Origin: Bacteroidales bacterium | GTDB taxonomy: Bacteria > Bacteroidota > Bacteroidia > Bacteroidales > GCA-2711565 | DNA length: 64,000 nt | Assembly: GCA_963675215.1 (NCBI GenBank) | Contig: OY775914.1 | Span: forward strand, 11,181-75,180 | Reading direction: 5' to 3' | Shown: positions 1 to 64,000 of the stretch, one piece after another | Position numbering within the stretch: position 1 is the first letter of the stretch | Layout: each line of letters begins with the position of its first letter | The notes under the pieces: model-generated | Database searches by the model: none | Seen by the model: only the letters and a program-made list of their open reading frames with translations | Told to the model about the DNA's origin: nothing | Made by a program: the position numbers and the translations under genes

Positions 1-776
1 TTTTCGCCGTCAAAAATATAAATCAGTGCCAGTTTTAGTTCGGGGTCGTTATAATTGGCATCGCAATATTCGGCAATTTCGTTGGCAGTACTAAATGGTT
101 TTCCAAACATATTATTTACCGGAAATAGGCTGCTGTTTTCATAAGCTTTATACACCAACTCGGTACAGGCAATAACAGAATCTGTTGAGAAATCAAAATT
201 ATAATCGTATGGTTTATTTACAAAGGCAAAACCCTTGAAGATGCCTTTGGCAATTTCTTCATTCGGAATGATTGGCCTTAACACCACAATTCCGTCCTTC
301 TTCGCTCCCGTTTCAAAAGAGGAGATAACTACCCCTTCGCTGACAGATTCGATGATACTCATTTCTTCCCCTGTCTTTCTATTGGCAAGGTATACTGAAT
401 CATATTCGTTGTGAAGCAATCTTTCCAAATCACCAGTTTCCTCTCCTTGTGTTTTTACCCAATCAGAACAAGCCTGGTTGTCTTTAAATTTTAATTTGCG
501 TTCTTCGGACGTACCCACATAAAGACCGGCATGGGTCCAAAATCCGGGGATCCCAATATTCGAAATATAATAATCACTTCGGTTTAAAATGATATCTCCG
601 GGCTGGATTAAGGACCGGAGTTTTATGAGCTCGGCATCGCCAATGGTGTTAGCAGAAGATTCTATAATTTTAGTATCACCAGCCCAGGCAAAAACCACAG
701 ATTTAACCCCATATACATTGGGGTGAAAAAAATAGTTTTTGACAGCCACATACGCTACTGCCGAAATCAATATCAT
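1..776 (-). CDS. YiiX/YebB-like permuted papain-fold (NlpC/P60) cysteine hydrolase; the 3' end lies outside the window
   Basis: The minus-strand frame is open from the ATG at 776 (alternative TTG at 803) to the window edge. It is absent from the ORF track because no stop lies in the window. My translation contains PGFWTHAGLYVG and SVIACTELVYKAY, the His-then-Cys order of the permuted YiiX family. The N-terminus is hydrophobic (MILISAVAYVAV). Confidence 0.55.
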   Translation of the reverse strand, partial: MILISAVAYVAVKNYFFHPNVYGVKSVVFAWAGDTKIIESSANTIGDAELIKLRSLIQPGDIILNRSDYYISNIGIPGFWTHAGLYVGTSEERKLKFKDNQACSDWVKTQGEETGDLERLLHNEYDSVYLANRKTGEEMSIIESVSEGVVISSFETGAKKDGIVVLRPIIPNEEIAKGIFKGFAFVNKPYDYNFDFSTDSVIACTELVYKAYENSSLFPVNNMFGKPFSTANEIAEYCDANYNDPELKLALIYIFDGE

Positions 777-804
777 TAATACTATGAATCTACCTTTTTT
801 CAAT

Positions 805-3756
805 TTATTTAATGCTAATTTCATCCACAAATATCCAGGCTTTATTGCCTGCACCTATGTGCCAGTCGGGGCACACTGCTATGCTTTTCGCAAATACTTT
901 TACATAACGGGCTTGTCTTGTTAATCCATTAATTCCAAATTCATTTACGAGCCCTGCCTCCGCTTTTTCATCGATTTCGTTTTCAATTCTTCCCAGTTTT
1001 CTAAAGTTTTCGCCATCATTGGAAATCGAAATTTCAACATAGCGCGGCATCCAAATCCAGGACTTTTGTTCCTGATGAAAACCAGCCGAAATTTCATTGA
1101 TTTGCTGCTTAGCTCCCAAATCAACCACTGCTTCAAAATCTACGCCATAATAACCCTGCCAGGCTCCGGTTCTGAAATTCTCACCTCCACGGATAAAATC
1201 TAACATGGCAATATCGCCACCTGCGGCATACTGATTGCTATAAGCATTTTTAATTTCAATACTTCTTCCGCCAGGAATTTTATTGAATTCAGCAGTCGCA
1301 ATTTTTGAAGGAATACCACTTACATAAGCGATCGCTTTAATGGTTCTGGATTTTGAAATTCGGATAGGTTCCTCAAACTTATTTGAATTTTGATTGGGCT
1401 CACTCCCATCGAAAGAATAATAAATTTCTGCTTGCGGATTGATGGAAGCCAAAGAGAATTCCATGTCATTCGTGAAAGTTCTTGATTCGTAAACGAAATA
1501 GGGCACCGCTGATATTAAATTTTCCGTAATGGCCGACACAGGGCGGTCTTCCTTCTTGGTTCCCCAATCCGATGGTCTTTCACCCATCACATATACAAAT
1601 TCACCACCTTCCATCAACATCTCATGTGTAAAGTAGGATTTGGAATAATCCTTACCATTAAATTTTATGGATTGGATGTAAATATTTTCATCGCTTAAAT
1701 TCTCGGATTTGATGCTAAGCACTTTTCCATTTTCCAGATTCAAATTAACCCCATCAAATAAGGGTGTTCCGATGATGTACTGATTATCTCCCGGGCAAAC
1801 CGGATAAAAACCCAAGGCACTTAAAACATACCATGCCGACATTTGACCACAATCTTCATTTCCGCATAAACCATCGGGCTGAGCGGAATAAAGCTCATCC
1901 ATTATCTTCCGAAGCACTTTTGCACCTTTGGCTGGCACTCCTGCATAATTGTATAAATAAGCCATGTGATGGCTGGGTTCATTGCCATGGGCGTACTGCC
2001 CTATTAAGCCTGTAATATCCGACTGATGACGGCCTGAAAGCCCGGCGCCGGTATTAAATAATTCATCCAACTTTGCAATGAATTCAAACTCTCCACCAAG
2101 TAAGTTGATCAAGCCACTCACATCGTGAGGTACAAAAAAATTGTATTGCCAGGTATTGGCTTCGGTTAACATAAAATTAACCTGGGTTGCATCAAATGGT
2201 TTTACAAAAGCACCATTAATTTTACCCCGCATAAAACCGGTTTCTTTGTCGAAAATATTTTTGAAGTACTGAGCCCGTTCAATAAATTCTGTATAAATAT
2301 CCGTCTTGCCCATGTCTTGTGCCATCATGGCAATGCACCAGTCATCATAAGCATACTCCAGGGTTTTAGAAACCGATTCCCCTTCTTTACCTGCCGGGAT
2401 ATAGCCTTCTTCCTTTAAAAACTTCAAACCAAATTGATCTTGTCGCGCGCTTGTGATCATCGCTGCTAAAGCTTTCTCAACATCATAGCCTCGAATACCT
2501 TTCTTGTACGCATCATAAATCACCGGAATGGCATGGTAACCGATCATACAATTGGTTTCGTTTCCGGCCAATTCCCATACGGGGAGCAAACCTCCTTTGT
2601 CGTACATGTCCAACATGGAAAGGATAAACTCATTGGTCCGTTTTTGATCGATGATGGTAAACAGTGGATGCATGGCACGGAAGGTATCCCACAAAGAAAA
2701 GACCGTGTATTGCTTATGATCTGCCTGATGGTTTTCTCCATCATGCCCGCGGTAATCTCCATTCACATCTGAGAATAAATTTGGGTTTAGTAAACTGTGA
2801 TAAAGAGCGGTATAAAAAGTTCTTTTCTGTTCATCTGTCCCCCCTTTAATTTGAATTCGAGACAATTGATCCTGCCAAGATTTTTGAGCTTTTACTTTCA
2901 CCATTTCAAAGTCTGCGCTTTCACCCAAATTCAATTTTGCATTTTCACTACTCACAGAACTAATGCCCACTTTTGCGTAAATTACTTCACCTGCTTCCGT
3001 ATCAAACTGAACAAAGGCTTTTAAGTCATTCGAGCTTATATCTTTATTCAAATCAGTTAATTTTTCGCCTTCGGAAAGGATTCCGAATTTTTTAAATTCC
3101 TTTGAAAATTCCAGATAAAAATAGATGCGCTGATCAACAGCCCAACCTCTGGTTTTGCGATAGCCAACCAAGCTTTTATGGTCAAGAATCTTAATCCCCA
3201 GATCCTTGATTTTATCCGATGTAACAGCCTCGGTTAAGTCAATAATAACGTTTGCCTGATCAGTTTCAGGGAAAATATATTTGTGCACTCCTGCTCTTTC
3301 AGCAACTGTTAACTCAACGTCGATATCGTAATCCTCAAGATGCACTGCGTAATATCCCGGGCTTGCAATTTCCGTATCATGAGAAAAACTTGACCGATAA
3401 CCTGATGCTGGATTTCCTTCTTCACCCTGAAATAATTGAACTTTGCCAACGGTGGGCATTAAACGAATATCACCATAATCGCCAACTCCTGTTCCGCTTA
3501 AATGGGTATGACTAAAACCCATAATGGTTGAGTCGGAATAATGATAGCCTGAACAGCCATCCCAGCTGTCTTTTCGCGTATCGGGACTTAACTGAACCAT
3601 CCCGAAAGGCACAGCTGCACCGGGATAAGTATGCCCATGTGCATCGGTTCCAACAAAAGGATTGACATAATCAATCGCCTCTTTTTCTTGTGTGGCACAA
3701 GAAGAAATTAAAATCGAAAACAACATTACCACAATCAAATTCAATCTATGCATCAA
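805..3756 (-). CDS. GH92 alpha-mannosidase with C-terminal CHB_HEX_C-like and F5/8 type C (discoidin) modules
   Basis: 983 aa with a lipoprotein-type signal (ILISSCAT). It has the GH92 N-terminal signature DYVNPFVGTDAHGHTYPGAAVPFGMVQLSPDT. The C-terminal ~250 aa are homologous to the C-terminus of the neighbouring GH20. Confidence 0.9.
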   Translation of the reverse strand: MMHRLNLIVVMLFSILISSCATQEKEAIDYVNPFVGTDAHGHTYPGAAVPFGMVQLSPDTRKDSWDGCSGYHYSDSTIMGFSHTHLSGTGVGDYGDIRLMPTVGKVQLFQGEEGNPASGYRSSFSHDTEIASPGYYAVHLEDYDIDVELTVAERAGVHKYIFPETDQANVIIDLTEAVTSDKIKDLGIKILDHKSLVGYRKTRGWAVDQRIYFYLEFSKEFKKFGILSEGEKLTDLNKDISSNDLKAFVQFDTEAGEVIYAKVGISSVSSENAKLNLGESADFEMVKVKAQKSWQDQLSRIQIKGGTDEQKRTFYTALYHSLLNPNLFSDVNGDYRGHDGENHQADHKQYTVFSLWDTFRAMHPLFTIIDQKRTNEFILSMLDMYDKGGLLPVWELAGNETNCMIGYHAIPVIYDAYKKGIRGYDVEKALAAMITSARQDQFGLKFLKEEGYIPAGKEGESVSKTLEYAYDDWCIAMMAQDMGKTDIYTEFIERAQYFKNIFDKETGFMRGKINGAFVKPFDATQVNFMLTEANTWQYNFFVPHDVSGLINLLGGEFEFIAKLDELFNTGAGLSGRHQSDITGLIGQYAHGNEPSHHMAYLYNYAGVPAKGAKVLRKIMDELYSAQPDGLCGNEDCGQMSAWYVLSALGFYPVCPGDNQYIIGTPLFDGVNLNLENGKVLSIKSENLSDENIYIQSIKFNGKDYSKSYFTHEMLMEGGEFVYVMGERPSDWGTKKEDRPVSAITENLISAVPYFVYESRTFTNDMEFSLASINPQAEIYYSFDGSEPNQNSNKFEEPIRISKSRTIKAIAYVSGIPSKIATAEFNKIPGGRSIEIKNAYSNQYAAGGDIAMLDFIRGGENFRTGAWQGYYGVDFEAVVDLGAKQQINEISAGFHQEQKSWIWMPRYVEISISNDGENFRKLGRIENEIDEKAEAGLVNEFGINGLTRQARYVKVFAKSIAVCPDWHIGAGNKAWIFVDEISIK

Positions 3757-3765
3757 TCTAATTTT

Positions 3766-6120
3766 TTATTCAATAATAATTTCATCGGCAAAGATCCAGG
3801 CTTTATCACCCGCACCTATATGCCAGGCAGGGCATACTCCAATATTCTTGGCAAAAACTTTAATGTACTTTACCTGATAGGTTTTATCACTTGTGTAAGA
3901 ATAGGTTCTGCGCTGAGCCAATTCATCTTTTAATAAAATATCTGTATCAATTCTGCCGAGCTTTTTAAACTTTTGCCCATCATCCGAAGTATAGAATTCA
4001 ACATATTCCGGGAAAAAAATCCAGCTGGCTTGCCGCTGGTAACAACCCAATGCTATATTTGAGAAAGTTGTGGATGACCCCAAATCAATAACAGCTTCGA
4101 AATCATCACCTTGAAAGCCCTGCCATAATCCATTATTGTGAACTTCACCACCCAAAACACCATCAACTAAAGCATCATCGCCTCCCGCCGTATACCGTTT
4201 ACTGTATTTATTTTCCAGTATAACTTTTTTCCCGACCGCTTTATGAAAGATCAGGTCTTGTTGACTTACTTTTTCCTGCAATTTACCCTTGATAAAAACG
4301 CCAGCCTTAATGGTAGTTGATTCATCAATTTCGATGGGATTGGTATAAAGTGTGGAGCTTGTATCCGGCTCAGTCCCATTGATGGTATAATGAATTTTTG
4401 CTTCCCAAATTTCGGATTCGAGTTTGACCTTTGTTACACCCGAAGCCGTATCTGTTTCAGGAAGGATGTCAACCTTAAATGAACCCTTTGCATAGTTGAT
4501 ATTTTGAAGGTCGAACCGCTTAAAGTGAGACTGCAATCTGCGATTGAAATGATCGAAATCTCTTTTGTTTTTTGAAGACCAAACTACCTCTGCCAATGCC
4601 ATCATTCTGGGGATAGCCATATATTCTGCATGCTCCGGAGTGGCAATATATTCTGTCCAGATATTTCCTTGTGCCCCTAAAATATGTTTGGCTACTTCCT
4701 CTGACAATTCTGATGGAACAGGCTCAAAAGAATATACTTTTTTAAGGGTGGTAAATCCACCAATGGCCACTGGCTCAAAGTCACGATCGGCTTGATAATA
4801 ATCAAAATAGCAGTGAGAAACCGGAGTCATAATTACATCATGACCTTGCTCAGCAGCTTCTATGCCACCTTCCATTCCACGCCACGACATGACGGTTGCT
4901 TCAGGTGCCAATCCACCTTCTAAAATCTCATCCCAGCCAATAATCTTTTTGCCTTTTGAGATAACATATTTTTCAATTCTTTTAATAAAATAACTTTGTA
5001 ACTCATGCTCATTTTTCAAACCTTCTTTATTCATTCTGGCCTGACATAATTTACATTTTTTCCATTCCGTTTTAGTAGCTTCATCGCCTCCAATATGGAT
5101 ATATTCAGAAGGGAACAACTCAATGACCTCATCTAAAACTCCTTCAAGAAACGCAAAGGTTTCTTCTTTCCCAGCACAAAAAATATCGGAATTAGGCCAG
5201 TAGCTCCCGGGATTCACAGGTATTTTTTTACCTGCACAACTCAACTCGGGATAAGCAGCAAAAACTTCACTCACATGGCCAGGCATTTCAATTTCGGGGA
5301 TGATGGTAATATATCTATCCTGTGCATATTCAATGATTTCTTTAACTTCCTCCTGGGTATAAAACCCACCATAAGTTGCCTCTTCTCCCGGCTTTTGAGC
5401 TTCTCTTTCGCGCCAGGGGAATGCCTCTCTGTCTACTCTCCAAGCTGCAATTTCCGTAAGCAAGGGATATTTTTTGATTTCCAAACGCCAACCATTATCA
5501 TCCGTCAGGTGCCAATGGAAAGTATTAAATTTATAGGTGGCCATGATATCCAAAAACTTCATTATAAATTCTTTTGGGAAAAAATGACGGGATACATCCA
5601 GGTGCATACCTCTATAAGCAAAACGTGGGCTATCGGTGAGATTCATACCAGGAATCAAAAGCTGTCCCTGATTTTCAGCCATAAGCATGTCAAGCGGAAT
5701 GAGCTGGATCAAGGTTTGAATACCATAAAAAATACCTTTGCCGGAATTGGCCTGTAGCACATAATTTCCTCCCCGATACTCAAACTGATAGGCTTCATCA
5801 CTCTTATTCGTGACTTTTGTGAGTGAAAGAATAAAATCCCCATTCACTTCACGTGCTTCATTATACAACACAATCGGAATTTCAAAACCCGTTATCCTCC
5901 GAAGCGTTGAAGCCAGGTAATCACCAAGCTTCCTTAATTCATCATTCTCAAACTGAAGGACAATTTTGGTGTCTTTTTTCACTTTAAAATAAGAATCACC
6001 CATAAAGAAATTTTTTGGCCTTGGAATAATATTGACCTCAGAACTTCCGGGTTTTTCATCACAAGATGAGATACCAAAAGCCAAAATTAAAATGATTAAG
6101 TAGGAAATACTTTTTTTCAT
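3766..6120 (-). CDS. GH20 beta-N-acetylhexosaminidase with C-terminal CHB_HEX_C-like and F5/8 type C modules
   Basis: 784 aa with a lipoprotein signal (GISSCDE). GH20 motifs are present: RFAYRGMHLDVSRHFF and HIGGDE. Confidence 0.9.
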   Translation of the reverse strand: MKKSISYLIILILAFGISSCDEKPGSSEVNIIPRPKNFFMGDSYFKVKKDTKIVLQFENDELRKLGDYLASTLRRITGFEIPIVLYNEAREVNGDFILSLTKVTNKSDEAYQFEYRGGNYVLQANSGKGIFYGIQTLIQLIPLDMLMAENQGQLLIPGMNLTDSPRFAYRGMHLDVSRHFFPKEFIMKFLDIMATYKFNTFHWHLTDDNGWRLEIKKYPLLTEIAAWRVDREAFPWREREAQKPGEEATYGGFYTQEEVKEIIEYAQDRYITIIPEIEMPGHVSEVFAAYPELSCAGKKIPVNPGSYWPNSDIFCAGKEETFAFLEGVLDEVIELFPSEYIHIGGDEATKTEWKKCKLCQARMNKEGLKNEHELQSYFIKRIEKYVISKGKKIIGWDEILEGGLAPEATVMSWRGMEGGIEAAEQGHDVIMTPVSHCYFDYYQADRDFEPVAIGGFTTLKKVYSFEPVPSELSEEVAKHILGAQGNIWTEYIATPEHAEYMAIPRMMALAEVVWSSKNKRDFDHFNRRLQSHFKRFDLQNINYAKGSFKVDILPETDTASGVTKVKLESEIWEAKIHYTINGTEPDTSSTLYTNPIEIDESTTIKAGVFIKGKLQEKVSQQDLIFHKAVGKKVILENKYSKRYTAGGDDALVDGVLGGEVHNNGLWQGFQGDDFEAVIDLGSSTTFSNIALGCYQRQASWIFFPEYVEFYTSDDGQKFKKLGRIDTDILLKDELAQRRTYSYTSDKTYQVKYIKVFAKNIGVCPAWHIGAGDKAWIFADEIIIE

Positions 6121-6124
6121 AATT

Positions 6125-7111
6125 TTATGATTTTAGATAACTATCTGAATCAATTAAAGTGTTTTTATCATTTTGATAAAGCGCATAATTAAAACCTGGA
6201 TGGATGCAGTAAGACCCAATTTCTCCTGCTTTATTTATTGCCAGAAACCCAACCTGAAAATTTTGGTAATCCTTCAGTTTACCGGCTATTCGTTTAACAG
6301 CCCCTTCACATGCTTTTTGTGGGCTTAAGCCATTACGCATTAACTCAACGACAAGAAAAGTCCCGAGTGTTTTCATTACCAACTCGCCCATTCCGGTAGC
6401 AACCGCTCCTCCAACTTCATTGTCGGCATACAATCCGGCACCAATAATTGGAGAATCGCCAACTCGCCCATGCATTTTATAAGCAGCACCACTTGTGGTG
6501 CATGCGCCTGCTAAATCCCCATTTTTATCAATTGCAAGCATGCCGATGGTATCGTGATTTTCAATATTAATTTTGGGTTCGTATTTAGAAGTTAGCTTCC
6601 ATTTCTCCCAGGCTTTTTTGGCTTTCTCTGTTAAAATATCTTCTTTCTTAAATCCATTTTCCATTGCAAACTGCAGCGCACCATCACCTGAAAGCATGAC
6701 GTGAGGTGTTTTCTCCATCACCAGTCTGGCAACTGAAATCGGATGTTTAATATGTTTCAGAAAACTCACTGAACCTGCATCGCCTTCTTTGTTCATGATA
6801 CAAGCATCCAGCGTCACATGACCGTCCCTGTCAGGATGTCCACCAAAGCCTACGGTCATTTCATCAGGATCACCTTCCGGGACTCTGGCTCCAGCTTCAA
6901 CTGCATCTAAAGAACTGCCGCCTGATTTTAAAACTTCCCATGCTGCTTCATTAGCCTGAATGCCAAAATTCCAGGTTGAAATAACTACTGGAATCATGCC
7001 TTTTTTAGCTTTAGAACTTGCTGATCCTTTTACATTTCCAAAAACTGGTTTCACCACAGCGCCCAGTGCGACTGCTGATGATGCGACAATAAATTTTCTT
7101 CTGTTAATCAT
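6125..7111 (-). CDS. N4-(beta-N-acetylglucosaminyl)-L-asparaginase (glycosylasparaginase, Ntn hydrolase)
   Basis: 328 aa with a Tat-like signal (MINRRKFIVASSAVALGA). The autoprocessing and nucleophile motif HDTIGMLAID is present, and the layout is asparaginase_2-like. Confidence 0.85.
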   Translation of the reverse strand: MINRRKFIVASSAVALGAVVKPVFGNVKGSASSKAKKGMIPVVISTWNFGIQANEAAWEVLKSGGSSLDAVEAGARVPEGDPDEMTVGFGGHPDRDGHVTLDACIMNKEGDAGSVSFLKHIKHPISVARLVMEKTPHVMLSGDGALQFAMENGFKKEDILTEKAKKAWEKWKLTSKYEPKINIENHDTIGMLAIDKNGDLAGACTTSGAAYKMHGRVGDSPIIGAGLYADNEVGGAVATGMGELVMKTLGTFLVVELMRNGLSPQKACEGAVKRIAGKLKDYQNFQVGFLAINKAGEIGSYCIHPGFNYALYQNDKNTLIDSDSYLKS

Positions 7112-7113
7112 AG

Positions 7114-8493
7114 TTAAGTTATGTTTTCAGATTTTTGAATATATCCTTTTAAGCCATAAAAGGCGATGTACAAATAACAAAAAATAGGTACGATAAATGA
7201 CAAATGTACTCCAAATGCATCTGCCATCATTCCTTGAAAAACCGGAACTAAAGCTCCTCCAAGTATGGCCATCACAAGCAAGGAAGATCCCTGACTGGTA
7301 TGTTTACCAAGTCCACTAATCGCCAAGGTAAAAATATTCGACCACATGATGGAATTAAACAGGCCAATTCCGATAACAGCCCACATGGCTACCAAGCCAT
7401 TGCTTATAAGTGTAATGACTAAAAGTAATACGGATATTAACGCAAACACAAATAAAGTCCGGTTTGGTAAGGATTTTCCAATTAAAAAACCGAAGAAATT
7501 TAAGACGAGAAATATGGCATAAATGGATGCCGTTTGCAAACCATTGAAATAAAAAATGACCAGAAATGCAGCAGCCGGAATGGTAAACATGCTTAAATAT
7601 TTGAGGCGTAAATCAGTCATTTTACTAAGTGAAATGGCGCCCATAAAACGGCCAATCATTAAACCTCCCCAATAAAAAGCAACATATTTGCTGGCATCAG
7701 ATTCACCCAATCCGGCAATATTTTCCAAGCCCAAGTAACTGATTAAAATACTTCCTATGCTCACCTCACCACCCACGTACATAAAAATGGCAATGATCCC
7801 GAAAACAAGATGTTTGTGTTTTAAAACACCGAAGCCTTTTTCGAGCTTCTCATTTTTTGTAAGCCGGGGAAGATTGGCAACCTTAATGAGGAATGCCAAT
7901 AAAACAAATAATCCTGTAAAGAATAAATATGGAATCTGTACTGCATCTGCTCCACTAATATCCGGCCCTACAAAATATTTAAAAATCAAATATCCGCCGA
8001 TGAGTGGGCCTATGGTTGTTCCTAAGGAATTGAATCCTTGCGAAAGATTCAACCTGCTTGAAGCCGTTTTTTCAGAGCCAAGAATGGCAACATAAGGATT
8101 AGCCGCAATTTGCAAAAGGGTAAATCCCAATCCCATCACAAACAAGGCGGCCAGAAAAAAACCGTACATCAAAAAATGGGCTGCAGGATAAAACAGGGCA
8201 CTTCCTGTTGCAGAGATCATCAATCCTATGATGATCCCATTTTTATAACCAATTTTACTGATGGGATCGCCATAGTTAACCGAAATGATAAAATAAACGA
8301 GCGAGCCAATAAAGTAGGCACCAAAAAATGCAAACTGAATTAACATGGATTCGGTATGATTCAACTCAAATACGCCTTTCAAATAGGGGATCAAAATGTC
8401 GTTTAAGACGGTCATAAATCCCCACATGAAAAATAATCCTGTTAGAATTACAAAGGCGACTGTGTTATTTTTTGGCTTATTCTGAAGGCTCAT
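7114..8493 (-). CDS. MFS sugar:H+ symporter (FucP/GluP family)
   Basis: 459 aa and polytopic. The N-terminus is FucP-like (FVILTGLFFMWGFMTVLNDILIPYLK). Confidence 0.8.
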   Translation of the reverse strand: MSLQNKPKNNTVAFVILTGLFFMWGFMTVLNDILIPYLKGVFELNHTESMLIQFAFFGAYFIGSLVYFIISVNYGDPISKIGYKNGIIIGLMISATGSALFYPAAHFLMYGFFLAALFVMGLGFTLLQIAANPYVAILGSEKTASSRLNLSQGFNSLGTTIGPLIGGYLIFKYFVGPDISGADAVQIPYLFFTGLFVLLAFLIKVANLPRLTKNEKLEKGFGVLKHKHLVFGIIAIFMYVGGEVSIGSILISYLGLENIAGLGESDASKYVAFYWGGLMIGRFMGAISLSKMTDLRLKYLSMFTIPAAAFLVIFYFNGLQTASIYAIFLVLNFFGFLIGKSLPNRTLFVFALISVLLLVITLISNGLVAMWAVIGIGLFNSIMWSNIFTLAISGLGKHTSQGSSLLVMAILGGALVPVFQGMMADAFGVHLSFIVPIFCYLYIAFYGLKGYIQKSENIT

Positions 8494-8509
8494 TATTTTA
8501 AATAATTAG

Positions 8510-14803
<6,294 letters not shown>

Positions 14804-14827
14804 TTAAATTTTTAAAATGAATGGATT

Positions 14828-15895
14828 CTAAAAACAGGCTGATACAATGGTTTTTAATTCTTCTTCTTTGTTTAGTAAATCCTTTAAAAGTGTAAATTGA
14901 TTTCTTGCCCGAACCAAATTATGATCCTCGTACGCTGTTTTAAAATAAACATCATTCTCTAAATAATCCGTCAGGAAACGAAGACCAATAATCAGAATCA
15001 TGTACTTTGCCCCGGTAATCAATTGTTCTTTCTCAACCGTTGTTAACACTTCTGACAATTCGGATAAGTAGCCCTGACTTAAAGCAGCGAAAATCTCTTT
15101 TCGAAGTATTACTTTCGAGCTGTCTTTTTCATCTTCAGGAACAGGGCTTGTAAAAGTTCTTACCATATCCCCAAAATCATAAAGAACCAGTCCGGGCATC
15201 AAAGTGTCTAGATCGATGACACAAATTCCCTTGCCTGTGGCTTTACTAAGTAAAACATTGTTTAATTTGGTATCATTATGTGTAATTCGAACAGGTAGGT
15301 CGCCAGAACTAATTAATTGAGAAATTAATTGAGAAATCTTTCGTTGCTCCTGAGCAAATAAAATCTCTTTTTCGGCATTAAAAAGTCTTTCTTTTTTCGC
15401 CGCAGAATACACGGTATCAAATTTCTGATATCTCTTGCCGAGGTTATGAAAATCGGGGATGGTTTCCGGAAACTCTTTTGGATCTAAATCCAGGCTGAGC
15501 CTCTGCATCTTGCCAAACGCTTTTGCAGCTTCAAAGGCTTGATTTTCTTTTTCAATTACATCAAATGAATGCGCATTTTCAACACAATTAAACATTCTCC
15601 AATAATCACCATTCTCATCAATGACAAAAGGATTGCCCTCTCTCGTTTTAAAAGTTTTAAGTTGTTTTTCGTTTTGCTGATGTAAATGGGTTAAGTATTT
15701 TTCAATATTTTGGATGACATGCATCGGCCTTTTAAAAACATTCTTATTAATTTTTTGAAGAACATATTTTAGCCCCCTACCGTGAACTTCTACCAGGTAA
15801 GTATCGTTGATATGCCCACCTCCATATGGAGTGGTAGAAATTACAGAAAGATTGTCTAAAAAAAGTGAAGCAATTTTTTTAATTTCAGATTCCAT
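14828..15895 (-). CDS. N-acetylhexosamine 1-kinase-like anomeric sugar kinase (APH/phosphotransferase fold)
   Basis: 355 aa. Motifs: GGGHINDTYLV, the catalytic loop RITHNDTKLNNVL, IDLDTLMPG and FLTDYLENDVYF. From memory these closely resemble Bifidobacterium NahK. Confidence 0.7.
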   Translation of the reverse strand: MESEIKKIASLFLDNLSVISTTPYGGGHINDTYLVEVHGRGLKYVLQKINKNVFKRPMHVIQNIEKYLTHLHQQNEKQLKTFKTREGNPFVIDENGDYWRMFNCVENAHSFDVIEKENQAFEAAKAFGKMQRLSLDLDPKEFPETIPDFHNLGKRYQKFDTVYSAAKKERLFNAEKEILFAQEQRKISQLISQLISSGDLPVRITHNDTKLNNVLLSKATGKGICVIDLDTLMPGLVLYDFGDMVRTFTSPVPEDEKDSSKVILRKEIFAALSQGYLSELSEVLTTVEKEQLITGAKYMILIIGLRFLTDYLENDVYFKTAYEDHNLVRARNQFTLLKDLLNKEEELKTIVSACF

Positions 15896-15898
15896 AAA

Positions 15899-16804
15899 CT
15901 ACTCCCATAAATTAGTTGGATAAATGTTTTGATTAACCAATTCATTAATGCTTTCAATCACAAATGCCTTGTCTTCTCTGTAGGTTACCCCAAACCATTT
16001 GGCATCACTTTCTAAAACTTTAACACTTGCCAGGTTTTTTTTAAGCAACTGCGTGATTTCTGTAGGAATGAAATATTCAGATTTAGGCTCATGAATATGC
16101 TCATTCAAAAACTTCACAAATCCGTTTTCGAGGAAATCGAAAAAGCCCATTGTAAATCCCCAGAAATTCATGGAGACGATGGTGTTTTCTCTCAGTTTTA
16201 CCCAATCTGTTTCATCTTCATAATAACCTATGGCATTGTTTATTTTCTGAATGGCGGTTTGTTCATCAACCCGGATTAAATGATTTTCTTTATCAACAAT
16301 ACAAACACCCCTCGAAACAGTACCATGCTCAGTGATTGTATTGCCCAGCTGGTAGCCAACCATACAATAGTCGTTACTTTCAGGTTGTATTCCATTAAAA
16401 TAATCGACAACAGTTTTGTATGCACTTGCTCCATAAAAATCATCAGCATTTATAACGGCAAAAGGTTCATTTATCACATCTTTTGCTGCTAAAATGGCAT
16501 GGGCGGTTCCCCAGGGTTTTACTCGATCCGGAGGACAGATAAACCCATTCGGAAGTTTTTGAGTTTCTTGCAAAACAAATTCAGTTTCGATTTTCCCTCT
16601 AAGTTTGGGCTCAAAAATCTCAATAAAATCCTGTTTAATTTTTTCATTAATAACGAAAACAACTTTGCCAAACCCAGTGCGGATGGCATCGAAAATAGAA
16701 TAATCGATAATGCTTTCACCTGATGGTCCAATTTTGTCCATCTGTTTTATGCCTCCGTAGCGACTTCCTAATCCTGCGGCAAGTATTAAAAGTGTTGGTT
16801 TCAT
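15899..16804 (-). CDS. Sugar-1-phosphate nucleotidyltransferase
   Basis: 301 aa. The N-terminal NTP-transferase loop is LILAAGLGSRYGG. It lies 3 nt from the kinase gene. Confidence 0.7.
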   Translation of the reverse strand: MKPTLLILAAGLGSRYGGIKQMDKIGPSGESIIDYSIFDAIRTGFGKVVFVINEKIKQDFIEIFEPKLRGKIETEFVLQETQKLPNGFICPPDRVKPWGTAHAILAAKDVINEPFAVINADDFYGASAYKTVVDYFNGIQPESNDYCMVGYQLGNTITEHGTVSRGVCIVDKENHLIRVDEQTAIQKINNAIGYYEDETDWVKLRENTIVSMNFWGFTMGFFDFLENGFVKFLNEHIHEPKSEYFIPTEITQLLKKNLASVKVLESDAKWFGVTYREDKAFVIESINELVNQNIYPTNLWE

Positions 16805-16840
16805 TCGCGTGTTAATTTAAATATTTCTAACAAAGAGTTT

Positions 16841-16965
16841 GAGTGACTAAAGTACTTAAAGTATATATTTTTTCAACTCTTATCCATTTTTACTTTAAGC
16901 ACTCCTGCCTGCGGCAGGCAGGCCAAACTTTAGCTCACTTTAAATACTTTTTCACTTAAGTACTT
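16841..16965. repeat. Structured intergenic element: nested inverted repeats around a GC-rich hairpin
   Basis: A 9-bp GC stem, CCTGCCTGC-G-GCAGGCAGG, sits at 16904-16922. AGTACTTAAAGTA (16851-16863) faces TACTTTAAGCACT (16891-16903). GAGTGACTAAAGT (16841-16853) faces ACTTTAGCTCAC (16927-16938). This is the only long gap (161 nt) in the catabolic cluster. Confidence 0.45.
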
Positions 16966-18231
16966 TTATTTTTTGTTCTTCCCGATTAAATGACCTTTTG
17001 AAGCATAGTACAAAATAAATAAATAAGAAGGAATCAATATGAAATATGCTTTTTGTGACCCAACTGAAGGCATATCGGATAGTGATCCATAAATTAATGT
17101 TAGGATCGCACCTCCCGCAATTGCCATAATTAAAAAGGCTGAGCCGATTTTAGTATATTTCCCAAGTCCGGCTATTGCCAACGGCCAAATTGCAGGCCAC
17201 ATGATGGCATTGGCAAATCCTAATAAAGCGATCGAAGTTACCGAAACATACCCAGTTGTAAATATGGCAATGGTCGAAAATAGTACTCCAAGCATAGCCG
17301 AGTATTTTAAGGCATTTTCCTGTTTCAGATATTTAGGGATTAATACAATTCCCAGGATATAACCCAATACCATTCCCCCTAAAGTAAAAGAAGCAAAGAA
17401 TTTAGCCGTAGCAAATCCAAAACCAAGAAATGTTCCATAGCTGATTAAGGTATCAACCGCAATAACTTCTGCTCCCACGTATAAAAACAAAGCAAGTACT
17501 CCAAGCCATAAATAAGTATACTGAAATATATTTCCCTTGCGGCCTGATTCATCTGCGGCCCCTTCTTCCTCTTCATTAATATCTGGTAAAGCCATAAATT
17601 TTAACAGAATCGAGAGCACAACTAAAACAATCGCCATAATGATGTATGGAAGAATTACCCTACTAGCCAAAAGATCTAATTCGATGGCACGCTCGGCAAG
17701 TGTCATTGTTTGAAGGCTTTCAACCAAGCCATCTATTCCTTTTAAAACAATTACGCCTAAAATAAGCGGGCTTAAAATTCCTGCAACTTTATTGGCAATG
17801 CCCATGATGCTGATGCGTTTTGCAGCACTTTCGATGGGACCTAAGATGGTAACGTAAGGATTGGCAGCCGTTTGAAGAATTGACAAACCTGTTCCTTGAA
17901 TAAAAAGGCCTGTAAGAAACAACCCATAAGTTCTTGACATGGCCGCAGGAATAAAAACCAGAGATCCGATGGCCATCACAAATAAACCAAGTGACATTCC
18001 ATTTTTAAAGCCAATTTTCTTCAAAACCCAGGAGGATGGAAGTGCCATCACAAAATATGAAATATAAAAGGCAGAAGTCACCAGGTAAGCTTCTGCATCA
18101 GTACTTAACTCACAGGCAATTTTCAAATAAGGAATTAAGGTTGCATTAAGCCAGGTTACAAATCCAAAAATAAAGAACAAGGCCCCTATGATGGAAATCG
18201 ACATTAAGTAAGAATTCTTGTTTTGAGTCAT
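16966..18231 (-). CDS. MFS sugar transporter (glucose/galactose/GlcNAc-type, FucP family)
   Basis: 421 aa and polytopic, paralogous to the permease at 7114-8493 (FGFVTWLNATLIPYLK). Confidence 0.8.
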   Translation of the reverse strand: MTQNKNSYLMSISIIGALFFIFGFVTWLNATLIPYLKIACELSTDAEAYLVTSAFYISYFVMALPSSWVLKKIGFKNGMSLGLFVMAIGSLVFIPAAMSRTYGLFLTGLFIQGTGLSILQTAANPYVTILGPIESAAKRISIMGIANKVAGILSPLILGVIVLKGIDGLVESLQTMTLAERAIELDLLASRVILPYIIMAIVLVVLSILLKFMALPDINEEEEGAADESGRKGNIFQYTYLWLGVLALFLYVGAEVIAVDTLISYGTFLGFGFATAKFFASFTLGGMVLGYILGIVLIPKYLKQENALKYSAMLGVLFSTIAIFTTGYVSVTSIALLGFANAIMWPAIWPLAIAGLGKYTKIGSAFLIMAIAGGAILTLIYGSLSDMPSVGSQKAYFILIPSYLFILYYASKGHLIGKNKK

Positions 18232-18254
18232 ACAATTTTTATTAATGTTAGTTT

Positions 18255-20177
18255 TTATTTGTACAGATATCTTGCAAAAACTTCGATGGCCTGGTATTCT
18301 GCCATTCCAAGTTGATCATATATTTCCGCAGTTGCGTGATTTCGATCTTCGGCCCTTTTCCAAAACTCTCGGGTGTCGTGACCGGGATAAAGCGGTCGAT
18401 CTTTTTGCGATTGGTGCTTAAATATAGCTCTTCTTTTTAATACCACTTCATCGGGGCTTAATGGCACCGCCATATCTACCTGATCAATATCCCACTCTTG
18501 CCATGCACCCCTATAAAGCCAAACATAACAATCCTCCATCCATATTTCATTTTTCAATTGATCAATGGCTTGGGTGATCGCACTCATGCAAACCCTGTGT
18601 GTACCATGCGGATCTGACAAATCACCGGCAGCATAAATTTGATGTGGTTTTATTTTTTTTATAATGTCTATCACAAGTCTAATATCTTCATTTCCTAAAG
18701 GTTTCTTTTTCACCTTACCAGTTTCGTAAAATGGCATATCCAGAAAATGAATATTTGAATCCGGAATTTTAGTAAAACGACAAGCCGATCTGGCTTCACC
18801 TCTTCTAATCGAAGCCTTCACATCCTGAATTTCTTTTGAATCTACCTGACCAGGTGCTTTATTTAGGAGGAAATCTGCTGCCATCTTATATACCTGATCC
18901 GATTTACTTTCACTGACTTCAAATATTTTATCATAGTCGCGCACAAAATCCAGGTAACGAATGGCATCATCATCAAACACCGCTATCGATCCAGAAGTTT
19001 GATAAACCACGTGAACCTCGTTTCCCTGCTCAACCAAACGCGATAGAGTTCCCCCCATTGAAATCACATCATCATCAGGGTGCGGGCTAAAAACCAAAAC
19101 CCTTTTAGGAAATGGCTTTGCTCTTTCAGGCCGGTTTGAGTCGTCCGCATTGGGTTTACCACCCGGCCAACCTGTGATGGTATGTTGTAATTCATTAAAT
19201 ACCTTGATGTTAATGTTGTAGGCAGGCCCATTGAGGGTAACTAATTCACCCATTCCATTGTCGTTATAATCTCTATCGGTAAGTTTTAAAATAGGTTTAT
19301 CTACTTTTTGACAGAGCCATACCACTGCTTTACGAATTTGACTGTCTGTCCAATCATTTAAACCGACCAGCCAGGGAGTTTTAATTCGGGTAAGTTCAGC
19401 AGAAGCAGCGGCATCAAGAATAATCTGAGCATTGTTATGTTCCTGAAGAAAAGTTGCAGGAACCATATTGGTAATTTCACCTTCAACCGCTTTTGAAATA
19501 ATATCGGATTTGGCTTCACCCCATGCAAGCAATAATATTTTTTTAGCTTTCAGAATACTACCAACACCCATTGTAATGGCTGTTTTTGGCACATATTGCT
19601 CTCCATAAAAGTCCGAGGCTGCATCGGTTAAAGTAAGATGATCCAGCGTAATTCTTCGGGTCATCGAATTGATGGAAGAGCCCGGTTCATTAAACCCAAT
19701 ATGTCCGGTTCGCCCGATCCCTAATAATTGAATATCTATTCCTCCACAAGCATCAATATTATCTTCATAATTTTGACAATATTCAAAAACCTTATCTTCT
19801 GAAATAGACCCGTCCGGAATGTTAATGTTTTCAGGTTTTATATCTATATGATCAAAAAGATATTCATGCATAAAGCGAACATAACTCTGCAGAGCCATGG
19901 GATCCATAGGGTAATATTCATCCAAATTAAAGGTGATTACATTCTTAAAACTAATACCTTCCTCTTTATGCAACCTAACTAATTCATCATAAATCCCTAC
20001 AGGCGTCGATCCGGTGGCCAGACCCAAAACAACTGATTTTCCCGCTTTCTTCCTATCTGAAATTAAGTCTGCAATTTCTCGGGCAACACTAACAGAAGCT
20101 TGCTTTGCATTTTCGAAAACTGTGGTTGGAATTTTCTCAAATCGATAGATCAAACTTCCTTCCTTCACTTCTTTCAT
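18255..20177 (-). CDS. nagB: Long-form glucosamine-6-phosphate deaminase (NagB domain fused to an LmbE/PIG-L-like domain)
   Basis: 640 aa. The N-terminal part has NagB motifs (LGLATGSTPVGIY, GIGRTGHIGFNEPGS). The C-terminal part has the PIG-L motif (VFSPHPDDDVISMGG). Confidence 0.85.
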   Translation of the reverse strand: MKEVKEGSLIYRFEKIPTTVFENAKQASVSVAREIADLISDRKKAGKSVVLGLATGSTPVGIYDELVRLHKEEGISFKNVITFNLDEYYPMDPMALQSYVRFMHEYLFDHIDIKPENINIPDGSISEDKVFEYCQNYEDNIDACGGIDIQLLGIGRTGHIGFNEPGSSINSMTRRITLDHLTLTDAASDFYGEQYVPKTAITMGVGSILKAKKILLLAWGEAKSDIISKAVEGEITNMVPATFLQEHNNAQIILDAAASAELTRIKTPWLVGLNDWTDSQIRKAVVWLCQKVDKPILKLTDRDYNDNGMGELVTLNGPAYNINIKVFNELQHTITGWPGGKPNADDSNRPERAKPFPKRVLVFSPHPDDDVISMGGTLSRLVEQGNEVHVVYQTSGSIAVFDDDAIRYLDFVRDYDKIFEVSESKSDQVYKMAADFLLNKAPGQVDSKEIQDVKASIRRGEARSACRFTKIPDSNIHFLDMPFYETGKVKKKPLGNEDIRLVIDIIKKIKPHQIYAAGDLSDPHGTHRVCMSAITQAIDQLKNEIWMEDCYVWLYRGAWQEWDIDQVDMAVPLSPDEVVLKRRAIFKHQSQKDRPLYPGHDTREFWKRAEDRNHATAEIYDQLGMAEYQAIEVFARYLYK

Positions 20178-20209
20178 TTTAAAATTATTTGATGAAATCG
20201 TTTATAATT

Positions 20210-21838
20210 TTAGTTGTTATTGGTGTATTTTGAAATTAGTGTTTTCTTTAAGTTTTTATACATCTCAACGGTTTCATCAACTTTTTTAAATGAGTAGTCC
20301 GTTAAAAACTCTTTGGCTTTTTTGGGGTTTTTTTGATATAACTCTAACGCTTCTTTCTCAATTTGTTTCTGATTATCGAAAAAACTTTGTTCGAGTGGAT
20401 TTCTTACAGCCCATAAATCCTGAACTGCATCCTGCCATCTTAAACCCAATAAATTATCCACAAAATCAATGGCCCAACGCAATGATTTTCCGTCAAATTC
20501 ATTGGGATTGTATGTGTAAATGTATGATGATATTTCTGAGGCTCCGGCATAAATTGGAATGTAAGTGCTCACATATTGATTATCTACATAATACCAATAA
20601 ACACCTCCGATATCATTGGGTAACCAACTTCTCAATTGAGCCACCATGCCATAACCACCTTTTGAAACCATGCGGCGATAATTAATATTTAATAATTCGC
20701 GCTGCGCTTGAGTTGGAAATGGGGTTGCTAATGGGCTTTTTTCATATTTCCCATCTTTACCCGGAACCAACCAATTTTTATCATTGGTCATGTCGTAAAT
20801 GGTTCCTTCAAAAATTTCACGCTGAAAGGCAATCACATCCTGAACCCCTAATTTTTTTTCCGGTTTAACCGAAAACGGGAACATTGATAATGGCTCCAGG
20901 TATTGATGATAAGCATCGTTTCCGGCGTAGGGTGAATGGGCAGTTTTATCCGGCCAATCTTTCAAGTTTGGAGCATATTTAGAAAAGAACAACCAAAAAC
21001 GACTAACAGCCCATTCTCTGGGAACCGGCGAATAAATCTCCTGCCAAATAAATGGTTTTCCACTTTTGGGATCCCACCAACCATGATCAATGGCAACCTG
21101 TTGATAATTTTCAGAAGCCATAAACTCATCGGGTTTAGATAAGTCAATTTCTTTGATGATGCTCCAGTTGGGTACAATGGCAATGTGATCGTCGGGAACC
21201 CTCTGGGCTGCCCAAATTGCTCCTGCCTCTCCGCTTTCAGGATCCCAATCAGGTCCTACACTAAAAACTTCGAGCACCCATGCTTCATTCGGATCAGCAA
21301 TGCATAAAGCTTCTGATTCAGGACCGCAAGATGTTTGGAAACCATACTTTTCCATCAAAGTAGTGATCAGTTCGATGGCCTCTCTGGCCGTTTTACATCT
21401 TTGTAATGCAAAGGCCTGCGCTTGCTCGATGGTCATGATTTGTTTTCCTGTTTCAATGCTAACCTGCAATTCCTTTTTCTGACTCATTGTACTTTCAGCA
21501 ATGGCTAACTGATGCTCGTTCATGTGCGAATAACCGGAATGGAAATAAGTATAAGTTTCTGCCACCTGAGGGATATACCCAATAATTTTCCCATATTCGT
21601 GCAAAGGTTTATCCACATCTTGTAATCCATAATAAACGGCTGCCATTTCTCCGAGCTTAAACTTTTTCCCGTAAATTACATGTACCCGACATTCAGGCGC
21701 AGCTCCTGTATGAGAAGTAATTACCGATCCATCTATTGATGCTTTTTTCCCGACAATGATATCGGTACAGGCGTTAACATCAACTGAGCCTAACAAAAAG
21801 ATAGCCCAAAAAAGCGAAAATATTTTTATAGTTTTCAT
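20210..21838 (-). CDS. C69-family dipeptidase
   Basis: 542 aa. The signal peptide is followed by the nucleophile motif ACTDIIVGKKAS. Confidence 0.8.
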   Translation of the reverse strand: MKTIKIFSLFWAIFLLGSVDVNACTDIIVGKKASIDGSVITSHTGAAPECRVHVIYGKKFKLGEMAAVYYGLQDVDKPLHEYGKIIGYIPQVAETYTYFHSGYSHMNEHQLAIAESTMSQKKELQVSIETGKQIMTIEQAQAFALQRCKTAREAIELITTLMEKYGFQTSCGPESEALCIADPNEAWVLEVFSVGPDWDPESGEAGAIWAAQRVPDDHIAIVPNWSIIKEIDLSKPDEFMASENYQQVAIDHGWWDPKSGKPFIWQEIYSPVPREWAVSRFWLFFSKYAPNLKDWPDKTAHSPYAGNDAYHQYLEPLSMFPFSVKPEKKLGVQDVIAFQREIFEGTIYDMTNDKNWLVPGKDGKYEKSPLATPFPTQAQRELLNINYRRMVSKGGYGMVAQLRSWLPNDIGGVYWYYVDNQYVSTYIPIYAGASEISSYIYTYNPNEFDGKSLRWAIDFVDNLLGLRWQDAVQDLWAVRNPLEQSFFDNQKQIEKEALELYQKNPKKAKEFLTDYSFKKVDETVEMYKNLKKTLISKYTNNN

Positions 21839-21848
21839 GATTTATGTT

Positions 21849-23159
21849 TTATTTTCCTTCAGGAAATTCATAAGTGATATTAATATCGAGCCATTCTTCA
21901 AGCTTTCGAAACATTTCTTGTCTGATTTCTTTTGGGAAATGCCTTATTCGAGTTGAATGCGAGCCTCCGGGCAAAACATATTTTACGGCATTACATTCGC
22001 CAGTTAGCACAACCTGTTGTGATGCATAAGGATCAAATCCTCCATAAATGTACAGGAAGTTATCACCTTCGGTTTGAAGGTATTTATTCACCTTCTGCAT
22101 TAACTCGGGATGATAAGTTATTTCATAATTTTCGGGAAGTACGAAATCATAATTATGTTCTTTTACCACATCCAGCATTCCTTCAAACTCCGTTACATCA
22201 TAACCGTAATAACCAAAATCTCTCATGGCCTGAACCATGAAAGTATAACCTTCTTTGTTCTTTGGCTCGGTCAGATAACCGTATCCAACTACTTTTTCGA
22301 AGTGCTTGTAAAGAGAATCAATTCCAACGCTTACATCAGGAATCGAATTGCAATCAGCTCCCCACTGCCAAAAAGCAAACGGATATTCCAGCACCATATA
22401 TTCATAGCCAAATTCATAGCCCGGACGATAAGTATACGCTGCCTTCTTATTTCCGGCGATAAATTTAGGGAGTAATTCCTTTTTATTTTTAAGAAGCAAT
22501 ACCTGGAAATCATGAATGGCAGCTCTGCATTCAGGTGTTCCAACCGTATCGAAATAATGGTAAAACCTGGGGTCTGCTTTGTCAAACATTAAAGGGCCAA
22601 CATAAGGCACAGATGCATCCACATCATCCGGAAAAAAATACCGGTGATACATGGTGGTTTGCCCTCCTTTACTAATTCCTGTATTTACCCATTTTCCGGT
22701 AAAAAAAGGTTTCAAAAGTTCAACTACACGATGATGATCATTGGCAGCTTGCTCTATGGTTAGGTAATCATAATTTGTGCTATCAGGGAAAGAAGTCCCG
22801 AAGTATCGATGTTCTACAAAAATTTGATTGGCATCTAATATGCGGGTGATCTCCTCGATATAATTTGCACGCGTAGCCCGATTTGCATTATAACCTTCAG
22901 TCACAAATACCACAGGTTTTTCTTTACTATTTAAAGATAAAAAAACACGTTGCTTAAAAGTTTCGCTATCAGGATTTTTATGATCGAGTGGTTGGGTAAT
23001 TTCCAAATGATAAAACTCATTAAAGTTTTTACCTTTTTCTTTTTGCGAAATGGTCAAACCCGGAACAGTTTGCAGAAACTGCATCAAATCTGAATTTTGC
23101 GCAATGGCGATTTGACCGACAAAAATAAATAACAGACTTAGCTTTAATATTCTTTTCAT
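21849..23159 (-). CDS. Secreted alpha/beta-hydrolase serine peptidase (S28/S37-like aminopeptidase)
   Basis: 436 aa with a signal peptide. Motifs: VEHRYFGTSFP and the nucleophile elbow GISKGG. Confidence 0.6.
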   Translation of the reverse strand: MKRILKLSLLFIFVGQIAIAQNSDLMQFLQTVPGLTISQKEKGKNFNEFYHLEITQPLDHKNPDSETFKQRVFLSLNSKEKPVVFVTEGYNANRATRANYIEEITRILDANQIFVEHRYFGTSFPDSTNYDYLTIEQAANDHHRVVELLKPFFTGKWVNTGISKGGQTTMYHRYFFPDDVDASVPYVGPLMFDKADPRFYHYFDTVGTPECRAAIHDFQVLLLKNKKELLPKFIAGNKKAAYTYRPGYEFGYEYMVLEYPFAFWQWGADCNSIPDVSVGIDSLYKHFEKVVGYGYLTEPKNKEGYTFMVQAMRDFGYYGYDVTEFEGMLDVVKEHNYDFVLPENYEITYHPELMQKVNKYLQTEGDNFLYIYGGFDPYASQQVVLTGECNAVKYVLPGGSHSTRIRHFPKEIRQEMFRKLEEWLDINITYEFPEGK

Positions 23160-23176
23160 GCTTTTTTAATGTTTGA

Positions 23177-24205
23177 TTATCTAAAAATAAACCCTTTTAC
23201 AAGCGGGTCTTCCGGATCAAAATAAAACTTATGTTCTCCGGTAATATATGCTGTTCCACTAACCTCGGGGATTACGGCCGGATAGCCTCCGAATTCAGTT
23301 TCTTCCACCACTTTTACCTCAAAACAAGTATCTAAAATGCTTTCGATGCGAATCGATTCTCCTTTTTTAATTCCCTTTTCAAAATAATGAATGGCTGCCC
23401 TGGCACTTACTCCGGTTCCGGTTGGTGAGCGATCTACTTCACCCTCGGCAAACACACATACATTGCGACTATGGTTTTCAGAATTGTTTGCTTTTCCTGT
23501 AAAAATGGTTCCATACAAAAAGCTTAAATCTTCTTCGAAAGGATGTTTGATCTCGAAATTTTGCATTACCGCATTTTTAATGCGTTTTCCCCAATCAATG
23601 ATCTGATTATGGTCGGATGCTTGAAGTCCCAGGCCAATTTTATCGGCATCAACAAAAGCATAAAAGGCACCGCCATAAGCCACCTCAAATTTGATCTTGC
23701 CAATTCCATCAACTTCAATTTCCTTGTCCTTCAACAAAACAAAAGAGGGAACGTTTCGAAAAGAAACAGATTCAACTTTTCCTTGCTTTCTTTTAACAGT
23801 TGAAACTATTCTTCCGGCTGGAGCATCGATCTTTAATTCAAATTCATCTCCTTCTTTTTCAATCATTCCTGTTTCGGGAAGTATTTTTGAAAGGGCAATG
23901 ATGGCATGGCCACACATGGTACTGTAGCCTTCGTTATGAATAAAAAACACCCCGAAATCACCATCTGCTGTATTTGCAGGAATTAAAATGGCTCCATACA
24001 TATCGGCATGCCCACGCGGTTCAAACATGGTTGAGGTACGCAAATGATCGTAATTTTCTTTGAAATACCTTCTTCTTTCCAAAACCGTACTTCCTTTGAT
24101 TTCGGGAAGCCCGTTTTTAAAAATACGGAGGGGTTCTCCACCGGTATGCGCGTCAATGGTTTCAATACAAAGCCAATGATTTGGCGGTGTCCAATTTGTT
24201 TTCAT
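23177..24205 (-). CDS. Proline racemase superfamily enzyme, Cys/Thr type (probable trans-3-hydroxy-L-proline dehydratase)
   Basis: 342 aa. The first catalytic motif STMCGHA keeps its Cys. The second reads DRSPTGTGVSA, with Thr where racemases and epimerases have Cys. Confidence 0.75.
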   Translation of the reverse strand: MKTNWTPPNHWLCIETIDAHTGGEPLRIFKNGLPEIKGSTVLERRRYFKENYDHLRTSTMFEPRGHADMYGAILIPANTADGDFGVFFIHNEGYSTMCGHAIIALSKILPETGMIEKEGDEFELKIDAPAGRIVSTVKRKQGKVESVSFRNVPSFVLLKDKEIEVDGIGKIKFEVAYGGAFYAFVDADKIGLGLQASDHNQIIDWGKRIKNAVMQNFEIKHPFEEDLSFLYGTIFTGKANNSENHSRNVCVFAEGEVDRSPTGTGVSARAAIHYFEKGIKKGESIRIESILDTCFEVKVVEETEFGGYPAVIPEVSGTAYITGEHKFYFDPEDPLVKGFIFR

Positions 24206-24386
24206 ATTCGTTAAATATTTAGCACCTCAAATTAATGAAAAAGGGCGTAGAATTGCTAATAAAGGGAAGATATTATTTAATATGCTGATGGGTTGATGTG
24301 AAAACGTGCAAATATATTATTATGCTGATGAGCTATAAAAGAAAGACAACAAAAAGCCTAACGGATTATAGTCTCAAATTTTTAAC

Positions 24387-24480
24387 AAAAAAACCCTACG
24401 GAGTACGCAGGGTTAAAGTTCTTTATGAACTACGGCATATAGCCTTATTGTGATAAGATAATTTATGGATATATTATCTG
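24387..24480 (-). ncRNA. Predicted tracrRNA of the type II-C system
   Basis: The minus-strand RNA reads ..AUCCAUAAAUUAUCUUAUCACAAU-AAGGCUAUAUGCCG-UAGUUCAUAAAGAACUUUAA-CCCUGCGUACUCCGUAGGG-UUUUUUU. The anti-repeat (24447-24473) pairs with repeat positions 1-27 through 22 Watson-Crick pairs plus one G:U, with an internal 2-nt mismatch. An AAGGC nexus hairpin follows (24434-24446). A terminal hairpin (24394-24412) carries a G:U that works only in the minus-strand RNA, and is followed by U7. The 5' end is inferred from the promoter. Confidence 0.75.
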
Positions 24481-24484
24481 TTAA

Positions 24485-24515
24485 CAAATATAACATTTTT
24501 AGATATAAAAACAAA
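24485..24515 (-). promoter_or_regulatory. Bacteroidota-type promoter for the tracrRNA
   Basis: The minus strand reads TTTG (24515-24512), then 19 nt, then TATATTTG (24492-24485). This is an exact match to the TTTG-N19-21-TAnnTTTG consensus, placed a few nt upstream of the anti-repeat. Confidence 0.6.
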
Positions 24516-24596
24516 TGACTAACTTTAGGGTTTAGTTTTACTACTCCCTCAAAAACTAGAAATAAATTATTTTTCTACTTTAATCAAAATTTTCAT

Positions 24597-27500
24597 ATGG
24601 CTAGAATATTAGGACTTGACCTCGGTACCAATTCGATTGGCTGGGCATTAATTGACGATAAAGAAAATAAAATCATAAATACCGGGGTTAGGATTTTTCA
24701 GGAAGGAATAAACAGAGATACCAAAGGGGGTGAACTATCCAAAAACGAAACACGCCGTAATGCCAGGCAATTAAGAAAACAATACTTTAGAAGAAGCTTG
24801 CGAAAGAAATTATTGTTAAAAATTCTGAAAGAAAACCAAATGTGTCCAATTGAAGAGAATGACTTTTCAACTTGGATTAAAATGAATCCTTATAAATTAA
24901 GAGCACTAGCTATTCATTCTAAGTTAAGTCTTACTGAGATAGGTCGAATATTTTTCCATATCGCACAAAGAAGAGGATTCAAAAGTAGTAGAAAGTCAGG
25001 GAAAGAGGATGGTAAGATATATTCAGGCTTAAAAGAAAGTGGAACCATTGGAATTGACCAGACCCAAGAAAATATCGCAAAAGGTTATCACACTCTGGGT
25101 GAATATTTAGCATCTATCGATCCAAGTGAGGAAAGACTAAGAAATCGATATACAACTAGAAGAATGTATGAACAGGAGTTTGAGCTGATTTGGGATAAGC
25201 AAGCTCAATTTCATCCTAAAACTTTTACACATAGTTTAAAGGATAAACTTGGCTATGAAAAAGAAGGAATTATTTTTTATCAACGCAAACTTAAATCACA
25301 AAAAACAAATATTGGGAAATGTACGCTTGAACCAAATAAACACAGGTGCCCAATAAGTACTCCGGTTTATGAAGAGTTTAGGACTTGGCAATTTATTAAC
25401 ACCATTCAGTATGATCAAAAAAGGCTTAGTAATGATGAGCGAGAAGTAGCTTCTCAATTCTTTTTTAATAAGGCTTCATTCAAATTCTCTGAACTAAAGA
25501 AAAAATTAGGATTATCAGAATACAACTTCAATTATGATGATGATCAAAAAATACCGGGGACATCCACAATATCTACTTTTAGAAAACTATTTACGACTAA
25601 TATTTGGGAAGCAAAAACTGACAAAGAAAAAGATATTATTTGGCATATTTTTTTTAGTGCTGAAGACACTGATTGGCTAGAAGAGTATGCAAAAACAAAC
25701 TGGAATTTTGATCAAAAAACCAGTGCTAAGTTAAAAAACATCAACTTAAAACAAGACTATTCAAACCTCAGTCGTAAAGCCATAAACAATATTTTACCAT
25801 TCTTAAAAAAAGGTTATTTGTATAATGATGCAGTTGTTTTGGGTGGTATTAGAAATGCAATTGGAGGAGAAAAGTTTGATGCACTGGAAGAAACCGAATA
25901 TAACATGATCATCGACGGTTATTTTGCAGCCAAAAAGTTTAAAAACAAAGAAGGTGAATTAATTGAATTAGTTAAGAACTTTTTAATTGATCATTATCAT
26001 CTTAACGACAAAGCTTTAAAAAAATTATACCACCATAGTCAGGATACCGAATCAATGCTAGTTGTATCAAAACTTCCTGAACCAGAAAACCTAAGAAACC
26101 CCATTGCTCAGCAAGCCATTTTTGAATTAAGAACTTTAATTAACAAACTAATTGAAAATTACGGCAAACCGGATACCATCAACGTTGAAATGGCACGGGA
26201 TTTAAAATCATCAAAAAAACAAAGAGATGAATATCGATTTAACCAAAGAAGAAATCAAGAGAAAAATGATGAAGCAAGAGTAGAGGTAGAAAAGTTTGGC
26301 TTAAAACCATCACGAAATAACATACAAAAATACCTTTTATGGAAAGAATTAGAGGCAAAAAATGGAATTGCAGTTTGTCCTTATACAGGTAAGACGATCA
26401 ATGAGGAGGATGCGCTTGGCGAAAACAATAAATTCCAGATTGAGCATATAATCCCCTATAGTGTTTCACTTGACGACAGCTTTGCCAACAAAACTCTCTG
26501 CGATGCCAAAGAAAATCAGAAGAAGGGAGATAAAACCCCATATCAGTTTTATGGTGGTGATAAAAAAGATTGGCAGATGAGATCTGAAAGGGCTTTTAAA
26601 TTACTCCCTTATCATAAAGCGAAGAAGTTTGTTTCAACCAAAGAATTCCAGCTAGATGATTTTATACAACGACAGCTTAATGACACCAGAATAATAAGTA
26701 AAGCAGCCAAAGATTATTTAAAACAACTCGGAGTAAAAGTTTCAGTATTACCAGGACAATTAACATCCGAACTAAGAAGCAAATGGGGCTTAAACAATAT
26801 TCTGAATCCCGAAGAAGGGAAAAAAACACGCGATGATCACCGACACCATGCGATAGATGCCTTAACTGTTGCTGCAACTAAGCAATCATTTCTGCAAGAA
26901 ATGAGTAAGTGGAATAAATACAATAAATCATATGATTTAAAAGACTTCCCAAAACCCTGGAAATCATTTTTTGAAGATACGCAAACCTCCATAAACAATG
27001 TATTGGTATCATATCATAAACAACATAGAACCATTACAAAGGCAAATAAAACTATTAAAAAAGATGGGAAGAAATATAAATCAAGTGGAATATCAGCAAG
27101 AGGACAACTGCATAAAGAAACTGTATATGGCCAACACTTGAGTTCTAACGGAGAAAAATACTATCACGTCCGTAAGCCTTTAAATACCATTGATAATAAA
27201 GCCAAAGTAGATAAAATAGTTGACCCCATGGTTCGTTCAATCATCGAATCTTTTTTAAGAGGAAAAGGAATTAATGTTGATGAGAAATATAAGTTAGACA
27301 AAGACATTTTTTTCAAGATAAATGAAGATACAGGCCAAAAAGAAACCCTCATTTATCTACCAAACAAAAATGGAAGCCCAATTCCAGTTAAAAAAGTAAG
27401 GATAAAAGAATTTTCGACAGGAGCCGTAAAACTTAAAGACCATATTAACCAATGGGTAGAACCCGGAAATAACCACCACATTTCAATTTATAAAAATGGA

Positions 27501-27869
27501 GATGCTTATGTCGAAGAGGTGGTTACCTTTTGGGAAGCGGTTGAAAGGAAAAAACAAGGGCTTCCTGTTATTAATAAAACCCCTAAAAACGGGAATGAAT
27601 TTGAATGCTCATTACAAATTAATGATTTATTCCTACTAAATATCAATGAAGTAGACATCAACTGGGAAAAACCTGACCAGAACTATTTAAGCAAATTTCT
27701 TTATCGTGTCCAAAAACTATCTGCTTCTTATTATACTTTCAGGCATCATTTGGCTGCAACTCTAGAATATAAGGATGAAGAAATAACGATTCAAAGTTTC
27801 AAAGCTTGGAAAGGACATAACCCACTAAAAGTAAAGATAAACCATTTTGGGGAAATTTCAAGATTTTAA
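24597..27869 (+). CDS. cas9: Cas9, type II-C, 1090 aa
   Basis: RuvC-I: ILGLDLGTNSIGWAL. Arg-rich bridge helix: RRNARQLRKQYFRRSLRKK. RuvC-II: INVEMARDL. HNH: CPYTG...QIEHIIPYSVSLDDSFANKTLC. RuvC-III: DDHRHHAIDALTVA. All catalytic residues appear intact. Confidence 0.95.
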   Translation: MARILGLDLGTNSIGWALIDDKENKIINTGVRIFQEGINRDTKGGELSKNETRRNARQLRKQYFRRSLRKKLLLKILKENQMCPIEENDFSTWIKMNPYKLRALAIHSKLSLTEIGRIFFHIAQRRGFKSSRKSGKEDGKIYSGLKESGTIGIDQTQENIAKGYHTLGEYLASIDPSEERLRNRYTTRRMYEQEFELIWDKQAQFHPKTFTHSLKDKLGYEKEGIIFYQRKLKSQKTNIGKCTLEPNKHRCPISTPVYEEFRTWQFINTIQYDQKRLSNDEREVASQFFFNKASFKFSELKKKLGLSEYNFNYDDDQKIPGTSTISTFRKLFTTNIWEAKTDKEKDIIWHIFFSAEDTDWLEEYAKTNWNFDQKTSAKLKNINLKQDYSNLSRKAINNILPFLKKGYLYNDAVVLGGIRNAIGGEKFDALEETEYNMIIDGYFAAKKFKNKEGELIELVKNFLIDHYHLNDKALKKLYHHSQDTESMLVVSKLPEPENLRNPIAQQAIFELRTLINKLIENYGKPDTINVEMARDLKSSKKQRDEYRFNQRRNQEKNDEARVEVEKFGLKPSRNNIQKYLLWKELEAKNGIAVCPYTGKTINEEDALGENNKFQIEHIIPYSVSLDDSFANKTLCDAKENQKKGDKTPYQFYGGDKKDWQMRSERAFKLLPYHKAKKFVSTKEFQLDDFIQRQLNDTRIISKAAKDYLKQLGVKVSVLPGQLTSELRSKWGLNNILNPEEGKKTRDDHRHHAIDALTVAATKQSFLQEMSKWNKYNKSYDLKDFPKPWKSFFEDTQTSINNVLVSYHKQHRTITKANKTIKKDGKKYKSSGISARGQLHKETVYGQHLSSNGEKYYHVRKPLNTIDNKAKVDKIVDPMVRSIIESFLRGKGINVDEKYKLDKDIFFKINEDTGQKETLIYLPNKNGSPIPVKKVRIKEFSTGAVKLKDHINQWVEPGNNHHISIYKNGDAYVEEVVTFWEAVERKKQGLPVINKTPKNGNEFECSLQINDLFLLNINEVDINWEKPDQNYLSKFLYRVQKLSASYYTFRHHLAATLEYKDEEITIQSFKAWKGHNPLKVKINHFGEISRF

Positions 27870-27891
27870 ATGCCTGCTCATACTATTAACT

Positions 27892-28782
27892 ATGCTTAAA
27901 CGAATCTTATATTTCTCAAAACCTTATCACTTAAACACCAAGAACGAACAACTAATCATTACCAATAAAGAAAATGGAGAAATTAAACAAGCCCCCATTG
28001 AAGACATTGGCTTTGCCGTTTTTGATCATCCCCAAATTACGTTTACGCAATCGGTTGTTCAAATACTGGCCGAAAATAATACAGCCATTGTTTTTTGCGA
28101 CAAAAAACATCACCCTTCTTCTCTGCTTTATCATTTAGATTCAAATACGGTTCAAAGCGAAATTTTCAGACATCAAATTAATGCCAGCGAACCCCTAAAA
28201 AAGAATCTTTGGAAACAAACCATTGAGGCTAAAATAAAAAACCAAGCAGCTCTTATAAAAAAAATCGGTAGAGACGAAAGCCAAATTCATTTACATTCAC
28301 AATTGGTAAAGAGCGGCGACACAGATAACCGAGAGGCTCAAGCCGCCCGTTTATACTGGAAACGATTGTTTAGTGAAGGATTTAAGCGCGAGCGCTATGG
28401 AATGCCCCCCAATCCCAGTTTAAACTATGGGTATGCCATTTTACGAGCAGCCGTTGCACGTGCACTCAGCGCATCCGGGCTTTTGCCAACACTGGGGATT
28501 CACCATCACAACAAATACAATGCCTATTGCCTTGCCGATGATATTATGGAACCCTATCGTCCTTTTGTTGATGAATGCGTGCTGGAAATTAAAAAGAATA
28601 ACCCGGATTATCACATCATCGATAAAAATCAAAAAGCAACCTTATTAAACATTTTAAACAAAGATGTGTATTTTGAAAATATAAATCGCCCCCTGATGGT
28701 AGGGCTAAGCATCACAACGGCCTCACTGGCCAGGTGTTTTAATGGAAAAACCAAGAAATTATTATTTCCATCATTTAAATAA
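27892..28782 (+). CDS. cas1: Cas1 integrase
   Basis: The type II Cas1 N-terminus is MLKRILYFSKPYHLNTKNEQL. I chose the internal ATG at 27892, not the track start at 27847, which overlaps the cas9 stop. Confidence 0.9.
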   Translation: MLKRILYFSKPYHLNTKNEQLIITNKENGEIKQAPIEDIGFAVFDHPQITFTQSVVQILAENNTAIVFCDKKHHPSSLLYHLDSNTVQSEIFRHQINASEPLKKNLWKQTIEAKIKNQAALIKKIGRDESQIHLHSQLVKSGDTDNREAQAARLYWKRLFSEGFKRERYGMPPNPSLNYGYAILRAAVARALSASGLLPTLGIHHHNKYNAYCLADDIMEPYRPFVDECVLEIKKNNPDYHIIDKNQKATLLNILNKDVYFENINRPLMVGLSITTASLARCFNGKTKKLLFPSFK

Positions 28783-29121
28783 ATGAGTTTTAACCGGCTA
28801 AATGCCTATCATATTATGTGGCTGTTTGTATTTTTTGATCTGCCAACCAACACTAAAAAAGAAAGAGGCTTTGCCGCTCGATTCCGAAAAAACCTCTTAA
28901 AAGATGGCTTTAGTATGATGCAATATTCGGTTTACAACCGTCATTGTGCCAGTCGCGAAAGTGCCCATGTTCATATAAAAAGGGTTCAATCATTTATAGG
29001 CGAAAAAGGAAGAGTTAGTATTATGATGGTCACCGACAAACAATATGGTGAGATTATAAACTATTGGGGTATGAAAGAAGACCCCCTGCCCGAAGCACCA
29101 AAACAATTAGAACTTTTTTAA
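28783..29121 (+). CDS. cas2: Cas2
   Basis: 112 aa. Type II Cas2 signature: YHIMWLFVFFDLPTNTKKERGFAARFRKNLLKDGFSMMQYSVY. It abuts the cas1 stop. Confidence 0.9.
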   Translation: MSFNRLNAYHIMWLFVFFDLPTNTKKERGFAARFRKNLLKDGFSMMQYSVYNRHCASRESAHVHIKRVQSFIGEKGRVSIMMVTDKQYGEIINYWGMKEDPLPEAPKQLELF

Positions 29122-29167
29122 ATTAATCCTAATTCAAAAAACCAGATTTGAACCTTGCATAAGTATT

Positions 29168-29202
29168 CAACCTTATCATTTTTTTAATCAAGAAAATCAC
29201 GC
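29168..29202. repeat. Decayed (fossil) CRISPR repeat at the cas2-proximal end of the array
   Basis: caaCCTTATCATTTTTTTAATCAAGAAAATCACGC resembles the repeat at roughly two thirds of positions by eye. Shared blocks are TTATC, TTAATCAA and ATCAC. It sits one spacer-length (34 nt) before repeat 1. Confidence 0.35.
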
Positions 29203-29236
29203 TTCACTTTGATTACCAGAAGGCTTATCGCCAACT

Positions 29237-30327
29237 AATATCTTTTATCCATAAAATTAATCAAATCACAACATTACAATACAAACTAGCTGTTCCAAAC
29301 TTAATATCTTTTATCCATAAAATTAATCAAATCACAACTCACACATACTACCAATGGTCGATCTTTTTAATATCTTTTATCCATAAAATTAATCAAATCA
29401 CAACTGTATAATCATCACCACCGCTTTCAAATCCAATATCTTTTATCCATAAAATTAATCAAATCACAACTAGAGTTTGTATGTTTCCGCATGATGGGCA
29501 AATATCTTTTATCCATAAAATTAATCAAATCACAACTACAACAGGAGGTGAGTTTTATAGCAGCTTAATATCTTTTATCCATAAAATTAATCAAATCACA
29601 ACATATATCCGGCGTATTCAGTCTAACCTTATAATATCTTTTATCCATAAAATTAATCAAATCACAACTATTTCCCACTGCATAATAGGCAGGCAATGAA
29701 TATCTTTTATCCATAAAATTAATCAAATCACAACTATTAACGCCCATTGATTGTGCTTTCTTTTAATATCTTTTATCCATAAAATTAATCAAATCACAAC
29801 ACACGACCGGGTTCTTTAATTCCTTTTAAAATATCTTTTATCCATAAAATTAATCAAATCACAACAGTATGATGTAAACGGTAAAGAATATTCAGAATAT
29901 CTTTTATCCATAAAATTAATCAAATCACAACTAGCCTCGATGACATTAAATTATTTGATGAAATATCTTTTATCCATAAAATTAATCAAATCACAACTAT
30001 TTCCCACTGCATAATAGGCAGGCAATGAATATCTTTTATCCATAAAATTAATCAAATCACAACTATTAACGCCCATTGATTGTGCTTTCTTTTAATATCT
30101 TTTATCCATAAAATTAATCAAATCACAACTCAAAACGTCCAAATGTACCATGTGATTTAAATATCTTTTATCCATAAAATTAATCAAATCACAACTGTTT
30201 GGTGGTAGCCCGTGCCAAAGTTTTAAATATCTTTTATCCATAAAATTAATCAAATCACAACATAAAGAAGGTGAAACCGTTGCACGACCTAAATATCTTT
30301 TATCCATAAAATTAATCAAATCACAAG
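29237..30327 (-). CRISPR. CRISPR array: 17 repeats of 36 nt and 16 spacers (15 of 30 nt, one of 29 nt)
   Basis: The plus-strand repeat is AATATCTTTTATCCATAAAATTAATCAAATCACAAC. In the crRNA sense it is GTTGTGATTTGATTAATTTTATGGATAAAAGATATT. Repeats start at 29237, 29303, 29369, 29435, 29501, 29567, 29633, 29699, 29765, 29830, 29896, 29962, 30028, 30094, 30160, 30226 and 30292. The last repeat ends in G where the others end in C. Strand is assigned from the GTTGTG start and tracrRNA complementarity. Confidence 0.97.
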
Positions 30328-30472
30328 CTCCTCATTCGTTTTTTTTAATAAACGCTTTTCGAAAAAGCTTTATGAATGACAACGGTGTCATAAAGGCTAT
30401 CAGCAAACAGAACCTTATGAACTCATACCAACAACAAAACAATTTTTAAAATACAGTAGTATAAAATATAAG

Positions 30473-30530
30473 TTTGACTAGTTAATTACTATATTTCAAC
30501 TAGTTAAGTTAAGTGTTTTGACTAGTCAAA
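30473..30530. promoter_or_regulatory. Three phased palindromic boxes (TTRACTAGTYAA)
   Basis: The boxes are TTTGACTAGTTAA (30473-30485), TTCAACTAGTTAA (30495-30507) and the perfect palindrome TTTGACTAGTCAAA (30517-30530). Their ACTAGT cores start at 30477, 30499 and 30521, exactly 22 bp apart. Confidence 0.45.
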
Positions 30531-30632
30531 CTGAAAGTTTTGTTAAGTTAAAAATATTACTTCAAAACAATCAGGAGGACATTTGACCAGTAATGGTATA
30601 AAGTAAAAACATATTCTTCAACAAGAAACATC

Positions 30633-31013
30633 ATGTCAATTCGATTCAAAGCTGTAAAACTCAAAGACAATATTAATCCGGAAACACCCGATATGTTTAT
30701 CGCCGTAGCAAAAAGTCGTGGTATAACCACATTGGATGAACTTTCAAAAAATATCGCACTCATGTCAACAGTTAGCCGGGCCGATGTTTATGCCGTGCTT
30801 ATTGCCTTATGCGATAGCCTGCCACAAGCTTTAAGTAAAGGAAATATTGTTCGTTTAGGTCATTTCGGAAGTTTTATGATTGGGCTGGGGAGCGAAACAG
30901 CTGAATCGTCCGACGAAATTACGATGAAAAAAGTGAATCAAATAAAACTACGTTTTAGACCTTCAAAAGAAATTAAAAATGCATTAAAACAATTTGAATT
31001 AGAAAAAATTTAG
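30633..31013 (+). CDS. Bacteroidota-specific HU-like (histone-like) DNA-binding protein
   Basis: 126 aa. Its layout is typical of the HU_HIG-like family (KAVKLKDNINPETPDMFIAVAKSRG...VRLGHFGSFMIGL...IKLRFRPSKEIKNAL). Confidence 0.7.
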   Translation: MSIRFKAVKLKDNINPETPDMFIAVAKSRGITTLDELSKNIALMSTVSRADVYAVLIALCDSLPQALSKGNIVRLGHFGSFMIGLGSETAESSDEITMKKVNQIKLRFRPSKEIKNALKQFELEKI

Positions 31014-31015
31014 TT

Positions 31016-32446
31016 TTATTTAAATTCGAGTTCATTCTTTTTAAAAAACACAAATTCCCCCAAATAACTTTCAGTTCCAAAAACTTTAGCTTTTAGTTGA
31101 TCATCATTAAAAACACCTTTCAGCTCCAGCATTTGACCTGAATTGGTTAAAAAGGTTAAGGTTATATTTTTATCATTCAAAAAAAGATGATCTATTTTAT
31201 AAACGCTGCCATTGGAGGCAGTCATTTCGCCATAAATGGCATTCTTATTTGTCAACAGATTAACCACCAAAGCTTCATGCTTTGGATTTTCTGGTTTGGT
31301 TTCCCAACGTCCTTTAAAAAACTGATTCTCGACATTTTCAGCACGCTGCCAATGGTTCGTTAAATTCGCAATAGACTCATTAGGTTCTAATCCTCCCATT
31401 TTAAAAAATCCCTCTCCAACTAAATCAACCAAAGAATTCAAGAATTCTTTCATTTCTTTTGCCGTATATGGATGAAGTAAATCTTTCATATCCCCTCCCC
31501 TTTCGATATCCATATTTTGGATTAAACAAGGGCCCGACTTTGCTGCGAAATCAATGTCATTAAATGAAAGCTGCTTGATTGCAGGATTCAATCGTGTACG
31601 AAAATAGACCTGCTTTTTTAGAGGATCAAATACGATAGACCACTCGGCAACATCACTCACTTTAATTTTATCCAAAATATAAAATCCATAATCAATCACA
31701 TTTTGGTCGGGGTTATAATTTTTTATTAATTCGGCAGTCTTCACAAATCTTGGCACCTCTGGATTATCCATTTCAACTTTGTACAATCCACCGAAATTAT
31801 CATAATACTTTGCTATCTCCATTTCACGATCGTAAGCCGTATTAAATAATGCTTTTACAGGCATTTTTTCATCACGATTTATTTTCATTTTGCCATTAAC
31901 AAAAGTTAAAGCTGCACAATCGCCGCTCGCATCACCTAAAAAATAGTGCCAAGTCCATCCATCAATTTCTATCCCTTTAGTCAGCTCAAATGCTTCGTCT
32001 AAAGTTGAACAATTATCTAACAAATACTGCATCCATCCCATCTGGCTCAGCTTATGGAGCGAATCCCCTTGTGGATATTCGGTATCTTCATTCATTTCCT
32101 CAATAAAAAAGCCGGTTTCGTTCATTCCGCCATCAGGTAAATCTCTACCAAAATTATTGAAAGTGACTGATCCATATCGAGAGATCCAATTCAGTTTTGA
32201 AGGTTTGGCTACTTCTTTAAACATTAGCTCATTCAGGCTTCTTCCCATCTTAAAAACACCTCTTTTATTCACAAACACAATTCCGGGAACTCCAATATCG
32301 CCTTCATTTAAATTATGTCCAAAAATGAGTTTGCCTCCTTTATGAAGCATAAAGGTTGAACAAGCATTTGTTTTTGTAGTGTTTAGTAATGTTAAGGACA
32401 TTATTAAAATTCCTAACATTTTGATTTTTTGCATCCAGTTGCTCAT
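31016..32446 (-). CDS. Secreted linear-amide C-N hydrolase (choloylglycine hydrolase/Ntn family) with a C-terminal extension
   Basis: 476 aa. The signal peptide ends in the nucleophile context TNACSTFMLHKGG. About 130 extra C-terminal residues are of unknown fold. Confidence 0.65.
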   Translation of the reverse strand: MSNWMQKIKMLGILIMSLTLLNTTKTNACSTFMLHKGGKLIFGHNLNEGDIGVPGIVFVNKRGVFKMGRSLNELMFKEVAKPSKLNWISRYGSVTFNNFGRDLPDGGMNETGFFIEEMNEDTEYPQGDSLHKLSQMGWMQYLLDNCSTLDEAFELTKGIEIDGWTWHYFLGDASGDCAALTFVNGKMKINRDEKMPVKALFNTAYDREMEIAKYYDNFGGLYKVEMDNPEVPRFVKTAELIKNYNPDQNVIDYGFYILDKIKVSDVAEWSIVFDPLKKQVYFRTRLNPAIKQLSFNDIDFAAKSGPCLIQNMDIERGGDMKDLLHPYTAKEMKEFLNSLVDLVGEGFFKMGGLEPNESIANLTNHWQRAENVENQFFKGRWETKPENPKHEALVVNLLTNKNAIYGEMTASNGSVYKIDHLFLNDKNITLTFLTNSGQMLELKGVFNDDQLKAKVFGTESYLGEFVFFKKNELEFK

Positions 32447-32710
32447 CGTATTTTAATTTGGTTAATTACTTTCGTTATAACTTTGACGCCCAAATCTATG
32501 CATGAGTTACAGCCAAGATGATAATACTTTAAACAACACAAAAGAGTTTTACAGGCAAAAAACAGGTATTCACCGATTTTTGCTTTAAACCGTAAAAACG
32601 TTAGCATAGTTTTGTGTGATTATAAAAAGATGGCCGTTTACTTATATTGATAATATCAAAGATTGGGGGTCGTCCAATTATTAATTTAATTTTTATCAAA
32701 AAATAATCCC

Positions 32711-34450
32711 ATGAAAATATTTAAATTATTATCACCTATATTTTTCGTTTTCTTATTTCTATTAGGGGAACCAACTTACGCACAAGAAAGTACCAATAAA
32801 CTTGAAGTTGGATACAGAAGAACTGGAAACATTGATGCAGAAGGGTTTTCATTGCAACGAAAAACAACCATTCAAATTGAAGGCTATGGCGGTTTATATG
32901 AAAGAATGGGCAGCGATTTAATGTTTTATGGGTGGATCCTTGATGCGAAGACCCGTGAAGTGGTATGGAGTTTACTAAAAGAAAAAAATGATGAATTTTA
33001 CAGGCATCGGGATCGGGGCAGGTTTTCTTTTAATAGCGAAATCACCCTGCCAGCCGGCGATTATGAGGTTTACTATGCGGCTGGATTAGATCAGGACAAT
33101 AAAAATGGCAGAAGTTTCGTAATTGACGATTTGGGTGATTTGATCGATTTGATATTTAATGGAAATTCCAGAGAGCGCGACTCAAGAAGATATGAAGATT
33201 TTACGATGCAGGTGATTGGCCCTGCCGGAAATTTTGAAAAAAATGATTGGCGTGAAAGTGTTGACGAATTTTCAAAAACATGCATCGCTTCTATTGTTCG
33301 GGCAGGAGATGATGAATTCATCACAGAAAATTTTACAGTTGAGGATGATATTGAACTAAACATCCGAGGAATTGGCGAGCAAAACGATGGGGAGCAATTT
33401 GATTTTGCCTGGATAGTGGATACAAAAACCTATGAGAAAATTTGGCCAACAAAAGCAAGCAGGTTTAAAACAGCCGGTGGAGGCAGAAAAAACAAATTGG
33501 TGTCGGAAAAAATTGAACTACCTAAAGGAAATTACACCCTTTATTATATTTCCGATGACAGTCATTCTTTCGACAAATGGAATGTACTTCCACCTTACGA
33601 TCCTCAATTCTGGGGGATTTCTATCTGGGCTAATGAAAAAGATCGCCACAAAGTTCAATTAAGTGAAGAATCAGATTCCTTTGTTTTGAAACTTACCAAA
33701 GCCAGAGATAATGATTATTTGAGCCAGGCTTTTAAGTTAAAAAAAGACATGAAAATTCGGGTTTACAGCATCGGCGAACGATCAGGAAATTATGACATGG
33801 CAGATTATGGCTGGATTATCAATACCGATACACACGAAAAAGTTTGGGAGTTTAAATCCAGAAATTCGGAATACGCCGGAGGTGGCGAAAAAAACAGAAT
33901 GGTAAATGAAGAAATAGAATTAGAAAAAGGAAATTATATGGCATACTACGTTACAGATGGATCACATTCATATCGTGATTGGAATGTGGCTCCACCATTA
34001 ATCCCGGACCTTTACGGGTTAAGCATTTTGGCAGGTGACGAAAGTGATTATTTCGAATTATCAGATGCACACACCATTACGGATGAAAATCTTCTTGCTG
34101 AAATTGTGAGGGTTAGGGATAACATATACGAACGAAAAAACTTTACGCTAAGCAAAGAATCGAAAATAAGGATTTATGCCATAGGCGAAGGGACTAACTG
34201 GGATATGGATGATACAGGATGGATCAAAAGTCGGGAGACCGGGAAAGTTGTTTGGGAAATGACCTACAGAAATACCGAGCCTGCCGGTGGAGCGTCAAAA
34301 AACAAACTATTTGACGGGACCATCATTTTACCTGAAGGTGAATACACGGTTTATTTCGAAACCGATGGTTCTCACTCTTACCGCGATTGGAACGCCTCAG
34401 CACCTCATGATCAAGAACATTACGGCATAAGTGTTTATTTGGTGAAATAA
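32711..34450 (+). CDS. Secreted protein made of four ~130-aa internal repeats, function unknown
   Basis: 579 aa with a signal peptide. A recurring block appears four times: GWI.D..T.E.VW...AGG..KN...E.I.L..G.Y..YY..DGSHS...WN..PP. Confidence 0.7.
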   Translation: MKIFKLLSPIFFVFLFLLGEPTYAQESTNKLEVGYRRTGNIDAEGFSLQRKTTIQIEGYGGLYERMGSDLMFYGWILDAKTREVVWSLLKEKNDEFYRHRDRGRFSFNSEITLPAGDYEVYYAAGLDQDNKNGRSFVIDDLGDLIDLIFNGNSRERDSRRYEDFTMQVIGPAGNFEKNDWRESVDEFSKTCIASIVRAGDDEFITENFTVEDDIELNIRGIGEQNDGEQFDFAWIVDTKTYEKIWPTKASRFKTAGGGRKNKLVSEKIELPKGNYTLYYISDDSHSFDKWNVLPPYDPQFWGISIWANEKDRHKVQLSEESDSFVLKLTKARDNDYLSQAFKLKKDMKIRVYSIGERSGNYDMADYGWIINTDTHEKVWEFKSRNSEYAGGGEKNRMVNEEIELEKGNYMAYYVTDGSHSYRDWNVAPPLIPDLYGLSILAGDESDYFELSDAHTITDENLLAEIVRVRDNIYERKNFTLSKESKIRIYAIGEGTNWDMDDTGWIKSRETGKVVWEMTYRNTEPAGGASKNKLFDGTIILPEGEYTVYFETDGSHSYRDWNASAPHDQEHYGISVYLVK

Positions 34451-34530
34451 AAATTAAATTTAAAACAAGATATTTAGACGAAAGTACTATTAACAACATT
34501 CGCTTTTAAAACTACACTGGTTACGAAAAT

Positions 34531-34566
34531 AAAAGGATGGCATCCTCATGAGGATGCCATCCTTTT
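34531..34566. terminator. Bidirectional intrinsic terminator
   Basis: AAAA-GGATGGCATCCTCA/TGAGGATGCCATCC-TTTT. The 28-nt palindrome at 34535-34562 is perfect and is flanked by A4 and T4. Confidence 0.8.
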
Positions 34567-34601
34567 GTACAAAAAATAATCATCACACATTACATCGCAC
34601 C

Positions 34602-34685
34602 TTTCGATACGATTTCTTTGAAATCACTCATGGTGCTGTTTGGCATTGAGTAATCTCGCTAAAAGCGAGATTGTATCGAAATGCC
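34602..34685 (+). repeat. REPIN/BIME-like structured element, copy 1
   Basis: TTTCGATAC-[GATTTCtttGAAATC]-ACTCA-16 nt-GGCATTGAGT-[AATCTCGCtaaaaGCGAGATT]-GTATCGAAATGCC. It is an inverted doublet of the unit TTCGATAC-hairpin-ACTCA. Confidence 0.55.
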
Positions 34686-34875
34686 TACTAAAACCCATTC
34701 CTTATCACGCAACCCTTTCACTGTAAATCACATCTATTAAAAAACTATGCATAACCTATATGAATAACGATTTGATTGAAAGATTTATCAAAATATGGGG
34801 TGACTATTTCGTTTTTTCGGAATAAAGTTTTGTAACTAACTTAATCTTTTTCTAAATTTATCATTATCCGATAAC

Positions 34876-35316
34876 ATGAAAAATCTATTTCTTTTAATTC
34901 TAATTTTAGCACTTATATCCTGCAAAAAGGATGATAAGTCTGGAATAGAAGGTGACATTAAGGTTCATACCATAAATAGGATGGAAGTTAGTTATGTTGA
35001 TGCCAATAGTGTTGACCTGCTCAATCAAAATAACTCCAATGCTTTTAATCATAGTGCTATAAAATTATATTATTTGGAAAATGGTGAGAAGAAATTTCAA
35101 GACATTTATTTTTCTTGTGAAGAAGCTTTGTGTTTTCTTAGGCTTTATACCATGGAAGTGCCGTTATTTCTTGAGTTAGATAATCAGGTTACGGATACCA
35201 TCACTAGCGAATTAATTATGGATGGTGCTAACCATAAAAGAAAAATTTGGTATAATGGTGAGCTAATCTCAGATGCCTTGGCCGGTAGCGAATTTCATTT
35301 TACCATCGTAAAGTAA
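34876..35316 (+). CDS. Small lipoprotein, function unknown (paralog A)
   Basis: 146 aa with lipobox LISC. It shares VSYVDAN..DLLNQ.N.NAFN, LELD..VTDTI.SE and KIWYNGELI with the next gene. Confidence 0.7.
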   Translation: MKNLFLLILILALISCKKDDKSGIEGDIKVHTINRMEVSYVDANSVDLLNQNNSNAFNHSAIKLYYLENGEKKFQDIYFSCEEALCFLRLYTMEVPLFLELDNQVTDTITSELIMDGANHKRKIWYNGELISDALAGSEFHFTIVK

Positions 35317-35350
35317 AATAATTTTCCAAAAATTTTATATTTAGAAAACT

Positions 35351-35812
35351 ATGAAAAATCTCTTTTTTTTAATTCTGTTAATACTTGTTGCATCTTGCAA
35401 GGAAAAAGTTACCACCGAAGGCGGCATCAACATTAATGTTGGTATGACGGTTAGTTTCGTTGATGCAAATGGTGAGGATCTCTTAAATCAGGACAATCCA
35501 AATGCATTTAATAAAAATGACATTTTCCTTTATCATCAGGTAAATGGTAAAAAAATATTGTATTCACCCGGACCAATGATGGATGCTCCGAATGGAACAA
35601 CCTTTAATTGTGAGCGCCCTTTATGCGCTATTGGTATTCAAAGGCTTGCCGACACAACTTATCTGGAGCTTGATGATTTCGTTACTGATACCATCTATAG
35701 TGAAACAATAAGGAATGGTGGTCATATTTACACTTCCAAAATATGGTATAATGGTGAGCTAATTTATGGGCCAGAAGATGCTGTTGAAAAATATTTTATA
35801 ATTGTTAGATAA
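35351..35812 (+). CDS. Small lipoprotein, function unknown (paralog B)
   Basis: 153 aa with lipobox VASC. It is a tandem paralog of 34876-35316. Confidence 0.7.
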   Translation: MKNLFFLILLILVASCKEKVTTEGGININVGMTVSFVDANGEDLLNQDNPNAFNKNDIFLYHQVNGKKILYSPGPMMDAPNGTTFNCERPLCAIGIQRLADTTYLELDDFVTDTIYSETIRNGGHIYTSKIWYNGELIYGPEDAVEKYFIIVR

Positions 35813-35849
35813 AAAAATTTGCTAATAATTGAATCGAATTAAAGTACCC

Positions 35850-35937
35850 TTCGATACATTCCGAAAATATCGGAATACTCAGAGTACAGATGGGGCATTG
35901 AGTGATTCCGCTTTAAGCGGGATTGTATCGAAATGCC
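35850..35937 (+). repeat. REPIN/BIME-like structured element, copy 2
   Basis: TTCGATAC-[ATTCCGaaaatatCGGAAT]-ACTCA-17 nt-GGCATTGAGT-[GATTCCGCtttaaGCGGGATT]-GTATCGAAATGCC. The flanks match copy 1. Both hairpin stems differ from copy 1 but remain paired. Confidence 0.55.
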
Positions 35938-35947
35938 CGACTAAGAA

Positions 35948-37951
35948 TTAACTCATTACCTCATCAATCAAATCATCATTCGCAAAATTAGGAAGCGTAA
36001 CCTTTAATTTAGGTTCTGCTTTCATGGCACGTTTGATTGCAAAAACAGCACCTTCATTTCGAGCCCAGCTACGGCGAGAAATTCCATTGTTTACATCCCA
36101 ATACAACATTTGATGCAAACGTTGATCTGCCGCTGGTGTTCCATCCAGCAACATTCCAAAACCACCATTCATCACTTCGCCCCAGCCCACGCCTCCACCG
36201 TTGTGGATGCTTACCCAGGTTGCTCCTCTAAAGCTATCGCCGATCACATTTTGTACTGCCATGTCGGCAGTAAATTGCGAACCATCATAAATATTCGAAG
36301 TTTCGCGGTAAGGAGAATCTGTACCCGAAACATCGTGATGATCACGTCCTAAAACTACCGATGCAGAAATTTTTCCATCTTTAATTGCCTTGTTAAAGGC
36401 CGCAGCAATTTTGGTTCTGCCTTCGCAATCGGCGTATAAAATTCTCGCCTGCGATCCTACTACCAATTTGTTTTTTTGTGCCTCTTTAATCCACTGAATA
36501 TTATCGTGCATTTGTTGACTAATCTCATCAGGAGAAGTCGCAGAAATCTCACTCAAAACATCCATGGCAATTTGATCCGTAATTTCTAAATCTTTTGGAT
36601 CACCTGAAGCACACACCCAACGGAAGGGGCCGAAACCATAATCAAAACACATGGGTCCCATGATATCCTGGACATAGGAAGGATATTTAAACTTTCCATC
36701 TGCGCTAAAAATATCGGCATCCGCCCTGCCCGATTCAAGCAAAAAGGCATTTCCGTAATCGAAAAAATACATCCCCTTTGCTGTTAAGGTATTGATGGCT
36801 TTAACATGTCTGCGCAAGGATTCCTTTACTTTTAATTTAAATTTTTCAGGATCATTTGCGATCATTTCGTTGGATGCCTCAAAACTCATCCCGACCGGAT
36901 AGTAACCTCCCGACCATGGATTATGCAATGAGGTTTGGTCAGAACCTAAATCCACAAAAATGTTTTCAGCGGCCAGACGTTCCCATAAATCAACCACATT
37001 GCCCTGATAAGCAATTGAAACTGCTTCCTTATTTTTCTTTGCTTTTTTAACACGACTTATCAAATCTGTTAAATCAATAAAAACCTCATCAACCCATCCT
37101 TGTTCAAAGCGCGTTTGAACAACCTTTGGGTTAACTTCAGCAATCAGGCCAATCGCGCCGGCAATTACCGCAGCCTTTGGCTGAGCCCCTGACATTCCTC
37201 CTAAACCTGAGGTACAGAATATCTTTCCTCCTAATCCTTCTCCATCCTTTTCAATTTTTCGGCCTGCATTTAAAACTGTGATAGTGGTTCCATGCACAAT
37301 TCCCTGAGGTCCAATATACATAAACGAACCTGCAGTCATTTGTCCGTATTGTGAAACACCCAGCGCATTAAATTTTTCCCAATGATCCTGACTCGAATAA
37401 TTTGGGATAACCATTCCATTGGTAATAACAACTCTTGGGGCAGCTTTGTGAGATGGGAATAATCCCATCGGGTGGCCGGAGTATAATGCCAAGGTTTGCT
37501 CATCAGTCATTTGAGCCAGATACTGCATTGTTAAGAGATATTGTGCCCAGTTCTGAAAAACGGCTCCATTTCCTCCATAGGTGATTAACTCGAGCGGGTG
37601 CTGCGCCACCACCGGATCTAAATTATTTTGAAGCATAAGCATAATGCCTGCCGCCTGTTTTGATTGATGGGGATATTCCTCAATATTTCGCGCATGCATT
37701 TTATAAGTCGGGCGGAAACGGTACATGTAAATCCTTCCATACTTCTTCAATTCTTCGGCAAATTCCGGAGCCAATACTTTATGATGCTTAGGCTCGAAAT
37801 AACGAAGTGCATTTCTTAAGGCTAATTTTTTCTCTTCCTTGTTTAATATGTCTTTTCTGATGGGTGCATGATTCGTGTTTGAATCATAAATTGGCATCTC
37901 AGGTAATTGAGCAGGAATTCCTTCAAGGATGGCTTTTTGGAAATCAGTCAC
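35948..37951 (-). CDS. hutU: Urocanate hydratase
   Basis: 667 aa, the long Bacteroidota form. Typical HutU blocks are present: GGMSGAQPKA and YGNAFL. Confidence 0.9.
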   Translation of the reverse strand: MTDFQKAILEGIPAQLPEMPIYDSNTNHAPIRKDILNKEEKKLALRNALRYFEPKHHKVLAPEFAEELKKYGRIYMYRFRPTYKMHARNIEEYPHQSKQAAGIMLMLQNNLDPVVAQHPLELITYGGNGAVFQNWAQYLLTMQYLAQMTDEQTLALYSGHPMGLFPSHKAAPRVVITNGMVIPNYSSQDHWEKFNALGVSQYGQMTAGSFMYIGPQGIVHGTTITVLNAGRKIEKDGEGLGGKIFCTSGLGGMSGAQPKAAVIAGAIGLIAEVNPKVVQTRFEQGWVDEVFIDLTDLISRVKKAKKNKEAVSIAYQGNVVDLWERLAAENIFVDLGSDQTSLHNPWSGGYYPVGMSFEASNEMIANDPEKFKLKVKESLRRHVKAINTLTAKGMYFFDYGNAFLLESGRADADIFSADGKFKYPSYVQDIMGPMCFDYGFGPFRWVCASGDPKDLEITDQIAMDVLSEISATSPDEISQQMHDNIQWIKEAQKNKLVVGSQARILYADCEGRTKIAAAFNKAIKDGKISASVVLGRDHHDVSGTDSPYRETSNIYDGSQFTADMAVQNVIGDSFRGATWVSIHNGGGVGWGEVMNGGFGMLLDGTPAADQRLHQMLYWDVNNGISRRSWARNEGAVFAIKRAMKAEPKLKVTLPNFANDDLIDEVMS

Positions 37952-38086
37952 GGCTTCTTAATTTTTGTTTAACGCTGATACAAAATTACATTATTGCCGA
38001 CAATTCTCCATTGTTAAAACCGATTTATTTTCATATATTGCATGTAACGTTAAACTATAGATATCTGCACAAATAGACCCCTCTTT

Positions 38087-40282
38087 ATGAAAGTTATATG
38101 CATTGGCAACTACCCCCCTCGAAAATGTGGAATTGCAACTTTTACTGAAAACCTCATTAAATCGATGCTGCTGGCAGCCAATGATAAAAATGAGCCAATA
38201 GAAGTTGAAATAATCGCAATGAATGACCACAATCAAAGTTATGAATACGATGTAAGAGTTGTTAGACATATTCATGATCATGCATTGAATGAATACTTTG
38301 AAGCAGCTGAATACATTAACCAATCAGGAGCGGAGGTATGTTTATTGCAACACGAGTACGGGATATTCGGAGGTGACAGCGGAATCCTTTTATTGCGCTT
38401 ACTTAGAAATATAAATATCCCTATTGTAACAACTTTGCACACGGTTTTACAAAGCCCCACTTTTCAGCAAAAAGAAATTCTAAGAAGCATTGCCAAATAT
38501 TCGTCCAAAATGGTGGTGATGAGTAAACTGGCAGTTTCATTCCTCACTGATGTTTTCGGGATTGATAAGGATAAAATATTGAGGATTGAACATGGAGTTC
38601 CGGATTATAAGTCCTATGTTGAAAAAGATAATCCCATCGCTAAAAAGTTCGAAGGACGAAAAGTAATGCTGACATTTGGGTTAATTGGCAGAAGCAAAGG
38701 AATAGAAGTCACTTTGCGGTCTTTGCCCGAAATTGTGCAAAAACATCCTGAGGTATTATATGTCATTTTAGGGAAGACACACCCTCATGTGGTTAAGCAT
38801 GCTGGTGAAGAATATAGAGATTATCTGACCGAAATAACCAAAAAACTTAACCTTGAAAACAATGTAATGTTTGAAAACAAATATGTTGATGAAGAAGAAT
38901 TAATCAATTATTTGTTAGCAAGTGATATTTATGTTACACCCTATCATAACAAAGCACAAATTACAAGCGGAACATTGGCCTATGCAGTGGGTGGAGGCTC
39001 GGCAGTTATTTCTACTCCATATTGGCATGCCGAAGAATTGTTAGCTAATGAAACCGGGTTATTATTTGATTTCGGCGGCACAACAGAACTATCCAATATT
39101 GTAAATAATTTACTTGATAATCCTGAAAAATTAAAAGCATACCAAGAAAGAGCTTATACCTATGGCTTAACCATCGCATGGCCCATCATTGGCCAGCAAT
39201 ATAATAACTGCTTGAAAGAATCAATAAGTAAGTGGGAAAAACAACCCGATCATTATCACATCCCTGATTTAAAGCGTCTTCATTTAGAACGAATGACGGA
39301 TAAGACCGGAATTATTCAATTTGCAAAAGGCAGTCTTCCTGATTATAAAACCGGATATTGCTTAGACGATAATGCAAGGGCTTTATTAATCTCTTTAAGA
39401 GCCTATAAACGATTCAAAGATGACAATTTTCTGCAGCTTATTTATCGTTACAGCACCTATCTTATATACATGCGCAACAAGGATGGGAGTTTCAAAAACT
39501 TTTTAGGTTATAACAAAGATTTTATTGATCAGGTTGGATCTGATGATGCTTTTGGTCGTGCAATATGGGCATTAGGGTATCTCATCAGATATGCACCTAA
39601 TGATTCGATTCTGCAAATTGGCCATGAGATGTTTATCCGATCAATGGGATGGTTTAATGAACTTAACCATGTGAGGGGTTGGGCAAATGCCATGTTGGGA
39701 TTGTATCATTATTTTAAAAAATATCCTGATAGGGAAGAGTTTGGTATCAAGATTGATTTTTTTGCAAAGAAAATGGTAAATGCATTTCATCAGTATAGTA
39801 CTGAGGACTGGCATTGGTTTGAAGATGTGTTAACCTATGATAATGGGCTTTTACCAGCGGCAATGTACCGTGCATATGAGGTTCTTCATAATAATGAATA
39901 TCTTGAAATTGCAAATAAATCCAGTAATTTCCTTGAAAGCAAATGTTTTACCGAAGGGCATTTAAGAATTATTGGCAACCGAGAATGGTATCCTATGTTT
40001 GGTGAGTTTGCCATTTACGGGCAACAACCGATTGATGCGGCTGCTATGGTAATTCTATATCATGCTAAATATCAGGCTACACAATGTGATGATGCAAAAC
40101 AAAAAATTAAAATTTGTTTTGAGTGGTTTTTAGGCCGAAATGACCATGGAATTCCAATGTATGATGAAGAAACCGGCGGTTGTAACGACGGACTTGAAGA
40201 ATTAACCATAAATAGAAATCAAGGGGCAGAAAGTACTATTTCGTACATTCATGCTTATTTGATTGCCAGCGATTATTACTAA
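38087..40282 (+). CDS. GT4-family glycosyltransferase with a ~340-aa C-terminal domain of unknown function
   Basis: 731 aa. The N-terminal part has a GT-B/GT4 pattern (MKVICIGNYPPRKCGIATFTENL, ...VTPY...SGTLAYAVGGG). Residues ~390-731 are a separate Trp/Tyr-rich helical domain. Confidence 0.75.
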   Translation: MKVICIGNYPPRKCGIATFTENLIKSMLLAANDKNEPIEVEIIAMNDHNQSYEYDVRVVRHIHDHALNEYFEAAEYINQSGAEVCLLQHEYGIFGGDSGILLLRLLRNINIPIVTTLHTVLQSPTFQQKEILRSIAKYSSKMVVMSKLAVSFLTDVFGIDKDKILRIEHGVPDYKSYVEKDNPIAKKFEGRKVMLTFGLIGRSKGIEVTLRSLPEIVQKHPEVLYVILGKTHPHVVKHAGEEYRDYLTEITKKLNLENNVMFENKYVDEEELINYLLASDIYVTPYHNKAQITSGTLAYAVGGGSAVISTPYWHAEELLANETGLLFDFGGTTELSNIVNNLLDNPEKLKAYQERAYTYGLTIAWPIIGQQYNNCLKESISKWEKQPDHYHIPDLKRLHLERMTDKTGIIQFAKGSLPDYKTGYCLDDNARALLISLRAYKRFKDDNFLQLIYRYSTYLIYMRNKDGSFKNFLGYNKDFIDQVGSDDAFGRAIWALGYLIRYAPNDSILQIGHEMFIRSMGWFNELNHVRGWANAMLGLYHYFKKYPDREEFGIKIDFFAKKMVNAFHQYSTEDWHWFEDVLTYDNGLLPAAMYRAYEVLHNNEYLEIANKSSNFLESKCFTEGHLRIIGNREWYPMFGEFAIYGQQPIDAAAMVILYHAKYQATQCDDAKQKIKICFEWFLGRNDHGIPMYDEETGGCNDGLEELTINRNQGAESTISYIHAYLIASDYY

Positions 40283-40300
40283 TATCCGAAATTAAAATAT

Positions 40301-42166
40301 TTATTTCTTTAAAATTTTCTCAATTCTTAATAATAACACGTCTCGATCAACGGGCTTCTTAATATATTCTATGGCACCCATCTTTAGTCCTTTGGCTTCT
40401 TCTTCTTTACTCGTAAATCCGGATAAAAGCACAACTGGAATTTTTATATTATTATCGTTGATATAATCGAGCAGTTGATAGCCATCGAAATTTGGCATGG
40501 CAATATCTGATAAGATCAGATCAAATTTACCTTTTGAAACTTGAATGAGTGCAACAATTCCATCAGGTGCAATTTCAACTTCATATCCGCCTGATCTTAA
40601 AATACCTGCAATTATTTTTTGATTGATAACCTCATCTTCAACAACTAAAATTCTTGCTTTAGCCACTTTGGCTTCGCCATTTTTCTTTTCAAGGTTATAG
40701 CCAGCAGGAATCAACCTTTCCATAAGATCATCCATCGGTATTGCCGCGTAAGTAGAAGCTGTATCAGACATGGCATAAGGCAAAACCAACTGATTGTTAT
40801 GAATAAGCGAACCACATGAATAAACCACATTGGGCACATAACCTTCCCGTTCCTCATCATTAGGCATCAGCAAGGGTTCACTCAATTGCCCGATAACCTT
40901 AGTGGGGTCTTCCAAATCAAGCAAGGTGGCACCTAAGCAATATTTTCGCATGGTGCCAACTCCATGAGTAATGACCAACCATCCGTATTCAGTTTCAATC
41001 GGCGATCCACAATTCCCAACCTGTATATATTCCCAGGGGAATTTGGGTTCTTGTATCATTTTAGCTTCATTCCAAATATTAATATCTTCAGAACACATGA
41101 TGTAATTATTGATCCCATCAAGCCTAGAAAGCATGGCATACTTACCATTCAGTTTCCGAGGAAATAATGCCATCCCTTTATTTTGTGCATTCTCCCCATG
41201 AATAGGCATAATTTTAAAATGATAAAAATCTTTGGTCACGATCAGCTTTGGCATAATGGTAAATCCATTATACGCAGTGTAGGTTGCATAGTACTTTATG
41301 GTACCGTCATTTTCGGTAAACTTTACAAACCGAGCATCTTCAATTCCATTACTTTCGGAAGCCGCTATCGGAAAGATTACACGGTCGGAAATTCCCGTAT
41401 CGAGTGAAAATGTAATTTCATAATGTGAATCTGCCAGCCATGTTATTGTTTGTAGTTTTTTCTTGGTAGCATCATCGGGTTTGATTTCAAGTATGGTTTG
41501 ATTGATGGCATTCATTAATTCATTATAATCAAATTCAAATCGCAGTTTTTCAGATACCGGTGCAAGTTCCTCTTCTGATAAGTGCATTTCCATTAATTTA
41601 TGGAAAAACTCCTTTTTCTGATAAACTTTATTTCTAATGGCTTCGGCTTCATCAACTAATTTACCGGTTTGAACAACTTGTAAATCATTATTGGCATCCA
41701 GTATACCACCCCTAAAAACGATTGAAGAAATATGGCCTTCACCGGTAGCCCTAAAACTGATGATTACCCTTTTTTCTCCTTCCATCAGTCCGGTTTGATC
41801 AGGGTCTTCAACCATCGATGGGTTAAAAAAGGCTGCCGACTCAATGGAATATTCACTGGTTAAATAAGCGCCAATCAGCAGCTTTTTAAATTCCTGGATT
41901 TCATTCAAATTCCCATTTCTACCATTCATTATTTCGTTGGCACGTTCAAAATTTGTCAGAAATATTCGGGAGATATTCCGATGACGATTTGAAAAATCGC
42001 GTAACGACTGGTTGAGTGTAAGCTTTGCAGCCTGATCAGGCATATCAATTACCTTTTGAATGATAGATTGTACGCGTGTTTTCGGGCCGGGAAAAAAAAA
42101 CCGAGTAATAACCCTCCTGGGATCTGAATTAAACCGTACAGCTTTTCTGTATACTCTTGTGCTCAT
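40301..42166 (-). CDS. GH130-like glycosidase/phosphorylase-related protein fused to a C-terminal response-regulator receiver (REC) domain
   Basis: 621 aa. The central beta-propeller-like region (NGIEDARFVKF...YYATYTAYNG...GWLVITHGVG...LPYAMSD) resembles the DUF377/GH130 family. The C-terminal ~120 aa form a canonical REC domain (ILVVEDE, LILSDIAMP, VVLLSG, IKKP). Confidence 0.6.
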   Translation of the reverse strand: MSTRVYRKAVRFNSDPRRVITRFFFPGPKTRVQSIIQKVIDMPDQAAKLTLNQSLRDFSNRHRNISRIFLTNFERANEIMNGRNGNLNEIQEFKKLLIGAYLTSEYSIESAAFFNPSMVEDPDQTGLMEGEKRVIISFRATGEGHISSIVFRGGILDANNDLQVVQTGKLVDEAEAIRNKVYQKKEFFHKLMEMHLSEEELAPVSEKLRFEFDYNELMNAINQTILEIKPDDATKKKLQTITWLADSHYEITFSLDTGISDRVIFPIAASESNGIEDARFVKFTENDGTIKYYATYTAYNGFTIMPKLIVTKDFYHFKIMPIHGENAQNKGMALFPRKLNGKYAMLSRLDGINNYIMCSEDINIWNEAKMIQEPKFPWEYIQVGNCGSPIETEYGWLVITHGVGTMRKYCLGATLLDLEDPTKVIGQLSEPLLMPNDEEREGYVPNVVYSCGSLIHNNQLVLPYAMSDTASTYAAIPMDDLMERLIPAGYNLEKKNGEAKVAKARILVVEDEVINQKIIAGILRSGGYEVEIAPDGIVALIQVSKGKFDLILSDIAMPNFDGYQLLDYINDNNIKIPVVLLSGFTSKEEEAKGLKMGAIEYIKKPVDRDVLLLRIEKILKK

Positions 42167-42251
42167 ATGAAAAAATTTTAACCCGCTAAATATAGGTAAA
42201 AAAAGATGTTTAAAAATAAGTGGATTGCCTAGAAAGAGGTAATCTCTATAA

Positions 42252-42854
42252 TTATTCGGGCCTGTTTTTTAAAATATTATACAGAAACTCCCTTGCCCTA
42301 AAAAGCTGTGCTTTAACTGTACCTAGCGGCAGATCAAGTTCTTTGGAGATTTCTTCATAAGAATATTCTTTAAAATATCTTAGTTCGATTAAGGTACGAT
42401 AGTGCGGTTTAAGTTTTTCAACCACATCACGCATCATTTCTATCTTTTGTTTTTTGATAATATGCTCTTCAGGGTCGAGGGTTTGCGAAGGAATTCTATC
42501 ACCCATTTCATGACTGTTATCGTACTCTCCTTTTCTATTTAACGAGAAAGTATTCTTTTTCTTTTTCCGAATAAAATCGATGCAATTATTTGAGGCAATT
42601 CTAAAAAGCCAGGTACTAAATGCATAATCAGGCGTGTACTGTTCAAGTTTTTTAAATGCTTTTCCGAATGCTTCAATGGTAAGATCATCTGCATCATCAG
42701 GATTATTCGTCATTTTCAGCAGCATAAAGTATAATGAATCCCGATAGTTATTCATCAACTGAGCAAATGCTTTCTGGTCACCGGTTTTAATCGCTAACTG
42801 AACCAACTTATAATCACGTAAGCTTTTCTCCGTAAGATGAGACCCTACTTCCAT
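42252..42854 (-). CDS. ECF-type RNA polymerase sigma-70 family factor
   Basis: 200 aa. Region 2 (DADDLTIEAFGKAFKKL, FSTWLFRIASNNCIDFIRKK) and region 4 (YEEISKELDLPLGTVKAQLFRAREFL) are both present. Confidence 0.85.
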   Translation of the reverse strand: MEVGSHLTEKSLRDYKLVQLAIKTGDQKAFAQLMNNYRDSLYFMLLKMTNNPDDADDLTIEAFGKAFKKLEQYTPDYAFSTWLFRIASNNCIDFIRKKKKNTFSLNRKGEYDNSHEMGDRIPSQTLDPEEHIIKKQKIEMMRDVVEKLKPHYRTLIELRYFKEYSYEEISKELDLPLGTVKAQLFRAREFLYNILKNRPE

Positions 42855-43978
42855 TTGTTTTGTTTAATAAATATATTTGATATTTTTACAGAAATTAGTA
42901 TAAATACCATTAGTAACTCCAGCAACGGTGAAATTAATAATAAATTGCGCTCTGATAATACGGAGGAGCATTTTTTTATGATCAACAGTTGTGTGAATAA
43001 CCTCAAAACAAACAGCCCTAGTACAAATAAAATACCATAATTAAATACAAGTAAAGCAGCCAATAAGCCATAAAAAGTGAGGAGGCTCAATCTATACTTA
43101 CCTCTTAAAAACTTGGTTCCTGTTTTATAATATTTACCTGTATTTAATTGTTGTTTCTTTTTTCTATACCATAAAGAAAATGAAGGAATAAAATTGGCAT
43201 TCATGAAACTATCATGCTGAATTTCAACCTGTGTGTTATTCTTAGTCGCCACCCTGTTAATGAATATATCATCATCGCCTGTTTGTAGTTTATAATGAGA
43301 GATGAAACCACCCGACTTATAAAACAATGATTTTCGATAGGCAAGGTTTCGCCCAACACCGATGGATGTTTTGTTGATTAAAGAATGAGACAAATAATGA
43401 ATCCCTGTTTGGAAATTATCATATCGCATGAGTGTATTTAAGAATCCCTTGGCAGGTTTAATTGGACTGTAACCTAAAACAATTTCTGTTTTACTTGTAA
43501 ACGCGGATGCCATTTGTTTAATCCATTGGGTAGAACTCGGTTCACAATCTGCATCGGTTAATAAGAGTAATTCGTTTTTTGCCGACTTAATGCCTAATGC
43601 CAAAGGGAATTTTTTTCCACTAAAGAAATTTAAATTTTGTTGAATGTTAACGATACTCAAATGGGGATATTGACGTTCAAAATCCTGCAGAAGTTGAAGT
43701 GTGTCATCGGTTGATGCGTCATTAACAACAACTACCTCAAAATCGGGATAATCCTGTTCGAGTATTTTTGGAAGATATTGTCCAAGGTTATAATCTTGGT
43801 TTCTGGCGCAAATAACGACTGAAACCGGAAGTGGTTTTTTATTCCTCTTTTTCGATTTATAAAAGGCCAACTTGCCAAAAACAAACCAGTAATAGACTAG
43901 CTGGTCGATGAACGCGATAACATATATTATAAATAGGATGAAGTATAAAGATACTTCAGGAACGGGCATTTCCATCAT
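42845..43978 (-). CDS. Membrane-anchored GT2-family glycosyltransferase
   Basis: 377 aa. It has an N-terminal TM segment, the GT-A motifs VSVVICARNQ and VVVVNDASTDDT, the DxD-like LTDADC, and C-terminal TM helices. Its stop overlaps the sigma gene start by 10 nt. Confidence 0.8.
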   Translation of the reverse strand: MMEMPVPEVSLYFILFIIYVIAFIDQLVYYWFVFGKLAFYKSKKRNKKPLPVSVVICARNQDYNLGQYLPKILEQDYPDFEVVVVNDASTDDTLQLLQDFERQYPHLSIVNIQQNLNFFSGKKFPLALGIKSAKNELLLLTDADCEPSSTQWIKQMASAFTSKTEIVLGYSPIKPAKGFLNTLMRYDNFQTGIHYLSHSLINKTSIGVGRNLAYRKSLFYKSGGFISHYKLQTGDDDIFINRVATKNNTQVEIQHDSFMNANFIPSFSLWYRKKKQQLNTGKYYKTGTKFLRGKYRLSLLTFYGLLAALLVFNYGILFVLGLFVLRLFTQLLIIKKCSSVLSERNLLLISPLLELLMVFILISVKISNIFIKQNKWK

Positions 43979-44139
43979 CTGTTAATTTATGCTAAAATTA
44001 TTCATTCTTCGTTAATAAAATTTAACTTAGAGCAATTTTTTATAAACATGAAACAATCATGTCATTTGCTCTTTGGAAACGCTATCGGACACTAGGGCAT
44101 AGGTACTGGAGGAACAGTGTTTTACGTAATTATTAACAA

Positions 44140-45270
44140 ATGAAGTTTTCCATAAAATCAAGCGATAAAAGCTCAAATGCAAGAGCCGGGATTCTTAAAA
44201 CCGGGCATGGCGTAATTGAAACACCCATTTTTATGCCTGTTGGAACTGCAGGTGCTGTTAAAGCAGTTCAGATTCCTGATTTATCAAATGACACAAAAGC
44301 ACAAATCATACTTGGAAATACTTATCACCTTTATTTACGTCCCGGGTTAGATATTATTGAAGTAGCAGGTGGTTTACATAAATTCAACGGTTGGCAAAAG
44401 CCCATTTTAACGGATAGTGGTGGATATCAGGTTTATTCGCTGGCAAACACCCGAAAATTAACCGAAAAGGGGGTGGTATTTCAATCACATATAGATGGCT
44501 CAAAACATGAGTTTACACCTGAAAATGTGATGGATATTCAGCGAACCATCGGAGCTGATATCATCATGGCTTTTGATGAATGTACTCCTTACCCATGCGA
44601 TTACGATTATGCAAAAAACTCATTGGGTATTACCCATCGATGGCTGGACAGATGCATCACTCAATTTGATAAAACCGAGGCAAAATATGGATATAAACAA
44701 ATGCTTTTGCCCATTGTTCAAGGTAGCACATACAAAGATTTACGATTAAAGTCTGCAGAGTTTATTGCATCAAAAAATACGGAGGGAAATGCCATTGGAG
44801 GATTATCGGTAGGTGAACCACATGAGATGATGTATGAAATGACAGACCTTGTTTGTGGTATTTTACCCAAAGACAAGCCAAGATATCTGATGGGCGTGGG
44901 CACTCCTGAAAACCTATTAGAAAGTATTGCGCTTGGAATTGACATGTTTGATTGTGTAATGCCAACACGTAATGCAAGGCATGGTATCATTTATACCGCT
45001 GAAGGAATTATCAATATTAAAAATGAGAAATGGAAAAATGACTTTAGCGTGTTGGATGCCAAAGGAACTTCTTATGTCGATCAACAATATAGCAAAGCCT
45101 ATGTCAGGCATTTGTTTGCTGCCAATGAGATCCTTGGAGGTATGATTACAAGTTTACATAATTTGGCTTTCTATTTATGGTTAGTTGGAGAGGCCAGAAA
45201 AAGAATAATCGAAGGTGATTTTACGATTTGGAAAAATGCAATGGTGAAAAAGCTTTCTTCCAGAATCTAA
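44140..45270 (+). CDS. tgt: tRNA-guanine transglycosylase (queuine tRNA-ribosyltransferase)
   Basis: 376 aa. Motifs: ARAGILKTGHGVIETPIFMPVGT, ILTDSGGYQV and YLMGVGTPE. Confidence 0.92.
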   Translation: MKFSIKSSDKSSNARAGILKTGHGVIETPIFMPVGTAGAVKAVQIPDLSNDTKAQIILGNTYHLYLRPGLDIIEVAGGLHKFNGWQKPILTDSGGYQVYSLANTRKLTEKGVVFQSHIDGSKHEFTPENVMDIQRTIGADIIMAFDECTPYPCDYDYAKNSLGITHRWLDRCITQFDKTEAKYGYKQMLLPIVQGSTYKDLRLKSAEFIASKNTEGNAIGGLSVGEPHEMMYEMTDLVCGILPKDKPRYLMGVGTPENLLESIALGIDMFDCVMPTRNARHGIIYTAEGIINIKNEKWKNDFSVLDAKGTSYVDQQYSKAYVRHLFAANEILGGMITSLHNLAFYLWLVGEARKRIIEGDFTIWKNAMVKKLSSRI

Positions 45271-45329
45271 TTACTAATTTTATCTTTGCTTCGTTTAAAT
45301 CAAAAAATAATTTATCAGTTTGAGAATTC

Positions 45330-46406
45330 ATGAAGATTATCGACTATTATATCATTAAAAAATTTCTGGGTACTTTCTTTTATGCCATTACGCTGCTGAT
45401 AATAGTTGTTATTATTTTCGACATTAGTGAAAATATTGATGAATTTCTTGAACACGATGCACCACTCAAAGCTATAATCTTTGGTTATTACCTAAATTTC
45501 ATCCCCTACTTCATAAACTTATTCATCTATCTTTTTACGTTCATTTCAGTTATTTTCTTTACTTCAAAATTAGCTTCCAATACAGAAATAATTGCAATGC
45601 TGAATAGCGGCATAAGTTTTAATCGTTTCTTAAGACCCTATCTTATTTCTTCTATATTTCTGGCTGTTTTCTCATTTTATTTATCAAACTTTTTAATTCC
45701 GCCAGCCAATGAAAACCGAAGGGAATTTAAAGACAAATACATCTCTAAACTAACAAAACTAAAAGATCGGCATATTCATTTGCAGATTAGCCCGGGGGAA
45801 TTTGTTTATGTTCAAAATTTTAGTGTAGCCACCCAAACCGGATTCAAATTCACCCTCGAAAAGTTTGAGGAAGATGAGCTTAAATATAAATTAAGTGCCG
45901 AACGAATTACATGGGATACTGCTGCCTCTAGATGGCACCTGACAGATTATTTTGTGCGTGTATTGGCTGAAGGCAAGGAAACCCTTCTTACAGGAAATGC
46001 GATTGATACAACGCTTGCTTTATCGCCTCAGGATCTCTATATCCAAAAAGAAGATTACGAGATCATGAATTATTGGGAACTGAATGATAAGATAAAAATG
46101 GAGCGAATGAAGGGATCGGATAATGTGAAGAGCTATGAGGTCGAAAAAGGGAAACGCCTGGCTTCACCTTTTGCTACCATCGTGATGGCACTCATTGGTG
46201 TTTCTATGTCGAGTAGGAAGTTAAGAGGAGGCATAGGAATGCATCTTGGGATGGGCCTTGCAATTGCCTTTTCATATATATTATTTATGCAAATCTCAAC
46301 AGTATTTGCAACATTTGGAAGTCTCTCACCACTCTATGCAGCCTGGATCCCGAATATATTTTTCAGTGTTATTGCCATTATCCTGATCAGAAATGCGCCT
46401 AAATAA
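45330..46406 (+). CDS. LptF/LptG-family LPS export permease
   Basis: 358 aa. The N-terminus is of YjgP/YjgQ type (IIDYYIIKKFLGTFFYAI), with six predicted TM segments and a central periplasmic domain. Confidence 0.8.
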   Translation: MKIIDYYIIKKFLGTFFYAITLLIIVVIIFDISENIDEFLEHDAPLKAIIFGYYLNFIPYFINLFIYLFTFISVIFFTSKLASNTEIIAMLNSGISFNRFLRPYLISSIFLAVFSFYLSNFLIPPANENRREFKDKYISKLTKLKDRHIHLQISPGEFVYVQNFSVATQTGFKFTLEKFEEDELKYKLSAERITWDTAASRWHLTDYFVRVLAEGKETLLTGNAIDTTLALSPQDLYIQKEDYEIMNYWELNDKIKMERMKGSDNVKSYEVEKGKRLASPFATIVMALIGVSMSSRKLRGGIGMHLGMGLAIAFSYILFMQISTVFATFGSLSPLYAAWIPNIFFSVIAIILIRNAPK

Positions 46407-46408
46407 AA

Positions 46409-46432
46409 GCCGGACAATTTTCATTGCCCGGC
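46409..46432 (-). terminator. Hairpin terminator between convergent genes
   Basis: GCCGGACAAT-tttc-ATTGCCCGGC is a 10-bp stem with one mismatch. On the minus strand it is followed by CTTTTATTT. Confidence 0.5.
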
Positions 46433-46452
46433 TGAATCCTCTTATCTAATCA

Positions 46453-47823
46453 TTAATACTTAATGGACAAAGTTCCATCATACTGAACAAAGCTCATTTT
46501 ACCAATATCAGCTTTTCTAACGCCATTTTTCCCTTTTATAACATTGGCTAAATCTGTTGATTTTAAACCTTCTGTTCTGCCTTTGGCAATGAACTGACTA
46601 CTCTTGGTATTAACATCAGAATAAAGCACATCTTTTGGGATATCGTATTTTGTGTATTTAAAATCTACATCGATAAAGTATTGAGGTGTTCCTGAAAATG
46701 TTAAATCAACATCTGTGTATTTTCCGCTAACACTTATTGAATAAAAATCCTTATCTATCCTTGAAACCGTTAGCTTATCATCATAAGTTTCTAAGTCGAT
46801 CATTCCTGCTACTCTTCCGAATACAAATTCGGTATATTTCGAATCTGAAGAAAATTCGCCTACAAAATTGGCCTCAACTTTATTGTCGTAGCAATCGGGG
46901 TATTCAAAAATATCAACATTTTCAAAAATAATTCCGGAATATTTTCCTGTGAGCTTGAGCTTACTTCCACAATCTTTGGCCCTCAATTCACAATCATACA
47001 AATCCAAATCTCCATATGCTATATCACCAATATTAACATCTGTATATTTTGCCTTTCCCTCAATTGATTTAAGTTTGGTAAAGAATAACTTATCATCGTA
47101 CGAATCCATTTTTACAGATCCCATGGCATCGATTTCAATTTTCGAATATTTTGATTTCAAAATCAGATCGCCCATGTTACCAACTTCAATGTCCGAGTCG
47201 TAAATATCCATGTTGCAATTGCCCAAACTTCCAAAAAATAAATTTGAATATTTAGTTTTCAATATTTCAACATTGGGCGTCTGACCCGCTCTCATATCAA
47301 CATCATATAAATCAAATTCAATGTTTCCATTATAATCCTCCATGAAAACCTCCGAATATTTCTGATGCAATTTCAGGTCATGATTATCCGGCAGGGTGAG
47401 AACATAATTGATTTCATATTCCTTTAAATTTACAGTTGGGCCGGTTGTGAGTGTAGCAACAATTTTATTTACCAATCCGGTAATAACTGTTGATTTCACA
47501 TTTGAAAAAATACCAGTTTTGATTTCCAATAACGAAGAAGAATTTCGAACTTCTAAATTCTCAAGCGCCTCAATTGTCAGATCTATATCTTCCTTGTTAT
47601 TGGCTCTGAGTTTATAGAAACATTCTAATTTCACCTGCTGTTTATTCCAAACCTTGACCGTTAAATCACTGCTTTTATTTGTAAAATCAATTTTTGTGTT
47701 TGCGTTAATATTAAATTCTTTTTCGATCACTCCTTCCTTTTCATAGGCGCTAACATTTAAGCCTGCACCTAAAAATAAAGTGACGATGAATAATTGAATG
47801 ATTTGTTTAGTAATATTTTTCAT
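46453..47823 (-). CDS. Secreted beta-helix-like repeat protein (DUF4097/putative adhesin-like)
   Basis: I prefer the start at M14 (MKNITKQIIQLFIVTLFLGAGLNVSA is a signal peptide). KYS..-type repeats recur through the protein. It is the last gene of the sigma/anti-sigma operon. Confidence 0.5.
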   Translation of the reverse strand: MKNITKQIIQLFIVTLFLGAGLNVSAYEKEGVIEKEFNINANTKIDFTNKSSDLTVKVWNKQQVKLECFYKLRANNKEDIDLTIEALENLEVRNSSSLLEIKTGIFSNVKSTVITGLVNKIVATLTTGPTVNLKEYEINYVLTLPDNHDLKLHQKYSEVFMEDYNGNIEFDLYDVDMRAGQTPNVEILKTKYSNLFFGSLGNCNMDIYDSDIEVGNMGDLILKSKYSKIEIDAMGSVKMDSYDDKLFFTKLKSIEGKAKYTDVNIGDIAYGDLDLYDCELRAKDCGSKLKLTGKYSGIIFENVDIFEYPDCYDNKVEANFVGEFSSDSKYTEFVFGRVAGMIDLETYDDKLTVSRIDKDFYSISVSGKYTDVDLTFSGTPQYFIDVDFKYTKYDIPKDVLYSDVNTKSSQFIAKGRTEGLKSTDLANVIKGKNGVRKADIGKMSFVQYDGTLSIKY

Positions 47824-48349
47824 GATTTTGGGTTTTAATATTATCATTTTCCTTTTTATCAATTTCTGCTAACATTATTTCGAGCAAGCGCATTTTTATT
47901 TCATAATATTCGAATAATGTTTTTACCAGTCGAGGGTTGCCTCCAAGTTCTGCAAAATCTTTAAGGCTCTCGGCTTTTAATTTCTCCAACTGATCGATTT
48001 CATCGAAAATATCTGCGAATTCATTTCGATTTAAATCATTTACTTTAATCTGATCCCATTTTTCGGCAATTGATGCCTGATAAAATTGCTCCTGTGCTGC
48101 ATATTCAGGAGAAATATCGGCCAATGAAAATTGAATAACTTTAGGTGTTGGATTTAAAACCGAATTCAAAACAAATCCACTTATCAAAGCCAGTAAAACA
48201 ATAGCAGCAGCTTTCCAGCTTAAAAACTGAAATGAACGTTTTGGTTTTAGCTCTGCCTGAATTCCAGACCAAATAAAATCATCATCCGGTTCTTCCACAT
48301 CCAACGCAGCCCTGTTTTTCTTTAACAATTCTTCAAAATTAGTTTTCAT
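47807..48349 (-). CDS. Putative anti-sigma factor (single-pass membrane protein)
   Basis: 180 aa with one TM segment (WKAAAIVLLALISGFVL). It overlaps the upstream sigma gene by 11 nt. Confidence 0.55.
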   Translation of the reverse strand: MKTNFEELLKKNRAALDVEEPDDDFIWSGIQAELKPKRSFQFLSWKAAAIVLLALISGFVLNSVLNPTPKVIQFSLADISPEYAAQEQFYQASIAEKWDQIKVNDLNRNEFADIFDEIDQLEKLKAESLKDFAELGGNPRLVKTLFEYYEIKMRLLEIMLAEIDKKENDNIKTQNHEKYY

Positions 48350-48890
48350 TGACTGTTACATTAATTTTATTCATTAAAATTGATCGGGCACGTAAATATT
48401 GTGTTTTTGAGGTTGATTCCGAAATCTTCAACATTTCACCGATCTCTTTATGTTTGTAGCCCTCCAGTGCAAATAAATTAAAAATTATTCTGGATCCTTC
48501 GGGTAACTCTTTAATTGCCTGATGAATATATTCGGGATTATTTGCAGCATATTCATCCCAATTATACGAATCGGGTTTTTCAAAATTCCCGGATTCTATT
48601 TCAACGAGCATTAATTTATTTTTGCGCAAATGGCTGATGCATTGATTGATTACGATTCGCTTTAGCCAGGCTCCGAAAGTCGACTTGCCTTCAAAACGCT
48701 TCAGGTTTCGGAATGCACTTACGAATGCATCCTGAAGAATATCTTCGGCCTCGTGCCTGTCGTTCAGCATACGTAAACAAATATTATACATTGCCTTAGA
48801 ATAAAGTTTGTATAGCCTGTATTGTGCACGCGAATCACCGCAGATACATTTTGTAATTAATTCAGCATGCATTTCAAATTCTGGCTTCAA
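48339..48890 (-). CDS. ECF RNA polymerase sigma factor
   Basis: 183 aa. Region 2: EAEDILQDAFVSAF, FGAWLKRIVINQCISHLRK. Region 4: HKEIGEMLKISESTSKTQYLRARS. Confidence 0.85.
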   Translation of the reverse strand: MKPEFEMHAELITKCICGDSRAQYRLYKLYSKAMYNICLRMLNDRHEAEDILQDAFVSAFRNLKRFEGKSTFGAWLKRIVINQCISHLRKNKLMLVEIESGNFEKPDSYNWDEYAANNPEYIHQAIKELPEGSRIIFNLFALEGYKHKEIGEMLKISESTSKTQYLRARSILMNKINVTVNEN

Positions 48891-48944
48891 ATTCTACTCG
48901 TTTTTAATAAAGACGATTATAAAACAAAAAAGTTGGAAGGCGCA

Positions 48945-49757
48945 TTAAATTATTGTGGAGAAATAAAAGTCATTCTCAAATATTTTTGATAAATCCACAG
49001 ATTTTTCAAACAGGCCATAAACTGCCGACCCGCTCCCACTCATAGATGCATAAACTGCACCGTTTTGATAGAGCGTATTTTTGATCACCTTAATCTCAGG
49101 ATATTTTTTGAAAATAGTTACCTCAAAATCATTTTTTATAATTTCTTTCCATTTGCTAATCGGCTTTTGAATTTCGCTCATTAATGAGTTATTGGCAGAG
49201 CTAATATTTACATTGGTATATGCTTCAGCAGTATTGACATGGTTTTCGGGTTTCACAATTATGACTTGATACCCATTTAGTTTTAAATCAATTTCATTGA
49301 AAATATCTCCTCTTGCGGTGGCGAAAACAGGTTTATTTAAGATAAAAAAAGCACAGTCGGCCCCAAGTTTTCGGGCGTAATTAATGAGCTGGTCTTGTGA
49401 GAGTTCTAAATTAAAAATCTCGTTTAGCAAAACTAAAGTTTGGGCTGCGTCTGAGGAGCCTCCCCCCAAACCCGCTCCCATGGGAATGACCTTATGCAAA
49501 TGAATTTTTACATTTTTTAAATCAAAATCATTTTTCAATAAATGATATGCCTTTAAACACAAGTTTTTCTCTGAATCTCCCGGGATATCAATGCCTGTTG
49601 AATTAAAAACTGTTGGCTCATCCGGGGCAGCAATAATTTCCAATGCGTCGCATAAATTGATGGGATAGAACAGCGTTTCAAGATTATGAAAACCATCTGC
49701 TCGTTTTTCGATAATATTTAAGCCCAGATTAATTTTAGCATTTGGAAAAGCAATCAT
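48945..49757 (-). CDS. ispE: 4-diphosphocytidyl-2-C-methyl-D-erythritol kinase
   Basis: 270 aa. Motifs: PNAKINLGLNIIEKRADGFHNLETLF and the GHMP motif PMGAGLGGGSSDAA. Confidence 0.9.
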   Translation of the reverse strand: MIAFPNAKINLGLNIIEKRADGFHNLETLFYPINLCDALEIIAAPDEPTVFNSTGIDIPGDSEKNLCLKAYHLLKNDFDLKNVKIHLHKVIPMGAGLGGGSSDAAQTLVLLNEIFNLELSQDQLINYARKLGADCAFFILNKPVFATARGDIFNEIDLKLNGYQVIIVKPENHVNTAEAYTNVNISSANNSLMSEIQKPISKWKEIIKNDFEVTIFKKYPEIKVIKNTLYQNGAVYASMSGSGSAVYGLFEKSVDLSKIFENDFYFSTII

Positions 49758-49910
49758 CTTTATACTTTTTTCGTAAAAATATGAAGTATAAAATTAAAGA
49801 TTTTAGTGAGTTAAACACCGATTAATTTTTTGAACCAGTGAATTCATTTCAAAAATCAATTTTATTAACTTTGAAGGAGAATTTTACATCATTGTTATTC
49901 TATATAAAAC

Positions 49911-51428
49911 ATGGCACTATTAAACTCCGTTTTATCCTGGCTCATTAAAAAGAGGATTCATCAAATCGAACTTTTTAAAAAATACCCTCATGAGGTTCAG
50001 GAGGAGTGGCTGAAAAAATTAATTAACAGTGCCAAAGACACAGAGTGGGGTTTAAAATATAATTATGCATCGTTAAAAACATATCAGGATTTTGCCAATG
50101 CTGTTCCGGTTAACGATTACGAGTCGCTAAAACCATACATAGAAAGACTGAGGAAGGGAGAACAAAACATTTTATGGCCTTCCGAAATACGATGGTTTGC
50201 ACAATCATCAGGCACCACAAATGATAAAAGTAAATTTATTCCGGTCAGTGAAGAGTCTTTAGAAGATTGTCATTATAAAGGGGGCAAGGACATGCTCTCC
50301 ATTTACTTAAATAACAATCCGGATTCTGAGTTTTTTGACGGCCGTGGTTTGGCCTTAACCGGAAGTCATCGAATTAAGGAAGTAAATAATGAAGATTATT
50401 ATACGGGAGACCTCTCTGCAATCATCATTCAAAATCTTCCTTTCTGGGTAGAGTTTATTCGGGTACCCAAGATAAGTGTAGCTCTAATGGATGACTGGGA
50501 AGAGAAAATTGAGGAAATGGCTAAATCTAGCATTCAGCATAACCTTACAAATTTATCAGGAGTTCCTTCCTGGACCCTTCTCTTACTTAAAAGAATTTTA
50601 GAAATTTCCGGGAAAAAAAACATCTCAGAAGTATGGCCTGACCTTGAGGTATTCTTTCATGGTGGTGTAAATTTTGCACCCTATCGCGAGCAATTTTTAA
50701 AATTGATCCCTTCAAAAAAGATGAAATTTGTTGAAACTTATAATGCCTCCGAAGGTTTTTTTGGGATTCAGGATCAACCTGATTCAAGCGAATTATTGCT
50801 GATGCTTGACTATGGTATCTTTTATGAATTTTTACCCATTAATCAAGTTGACAAAGATGAAAAAACCCCATTGCCACTCGATCAGGTTGAATTAAATACA
50901 AATTACGCCATGCTAATAACCACCAATGCGGGTTTATGGCGCTACATGATTGGAGATACCATTGAATTTACCAATTTATCACCATACCGAATTAGAATTA
51001 CAGGGCGTACCAAAAGTTTTATTAATGCTGTTGGTGAAGAAGTAATTATTGATAATGCGGAAACTGCGCTGGCAGAAGCCTGTTTGTCAAATCAAGCGAT
51101 TATTAGTGAGTATACGGCGGCGCCCATTTATTCTAATGGCAACAAAAGTGCCGCTCATGAATGGGTAATTGAATTTGAAGTTCCTCCAAAAAACATAGCT
51201 GAATTTACCCTAACCCTTGATCACGCGCTTCAATCACTAAATTCAGATTACGAGGCAAAAAGGCATCATGATTTAATTTTAAGCAAGCCTATATTAAGAG
51301 TGGTTCCAGAAGGTACTTTTTACAAATGGTTGAAAAAAAGGGGGAAATTAGGTGGGCAAAATAAGGTTCCCCGACTATCCAACAACAGAAAATATATCGA
51401 CGAACTTTTGTCCGATCTTAATTTTTAA
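49911..51428 (+). CDS. GH3-family (auxin-responsive promoter-like) adenylate-forming enzyme
   Basis: 505 aa. Motifs: FAQSSGTTNDKSKFIPVS and YNASEGFFG. Confidence 0.75.
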   Translation: MALLNSVLSWLIKKRIHQIELFKKYPHEVQEEWLKKLINSAKDTEWGLKYNYASLKTYQDFANAVPVNDYESLKPYIERLRKGEQNILWPSEIRWFAQSSGTTNDKSKFIPVSEESLEDCHYKGGKDMLSIYLNNNPDSEFFDGRGLALTGSHRIKEVNNEDYYTGDLSAIIIQNLPFWVEFIRVPKISVALMDDWEEKIEEMAKSSIQHNLTNLSGVPSWTLLLLKRILEISGKKNISEVWPDLEVFFHGGVNFAPYREQFLKLIPSKKMKFVETYNASEGFFGIQDQPDSSELLLMLDYGIFYEFLPINQVDKDEKTPLPLDQVELNTNYAMLITTNAGLWRYMIGDTIEFTNLSPYRIRITGRTKSFINAVGEEVIIDNAETALAEACLSNQAIISEYTAAPIYSNGNKSAAHEWVIEFEVPPKNIAEFTLTLDHALQSLNSDYEAKRHHDLILSKPILRVVPEGTFYKWLKKRGKLGGQNKVPRLSNNRKYIDELLSDLNF

Positions 51429-51486
51429 ATTTGTTTTCTATTTGCCTGTTTTTTTTATCTTCGTATATATTTAAAATCACAAAAGA

Positions 51487-52101
51487 ATGCATATAGCTAT
51501 TGCAGGAAACATCGGTTCAGGAAAAACCACCTTAACGAAACTCCTCTCAAAACACTTTGGCTGGAAAGCTCATTTCGAAGACGTTGACACCAATCCTTAC
51601 CTCAACAGTTTTTATGAAGACATGCAGCGATGGTCGTTTAATTTACAGGTGTATTTTTTGAACAGTCGATTTCGACAGGTTATAAAAATCAGACAAAGCG
51701 GAAAAACAGTAATTCAGGATCGAACCATTTATGAAGATGCCTATATTTTTGCACCCAATCTTCACTCGATGAACTTAATGTCGACCCGTGATTTTGAAAA
51801 TTATAGTTCTTTGTTTGAATTGATGAGTACTTTTATACAACCTCCCGATCTGCTTATTTATTTGAGATCAAGCGTTCCAAATCTGGTGAACCAGATTCAA
51901 AAACGAGGCAGGGAATATGAAGAATCTATTCGCATTGATTATTTAAAATTACTTAATGAAAGATATGAAGGTTGGATCACTAAATACGAAGCCGGAAAAC
52001 TTTTAATCATTGATGTTGATGACATTGATTTTGAATCCAACCCTGAAGATCTTGGAATGGTAATAGAAAAGATTAACGCTGAAATTCATGGCTTGTTTTA
52101 A
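51487..52101 (+). CDS. Deoxynucleoside kinase
   Basis: 204 aa. It has a P-loop (IAGNIGSGKTTL) and DRTIYED, the dNK family layout. Confidence 0.85.
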   Translation: MHIAIAGNIGSGKTTLTKLLSKHFGWKAHFEDVDTNPYLNSFYEDMQRWSFNLQVYFLNSRFRQVIKIRQSGKTVIQDRTIYEDAYIFAPNLHSMNLMSTRDFENYSSLFELMSTFIQPPDLLIYLRSSVPNLVNQIQKRGREYEESIRIDYLKLLNERYEGWITKYEAGKLLIIDVDDIDFESNPEDLGMVIEKINAEIHGLF

Positions 52102-52113
52102 GCAATATCGACG

Positions 52114-52446
52114 ATGGCAACTATTGATGATTTTGACAAATTAGATATCCGTGTAGGGAAAATAATTGAGGTTGCTGATTTTCCGGAAGCCAGAAATCCA
52201 TCCTATAAATTATTGATAGATTTTGGTGATAAAATAGGAGTAAAAAAATCAAGTGCGCAGCTCACTCAGAACTACACAAAAAATGATCTTCAAAACAAAT
52301 TAATTCTTGCCGTTGTAAATTTCCCGCCAAGGCAAATTGGCCCTACAATTTCAGAAGTCTTAACTTTGGGAGTTCCTGATGAAAATGGGAATACGGTTTT
52401 GATAGAACCAGGAAATGAAGTACCCTTAGCAGCAAAACTATATTAG
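52114..52446 (+). CDS. tRNA-binding domain protein (CsaA/EMAP-like)
   Basis: 110 aa. Motif: FDKLDIRVGKIIEVADFPEARNPSYKLLIDFG. Confidence 0.8.
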   Translation: MATIDDFDKLDIRVGKIIEVADFPEARNPSYKLLIDFGDKIGVKKSSAQLTQNYTKNDLQNKLILAVVNFPPRQIGPTISEVLTLGVPDENGNTVLIEPGNEVPLAAKLY

Positions 52447-52453
52447 CTTAAAC

Positions 52454-53203
52454 ATGAAATTCATTGGAATAATACCTGCACGTTACGAATCGAGCCGTTT
52501 CCCCGGCAAACCATTAGCCATGATTTCGGGTAAACCCATGATTCAGCATGTTTATGAAAATGCATCTAAAACAAATTTTTTGAATGAAGTGATTGTCGCC
52601 ACAGATGATGAGCGCATTTATTCGAGCGTTAATGACTTTGGCGGTAAAGTAATTATGACGAGTCATGATCATCAAAGCGGAACAGACCGATGTAATGAAG
52701 TTATACGATCGTTAAGTAAAACAGGGCAGAACTTTGATGTCGCCATAAACATACAGGGAGATGAGCCTTTTTTAAATCCAGGGCAAATTGAAACCGTAAT
52801 ACAGAGCTTTAAAAATGATGCGAAAATTAAAATTTCAACATTAATAAAAAAAATACAGCAAAGCGACGAACTTTTTAATCCGAACGTCGTTAAAGCAATC
52901 ATTAATCATGATGGAAAAGCGATTTATTTTAGTAGATCACCTATTCCTTTTTTGAGAGATAAAGCGCAAAACCAATGGCTTAATCACCATTCATTTTTTA
53001 AACATATAGGAATATACGGGTATCGAACAGAAGTTTTAAAAGAAATTTGCGAATTAAAAAAATCTGATCTGGAAAAATCAGAAAATTTGGAACAATTAAG
53101 GTGGATTGAAAACGGCTATCAGATTCATACTGAAATTACAAATATTGAAAATAAGGCCATAGATACGCCGGAGGATTTAAAATTTTTTACCGACAAAATT
53201 TGA
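52454..53203 (+). CDS. kdsB: 3-deoxy-manno-octulosonate cytidylyltransferase
   Basis: 249 aa. Motifs: IIPARYESSRFPGKPLA, SGTDRC and NIQGDEP. Confidence 0.9.
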   Translation: MKFIGIIPARYESSRFPGKPLAMISGKPMIQHVYENASKTNFLNEVIVATDDERIYSSVNDFGGKVIMTSHDHQSGTDRCNEVIRSLSKTGQNFDVAINIQGDEPFLNPGQIETVIQSFKNDAKIKISTLIKKIQQSDELFNPNVVKAIINHDGKAIYFSRSPIPFLRDKAQNQWLNHHSFFKHIGIYGYRTEVLKEICELKKSDLEKSENLEQLRWIENGYQIHTEITNIENKAIDTPEDLKFFTDKI

Positions 53204-53258
53204 ATATTGCGAACATCAATTGTACCTTAGCTGATTACAGGAATTTGAGGAATAAAAA

Positions 53259-54485
53259 ATGAAAGTTGCACGTTATATCGGAGATTTACTTTTTCAATAC
53301 GAATGTATTGTTATTCCTGGATTTGGTGGATTCATCACCAAAGAAATCCCCGCTAAAATTCACCCTGTTCAAAATCATTTTGTTCCTCCATCAAAAGACA
53401 TTGTTTTTAACGTGCACCTGAAAGCCAACGACGGGTTGCTCATTAATCACATTGTACGTGCTGAGAAAATAACTTATTCCGATGCAAAAAAGAAGCTTGA
53501 AAGTTTCGTGATTCAATGTGAGGCAGCACTTAAAAACGGCAAACGTATCCACTTCAGAAAAGTTGGAACTCTTTTTATTAATGAGGCTGGATTTAAGCAG
53601 TTCGAACCAGATAGCACACAAAATTATTTGGCAGATTCATTCGGACTTAAAAGCTTTATTTCACCAGCCATAAAAAGAACACCTGGTGGCAGACCAATAT
53701 CCAACAAACCGCCACAAGATCGAAAAGCAGCAGAAGTGCATCATCGTACAAAAGTTAAAAAAGAAGCGGCTAAACCAAAAGTAAAAGGACCTAAATATAT
53801 TCGCCTTAATATTTCTGCTATTCTTATTCTCGTGCTGATATCAGCTTATGTGATCTTTAATTTCACTGAGGTTAAAAAATATTATAATAATCATTCTTCC
53901 CTAATTCCATTTTTTTATCCAAATGCGAATGAATATCTGGTTGCTAATTATGTTGAATTGGGGGTGGATAAACTATTCAATATTGGCGATGAGTTGAAAA
54001 ATGTTGGAGATAAATTAAAAATTAATACGTCGCTACCTTCTGATGAAGTCAAAAAGCCTGAACTTAAAGTTGAAGAAGAAACTGAATCGATAGAAGATAC
54101 TTATAAGAAACTCTTAAAAGAGCTTGAAAGAGAGACGAAGGGTTGGGTCGATTCTATTTCGTCGGATGCAGACATACCATTGAGTAATATCGAAAAAAAC
54201 ACGCCTTCCATCACAGCACCCATTGTGAAGGAAGAAATAATCCCGAAATCAGCCAGTACCGCTAGATACCATATTATTGCTGGCTCATTTCAAAATATCG
54301 CCAATGCTAATAAATTCGTTCTGGAATTAAAACAAAAAGGATACCATGCAAGTATTGCCGGAACAAACAAATACGAGCATTACAGAGTCTCTTATGATAA
54401 TTTCAATGACTTATCACTTGCTAACCAACAATTAGCAATCATCCGAAAAGAAGAAAATTCAGCAGCTTGGATCTTATCACTTTAA
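53259..54485 (+). CDS. SPOR-domain protein with an N-terminal HU-like domain
   Basis: 408 aa. It has an N-terminal HU_CCDC81-like region (VIPGFGGFITKE), a central TM segment, and a C-terminal SPOR domain (YHIIAGSFQNIANANKFVLELKQKGY). Confidence 0.7.
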   Translation: MKVARYIGDLLFQYECIVIPGFGGFITKEIPAKIHPVQNHFVPPSKDIVFNVHLKANDGLLINHIVRAEKITYSDAKKKLESFVIQCEAALKNGKRIHFRKVGTLFINEAGFKQFEPDSTQNYLADSFGLKSFISPAIKRTPGGRPISNKPPQDRKAAEVHHRTKVKKEAAKPKVKGPKYIRLNISAILILVLISAYVIFNFTEVKKYYNNHSSLIPFFYPNANEYLVANYVELGVDKLFNIGDELKNVGDKLKINTSLPSDEVKKPELKVEEETESIEDTYKKLLKELERETKGWVDSISSDADIPLSNIEKNTPSITAPIVKEEIIPKSASTARYHIIAGSFQNIANANKFVLELKQKGYHASIAGTNKYEHYRVSYDNFNDLSLANQQLAIIRKEENSAAWILSL

Positions 54486-54570
54486 AACGCTAAACTTGGT
54501 ATATATTAATTTGCTAATTGAACTAATCATTCAATTATTTTTTCGAAATTTGTGGCCAAAATGTTTTTAA

Positions 54571-55242
54571 GTGCCAAAAAATAAAATTCGAAAGTTTAAC
54601 GAAAATCTTACTTTTCCCCATCTCTTTCAACTGGGATACCATGAACTAATGGATCATGGGTTTAATTTGAAGGGAAATTGGTCAAAGTCTTTTTTTAAAA
54701 ATGAGCATCCCATCATTCTTGAGCTAGGATGTGGAAAGGGTGAATACACGGTTGGCCTTGCAAAAAAACACCCTGCTAATAATTATATAGGCGTCGATGT
54801 TAAAGGGGCCCGATTGTGGCGGGGCGCGAAATCATCTGAAGAATTAAAGTTAAATAATGTAGCTTTTATTCGTGCAAAAATTGAGTTAATTGATTTCTTT
54901 TTTACAAAAAACGAGATTGATGAAATTTGGATTACGTTTCCTGATCCTCAGCCCAAATTACATAAAGCTCATAAAAGATTAATTTCACCACGACTCTTAA
55001 GCTTGTACCAAAAATTTCTTAAACCAAATGGGATTATTCATTTGAAAACAGACAATGTTGGTTTGTTTGATTATTGCATGGAGGTGATTGAAACAAATAA
55101 ACATCAGCTTATTTATCAAACCAAAGATTTATATCATTCTGATCTCGAAGAAGATGTTATAAGTATTCAAACCTTTTACGAAAAACAATACCTTGCACAA
55201 GGAAAGAAGATTAATTATTTAAAATTTTGCCTTCATGAATGA
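54571..55242 (+). CDS. trmB: tRNA (guanine46-N7)-methyltransferase
   Basis: 223 aa with a GTG start. Motifs: ILELGCGKGEYTV and ITFPDPQPK. Confidence 0.85.
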   Translation: MPKNKIRKFNENLTFPHLFQLGYHELMDHGFNLKGNWSKSFFKNEHPIILELGCGKGEYTVGLAKKHPANNYIGVDVKGARLWRGAKSSEELKLNNVAFIRAKIELIDFFFTKNEIDEIWITFPDPQPKLHKAHKRLISPRLLSLYQKFLKPNGIIHLKTDNVGLFDYCMEVIETNKHQLIYQTKDLYHSDLEEDVISIQTFYEKQYLAQGKKINYLKFCLHE

Positions 55243-55570
55243 TGAGCTTCCATTCTTTAAAAAAGTGCATCAAGTTGCACAACTTATTCCTTATGGCCGA
55301 TTTACCACTTATGGAGCTATTGCGGAATATTTAGGCAGTAAAGGCTCAGCCCGAATGGTTGGTTGGGCCATGAATGGTTCACATCATGCAAAAGAAGATA
55401 TTCCTGCCCATCGGGTTGTCAATCGGATTGGAATGTTAACCGGAAAGCACCATTTTGGAGAAGCCTCCTTAATGCAAAAACTGTTAGAGGCTGAAGGCAT
55501 AAAAGTTGAAAATGACCAAATTGTTGAATTTGAAAAATATTTTTGGAATCCTGCAAAAGAATTACTTTAA
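55235..55570 (+). CDS. Alkyltransferase-like (ATL) protein: MGMT DNA-binding domain without the acceptor Cys
   Basis: 111 aa. The active-site motif reads PAHRVVN, not PCHRV. It overlaps trmB by 8 nt. Confidence 0.7.
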   Translation: MNDELPFFKKVHQVAQLIPYGRFTTYGAIAEYLGSKGSARMVGWAMNGSHHAKEDIPAHRVVNRIGMLTGKHHFGEASLMQKLLEAEGIKVENDQIVEFEKYFWNPAKELL

Positions 55571-55641
55571 TTAAGTGCCATCTCACCTGAAATACTTAAT
55601 TTTACCAAATCTAAATAAGAATAAAGCTTAAAAATTACAGC

Positions 55642-56676
55642 ATGCAAAAAGAATCCGTATTTGAGAAGTTAAAACAAGTTATTTATTTTCCCAAGAGAGA
55701 TAATATTGTTGACTTGAAAATGATCGAGAATTTTAAGATTAATAAAGAAGAAGTGAGTTTCAATCTTGTATTTCCGGATTTGAACGATCCTGGGATTAAG
55801 GCGATGTTGGAAAATTGCACATCGGTTATTAAGAAAGAATTTGGCGAAAATATTCAAGTTGAAATAAATCCAATCGCACAAAAAGAGAGTGGAGAAGGTC
55901 CTTTATCCGGAGTTAAACACATCATTGCCATCGCCTCAGGGAAAGGCGGTGTCGGAAAATCAACCGTGGCAAGTAATTTAGCCATTGCATTATCTAAAAA
56001 AGGTAAAAAAGTTGCACTGCTTGATGCAGATATTTATGGCCCTTCCATACCAATTATGTTTGGTTTAGAAGGCGCACGACCTACTGCAAAGGAAATTGAC
56101 GGCAAAACGAAAGTTGTTCCTCTTGAAAAATATGGAATCAAAATTCTTTCAATTGGATTTTTTGTAGATGCCAATCAAGCATTAATTTGGAGAGGCCCAA
56201 TGGCTTCCAGTGCTTTAAATCAATTATTTAATGATGCCACCTGGGGCGAAGTAGATTATATGTTAATTGACCTTCCTCCCGGAACGAGTGACATACATCT
56301 TACACTTACACAATCATACCCGGTTAGCGGTGCAATTCTTGTAACCACGCCTCAAAATGTGGCTATTGCCGATGTCAAAAAAGCAGTGTCAATGTTCGGG
56401 CAGGAGAAAATAAATGTTCCGATAATAGGAGTAGTTGAAAACATGTCTTATTTCACTCCGGCAGAGCTCCCTGAAAACAAATACTATATTTTTGGCAAAG
56501 GAAATACAAAAAAATTCGCAACTGAACTTAATATTCCTTTTTTAGGAGATATTCCACTGGTTGCCAGTATTGCAGAATCAGGAGATTCCGGAAGTCCGAT
56601 TACTTTGGACGATGACAGCCCCATCGCTGAATCTTATGCGAAATTGGCTGAAAATGTGATGAGAAGAATAAAATAG
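55642..56676 (+). CDS. Mrp/NBP35/ApbC-family Fe-S cluster carrier ATPase
   Basis: 344 aa with an N-terminal DUF59-like domain. It has the deviant Walker A motif ASGKGGVGKST. Confidence 0.85.
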   Translation: MQKESVFEKLKQVIYFPKRDNIVDLKMIENFKINKEEVSFNLVFPDLNDPGIKAMLENCTSVIKKEFGENIQVEINPIAQKESGEGPLSGVKHIIAIASGKGGVGKSTVASNLAIALSKKGKKVALLDADIYGPSIPIMFGLEGARPTAKEIDGKTKVVPLEKYGIKILSIGFFVDANQALIWRGPMASSALNQLFNDATWGEVDYMLIDLPPGTSDIHLTLTQSYPVSGAILVTTPQNVAIADVKKAVSMFGQEKINVPIIGVVENMSYFTPAELPENKYYIFGKGNTKKFATELNIPFLGDIPLVASIAESGDSGSPITLDDDSPIAESYAKLAENVMRRIK

Positions 56677-56748
56677 CATTAACAATAGAGCGTGAATTGT
56701 AAATAGATTTTAATACATTTGCATTCTTAAAATTTAAAGGAAACATCG

Positions 56749-56997
56749 ATGAGCGAAAATAATAAAGAATTAGAGCAGAAAGTACTAAATATAATTGACC
56801 AGGTTCGTCCTTACCTTCAGCAGGATGGTGGTGATATTAAATTTGTAAATATTACTGATGATATGGTTGTTAATGTTGAATTAATGGGCGCTTGCGGAGC
56901 ATGCCCTTACAGCACAATGACACTCAAGAATGGGGTTGAAACTGCGGTTAAAAAGGCATTACCACAAATTAAATCGGTTGAAGCCATAAATCTGTAA
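56749..56997 (+). CDS. NifU/Nfu C-terminal-domain Fe-S scaffold protein
   Basis: 82 aa. Motif: GGDIKFV...LMGACGACPYS. Confidence 0.8.
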   Translation: MSENNKELEQKVLNIIDQVRPYLQQDGGDIKFVNITDDMVVNVELMGACGACPYSTMTLKNGVETAVKKALPQIKSVEAINL

Positions 56998-57004
56998 ACA
57001 GATT

Positions 57005-58645
57005 TCAGGATAGATATTTTGCGACGATGGGCATACGTCTGCCCATTCCAAATGCTTTTGGCGACACCCTCAAAATAGGGGGTGTTTGATAGCGTTTATA
57101 TTCGGTTGTATTTACCATCTTCAATGTTCGATCAACAATTTCTTCATCGAAACCCATTTTCTTTAATTCCACCGGCCCTTTTCGGAGTTCGATATAATTA
57201 TATAAAATTTGATCTAAAATTCCATAATCAGGCAATGAGTCCGAATCCTTTTGATTTGGACGAAGTTCTGCAGATGGTGGTTTTGTAATTGTATTTTCGG
57301 GAATAAGCTTTCCATTTCGATTAATAAATCTGGCTAATTCAAAAACTTCTGTTTTATAAACATCCCCCAACACAGAAATTCCACCATTCATATCGCCATA
57401 CAAGGTACCATAACCCACAGCTGCCTCACTTTTGTTTGAGGTATTCAGCAGTATGGAGCCAAATTTATTGGATAAAGCCATCAATATTACCCCTCTAATT
57501 CTCGCCTGAATATTCTCTTCAGCAAGATCGAATGGCAAATCTTTGAATTGATTTTGTAAACTATCTTCCACAGATTTATATGCATTTTCAATAGGAATAA
57601 TATCGTAATTACATTTTAAATTTATGGCTAATTGCCTGGCATCTTCGATCGAATGATTTGAAGAGAACTGCGAAGGCAGTAAAATACCACTTACATTCTC
57701 AGCTCCCAATGCTTTTACAGCAATTGCAGCTGTTACGGCAGAATCTATTCCACCTGATAAGCCTAAAATTGCCTTTTTAAATCCCAATTTATGAAAGTAA
57801 TTCCGCACACCCATCACCAATCCCTCGTAAATCAATTCAATTTTTGATGATTGATTGGTTATAACCACTTCTGCTTTATACGCTATTACTTCTTCTAAAT
57901 CTACAACTTGAAGATCTTCTTCAAAATAATTACTTTCGCATACCAGTGCTCCTTTTGAATTATAAGCTAAGGAGCCACCATCAAATAGCAGTTCTGTCTG
58001 TGCGCCCACATGATTCACATAAATCAATGGAATTTTATATTTATTTACATTTTTCAACAATGTTTCTTTCCTGGATTCAGCTTGTGAATAATGAAAAGGG
58101 GAAGCTGCAATATTTATCATTAAATCAGGTCGCTCTTTATTCAACTCATCCATTGGATTAACCGTGTATAAAGGATTATCCTCTACATTCCATAAATCTT
58201 CGCAAATGGTTAGTGCAATTTTTTTACCCCTGTAATTAATGATATTAAATTCAGTTGCAGGCTCAAAATACCGGTATTCATCAAAGATGTCGTAGGTTGG
58301 TAACAAACCTTTATGATGCACCGAAATAATTTTTTGATCTTTAATAAATACCGCTGAATTAAATAATCGCTTTCCTTTAATGCTTTTATTTCTGATTGGC
58401 GCACCTACGATGACTGCAAGATTTTTTGTTTTCTTGGCAATTTCCTCAATACCTGCCCAACATTTATCAATATAATCATCAAACTCCAGAAAATCCCTCG
58501 GTGGATATCCTGAAATGGCAAGCTCTGCAAAAACTACCAATTCAGCTCCAAGTTCTTTGGCTTGATGAATGCTCGAAAATATTTTTTCAAGATTTTGATC
58601 AAAGTTACCAATGTGATAATTGATTTGGGCAATCGCTATTTTCAT
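57005..58645 (-). CDS. nadE: Glutamine-dependent NAD+ synthetase
   Basis: 546 aa. It has an N-terminal CN-hydrolase domain (FAELAISGY, ICEDLW) and an NAD synthase domain (LGLSGGIDSAV). Confidence 0.9.
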   Translation of the reverse strand: MKIAIAQINYHIGNFDQNLEKIFSSIHQAKELGAELVVFAELAISGYPPRDFLEFDDYIDKCWAGIEEIAKKTKNLAVIVGAPIRNKSIKGKRLFNSAVFIKDQKIISVHHKGLLPTYDIFDEYRYFEPATEFNIINYRGKKIALTICEDLWNVEDNPLYTVNPMDELNKERPDLMINIAASPFHYSQAESRKETLLKNVNKYKIPLIYVNHVGAQTELLFDGGSLAYNSKGALVCESNYFEEDLQVVDLEEVIAYKAEVVITNQSSKIELIYEGLVMGVRNYFHKLGFKKAILGLSGGIDSAVTAAIAVKALGAENVSGILLPSQFSSNHSIEDARQLAINLKCNYDIIPIENAYKSVEDSLQNQFKDLPFDLAEENIQARIRGVILMALSNKFGSILLNTSNKSEAAVGYGTLYGDMNGGISVLGDVYKTEVFELARFINRNGKLIPENTITKPPSAELRPNQKDSDSLPDYGILDQILYNYIELRKGPVELKKMGFDEEIVDRTLKMVNTTEYKRYQTPPILRVSPKAFGMGRRMPIVAKYLS

Positions 58646-58663
58646 TTTAAATTCCTTGTTTTT

Positions 58664-59356
58664 TTAGAAGAGGAAGCTCACATATAATTCAATAAAATTG
58701 TTAATTGCAATTTGCTTAATTGCAGGATTTATTTTATTCTGATCTTTCAAAATATCATTAATACCATTATTAAAATTGAGTCCTGTAATTAGTACGTTCG
58801 ACCCTCCCATTGCATACTCCATTCCAACCCCAACAATTACCGAATATCTTGCAAATTTCAGTTCGTTGTAAATATTATTTTCTTCATTTACCTGCCCTGC
58901 TTCTCCAGCATTAAATTTATCTTTTGAGTTCCCCGATAGCATAAAGTTTAACTCTACTCCTATTTGTCCGAAAAGTCGTTTTTTAGCAAATTCGTTTGTT
59001 TTCATCCTGAAAATTAACGGGACCCCAATGTATTTAAAATTATACAACCGGTGTAATTCGCCTTCAACAGAATTCCCTCCTATGGTTTTTAAATCGGGAT
59101 AAGTGATTGCTGTTCGCAATAAAGTAATATTAATCCCGGAGTGGATATCATAGTTCTCCATTAAATGGAATTTTGTTACTAAACCCCAACTAATTCCGGC
59201 TTTTATTCCATCATTTTCGTAGCCTTCTGAATTGGGTTTCATCCAGCCAAAATTAGGGGCTAGTCTCATCCCAAATAAAAATGGTTTTTCCTGAGTTTTG
59301 CCTGGCTTGGCTGTTATAAGGAATAAAACCAACAATCCAATGATAACCTTATTCAT
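58664..59356 (-). CDS. Outer-membrane beta-barrel protein (PorT/OmpW-like porin family)
   Basis: 230 aa with a signal peptide, an alternating beta-strand pattern and a terminal aromatic residue (SFLF). Confidence 0.55.
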   Translation of the reverse strand: MNKVIIGLLVLFLITAKPGKTQEKPFLFGMRLAPNFGWMKPNSEGYENDGIKAGISWGLVTKFHLMENYDIHSGINITLLRTAITYPDLKTIGGNSVEGELHRLYNFKYIGVPLIFRMKTNEFAKKRLFGQIGVELNFMLSGNSKDKFNAGEAGQVNEENNIYNELKFARYSVIVGVGMEYAMGGSNVLITGLNFNNGINDILKDQNKINPAIKQIAINNFIELYVSFLF

Positions 59357-59698
59357 GAGTAAAATTTAAATTTACTTGGCTTACCTAATCCGGGTATGTC
59401 TATTATAAAACTAATTTGAAGCATTAAAACACTAACAATATAGTCTAATTTGTTTTTTCCAAATACCCATATTACTATTAACAAAAGTAATTAAATCAGT
59501 ATTAATACACTATAATATTTGCTAAAGATGACCGTTATTAAAATACGTTAATTAAAGTTTAACGAGGTTTTTATGAAAAGCTTATATTTGCTTAAGCAAT
59601 TTTTGTTAAAAATATGCTTTGATATTTGAAACTTTACGATCAAATAATAGTAAAAACTTAGCAATCATCAACCTTGAAAATAATAAACAGCTAATATC

Positions 59699-60292
59699 AT
59701 GAAAAAATTTATTTTAATCTTAACCATTACATTTTTTGCGACAACCGCATTTTCGCAAATTTCATTTGGCCCAAAAATTGGGTACAACACTTCAAAACTT
59801 TCTGTCGACAAAAGCGACATCAAATCTGATCTCCGAAGCAGTTTTCAGTTTGGTGCATTCTTAAGACTCGGAACAAAAATTTATGTTCAGCCGGAAATTA
59901 ACTGGATTACTGAAGGTGGTGTATTTAAACAAGAAACCGGAGGAATAAATCTTGAGGATGACATCAAATTAAGCACTATTCAAATCCCGTTTTTGATTGG
60001 GCTCAAAGCAATCGATTTAAAGGTAGCCAATATTAGAATCTTTGGAGGTCCTGCAGCTTCAATCGTTACTGAAAAAACCATTGATGGACCTAACGATCTT
60101 GGAATTGATGTAGAGAACTTTGAAGATTTAATTTGGAGTTTACAAATTGGTGCCGGTGTGGATGTATTAATGTTAACACTTGATATTCGTTATAATATCG
60201 GACTTTCTAAAGTGATAGGAGATGTAGGCCCTGTTACCTTTGATTCTAAAACCAACGGATTTATTGTTTCACTCGGCTGGAAGATTTTTTAA
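59699..60292 (+). CDS. Outer-membrane beta-barrel protein (porin family)
   Basis: 197 aa with a signal peptide. The start (AFSQISFGPKIGYN) is typical of this family. It ends in GWKIF. Confidence 0.6.
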   Translation: MKKFILILTITFFATTAFSQISFGPKIGYNTSKLSVDKSDIKSDLRSSFQFGAFLRLGTKIYVQPEINWITEGGVFKQETGGINLEDDIKLSTIQIPFLIGLKAIDLKVANIRIFGGPAASIVTEKTIDGPNDLGIDVENFEDLIWSLQIGAGVDVLMLTLDIRYNIGLSKVIGDVGPVTFDSKTNGFIVSLGWKIF

Positions 60293-60314
60293 TTGACATT
60301 TTATTGATTTGAAA

Positions 60315-60350
60315 GGATGCCGAATCGAATGATTTGGCATCTTTTGTTTT
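60315..60350 (+). terminator. Intrinsic terminator
   Basis: GGATGCCGAATC-gaat-GATTTGGCATCT forms a ~11-bp stem including a G:U. It is followed by TTTTGTTTT. Confidence 0.75.
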
Positions 60351-60366
60351 ATTTAAAAATAAGGTC

Positions 60367-61368
60367 TTGAAAACAAAATTTATTCTTTCAATTTTCCTAA
60401 CTACTCTCTTAGTTTCATGTGGAAATGATAAGTCCCAAAGATTAGATGTTGACATTTCAAATGTTGAGATTGGTGAATTCGGGATTCGTCGCTATGAGCA
60501 GGATCTTTTTAAGATAAATCCTGATGAAATTCAACAGGGGTTGAAAGCCATCCAAGAAAAATATATTGTCTTCCTAGCAGCTGACTTAACTGACTCATCC
60601 AACCTCAATCAAATAAAAGATTTTATTACCGACCCGGAATTAATTCAGGCATATAACGAAATTGAAGCTCAATTTCCCAGCCTTGAATTATTAAATTCTG
60701 AGCTTGAAGAAGCGTTAAAATATTACAAGTTCCATTTCCCTGATAATCCTAATTTCTCTGTATACTCTTACATATCAGGGTTTCAATATGAATACCCTGT
60801 TCAAATTGCAGACAACACCATGATCATTGGTTTGGATTCGTACCTCGGAACCGGTTTTCAAACTTATTACCAGATGGGAATTCCTGCTTACAAGATTGAA
60901 CGAATGCAGTCTTCTTACATTGCAGTTGACTGTATGAAAGAAATTGCCCGACAATTAATTGTACCACCACCGCCTGCATCAACTTTTCTCGATGAAATTA
61001 TCTATTATGGGAAAATCATGTACTTTTTAGATGCAACACTGCATAAAAAAGCAGATCATTTAAAGATTGGGTTCCCAAAAGAAAAATTAGCATGGTGTTT
61101 CGAAAACGAAAGTAATTTATGGGCCTTCATTATCGACAATCAAATTTTGTTCAGTGCAGATTATGAAATCATTAGAAAGTTTATTACAGATGGCCCGTTT
61201 ACCGCTGCATTTTCAAATGATTCACCAGCAAGAATTGGGGTTTGGTTTGGATGGCAAATTATTAAATCATTCATGGATCACAATACCGATGTTAGCTTAG
61301 CCGAGCTATTTAAAAATTCTGACAGCAAAATTATATTCTCGAAATCAAAATATAAGCCTATTAAATAA
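60367..61368 (+). CDS. GldB-like gliding-motility lipoprotein
   Basis: There is no in-frame ATG. I prefer TTG at 60367 (MKTKFILSIFLTTLLVSCGND, a lipobox) over the track start at 60334, which lies inside the upstream terminator. Size, lipobox and the position next to nadE fit GldB. The family call is from memory only. Confidence 0.45.
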   Translation: MKTKFILSIFLTTLLVSCGNDKSQRLDVDISNVEIGEFGIRRYEQDLFKINPDEIQQGLKAIQEKYIVFLAADLTDSSNLNQIKDFITDPELIQAYNEIEAQFPSLELLNSELEEALKYYKFHFPDNPNFSVYSYISGFQYEYPVQIADNTMIIGLDSYLGTGFQTYYQMGIPAYKIERMQSSYIAVDCMKEIARQLIVPPPPASTFLDEIIYYGKIMYFLDATLHKKADHLKIGFPKEKLAWCFENESNLWAFIIDNQILFSADYEIIRKFITDGPFTAAFSNDSPARIGVWFGWQIIKSFMDHNTDVSLAELFKNSDSKIIFSKSKYKPIK

Positions 61369-61451
61369 GCCATTATTTTACAGAATTCTGCGACATTTCC
61401 TATTTCCTGGTATTAAAATTACCTGCCGGTAAAATGCGTGGGAAAAATATT

Positions 61452-62990
61452 ATGTTAGTAAAAACCTATGGAAGTGCTATTATAGGTATTGATGCCTTGA
61501 CCATCACCATTGAGGTCGAGGTTGGTCGAGGAATTAATTTTTATTTAGTTGGTCTACCTGATAGTGCTGTGAAAGAAAGTCAACAACGAATTGAATCTGC
61601 ACTTTCACAAGTTGGCTATAAATATCCGGGTAAAAAAATTGTTATAAACATGGCACCCGCAGATATCCGAAAAGAAGGCTCTTCATATGACCTGCCTTTG
61701 GCGATTGGAATTTTAGCAGCTTCCGAACAAATAAAAAGTGATCTCCTTTCGGACTATATCATCATGGGAGAACTCTCCTTAGATGGAAGTTTAAATCCGA
61801 TAAAAGGTGCTTTGCCTATTGCAATTTCGGCCTTAGAGAATGGATTTAAAGGCATCATTATTCCTAAATCAAATGCAATTGAAGCCGCCATCGTTAGCAA
61901 ACTTGAAGTGCTGGGTGCCGAAAATATTACTGAAGTTATTGAACATTTAGATGGGAAAAAAGCGATTACTCCTTGCATCATCGATACGCGAAAGGAATTT
62001 TACACACAACTCAATCATTATGAATTTGATTTTTCGGAAGTAAAAGGACAGGAAAATATCAAGCGTGCCCTGGAAATTTCAGCAGCGGGAGGCCATAATG
62101 CCATTCTTATCGGCCCTCCGGGTTCAGGAAAAACCATGCTGGCTAAACGCATGCCCTCCATCCTTCCACCATTAAATTTAAAGGAAGCACTGGAGACGAC
62201 TAAAATTCATTCGGTAGCCGGTAAAATGCAAAGTCATAAAGGTTTGATTACCGTCCGGCCTTTTCGTTCTCCACATCATACCATTAGTGATGCGGGACTT
62301 GTTGGTGGCGGCACTTTTCCTCAACCCGGGGAAATAACACTTGCTCAAAATGGCGTTTTGTTTTTAGATGAACTTCCTGAATTTAAGAGAACGGTTTTGG
62401 AAGTAATGCGACAACCGATGGAAGACAGAAAAGTTACGATTTCAAGAGCAAAAATATCCGTCGAATATCCTGCAAATTTTATGTTAATAGCTGCCATGAA
62501 TCCTTGTCCTTGTGGTTATTACAACCACCCTGATCAGGAATGCGTTTGCGCACCCGGCATGGTACAAAAATATTTAAATCGAATTTCAGGGCCTTTATTG
62601 GACAGGATTGATATCCATGTAGAAGTTGTACCCGTTCCGGTTGATGTCCTATCCGACAACAGACCAAGTGAAAAAAGTGAAGTGACTAGAGAAAGGGTTA
62701 TTCAGGCTCGGAAAATACAGGAAATTAGATTCGCTGAGAGTGAAACAACTCATTGTAATGCGCAGATGTCAACAAAGCAGCTCCGATCACTTTGTAAAAT
62801 TGATGACAGTGGCCAACAATTATTAAAAAATGCCATCAACAAATTAAACCTTTCAGCACGAGCTTACGACCGTATTATTAAAGTGTCCCGTACAATCGCT
62901 GACCTTGACAATTCAGAACAAATACAAACAGATCATTTAGCCGAAGCCATTCACTACCGCAGCCTCGATAGGGAGAATTGGGGGAATTAA
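61452..62990 (+). CDS. YifB/ComM-family Mg-chelatase-like AAA+ ATPase
   Basis: I prefer the start at MLVKTYGSAIIGIDA. It has a Lon-protease-like N-terminal domain and Walker A (GPPGSGKTMLAKR), followed by LFLDELPEF. Confidence 0.85.
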   Translation: MLVKTYGSAIIGIDALTITIEVEVGRGINFYLVGLPDSAVKESQQRIESALSQVGYKYPGKKIVINMAPADIRKEGSSYDLPLAIGILAASEQIKSDLLSDYIIMGELSLDGSLNPIKGALPIAISALENGFKGIIIPKSNAIEAAIVSKLEVLGAENITEVIEHLDGKKAITPCIIDTRKEFYTQLNHYEFDFSEVKGQENIKRALEISAAGGHNAILIGPPGSGKTMLAKRMPSILPPLNLKEALETTKIHSVAGKMQSHKGLITVRPFRSPHHTISDAGLVGGGTFPQPGEITLAQNGVLFLDELPEFKRTVLEVMRQPMEDRKVTISRAKISVEYPANFMLIAAMNPCPCGYYNHPDQECVCAPGMVQKYLNRISGPLLDRIDIHVEVVPVPVDVLSDNRPSEKSEVTRERVIQARKIQEIRFAESETTHCNAQMSTKQLRSLCKIDDSGQQLLKNAINKLNLSARAYDRIIKVSRTIADLDNSEQIQTDHLAEAIHYRSLDRENWGN

Positions 62991-63030
62991 ACAAAAACAA
63001 ATAGCATTTAAATAATTAAAAAAACAGCTG

Positions 63031-63183
63031 ATGAAAAAGAAAAAAGAAGTTGAGAAAACAAAACCGAAAGAAATCTTTAAATGCTATAAATGTGGTTTCA
63101 TAACCGATGATAAAACCAAATATTGCCCACAATGCCTGCAAGAAGAATTGCAGATTTTAATGCAACCTCTTATTGAAAAATAA
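63031..63183 (+). CDS. Small zinc-ribbon protein (50 aa)
   Basis: It is below the ORF-track size cutoff. My translation is MKKKKEVEKTKPKEIFKCYKCGFITDDKTKYCPQCLQEELQILMQPLIEK, with a CxxC-N11-CxxC arrangement. Confidence 0.4.
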   Translation: MKKKKEVEKTKPKEIFKCYKCGFITDDKTKYCPQCLQEELQILMQPLIEK

Positions 63184-63389
63184 AGAGTTAACGCCATTCC
63201 GGTTTCGCAAATTAGCGAAAATTGGTTCATTTCAACCTTCTTTTTGACTTAGGTCACTAATCACTTATACTACTAATCATCTAATATTTAGAATCCCAAA
63301 GAATTTAACAAAAATTAAATTCAATTTTAGGGGGACTTTCTTATAAGAAATGGAATAAAGAAAGTAATTTAATCGACAAAAAACACCAT

Positions 63390-64000
63390 ATGAAAAGAAG
63401 CCTCATAATTCTTGTATTAATCCTCCCATTATTATCAATGGCTCAATTCAAGATCAACCTAGGTATTAACCCGGGAGTTTCTAAAATTTATTCAAACGAT
63501 TCTTACTCCAAAAACCCGCACAATATTGGTATTTCGTTTAAGGCAGGTCTGGAAACCAATTACTTTTTTAATGAAAATTTCGGAATCGGAACCGGCGCAT
63601 CCTATTATTATAATAACGCCAATTGGTCATTTCATGGAACGGACATGGGTAATCTTACGTCGGAGTTTATCAGCTTGCCTGTGAATCTTTTTTACAGATT
63701 TAATAATCAAAAATTTGAAATAGTTTGGGGAGGCTCTGTAAACCTAAGATTAGGCAGCAATTATCCATTGCATGACTACGAAAATGGCAGTTATGATGAT
63801 GGATACATCAACTTACATGCTGGCTTCTCGTATTACCTCAACAATAAAACTAAAATTGGCTTTCTGTATGAGGCAGGAGTGCAACCCTTTGCTTCATATA
63901 AAGAAGATCACTCCCCTCACGCTCACGGAATATTATATTTTGCCAGAAATGCTTATATAACCTTAAGTTATAATATTTTCGACAATCATTTTAAAAATAT
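63390..64000 (+). CDS. Outer-membrane beta-barrel protein, 3' end outside the window
   Basis: The frame is open from the ATG at 63390 to the window edge. It has a signal peptide (MKRSLIILVLILPLLSMAQ) and a start (FKINLGINPGVSKIY) like the two OMP genes at 58.7-60.3 kb. Confidence 0.55.
   Translation, partial: MKRSLIILVLILPLLSMAQFKINLGINPGVSKIYSNDSYSKNPHNIGISFKAGLETNYFFNENFGIGTGASYYYNNANWSFHGTDMGNLTSEFISLPVNLFYRFNNQKFEIVWGGSVNLRLGSNYPLHDYENGSYDDGYINLHAGFSYYLNNKTKIGFLYEAGVQPFASYKEDHSPHAHGILYFARNAYITLSYNIFDNHFKN

Follow-up and report, generated by a model that had tools for sequence, protein, structure and literature searches.

Several systems have been described that resemble the locus reported here in guide RNA, host or protein size. 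RspCas9 from Rikenellaceae sp. (WP_035473639; 1213-1214 aa) is a Bacteroidota type II-C enzyme of clade VIII of Gasiunas et al. 2020 (PMC7606464), and it cleaves DNA in vitro with a GAAA-linked sgRNA (PMC7606464 supplement). For the II-C system of Flavobacterium columnare, spacer acquisition and plasmid interference have been documented in vivo (Hoikkala et al. 2021, PMC8092290). In that system repeat base 36 is leader-proximal (PMC8092290), the repeat is listed as GTTGTGGTTTGATTAAAGATTAGAAAACACGATATT (PMC5395568) and the PAM is NNNNNTAAA. The Fp2Cas9 system of F. psychrophilum CN46 uses TAnnTTTG-type promoters, and its array transcription has been proposed to start at a TTG within each repeat (PMC10309648, PMC12609912). 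Finally, there are solved structures of the compact II-C enzymes ThermoCas9, GeoCas9 and Nme1Cas9 (PDB 9ar4, 8jtj/8uza and 6jdq), which are 1082-1095 aa long.

Based on its sequence, the locus that we describe is very probably a complete type II-C CRISPR-Cas9 adaptive immunity locus in a Bacteroidota chromosome. It lies in a 64-kb stretch of DNA, all of which was analysed and which we call the window. The host was placed at the level of Bacteroidota; NadE is 89% identical to its closest homolog and ~70% identical to the nearest relatives with a name (Bacteroidales, Lentimicrobium). Its features are as follows.

24485-24515, minus strand: putative tracrRNA promoter, TTTG-N19-TATATTTG, which fits the Bacteroidetes -33/-7 consensus perfectly
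~24480-24387, minus strand: tracrRNA, 5' end predicted to within ~3 nt
24471-24447, minus strand: tracrRNA anti-repeat, pairing with repeat nt 1-27
24444-24434, minus strand: nexus-like hairpin of the tracrRNA, GGCUAUAUGCC (fold)
24431-24417, minus strand: tracrRNA hairpin 2 (fold)
24414-24392, minus strand: tracrRNA terminator hairpin (terminator call), with a U7 run at 24393-24387
24597-27869, plus strand: cas9, type II-C, 1090 aa (ORF, TIGR01865, Pfam)
27892-28782, plus strand: cas1, type II (TIGR03639, PADLOC Cas1_II)
28783-29121, plus strand: cas2, 112 aa (PF09827, TIGR01573, PADLOC Cas2_II)
29122-29236, no strand assigned: gap between cas2 and array, putative acquisition leader by analogy with F. 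columnare
29237-30327, minus strand (crRNA sense): CRISPR array, 17 repeats and 16 spacers (repeat analysis)
29633-29764, minus strand: block R7-S7-R8-S8, exactly duplicated at 29962-30093 (R12-S12-R13-S13)
30292-30327, minus strand: terminal repeat R17, with G1 changed to C, at the cas2-distal and thus transcription-upstream end

The first-pass annotation had called a complete and intact-looking II-C locus with a tracrRNA candidate on the minus strand, a cas9 with intact RuvC-I/II/III and HNH motifs, cas1 and cas2 downstream of it, and a 17-repeat array with uniform 36-nt repeats and 14 unique spacers; each of these parts was recovered in its place. The order tracrRNA-cas9-cas1-cas2-array is contiguous, with gaps of at most 115 nt, and it is shared with the ThermoCas9, GeoCas9 and Nme1Cas9 loci. 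All three protein-coding ORFs are full length, and their products score above the curated family cutoffs in profile searches and PADLOC. Neither csn2 nor cas4 was detected within or adjoining the locus by the same two approaches, and because both are absent the II-C assignment made at first pass stands. The neighboring genes encode a proline-racemase-family protein, an S37 peptidase, an HU-family protein and a C45/CBAH-like hydrolase, and PADLOC returned no match for these four products.

In the Cas9, one large effector protein carries a RuvC domain split into parts I/II/III, with HNH as an insertion. It aligns end to end with TIGR01865 (residues 4-1085; 638 bits, cutoff 100) and matches PF13395 and PF18541, the Pfam domains being HNH_4 at residues 594-649 and RuvC_III at 687-811. 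Six catalytic residues, D8, E531, H617, N640, H751 and D754, are the equivalents of SpCas9 D10, E762, H840, N863, H983 and D986 and are invariant across 17 relatives (alignment A1); in the alignment with ThermoCas9, the counterparts of D8 and H617 are D8 and H582. A structure search with an AlphaFold model (pLDDT 75) yields Cas9 structures only, with II-C enzymes first: ThermoCas9 (E = 2e-42), then Nme1Cas9, GeoCas9 and HpaCas9. The top PDB matches by sequence are ThermoCas9, GeoCas9, Nme1Cas9 and HpaCas9, so that ThermoCas9, Nme1Cas9 and GeoCas9 are best by sequence and fold alike among solved structures. Judged by these top matches, the protein groups with the II-C orthologs. Its 1090 aa place it, as first noted, in the size class of the solved compact enzymes, and domain order and catalytic residues are the same; in contrast, identity to ThermoCas9, GeoCas9 and Nme1Cas9 is only ~19-21% by structural alignment, and repeat, tracrRNA sequence and host phylum all differ. 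The sequence is already public (100% identity in databases), the nearest other relative is 57% identical, and a scan of genome contigs returned relatives at 48% identity or less. Nor is the protein near-identical to a characterized ortholog, since identity is ~30-32% to RspCas9-type proteins and ~20% (19-21%) to the solved II-C structures.

A type II Cas1 and Cas2 module adjoins the array. The cas1 ORF (27847-28782) opens at a TTG at 27847, and the true start is probably the ATG at 27892, which would give a product of 296 aa. The match to TIGR03639 (type II Cas1; 295 bits) begins at ORF residue 18, the 296-aa form matches PADLOC Cas1_II with E = 5e-111, and Cas1 of the closest relative, L081, is likewise 296 aa long. 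Cas2 scores 68 bits against TIGR01573 and E = 9e-44 against PADLOC Cas2_II.

We consider the tracrRNA call, made from sequence and predicted folding, the strongest new result of the analysis. The RNA has three hairpins and a U7 terminator, its fold is more stable than that of shuffled sequences (z = -4.4), and its duplex with repeat nt 1-27 comprises 21 bp, with bulges, at -22.8 kcal/mol. Homologues lie antisense to and upstream of cas9 in 34 related loci. In the alignment, 8 of the 14 stem pairs show compensatory changes; repeat and anti-repeat co-vary, the best partner of a repeat always being the anti-repeat of its own locus. In its upper stem, the duplex is less perfect here than in the relatives, where the energy is about -29 kcal/mol. 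The Bacteroidetes -33/-7 promoter consensus is well established. Full matches to TTTG-N19-TAnnTTTG, whose TAnnTTTG element is cited in PMC10309648, number 6 in the 64 kb against 5.4 expected by chance; because the number is close to chance, it is the position of the match that counts. The tracrRNA match ends 13 nt upstream of the anti-repeat, and its TATATTTG box is kept in L081. When the whole window was searched against Rfam, no family reached its gathering score, and the tracrRNA region gave sub-threshold matches to unrelated RNA families only.

The scaffold can be stated with good confidence, because the 34 loci show both conservation and covariation of the RNA. A single guide had been proposed at first pass from repeat nt 1-24, a GAAA loop and the tracrRNA from 24473. 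This design folds correctly but leaves a 7-nt loop, whereas repeat nt 1-27 with GAAA and the tracrRNA from 24471 gives a flush junction in the predicted fold. The accompanying claim that no RNA-seq would be needed holds only in part, as the tracrRNA 5' end and the start and processing of the crRNA are predictions.

The guide RNA combines a 36-nt repeat starting GUUGUG(G/A)UUUGAU with the tracrRNA core AUCUUAUCACAAUAAGGCUAUAUGCCG, whose core columns are invariant in alignment A3. By these sequence marks, it belongs to the Bacteroidota clade VIII family (RspCas9-like; Gasiunas 2020), which already has a biochemically characterized member. RspCas9 has a 36-nt repeat starting GUUGUGGUUUGAU and a tracrRNA that belongs to this family (...CUUACCACAAUAAGGCCAUGGGCCGCAGG..., followed by a second hairpin and by ...CUCCGCGUACUCCGUGGAG with a U-run after it), and its published repeat and tracrRNA carry a close variant of the core in the window. 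The proteins are further apart: RspCas9 is ~120 aa longer and 32% identical to the window Cas9 over the N-terminal 400 aa, and full-length comparison with a Rikenellaceae proxy (L058) gives 30%. The RspCas9 PAM (NVNDCCY) is not transferable to the window Cas9, because the C-terminal region differs.

The F. columnare repeat is identical to that in the window at 26 of 36 positions by direct comparison, and the two systems appear to share a cas1-cas2-leader-array module with the same internal polarity. Loci with the exact F. columnare repeat (L004, L010, L014 and L032) carry a homologous tracrRNA antisense and upstream of cas9, and by repeat and tracrRNA sequence we place them in the same guide-RNA family as the window locus. 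In L010, the sole Flavobacterium locus examined, the cas1-cas2-array module is inverted relative to cas9. Fp2Cas9 is likewise a Bacteroidota II-C Cas9, but it belongs to another sub-clade with the PAM SNAAAG, and we rejected it as the closest relative because of its 1548 aa and 46-nt repeats. NsuCas9, PsuCas9 and GfoCas9 (2026 preprint) were also considered and belong to other II-C lineages.

The 17 repeats of the array, each 36 nt, are spaced at 66 nt (65 in one case), a regularity far beyond chance; 16 are identical, the exception being R17. Fifteen of the 16 spacers are 30 nt long and one is 29 nt, and 14 are unique because S7-S8 equal S12-S13. This duplication extends over 171-nt copies at 99% identity with a period of 329. 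The repeat reads GTTGTGATTTGATTAATTTTATGGATAAAAGATATT on the minus strand, and the crRNAs are therefore antisense to the cas operon; anti-repeat and terminator of the tracrRNA together settle the strand. Arrays that are antisense and read towards the leader are familiar from Neisseria and F. columnare. The gap between cas2 and the array adjoins repeat base 36 and contains A7 and T6 runs, and the degenerate repeat stands at the cas2-distal end, a polarity also seen in loci L007, L009, L016 and L020. By analogy with F. columnare, we infer that the gap is an acquisition leader and R17 a degenerate terminal repeat. All 14 unique spacers end in A or T, which we rejected as a family feature since it is absent in 555 spacers of relatives.

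Based on these observations, we propose the following mechanism. A tracrRNA of ~95 nt would be transcribed, antisense to and upstream of cas9, from its own Bacteroidetes-type promoter, and the array would be transcribed on the minus strand towards cas2, from a start in the flank far from the cas genes or from starts within the individual repeats. Repeat nt 1-27 would form a duplex with the anti-repeat, in which a lower stem of 8 bp is followed by a 2x2 bulge and by an upper stem with interruptions. Cas9 with this dual RNA would be expected to cut spacer-matching DNA that carries a 3' PAM, HNH (H617, N640) cutting one strand and RuvC (D8, E531, H751, D754) the other. Cas1-Cas2 may, by analogy, insert new spacers at the cas2-proximal end. 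A convincing crRNA promoter was not found: neither the array nor its cas-distal flank contains a match to the Bacteroidetes consensus, and sigma-70-like matches are at chance level. The repeat has TTG at nt 2-4, the position of the start proposed for F. columnare. A Bacteroidetes promoter within the repeat was considered but not adopted, as no TAnnTTTG -7 box is present on reading it.

Spacer targets were sought, the first-pass annotation having proposed that protospacers in phage and metagenome databases would yield the PAM. The 14 unique spacers gave only chance- or motif-level matches to GenBank phages (blastn) and none to PLSDB plasmids. Exact 20-mers from the 3' ends of S1, S2, S3, S4, S6, S7, S15 and S16 led to no accepted protospacer in IMG/VR; the single match there (S3, L082) agrees at only 3 of the 10 remaining nucleotides and was set aside as chance. 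A 22-mer of S15 found no match in JGI metagenome contigs. With no protospacers found, the PAM is not derivable here. The best phage match is that of S15, 26/28 on phage dcm genes; direct translation places S15 in antisense orientation over motif IV of a gene for a C5 cytosine methyltransferase, and such genes are typical cargo of mobile elements. Missing protospacer matches are usual for uncultured Bacteroidota, and even for a fish pathogen that has been studied well, matches are reported for no more than 7 of 30 spacers (PMC10309648). The exact 36-nt repeat had no match in metagenome contigs, and there is therefore no population-level sign of spacer turnover.

These results bear on whether the locus, intact as it looks, might be silent and no longer adapting, a recently immobilized remnant whose array changes by recombination alone. 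The lack of spacers with a detectable target, the lack of an identified crRNA promoter and the fact that the sole visible recent event in the array is the internal duplication S7-S8 = S12-S13, not a new spacer, would all fit such a remnant. We nevertheless regard it as improbable, given three full-length ORFs with intact catalytic residues and family scores, 16 of 17 repeats identical, a tracrRNA that retains promoter, anti-repeat and terminator, and the usual lack of protospacer matches in uncultured Bacteroidota. For some type II systems non-defence roles have been reported, and Cas9 could here mainly regulate endogenous genes or natural transformation. Nothing positive points that way in the 64 kb of the ~4.05-Mb genome that was searched. 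With no self-target or other spacer match in the window even when 8 mismatches are allowed, S15 facing a gene type carried by mobile elements, and Cas1 and Cas2 intact, we consider this very unlikely. That a II-A, II-B or II-D system was misread as II-C, as might be suggested by the Cas9d model NF049971, which the protein matches weakly and in part (124 bits), is refuted by the tests run, since the cutoff of that type II-D model is 375 bits, csn2 and cas4 are lacking, the order tracrRNA-cas9-cas1-cas2-array holds with its short gaps, and the nearest structures are all II-C.

A complete II-C immunity locus remains our preferred reading, and as such it is a new member of a large family, and an ordinary one, II-C loci numbering in the thousands. 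The known II-C rules account for gene order, for the architecture of the RNAs and for array polarity, biologically nothing is unexpected, and with the protein sequence already public, interest beyond routine ortholog mining is low. The value is practical and modest: an uncharacterized compact Cas9, whose nearest ortholog with biochemical data is only ~30% identical, that could enter a PAM screen directly, given the confidence in its scaffold.

The loci with the F. columnare repeat raise one further, speculative point. Their compact Cas9s (L004, L010) are 44-47% identical to the window Cas9, and their large Cas9s (1528-1615 aa) are 33-47% identical by segment and carry a ~300-aa insert before RuvC-III. 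The 1090-aa protein might be a naturally minimized form of a Bacteroidota Cas9 lineage whose other members have such inserts, with a new PAM and crRNAs from repeat-internal starts. We hold this only tentatively and as a conjunction, in which minimization, a PAM not in the toolbox and crRNA starts that need no leader promoter would all have to apply together; if true, the enzyme would be compact, usable for editing and served by an sgRNA that can be predicted in full.

[quoted passage not shown] The features, in window coordinates, are as follows.

24515-24485, minus strand: putative tracrRNA promoter, TTTG-N19-TATATTTG, a perfect fit to the Bacteroidetes -33/-7 consensus
24471-24447, minus strand: anti-repeat, which begins 13 nt downstream of the promoter and pairs with repeat nt 1-27 (21 bp)
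24597-27869, plus strand: cas9, an ORF of 1090 aa
27892-28782 (most likely extent), plus strand: cas1, 296 aa, type II Cas1 (TIGR03639, 295 bits)
28783-29121, plus strand: cas2, from family profile matches and PADLOC
29237-30327, minus strand (crRNA sense): CRISPR array of 17 repeats of 36 nt and 16 spacers

Several lines of evidence support the subtype. First, neither Csn2 nor Cas4 was found in the locus or its flanks by family profile searches and PADLOC; the flanking genes are metabolic or HU-family, and none has a PADLOC match. Second, a Cas9d identity was rejected, the Cas9d model scoring far under its cutoff. Third, a structure search with an AlphaFold model of the Cas9 (mean pLDDT 75, pTM 0.42) returned Cas9 matches only, the closest being ThermoCas9, Nme1Cas9, GeoCas9, and HpaCas9 at ~19-21% identity. 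The locus is a canonical, complete, and probably functional type II-C CRISPR-Cas9 system, and its tracrRNA is well supported. It offers no surprise to the specialist, and the mining of compact II-C orthologs is routine (e.g., a 2026 preprint).

The Cas9 protein aligns end to end with the equivalog model TIGR01865 (638 bits, cutoff 100) and contains the Pfam domains HNH_4 (residues 594-649) and RuvC_III (residues 687-811). Residues D8, E531, H617, N640, H751, and D754 are present and are invariant across the 17 relatives aligned, and the ThermoCas9 counterparts of D8 and H617 in the alignment are D8 and H582. The sequence is already public at 100% identity, on an NCBI/ENA contig of 4.05 Mb; the next-best match, in a Logan assembly, is the Cas9 of L081 (the closest of the relatives' loci that we fetched), which is 57% identical, and compact Flavobacteriales Cas9s are 43-51% identical. 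The cas1 ORF opens at TTG 27847, but TIGR03639 matches only from ORF residue 18 on, and we therefore favor the ATG at 27892 as the start. The resulting Cas1 has the same length as that of L081.

We consider the tracrRNA call secure; only the exact 5′ end is predicted. The promoter pattern occurs six times in the window, about the chance expectation, and thus the weight of the tracrRNA promoter lies in its position. In the repeat:anti-repeat duplex (-22.8 kcal/mol), a 2x2 bulge separates the 8-bp lower stem from 3 bp, and a 4x2 internal loop separates these from the last 10 bp. Next come the nexus-like hairpin AAGGCUAUAUGCCG, a second hairpin, and a terminator hairpin of 9 bp; the 3′ arm of the terminator continues into a run of seven U that ends at 24387. 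The fold is more stable than those of shuffled sequences (z = -4.4). With the window tracrRNA as query, nhmmer finds a homolog upstream of cas9 in 34 of the 81 fetched loci, nearly always antisense to cas9. The alignment of these homologs has the invariant core AUCUUAUCACAAUAAGGCUAUAUGCCG, and RNAalifold recovers from it the three hairpins, with 8 of 14 pairs changed on both sides while pairing is kept. From locus to locus, the anti-repeat covaries with the variable upper portion of the repeat, and the 8-bp stem and 2x2 bulge are kept. No Rfam family reaches its gathering score in the whole 64-kb window, and this conserved Bacteroidota tracrRNA is matched by no Rfam model. The single-guide RNA proposed in the first-pass annotation (repeat 1-24, GAAA, and the tracrRNA from 24473) folds as intended, although a flush junction between repeat 1-27 and the tracrRNA from 24471 is cleaner.

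This guide-RNA family is already known. One member, listed in the Gasiunas catalogue, is the characterised RspCas9 of Rikenellaceae sp. (clade VIII, PAM NVNDCCY), whose repeat and tracrRNA are of the same type; as a protein it is only ~30-32% identical to the window Cas9. The repeat of the Flavobacterium columnare II-C system (PMC5395568) is identical to the window repeat at 26 of 36 positions, and the exact F. columnare repeat is found in many fetched loci with a homologous tracrRNA. For that system, spacer acquisition, as well as interference with a NNNNNTAAA PAM, was demonstrated in vivo (PMC8092290). The larger Cas9s (1528-1615 aa; L032, L045, L035, L025, and L042) have the core, the tracrRNA family, and the 36-nt repeat type in common with the compact ones; their main difference is an insert of ~300 aa directly ahead of RuvC-III, placed between residues 738 and 742 of the window Cas9, and they also have added length near window residues 200-222. 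The housekeeping genes of the window organism place it in the Bacteroidota, NadE being ~70% identical to the nearest named sequences, from Bacteroidales and Lentimicrobium.

On the minus strand the repeat reads GTTGTGATTTGATTAATTTTATGGATAAAAGATATT. Given that the terminator sets the orientation of the tracrRNA, and that the anti-repeat pairs with this sense of the repeat, the crRNAs are predicted to be minus-strand transcripts directed towards cas2. In F. columnare, base 36 of the repeat lies next to the leader, and the array is transcribed in the direction of the leader (PMC8092290). By analogy, the 115-nt gap between cas2 and the array (29122-29236) would be the acquisition leader, S1 (the spacer nearest cas2) the newest spacer, and R17 (the repeat farthest from it) an old terminal repeat. 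Sixteen of the 17 repeats are identical, the exception being R17 (30292-30327), with G1 changed to C. Consistent with this reading of the leader, the degenerate extra repeat of four related loci (L007, L009, L016, and L020) lies in each case at the cas2-distal end, the 5′ end in the crRNA sense. The stretch separating the array from the HU-family gene (30633-31013) also contains repeated units of ~22 nt (30473-30526) that include the palindrome TTGACTAGTCAA; these could be an operator of that gene or a piece of the upstream flank of the array.

Searches for a crRNA promoter identified none: neither the array nor its cas-distal flank matches TTTG-N(17-22)-TAnnTTTG, and sigma-70-like matches are at chance level only. 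TTG is present at repeat nt 2-4, as in the start proposed for Flavobacterium, and no -7 box was read inside the repeat.

Fifteen spacers are 30 nt long and one is 29 nt. Only 14 of the 16 are distinct, as R7-S7-R8-S8 (29633-29764) recurs exactly as R12-S12-R13-S13 (29962-30093), with three other spacers between; this recurrence probably arose when recombination between repeats duplicated the two-spacer cassette, and not by re-acquisition. No protospacer was found for the unique spacers in GenBank phages or PLSDB plasmids, and thus no PAM was derived; searches of IMG/VR (20-mers, eight spacers) and metagenome contigs (S15 only) were likewise negative, as was that for self-matches within the 64-kb window. 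Direct translation of the reverse complement of S15 (30196-30225) gives FGGSPCQSF, which is motif IV, the catalytic motif, of C5 cytosine methyltransferases; this fits a mobile-element target. Its matches to phage dcm genes are weak (best 26/28, none exact), and the probable source of S15 is a methyltransferase gene carried by a mobile element. The GC content of the spacers (37.5%) lies near that of the window (36.4%). The last, PAM-proximal spacer base in the crRNA sense is A or T in all 14 unique spacers (~0.001 by composition, before correction for 30 positions), whereas among 555 spacers in related arrays the share with A or T at this base is 62%, the same as in their overall composition. 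Either chance or a preference specific to the window locus accounts for the bias.

Some relatives differ in organization. L081 has, at 5939-7142, an extra ORF of 107 aa between cas9 and cas1 that has no family matches, followed by ~300 nt in which motifs of ~10-12 nt, some of them palindromic in part, recur as variants of AGTAGNNAACTAC...CAT(A/T)AGTAG; neither has a counterpart in the window. The one Flavobacterium locus examined, L010 of Flavobacterium facile (7553-9648), has the order tracrRNA (minus), cas9 (plus), array, cas2 (minus), cas1 (minus), so that, compared with the window, its cas1-cas2-leader-array module is flipped with respect to cas9 while keeping the same internal polarity. 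In L004, L012, and L014 the array, as far as its position is concerned, likewise begins soon after cas9.

Follow-up and report, generated by a model that had tools for sequence, protein, structure and literature searches.

The minus strand immediately upstream of cas9, at one end of a compact CRISPR-Cas locus, very probably carries a functional tracrRNA gene of a type II-C CRISPR-Cas9 system. The locus lies within the window (the whole 64-kb stretch of DNA that was analysed). A sequence-only reading had predicted here a tracrRNA of about 90 nt, transcribed from the minus strand and divergent from cas9, and this prediction was supported by comparison with other genomes: the same element was found upstream of cas9 in more than 40 related loci, and its helices covary.

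The cas locus and CRISPR array

The locus contains cas9, cas1 and cas2, each with its open reading frame intact, and a CRISPR array after them (Table 1). A Pfam scan of seven flanking ORFs found no match to the Csn2 or Cas4 families. As cas9, cas1 and cas2 are present and no Csn2 or Cas4 match was found in the flanking ORFs scanned, the locus is of type II-C (cas9, cas1 and cas2 only). The ORFs around the cas locus were assigned by Pfam scan to a proline racemase, an S37 peptidase, an HU-like protein and a CBAH hydrolase. The window Cas9 is 57% identical to its nearest homolog among 5.8 billion clustered proteins and about 51% to the next, and the search of species-representative genomes gave none above 48%; the solved structures closest to it are Cas9 chains of about 1082-1095 aa. 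By these identities, the window Cas9 is isolated in sequence space, with no close relative.

The repeat is GTTGTGATTTGATTAATTTTATGGATAAAAGATATT in the minus-strand reading, which is the crRNA sense (GTTGTGATTTG...). Sixteen of the 17 repeats are identical, the sole variant (CTTGTG...) being the cas-distal copy at 30292-30327. Two blocks of the array, 29633-29803 and 29962-30132, are duplicates with 99% identity, and spacers 4 and 5 are the same as spacers 9 and 10 (numbered from the cas-distal end), so that 14 distinct sequences are found among the 16 spacers; this points to internal recombination or a duplication of about 330 bp within the array. A blastn search of the whole array against 50,697 phage records revealed no protospacer (best E 0.09), IMG/VR contained no exact 24-mer of any of the three cas-proximal spacers, and no spacer match was found elsewhere in the 64-kb window at up to 6 mismatches. 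Between the array and the HU-like gene (30633-31013), three copies of TTTGACTAGTTAA/TTGACTAGTCAA with a 22-nt spacing are located at 30463-30540 and together make up a 23-nt inverted repeat with 83% complementarity; these copies look like operator sites.

Table 1. Features of the predicted tracrRNA gene and of the adjacent CRISPR-Cas locus
Feature	Position	Strand	Description
Predicted tracrRNA transcript	24479 to 24387	-	about 93 nt; 118 nt upstream of the cas9 ATG
-33 promoter element TTTG	24512-24515	-	part of an exact TTTG-N19-TATATTTG match, 24485-24515
-7 promoter element TATATTTG	24485-24492	-	Bacteroidota TAnnTTTG type
Anti-repeat UAUCCAUAAAUUAUCUUAUCACAAU	24447-24471	-	25 nt; pairs with repeat positions 1-27; plus strand reads ATTGTGATAAGATAATTTATGGATA
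Nexus AAGGCUAUAUGCCG (DNA AAGGCTATATGCCG)	24446-24433	-	3-bp stem GGC/GCC, 5-nt loop
Hairpin 2, AGUUC AUAAA GAACU	24431-24417	-	5 bp; from MFE fold and covariation
Intrinsic terminator	24414-24387	-	stem 24414-24392, loop UACUC, U7 at 24393-24387; from terminator scan
cas9	24597-27869	+	1090 aa; Pfam RuvC_III and HNH_4; divergent from tracrRNA
cas1	27847-28782	+	Pfam Cas_Cas1, E 3.9e-30; start codon uncertain
cas2	28783-29121	+	Pfam CRISPR_Cas2, E 1.6e-16
CRISPR array	29237-30327	- (crRNA sense)	17 repeats of 36 nt, 16 spacers of 29-30 nt

Structure of the tracrRNA element

The 5′ end of the predicted transcript was placed from the promoter, with a margin of about 3 nt, and its 3′ end was read off the U-run. 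The predicted fold of the 93-nt RNA (MFE -23.4 kcal/mol, z -4.07, against z -2.47 for the opposite strand) consists of the nexus, hairpin 2 and terminator modules, with none of the three helices disrupted. The minus strand has the nexus, hairpins and terminator 3′ of the anti-repeat, which is the order of a tracrRNA tail. The sequence-only reading had likened the nexus to the AAGGC nexus of S. pyogenes, and the nexus found right after the anti-repeat does have AAUAAGGCUA in common with the Streptococcus type. It had also described a small hairpin followed by a terminator with U7, and both are in place; the terminator stem has 9 bp, of which 7 make up the G+C-rich core. Folding of crRNA and tracrRNA together in silico, which it had proposed as a check, yielded the duplex, the nexus and two hairpins.

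Within the window alone, the anti-repeat match and the promoter pattern are not statistically distinctive. The anti-repeat is the top alignment to the repeat by a narrow margin (score 28 versus 27 and 25 elsewhere), with an RNAduplex energy of -22.8 kcal/mol versus -22.6 and -22.4 kcal/mol at unrelated AT-rich sites; and the TTTG-N19-TATATTTG pattern occurs twice versus 0.87 occurrences expected, two or more being seen in 24 of 100 shuffles. Because such single features are not decisive in an AT-rich window, the case for a tracrRNA rests on comparison with other genomes. The element as a whole is far beyond chance: with a leave-one-out covariance model, built from 41 other loci and excluding the window, it scored 82.5 bits (E 2.7e-14) and was the sole significant match in 64 kb.

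Other strong duplex partners of the repeat (1166-1210, 9151-9195, 48351-48395 and 53846-53890) had no covariance model match and were set aside as AT-rich chance matches. At 30328-30620, by the cas-distal end of the array, AAGGCTAT and TTCATAAAG had suggested to the eye a second tracrRNA or a pseudo-copy, which was likewise rejected: local alignment scores in this segment were 16-19 versus a null mean of 17.7 and a 95th percentile of 22, and the covariance model with filters off found no second copy in 20000-34000, this segment included.

Conservation of the element in related cas9 loci

The comparison set comprised 80 cas9 loci taken from genomes that represent species, together with four closer loci from metagenomes. 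A pattern search found the arrangement of variable anti-repeat, CTTATCACAAT, AAGGCTATATGCCG, (T/A)AG, hairpin, G+C-rich hairpin and T-run in 36 loci, with few exceptions 50-250 nt upstream of cas9 and opposite to it in strand. By covariance model at E <1e-6, the element was located about 50-250 nt upstream of cas9 in at least 41 loci, and in all but three of those it is opposite in strand to cas9. The closest relatives, L081 (57% Cas9 identity), L082 and L083, also carry it. A first covariance model, built from 33 sequences with the window's own included, gave 49 matches in 81 sources; the match in the window was unique (24376-24482, minus strand, 85.3 bits).

The nexus columns are invariant or nearly so in the 33 sequences, with 100% of the pairs kept and GC/CG swaps among them. 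In the alignment of 49 sequences, 97.9% of cells were paired and compensatory changes were seen in 14 of 15 pairs; none of 500 shuffles reached the observed value, and slid partners paired at only 44-49%. When the window and the weak matches were removed, 98.4% of cells were paired and nine pairs had compensatory changes, again reached by none of 500 shuffles. Both alignments had been fitted to the model, a bias toward the structure, but substitutions in hairpin 2 and the terminator (GC to AU, UA to CG) are visible in the unaligned raw sequences too. Across loci, the helix of hairpin 2 has GC or AU at one pair and UA, CG or AU at another, and six to seven of the 8 modelled pairs of the terminator have compensatory changes.

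Rfam gave no tracrRNA match at E up to 10 in 22000-32000, nor at the gathering score in the whole window. The Rfam model of Streptococcus-type tracrRNA is RF02348. Judged from these searches, the element is outside the family of the Rfam tracrRNA model, though it would work in the same way.

In L082, a second and weak model match was found at 4895-4996 on the minus strand (27.3 bits, E 0.006), some 1.8 kb past the real tracrRNA of that locus. Its hairpin and terminator are like those of the tail and its nexus is degenerate; it may be a decayed duplicate.

The repeat:anti-repeat duplex

Alignment of the plus strand at 24447-24471 with repeat positions 1-27 revealed two mismatches (positions 9-10) and two single-base gaps. 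The sequence-only reading had taken the plus strand at 24447-24473 for a crRNA-sense repeat; its assignment to repeat positions 1-27 stands, and its end has to be moved to 24471, 2 nt short of the one it gave. The resulting duplex contains 22 Watson-Crick pairs and one G:U (G1:U), the same count as had been proposed for a minus-strand anti-repeat, and its energy is -22.1 to -22.8 kcal/mol. The anti-repeat also co-varies with the local repeats. In the 24 loci with both array and element, cognate duplexes had a mean of -27.1 kcal/mol versus -14.7 kcal/mol for loci with different repeats; the window anti-repeat reached -22.1 kcal/mol with its own repeat versus -10 to -14.7 kcal/mol with foreign repeats.

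The 2-nt mismatch at repeat positions 9-10 and the two 1-nt bulges noticed earlier are both present, and they differ in their distribution. A U.U/U.U internal loop at positions 9-10 was found in 24 of the 24 cognate duplexes and is therefore a family trait. The two extra bulges of the window duplex are lacking in most relatives, for example in the Flavobacterium group; irregularities near repeat positions 12-17 occur in the near relatives L082 and L083 too. Set against that of L081, the anti-repeat of the window seems to have undergone small deletions.

Because the duplex is weaker than the family mean and contains two bulges, reduced function of the tracrRNA is possible. Carried further, the same features could be those of a decayed relic, either an orphan degenerate repeat beside a fortuitous terminator or a tracrRNA pseudogene which does not support Cas9, the more so as the anti-repeat match by itself is barely above that of chance sites in the AT-rich window and the duplex is weaker than that of most relatives. 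We consider such decay very unlikely. The tracrRNA tail is 84-89% identical to those of relatives whose Cas9 is only 45-47% identical, the three helices, the promoter and the terminator are all intact, and so are the three cas genes and, but for one copy, the identity of the repeats. Cognate duplexes of comparable weakness are also found in L020 (-20.8 kcal/mol) and L025 (-23.3 kcal/mol).

Promoter, strand and direction of transcription

The sequence-only reading had pointed to an exact TTTG-N19-TATATTTG promoter of Bacteroidota type just upstream of the element, and the match is there on the minus strand. About 30 of 39 related loci have an exact TAnnTTTG box, which precedes the nexus by 20-43 nt (mostly 36-41 nt), and TTTG or TTG at -33 is present in many, though not all, relatives. 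This conserved promoter position is in favour of transcription starting just a few nucleotides ahead of the anti-repeat.

Departures from this arrangement were observed in some loci. In L037 (2746-2848, plus strand) and L054 (6875-6977, plus strand), titled as a Neomarinimicrobiota MAG and an unclassified uncultured bacterium, promoters of the TTGACA-N17-TAnnnT type take the place of TAnnTTTG, and the tracrRNA is on the strand of cas9. In L020, L039, L041 and L025 the TAnnTTTG box is only 20-23 nt upstream of the nexus; if this box is used, the anti-repeat of the tracrRNA in these loci would be only about 14-16 nt long.

The terminator stem contains the pair G24408:U24398, which on the opposite strand would be an A-C mismatch, as the sequence-only reading had remarked, and the G:U is conserved in 38 of 41 sequences. 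This conservation identifies the minus strand as the transcribed one; the T-run and the promoter are both on this strand. It is thus most improbable that the functional transcript is instead read from the plus strand, with the array also read on plus and the anti-repeat carried in an RNA running into cas9, for example as a cas9 5′ leader. The plus strand does fold (the z of -2.47 given above) and Sigma-70-like hexamers occur on both strands, but such a transcript would carry its anti-repeat on the 3′ side of the hairpins, opposite to the order in every known Cas9 guide, and its T-run turned into a 5′ A-run, while the conserved TAnnTTTG box would remain on the minus strand. Published sgRNAs of the same tracrRNA family also have the minus-strand polarity.

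The remaining reading, an sRNA or a 5′ leader or attenuator of the proline racemase gene (23177-24205, minus strand) unrelated to CRISPR, shares the strand and has the terminator ending 180 nt upstream of the gene start, but it has next to no probability, as the element accompanies cas9 in more than 40 loci with a different sequence past the terminator in each, and its 5′ part co-varies with the local CRISPR repeat.

The polarity of the predicted tracrRNA fixes the crRNA strand, and the array would therefore be transcribed toward cas2. In type II-C systems, arrays are reported to be transcribed toward the leader, with a terminal degenerate repeat at the opposite end (PMC8092290); the degenerate repeat at the cas-distal end of the window array agrees with this pattern. 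A search for TAnnTTTG in the repeat, in the minus strand at 30328-30700 and in the gap between cas2 and the array found none for the array. The promoter-like content of the repeat is limited to TTG at positions 2-4, and its 3′ end is GATATT; TTG at repeat positions 2-4 has also been proposed for F. columnare (PMC8092290).

The organisation of the array relative to cas9 varies among the loci. The GTTGTG sense is opposite to the cas9 strand in the window and in L016, L020, L074, L082 and L083, and the gene order cas9-cas1-cas2-array is found in the window, L082 and L083. Many Flavobacteriales loci have the array directly after cas9 and in the same sense. In L004, a GIY-YIG ORF is located between cas9 and the array, and beyond the array come cas2 and cas1, encoded on the other strand. 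The window and L004 alike have an array that converges on cas2; because this still holds in L004, the cas1-cas2-array block behaves as a unit.

Proposed function and significance

In the proposed mechanism, the Bacteroidota-type promoter TTTG-N19-TATATTTG would start minus-strand transcription near 24479 and the intrinsic terminator would stop it near 24387, so that the transcript would measure about 93 nt. The 25-nt anti-repeat at its 5′ end would pair with positions 1-27 of every repeat in a pre-crRNA transcribed from the minus strand of the array; besides the conserved 2x2 U.U internal loop at positions 9-10, this duplex would contain two single-base bulges. The nexus AAGGCUAUAUGCCG, the 5-bp hairpin and the terminator hairpin, which together make up the 3′ tail, would be the scaffold bound by Cas9, and the crRNA:tracrRNA:Cas9 complex would cleave DNA matching the spacer. 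We infer from what is known of Cas9 systems that the RNA is transcribed, that RNase III processes the duplex, and that Cas9 binds and cleaves.

A further role is conceivable, if only as an outside chance: the tracrRNA may also regulate the locus, a self-paired or longer form acting as a natural single guide which represses cas9. A long form of the S. pyogenes tracrRNA has been reported as a natural single guide repressing cas9. In the window, the free RNA is predicted to pair its first 7 nt, AGAUAAU, with AUUAUCU of the anti-repeat in a 7-bp, AU-only stem, and the tracrRNA promoter lies in the 118-nt intergenic region shared with cas9. Inspection of this intergenic region by eye found no second upstream TAnnTTTG on the minus strand.

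With the predicted tracrRNA annotated, the parts list is complete for what appears to be an intact type II-C system with a divergent Cas9 (57% identity to its nearest homolog), and the exact RNA is available for building an sgRNA for the 1090-aa Cas9. As Rfam is without a model for this tracrRNA family, the comparative set (at least 41 loci, the covariance model, the U.U/U.U loop and the promoter position) may serve as a detection model. The finding is a sound annotation rather than a discovery, and leaves the understanding of Cas9 systems unchanged.

Comparison with known tracrRNAs

Among the known tracrRNAs closest to that of the window are those of Ghe Cas9, a 1525-aa protein from a hot-spring metagenome, and of Rsp Cas9, a 1213-aa protein from Rikenellaceae sp.; they are tabulated with their sgRNAs by Gasiunas et al. 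2020, Nat Commun (PMC7606464, Supplementary Data, file 4) and whose sgRNAs were used to determine PAMs by cleavage (PMC7606464). In both, the repeat has the same 5′ end as in the window (GUUGUGGUUUGAU...), and the 3′ end of the anti-repeat, CUUAUCACAAU (CUUACCACAAU in Rsp), gives the 2-nt U.U loop of the window at positions 9-10. The nexus of Ghe is that of the window, AAGGCUAUAUGCCG, and that of Rsp is AAGGCCAUGGGCCG; the core of Ghe, CUUAUCACAAUAAGGCUAUAUGCCG, is identical to that of the window, and Rsp has CUUACCACAAUAAGGCCAUGGGCCG. A short hairpin follows in both, then a G+C-rich terminator hairpin with the window's loop (GCGUACUCCGU in Rsp, GCUUCGGU in Ghe) and a U-run. Overall, the tail of the window tracrRNA is 70-72% identical to those of Ghe and Rsp, from which the window differs in the distal anti-repeat, the two extra single-base bulges and the sequence of hairpin 2. 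From tracrRNA similarity we infer that the Ghe and Rsp orthologs are like those of the L058 and L025/L041 loci; the Cas9 of these loci shares about 30-46% identity with the window Cas9 over the best-matching segment. About a dozen entries in the catalogue of Gasiunas et al. contain [U/C]CACAAUAAGG (PMC7606464).

The type II-C system of F. columnare is from Flavobacteriia, with repeats of the window's type (36 nt, starting GTTGT) and an array transcribed toward the leader (PMC8092290); its tracrRNA is putative and was not experimentally validated (Hoikkala et al. 2021, mBio, PMC8092290). The Flavobacterium and other Flavobacteriales loci of the comparison set (such as L004, L007, L010 and L032) carry the tracrRNA family of the window upstream of cas9. 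In several of the Flavobacteriales relatives the array is directly after cas9 in the same orientation, whereas the window has cas9-cas1-cas2 and a convergent array. F. psychrophilum Fp1/Fp2Cas9 were considered as closest relatives and set aside, Fp2Cas9 having 1548 aa versus 1090 aa in the window. In the literature searched, the exact core sequence of the tracrRNA was not found, and the repeat prefix was found in F. columnare and strain-tracking papers only.

The tracrRNA of Neisseria meningitidis (Nme1/Nme2) has ACAAUAAGGCC...GCCG right after the anti-repeat, as in the window, and Nme2 Cas9 (1082 aa) is close in size to the window Cas9; 6JDQ, among the best structure matches of the latter, is presumably Nme Cas9. 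The Nme nexus stem is much longer (GGCCGUCUGAAAAGAUGUGCC), and the tail differs, with 51% identity in alignment. Nme repeats carry their own promoters. Such repeat-borne promoters are cited for Nme in PMC8092290, and a motif equivalent to them was not found in the window repeat.

The similarity to the S. pyogenes type lies in the nexus, where AAUAAGGCUA is common to both, and in the order of duplex with bulge, nexus, hairpins and U-run. The S. pyogenes tracrRNA gene is placed divergently upstream of cas9. The type, represented by the Sdy row of PMC7606464, is II-A and differs from the window in its repeat and 3′ hairpins. Taken with the likeness to Ghe and Rsp, these sequence comparisons indicate that the element is a member of a known tracrRNA family with demonstrated guide function, in the usual position.

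Follow-up and report, generated by a model that had tools for sequence, protein, structure and literature searches.

Convergent doublets of a two-stem hairpin repeat around a lipoprotein gene pair in a Bacteroidales genome: a candidate REP/BIME-like family with a core common to several phyla

Two structured elements bracket a pair of small predicted lipoprotein genes in the window, a stretch of 64,000 nucleotides from the genome of a Bacteroidales bacterium (contig OY775914.1). Each element is a convergent pair of one unit of about 48 nt. We read the two copies, with even confidence, as doublets of a small hairpin repeat that resembles the REP and BIME sequences of enterobacteria, belongs to an uncatalogued family and has no link to a RAYT transposase. 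The core of the unit and its two-stem architecture are present in at least six phyla.

Architecture and fold of the unit

A preliminary description of this DNA placed copy 1 at 34602-34685 and copy 2 at 35850-35937. Inspection of the sequence bore out both positions, and the shared blocks TTCGATAC, ACTCA, GGCATTGAGT and GTATCGAAATGCC were all found; the last of these occurs exactly twice in the whole window, both times within the copies. The 44-nt 3' halves of the copies are 86% identical. As had been proposed, the hairpins differ between the copies and still pair, both the first (GATTTC/GAAATC in copy 1, ATTCCG/CGGAAT in copy 2) and the second (AATCTCGC/GCGAGATT in copy 1, GATTCCGC/GCGGGATT in copy 2). 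A second stem was missing from that description. The elements are longer by a few bases than had been drawn, and an arm of 5-6 nt on the 5' side of TTCGATAC forms base pairs with the sequence that follows ACTCA: GCACC with GGTGC in copy 1, and GTAC with GTAC in copy 2. In the inverted unit the outer stem is formed by GGCAT(T) and (A)ATGCC, and the outer-stem pairs covary across copies. The unit can be written X – TTCGATAC – variable hairpin – ACTCA – X', where X and X' are the two arms of an outer stem of 5-6 bp. Because each half has its own outer stem, the halves are two distinct hairpins in a head-to-head arrangement. The reading as an inverted doublet of a repeated palindrome is upheld, and the unit is also found as single-unit repeats elsewhere in the genome.

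Members of the family were found by scanning the genome with a regular expression and a covariance model (R1). Unit A of copy 1 lies at 34597-34636 on the plus strand (R1 match at genome 45775-45818, 50.4 bits) and is made up of X, GCACC(T), at 34597-34602, the core block TTCGATAC at 34603-34610, the hairpin GATTTC-TTT-GAAATC at 34611-34625, the core block ACTCA at 34626-34630 and X', TGGTGC, at 34631-34636. The inverted unit B, at 34642-34685 on the minus strand (R1 match at genome 45819-45868, minus strand, 55.8 bits), reads GGCAT-TGAGT-AATCTCGC-TAAAA-GCGAGATT-GTATCGAA-ATGCC on the plus strand. Unit A of copy 2 occupies 35844-35887 on the plus strand (R1 match at genome 47022-47069, 58.1 bits), with X as GTACCC, the core block TTCGATAC at 35850-35857, the hairpin ATTCCG-AAAATAT-CGGAAT, the core block ACTCA at 35877-35881 and X' as GAGTAC. 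Its inverted unit B, at 35893-35938 on the minus strand (R1 match at genome 47071-47120, minus strand, 44.7 bits), reads GGGCAT-TGAGT-GATTCCGC-TTTAA-GCGGGATT-GTATCGAA-ATGCCC on the plus strand and ends about 8 nt from the stop codon of hutU in the ORF table. Directly 5' of copy 1, at 34531-34566, the terminator scan identified the hairpin of a canonical bidirectional terminator belonging to the 579-aa gene upstream.

Folding of both copies was well outside the range of shuffled sequence (z = -5.7 and -4.25; none of 200 shuffles was equally good). Among 136 units from seven genomes, pairing was 89.3% compared with 61.3% in shuffles, the covariation score was 0.592 compared with 0.201 for shuffled units and about 0.09 when the partners were slid, and double changes were seen in 13 of the 14 pairs. 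The compensatory changes that a structured element should display are thus abundant. For 37 units from other phyla, pairing was 82.9% compared with 63.0% in shuffles and the score was 0.296 compared with 0.119. Core positions are 93-100% invariant, and the 13 core bases are alike across phyla while the stems change yet stay paired. The commonest hairpin loop is C-TTC-G, which is C-GAA-G on the opposite strand (26 of 111); d(C-GNA-G) is an unusually stable DNA triloop.

The preliminary description also proposed that the element can fold as a four-way junction. This fold is possible only because the two inverted units carry complementary invariant cores. In copy 1 it is the fold of lowest energy, which it is not in copy 2. 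Since the two helices that define the junction never vary, covariation gives it no support. What is conserved is the hairpin of the single unit rather than the junction, as there are units that stand alone and both stems of the unit covary.

Distribution of the unit and the question of an RNA element

The copies are not confined to the window. About 20 loci of this genome carry some 35 units in all, every one of them intergenic. Convergent intergenic DNA, which makes up 12% of the intergenic bases, holds 11 of the 20 loci (P about 6e-6), while divergent regions, with 23% of these bases, hold none of the 20 (P = 0.005). Units are overwhelmingly located at gene 3' ends, with a stop codon no more than 14 nt away in 43 of 78 gene-end calls. 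Singlets, convergent doublets, divergent doublets and alternating arrays are all found, doublets occurring in seven genomes. Arrays of up to five units are built from the A type (GCACCC) and the B type (GGCAT) in alternating orientation, joined by short linkers, and there are tandem arrays with periods of 198, 192 and 113 nt. REP/BIME-like behaviour, in the sense of a multi-copy intergenic repeat present as singlets, doublets and alternating arrays, is supported.

From 40 relatives the family had appeared restricted to the genus, a view overturned by a species-wide pattern scan. When 185,579 species were scanned with an exact pattern, 26 loci were found compared with about 4 expected by chance, the latter being our own estimate from 21 specified bases, 16 gap lengths and the size of the collection. 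These loci are in Leptospira (six species), four genera of Flavobacteriaceae, Ignavibacteriales, Phycisphaerae, Fibrobacteria, a proteobacterial MAG and the actinobacterium Gulosibacter. The Phycisphaerae MAG has 44 units and Aureitalea 18, and units were present in 8 of 400 sampled Bacteroidota genomes. Viral contigs and plasmids gave no match to the element. Rfam at gathering score over the whole window gave no hit to it, and at E values up to 10 over 34400-36100 produced only chance hits, on the neighbouring terminator. A literature search with the core sequence returned primers and unrelated matches only, and no protein family recurs beside the units across phyla in a comparison of neighbouring proteins.

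The units might instead be structured RNA elements of mRNA 3' ends, acting as a terminator-like or stabilising structure or as a dock for an RNA-binding protein, with doublets serving two convergent genes. We consider this possible, though somewhat unlikely. The strong covariation of both stems is consistent with it, as is the location of units exclusively at gene 3' ends, against stop codons. Copy 2 is the sole hairpin between the convergent stop codons of the second lipoprotein gene and hutU. At the far-phylum loci the unit next to the stop codon is TTCGATAC-sense in about 9-10 of 10 cases, and an orthologous unit lies behind one conserved gene in four Leptospira species. Within the genus, however, the orientation of units to the nearest gene end shows no bias (43 versus 35). 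The tandem and alternating arrays and the pattern of gain and loss are what repeats, rather than RNA genes, typically show, and no Rfam family matches. Units do not have the G+C-rich hairpin followed by a T-tract of an intrinsic terminator: the terminator scan flagged the neighbour at 34531-34566 and none of the units, no U-tract follows them, and copy 1 is already downstream of that canonical terminator.

The strand of the mispairs bears on the same question, and the evidence from it is contradictory between DNA and RNA. Wobble pairs in copy 2 had been taken to favour a plus-strand RNA, an argument that does not carry over to the 136 units, where G-T and A-C mispairs are about equally frequent (54 versus 73) and point to no consistent strand. 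In the genus, the wobbles of the outer stem and of the hairpin point opposite ways. Those of the X stem favour the TTCGATAC strand, whereas the strand opposite TTCGATAC is favoured by the first pair of the hairpin, by the type of loop and by the wobbles in other phyla (8 G-T versus 26 A-C mispairs in the far units). Singlets are oriented 8 versus 3 with respect to replication, as counted from the GC-skew origin and terminus, a count confounded with gene direction.

RAYT genes and known repeat families

A RAYT gene was looked for outside the window and one is present in this genome, at 2520113-2520689 (NF047646 match of 97 bits, cut-off 80), with two unit doublets 140-440 bp downstream of it. 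The units could accordingly be classical REPINs mobilised in trans by this RAYT. In unit B of those two doublets the outer stem GCGGAC/GTCCG exactly matches the stem of the REP that belongs to the RAYT, a decayed unit is found upstream of the RAYT orthologue in the congener G011, and 7 of the 16 far carriers have RAYT-like genes. This explanation is nevertheless improbable and largely refuted. The RAYT gene and its orthologues are flanked by another, simple hairpin, GCT[AG]G-CGCGGAC-loop-GTCCGYGC, which in G011, G017 and G003 lies on both sides of the orthologue where units do not. The GCT[AG]G-foot hairpin is the published subclass 2.6 REP type (PMC6006769 Table S1). The simple GCT[AG]G REP clusters around the RAYT gene, whereas the units are dispersed. 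RAYT does not track units within the genus, since congeners with units and no close RAYT and congeners with RAYT and no units are both seen. Searches with Y1_Tnp and NF047646 gave no match in six Leptospira species, in Aureitalea with its 18 units or in Gulosibacter, and no unit lies within about 1.5 kb of the RAYT-like genes of six far carriers. The units also have no conserved unpaired foot tetranucleotide or class-specific foot (GT[AG]G or, for example, GCT[AG]G); their flanking columns are not conserved, and conservation is internal. With a different REP at the RAYT gene, RAYT and units not tracking each other and many carriers that have no Y1 gene, the mobilisation by a RAYT/IS200-type Y1 transposase put forward in the preliminary description is not supported. 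A second Y1 gene of this genome (142 aa, IS200-like, at 926.5 kb) was rejected as a partner, its flanks being unrelated. A search for an autonomous parent copy or element, and for a transposase of the units, found neither.

We also compared the units, now taken again as a REP/BIME-like repeat, with the known families. As in the REP/BIME of enterobacteria (PU-type REPs; BIME-1 and BIME-2), the units are short imperfect palindromes of about 40-50 nt that lie outside genes, mainly at gene 3' ends and in the gaps between convergent genes, and as in BIME mosaics two unit sub-types alternate in orientation, in doublets and arrays with short linkers. In contrast, REP/BIME conserve the stem itself or a 5' GTAG foot, while the conserved part of the unit is an internal bulged core between two free stems. 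The copy number here is low (about 35 units), and the unit core is common to several phyla, unlike lineage-specific REP families. REPIN-RAYT systems (Bertels and Rainey 2011; for the subclass 2.6/group 5 RAYTs of Bacteroidetes, Quentin et al. 2018, PMC6006769) are alike in that a hairpin unit forms inverted doublets and persists vertically at orthologous sites, and in that the genome has a single-copy RAYT. The difference is that RAYT genes are not flanked by units, that a REP type already catalogued goes with the RAYT of this genome and that many unit carriers are without any Y1 transposase.

CGTC-tagged REPs occur in several phyla, Bacteroidetes and Spirochaetes among them, chiefly as head-to-head dimers, and no dedicated transposase is known for them; they are simple hairpins with a stem of 8-9 bp, a loop of 4-5 nt, a CCA tail and, unpaired at the terminus, the CGTC tag (Di Nocera et al. 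2013, PMC3733652). The units resemble these as multi-phylum palindromic repeats in head-to-head dimers with no known dedicated transposase, but differ in having two stems with the TTCGATAC/ACTCA core inside and in lacking the CGTC tag. BOX and ERIC/IRU are likewise modular structured intergenic repeats whose mobilisation is unexplained, and they are transcribed with neighbouring genes. Their sequences are unrelated to the unit and they are restricted to one genus or family, whereas the unit core spans phyla.

The bracketed segment and the invariant core

The bracketed segment (34876-35812, plus strand) comprises two paralogous small predicted lipoprotein genes with lipobox-like N-termini (34876-35316 and 35351-35812, both on the plus strand in the ORF table) and no Pfam family match. 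That the copies bracket a two-gene segment is correct. Three congeners, G004, G002 and G008, have the same flanking genes but neither copy 1 nor the two lipoprotein genes nor copy 2 between them. The empty site has no unit, and the terminator at 34531-34566 is the sole feature retained there. In G011 copy 1 is absent and the second lipoprotein gene is kept at the same site without intact units, and in G007 a homologous lipoprotein gene is likewise bracketed by units. Units are present in 8 of 13 congeners, and two near-complete congeners have none. Filled and empty sites are both seen at orthologous positions among the relatives, the locus at 1806.8 kb being filled in this genome and empty in G004 and G011. 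The doublet at 984.8 kb is common to this genome and G004, with a compensatory change from C-G to A-T. We infer that the lipoprotein pair and its two flanking doublets are an insertion relative to the three congeners, and that the doublets mark the borders of the insertion and are not demonstrably its cause. Of the marks of a MITE, which are terminal inverted repeats matching a parent IS and a target-site duplication, no duplication is visible at seven copies and no parent element was found; the nearest genome is only about 85% identical, a divergence at which insertion junctions are not readable to the base, and no direct sign of recent movement was seen. Orthologous copies are long-lived, as seen between G000 and G004 and in the unit behind a conserved gene in the four Leptospira species. 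Long-lived orthologous copies and an invariant core would also fit a purely functional, non-selfish element.

It is very improbable that the units are recombination sites delimiting mobile gene cassettes, like integron attC sites or like a composite element. The window pair brackets a segment missing from congeners with a unit-free empty site, the G007 gene is bracketed too, and doublet pairs 0.6-4 kb apart are over-represented (three pairs in G000 against about 0.4 expected by our estimate, with several more in G011, G002 and G007). However, the contents of the bracketed segments are unrelated to one another, G011 keeps the second lipoprotein gene where no intact units remain, and most units are not paired around genes and do not separate cassettes. 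The sequence contains none of the R''/R' cores of attC sites (RYYYAAC/GTTRRRY), with their AAC/GTT core sites, and no recombinase recurs nearby. The clustering is also expected if accessory islands offer more permissive 3' intergenic DNA.

The invariant core with free stems is also the pattern of small ribozymes, and the majority variant, read on the GTATCGAA strand as NC-stem-U-GA-[GU-hairpin-GU]-AUC-GA-A-NC-stem, fits the kink-turn consensus at sequence level, A/C at the first hairpin pair in 36 units becoming G-U on that strand. Yet a kink-turn RNP site or small self-processing RNA is highly improbable. The Gulosibacter variant is perfectly paired (TCGA/TCGA) without the 3-nt bulge, and 20 genomes, of carriers or controls, contain no L7Ae-family protein (PF01248). 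None of the three bulge positions varies, an invariance that kink-turns do not require, and no Rfam model, ribozyme or otherwise, is matched even with E relaxed to 10. The fully paired variant and the absence of a PF01248 protein led us to reject a kink-turn with an L7Ae-type binder as a family-wide feature.

For the REP/BIME-like repeat that we favour, the mechanism may be as follows. The unit would spread or duplicate as DNA and would be tolerated only where promoters or genes are not hit. Its folded single-stranded form, whether a DNA hairpin or cruciform or a transcript, would be read by a sequence-specific partner that recognises the bulged core, and this putative partner would be widely but patchily distributed. 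The doublet of copy 2, with no other hairpin between the stop codons of the second lipoprotein gene and hutU, probably serves in addition as the transcript-end structure of these two convergent genes. We suggest tentatively, as an idea with perhaps a minor share of the probability, that an undescribed system spanning phyla has its recognition or active site in the invariant bulged core (TTCGATAC/ACTCA). One possibility is a hairpin-specific enzyme processing single-stranded DNA or RNA, other than Y1/RAYT, that copies the units; another is a small functional nucleic-acid module, protein-docking or self-processing, carried on a mobile hairpin.

Repeats of the REP type are as a rule confined to one lineage, and the usual explanation for them is a RAYT transposase that co-evolves with them. 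What differs from REP/BIME is a 13-nt internal core that is unchanged from Bacteroidota to Leptospira, Planctomycetota and Actinomycetota, together with two stems maintained purely by compensatory change, in genomes that include some without any Y1 transposase. The unchanged core, the compensated stems and the Y1-free carriers point to a conserved partner or to an intrinsic activity, and the 48-nt hairpin in cultured Leptospira and Flavobacteriaceae provides a concrete bait for such a partner. The presence of a RAYT gene in a genome is insufficient to assign a palindromic repeat to that RAYT. For annotation, the unit is an uncatalogued repeat. It marks accessory gene insertions at their borders and probably provides the ends of transcripts.

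A hairpin repeat with an invariant core

The two elements around the lipoprotein gene pair belong to a real, uncatalogued REP/BIME-like family of hairpin repeats, which has an invariant internal core, occurs in several phyla and has no link to RAYT. By sequence, copy 1 occupies positions 34597-34685 of the window and copy 2 positions 35844-35938, both on the plus strand. A sequence check found every conserved block claimed in the preliminary description in both copies. Over 44 nt, their 3′ halves share 86% identity, and GTATCGAAATGCC occurs exactly twice in the 64 kb. Folding compared with shuffled sequence gave z = -5.7 and -4.25 for the two copies, with 0 of 200 shuffles equally stable. No Rfam family matched, either across the whole window at the gathering score or locally at E up to 10.

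The window is taken from a single 4.05-Mb contig (bases 11181-75180; 35% G+C), in which pattern searches recovered five further full doublets and many half elements. An alignment of these genome copies with their flanks shows each half of a doublet to be an independent unit with the layout 5′-X (5-6 nt) – TTCGATAC – free-sequence hairpin – ACTCA – X′-3′, where X′ is the complement of X (for example GCACCC/GGGTGC, GTACCC/GGGTAC, GGCAT/ATGCC, GGACTT/AAGTCC, GACGT/ACGTC and TACAT/ATGTA). Each window copy consists of a forward unit and then an inverted one, in agreement with the inverted doublet first described. The four-way junction, or cloverleaf, proposed for it is possible at about equal energy, and is the minimum-energy fold in copy 1 and not in copy 2. 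What is conserved, however, is the hairpin of the unit, because the junction helices TTCGATAC/GTATCGAA and ACTCA/TGAGT arise from the invariant cores when two units are inverted, and X/X′ pairing is kept in single units, which cannot form the junction.

Using R1, a covariance model of the unit, ∼35 units were found in the source genome. All R1 matches from seven congeners, 136 units, were aligned to the model for structure statistics. Standard pairs filled 89.3% of cells in these genus units and 82.9% in 37 units from other phyla, compared with 61.3% and 63.0% in column shuffles. Covariation scores were 0.592 and 0.296, respectively, versus 0.201 and 0.119 in shuffles and about 0.09 and 0.05 when partners were slid, in an alignment that was fitted to the model itself. 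Changes on both sides were seen in 13 of 14 pairs of the genus units. Core letters are 93-100% invariant except for the last C of TTCGATAC (80%). Possible pairs inside the core are T-A, G-C and A-T with one bulged C, so that a small internal loop, TAC/(T)AC, remains; one actinobacterial variant differs in having a perfect TCGA/TCGA.

Position, gain and loss

The ∼20 unit loci of the source genome are all intergenic. Eleven lie between convergent genes, where 12% of intergenic bases are found (P about 6e-6), and eight between co-directional genes, directly past the upstream stop codon; divergent regions, with 23% of intergenic bases, contain none (P = 0.005). Of 78 gene ends inferred throughout the genus, 43 are ≤14 nt from a unit, and in several cases the stop codon is the TGA of TGAGT. 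Units were seen as doublets, both convergent and divergent, in tandem arrays and in alternating arrays with up to five members, which is how BIMEs are organised. One single unit lies 32 nt downstream of an IS3-type integrase-core ORF (genome 421207-422193), possibly by coincidence.

Units occur in 8 of the 13 congeners; two congeners with near-complete genomes have none. The block of copy 1, two lipoprotein genes and copy 2 is an insertion relative to congeners G004, G002 and G008, since these carry a bidirectional terminator alone between the gene for a 579-aa protein and hutU. Congener G011 keeps the second lipoprotein gene at the site, lacks copy 1 and has only decayed remnants at the expected place of copy 2. 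The locus at 1806.8 kb, where a doublet sits between stop codon and terminator, is filled in the source genome; G004 and G011 have an empty site there. The 984.8 kb doublet is common to the source genome and G004 at the same site (flanks 76% identical) and shows a compensatory change from C-G to A-T. Doublet pairs 0.6-4 kb apart exceed chance, the accessory genes that they bracket being unrelated; in congener G007, a lipoprotein homologue is likewise bracketed by units.

The bracketed genes (window 34876-35812) belong to a small lipoprotein family without a Pfam match (proteins of about 150 aa), whose members (L105 515-997 in G007; G004:C16:115222-115665) occupy differing chromosomal places among congeners, the G007 member between units. 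The 579-aa protein (window 32711-34450) is secreted and has four divergent ∼130-aa repeats and no Pfam family. At the 1606 kb site, G004 and G007 carry an unrelated small inverted-repeat element. This element, GTCATTCC...GGAATGAC, is about 90-110 nt long (loci L097 (G004:C18:6520-6830), L098, L095 (G007)) and holds the same intergenic junctions there as TTCGATAC units do in the source genome. Many bidirectional terminators of the genus share a nearly identical hairpin, AAAGGGACGnCATCC...GGATGnCGTCCCTTT (window 34531-34566; genome 984.72 kb and 1806.9 kb; loci L094, L099 and L100). The 12-mer GGGACGnCATCC occurs 65 times (both strands, ≤1 mismatch), so that these terminators, too, have the look of a repeat family.

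Action as DNA or in the transcript

A transcript-level function of the units is a competing explanation to be taken seriously, and one compatible with a DNA-level reading. At far loci, orientation to the gene end is about 9-10 to 1 in favour of TTCGATAC-sense; within the genus it is 43 versus 35. The wobble pairs said to fit only the plus strand do not decide the matter: mispairs number 54 G-T versus 73 A-C in the genus and 8 versus 26 in far units, and the stems favour opposite strands: TTCGATAC in the case of the outer stem, the other one in that of the first hairpin pair. T-tracts were not found at units. Among hairpin loops, the most frequent reads C-GAA-G on the GTATCGAA strand, a hyperstable DNA triloop. 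The core on that strand also fits the kink-turn consensus; a kink-turn was rejected for the whole family, as one variant is fully paired and an L7Ae-family protein was found in 0 of 20 genomes.

RAYT and the distribution across phyla

The preliminary description attributed mobilisation to RAYT/IS200-type Y1 transposases. A search elsewhere in the genome did reveal one RAYT (2520113-2520689; NF047646, 97 bits versus a cut-off of 80; HUH motif SHIH, tyrosine motif YIHHNP), with two doublets 140-440 bp downstream. However, the link fails on flanks, REP type, copy clustering and co-occurrence. On either side of this RAYT lies a simple hairpin, GCT[AG]G-CGCGGA(C/T)-loop-TCCGYGC, and the same is true of the orthologues in G011 (82% identity), G017 (66%) and G003 (64%). 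This hairpin is of the type that Quentin et al. (2018; PMC6006769, Table S1) give for subclass 2.6 RAYTs of Bacteroidetes, and its ∼15 copies in the source genome cluster at the RAYT and at 2534 kb. Unit presence is not tracked by RAYT presence within the genus, Y1_Tnp (PF01797) and the RAYT model had no match in six Leptospira, Aureitalea or Gulosibacter, and six other carriers have RAYT-like genes, none of them near a unit.

The REPtron (genome 2518788-2520689, L003 1789-3689; and 2534106-2534344, L005) has a single RAYT gene (191-202 aa) amid about 10 copies of GCT[AG]G-CGCGGAC-loop-GTCCGYGC, the published subclass 2.6 type, and adjoins the GC-skew maximum (about 2.54 Mb), the likely replication terminus. 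A 198-bp tandem repeat adjoining the RAYT contains mini-units, CACCC-TTCGACTTCGCTCA-GGGTG, without the inner hairpin (L003 3944-3973 and 4142-4171; genome about 2520943 and 2521141); G011 has a similar remnant at the place expected for window copy 2. A solitary IS200-like Y1 gene (142 aa; genome 926503-926931, L004 2503-2931; tyrosine motif YIKTQKMHY) resembles published subclass 1.2 and is flanked by ACTTAAGTTGTGG hairpins related to neither repeat family.

No units were found in 28 other families of the order in an initial search. An exact-pattern scan (GCATTGAGT-N11-26-GTATCGAAATGC) of one genome per species, covering 185,579 species, gave 26 loci versus about 4 expected by chance by our estimate. 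Those of the own genus are in MAGs labelled 'Bacteroidales bacterium' and HGW-Bacteroidetes-17. Others are in six saprophytic Leptospira species, in Salegentibacter, Zunongwangia, Mesonia and Aureitalea, in Ignavibacteriales, Phycisphaerae, Fibrobacteria and proteobacterial MAGs, and in Gulosibacter macacae. All far loci match R1, with 44 units in the Phycisphaerae MAG and 18 in Aureitalea; in a Bacteroidota sample, 8 of 400 genomes carried units. Viral contigs and plasmids had no match, and no protein was found recurring beside units. In four Leptospira species, a unit occupies the same place 3′ of one conserved gene. We consider it most likely that the units persist and spread as DNA at the 3′ ends of genes, where the folded unit would be read by a putative partner.
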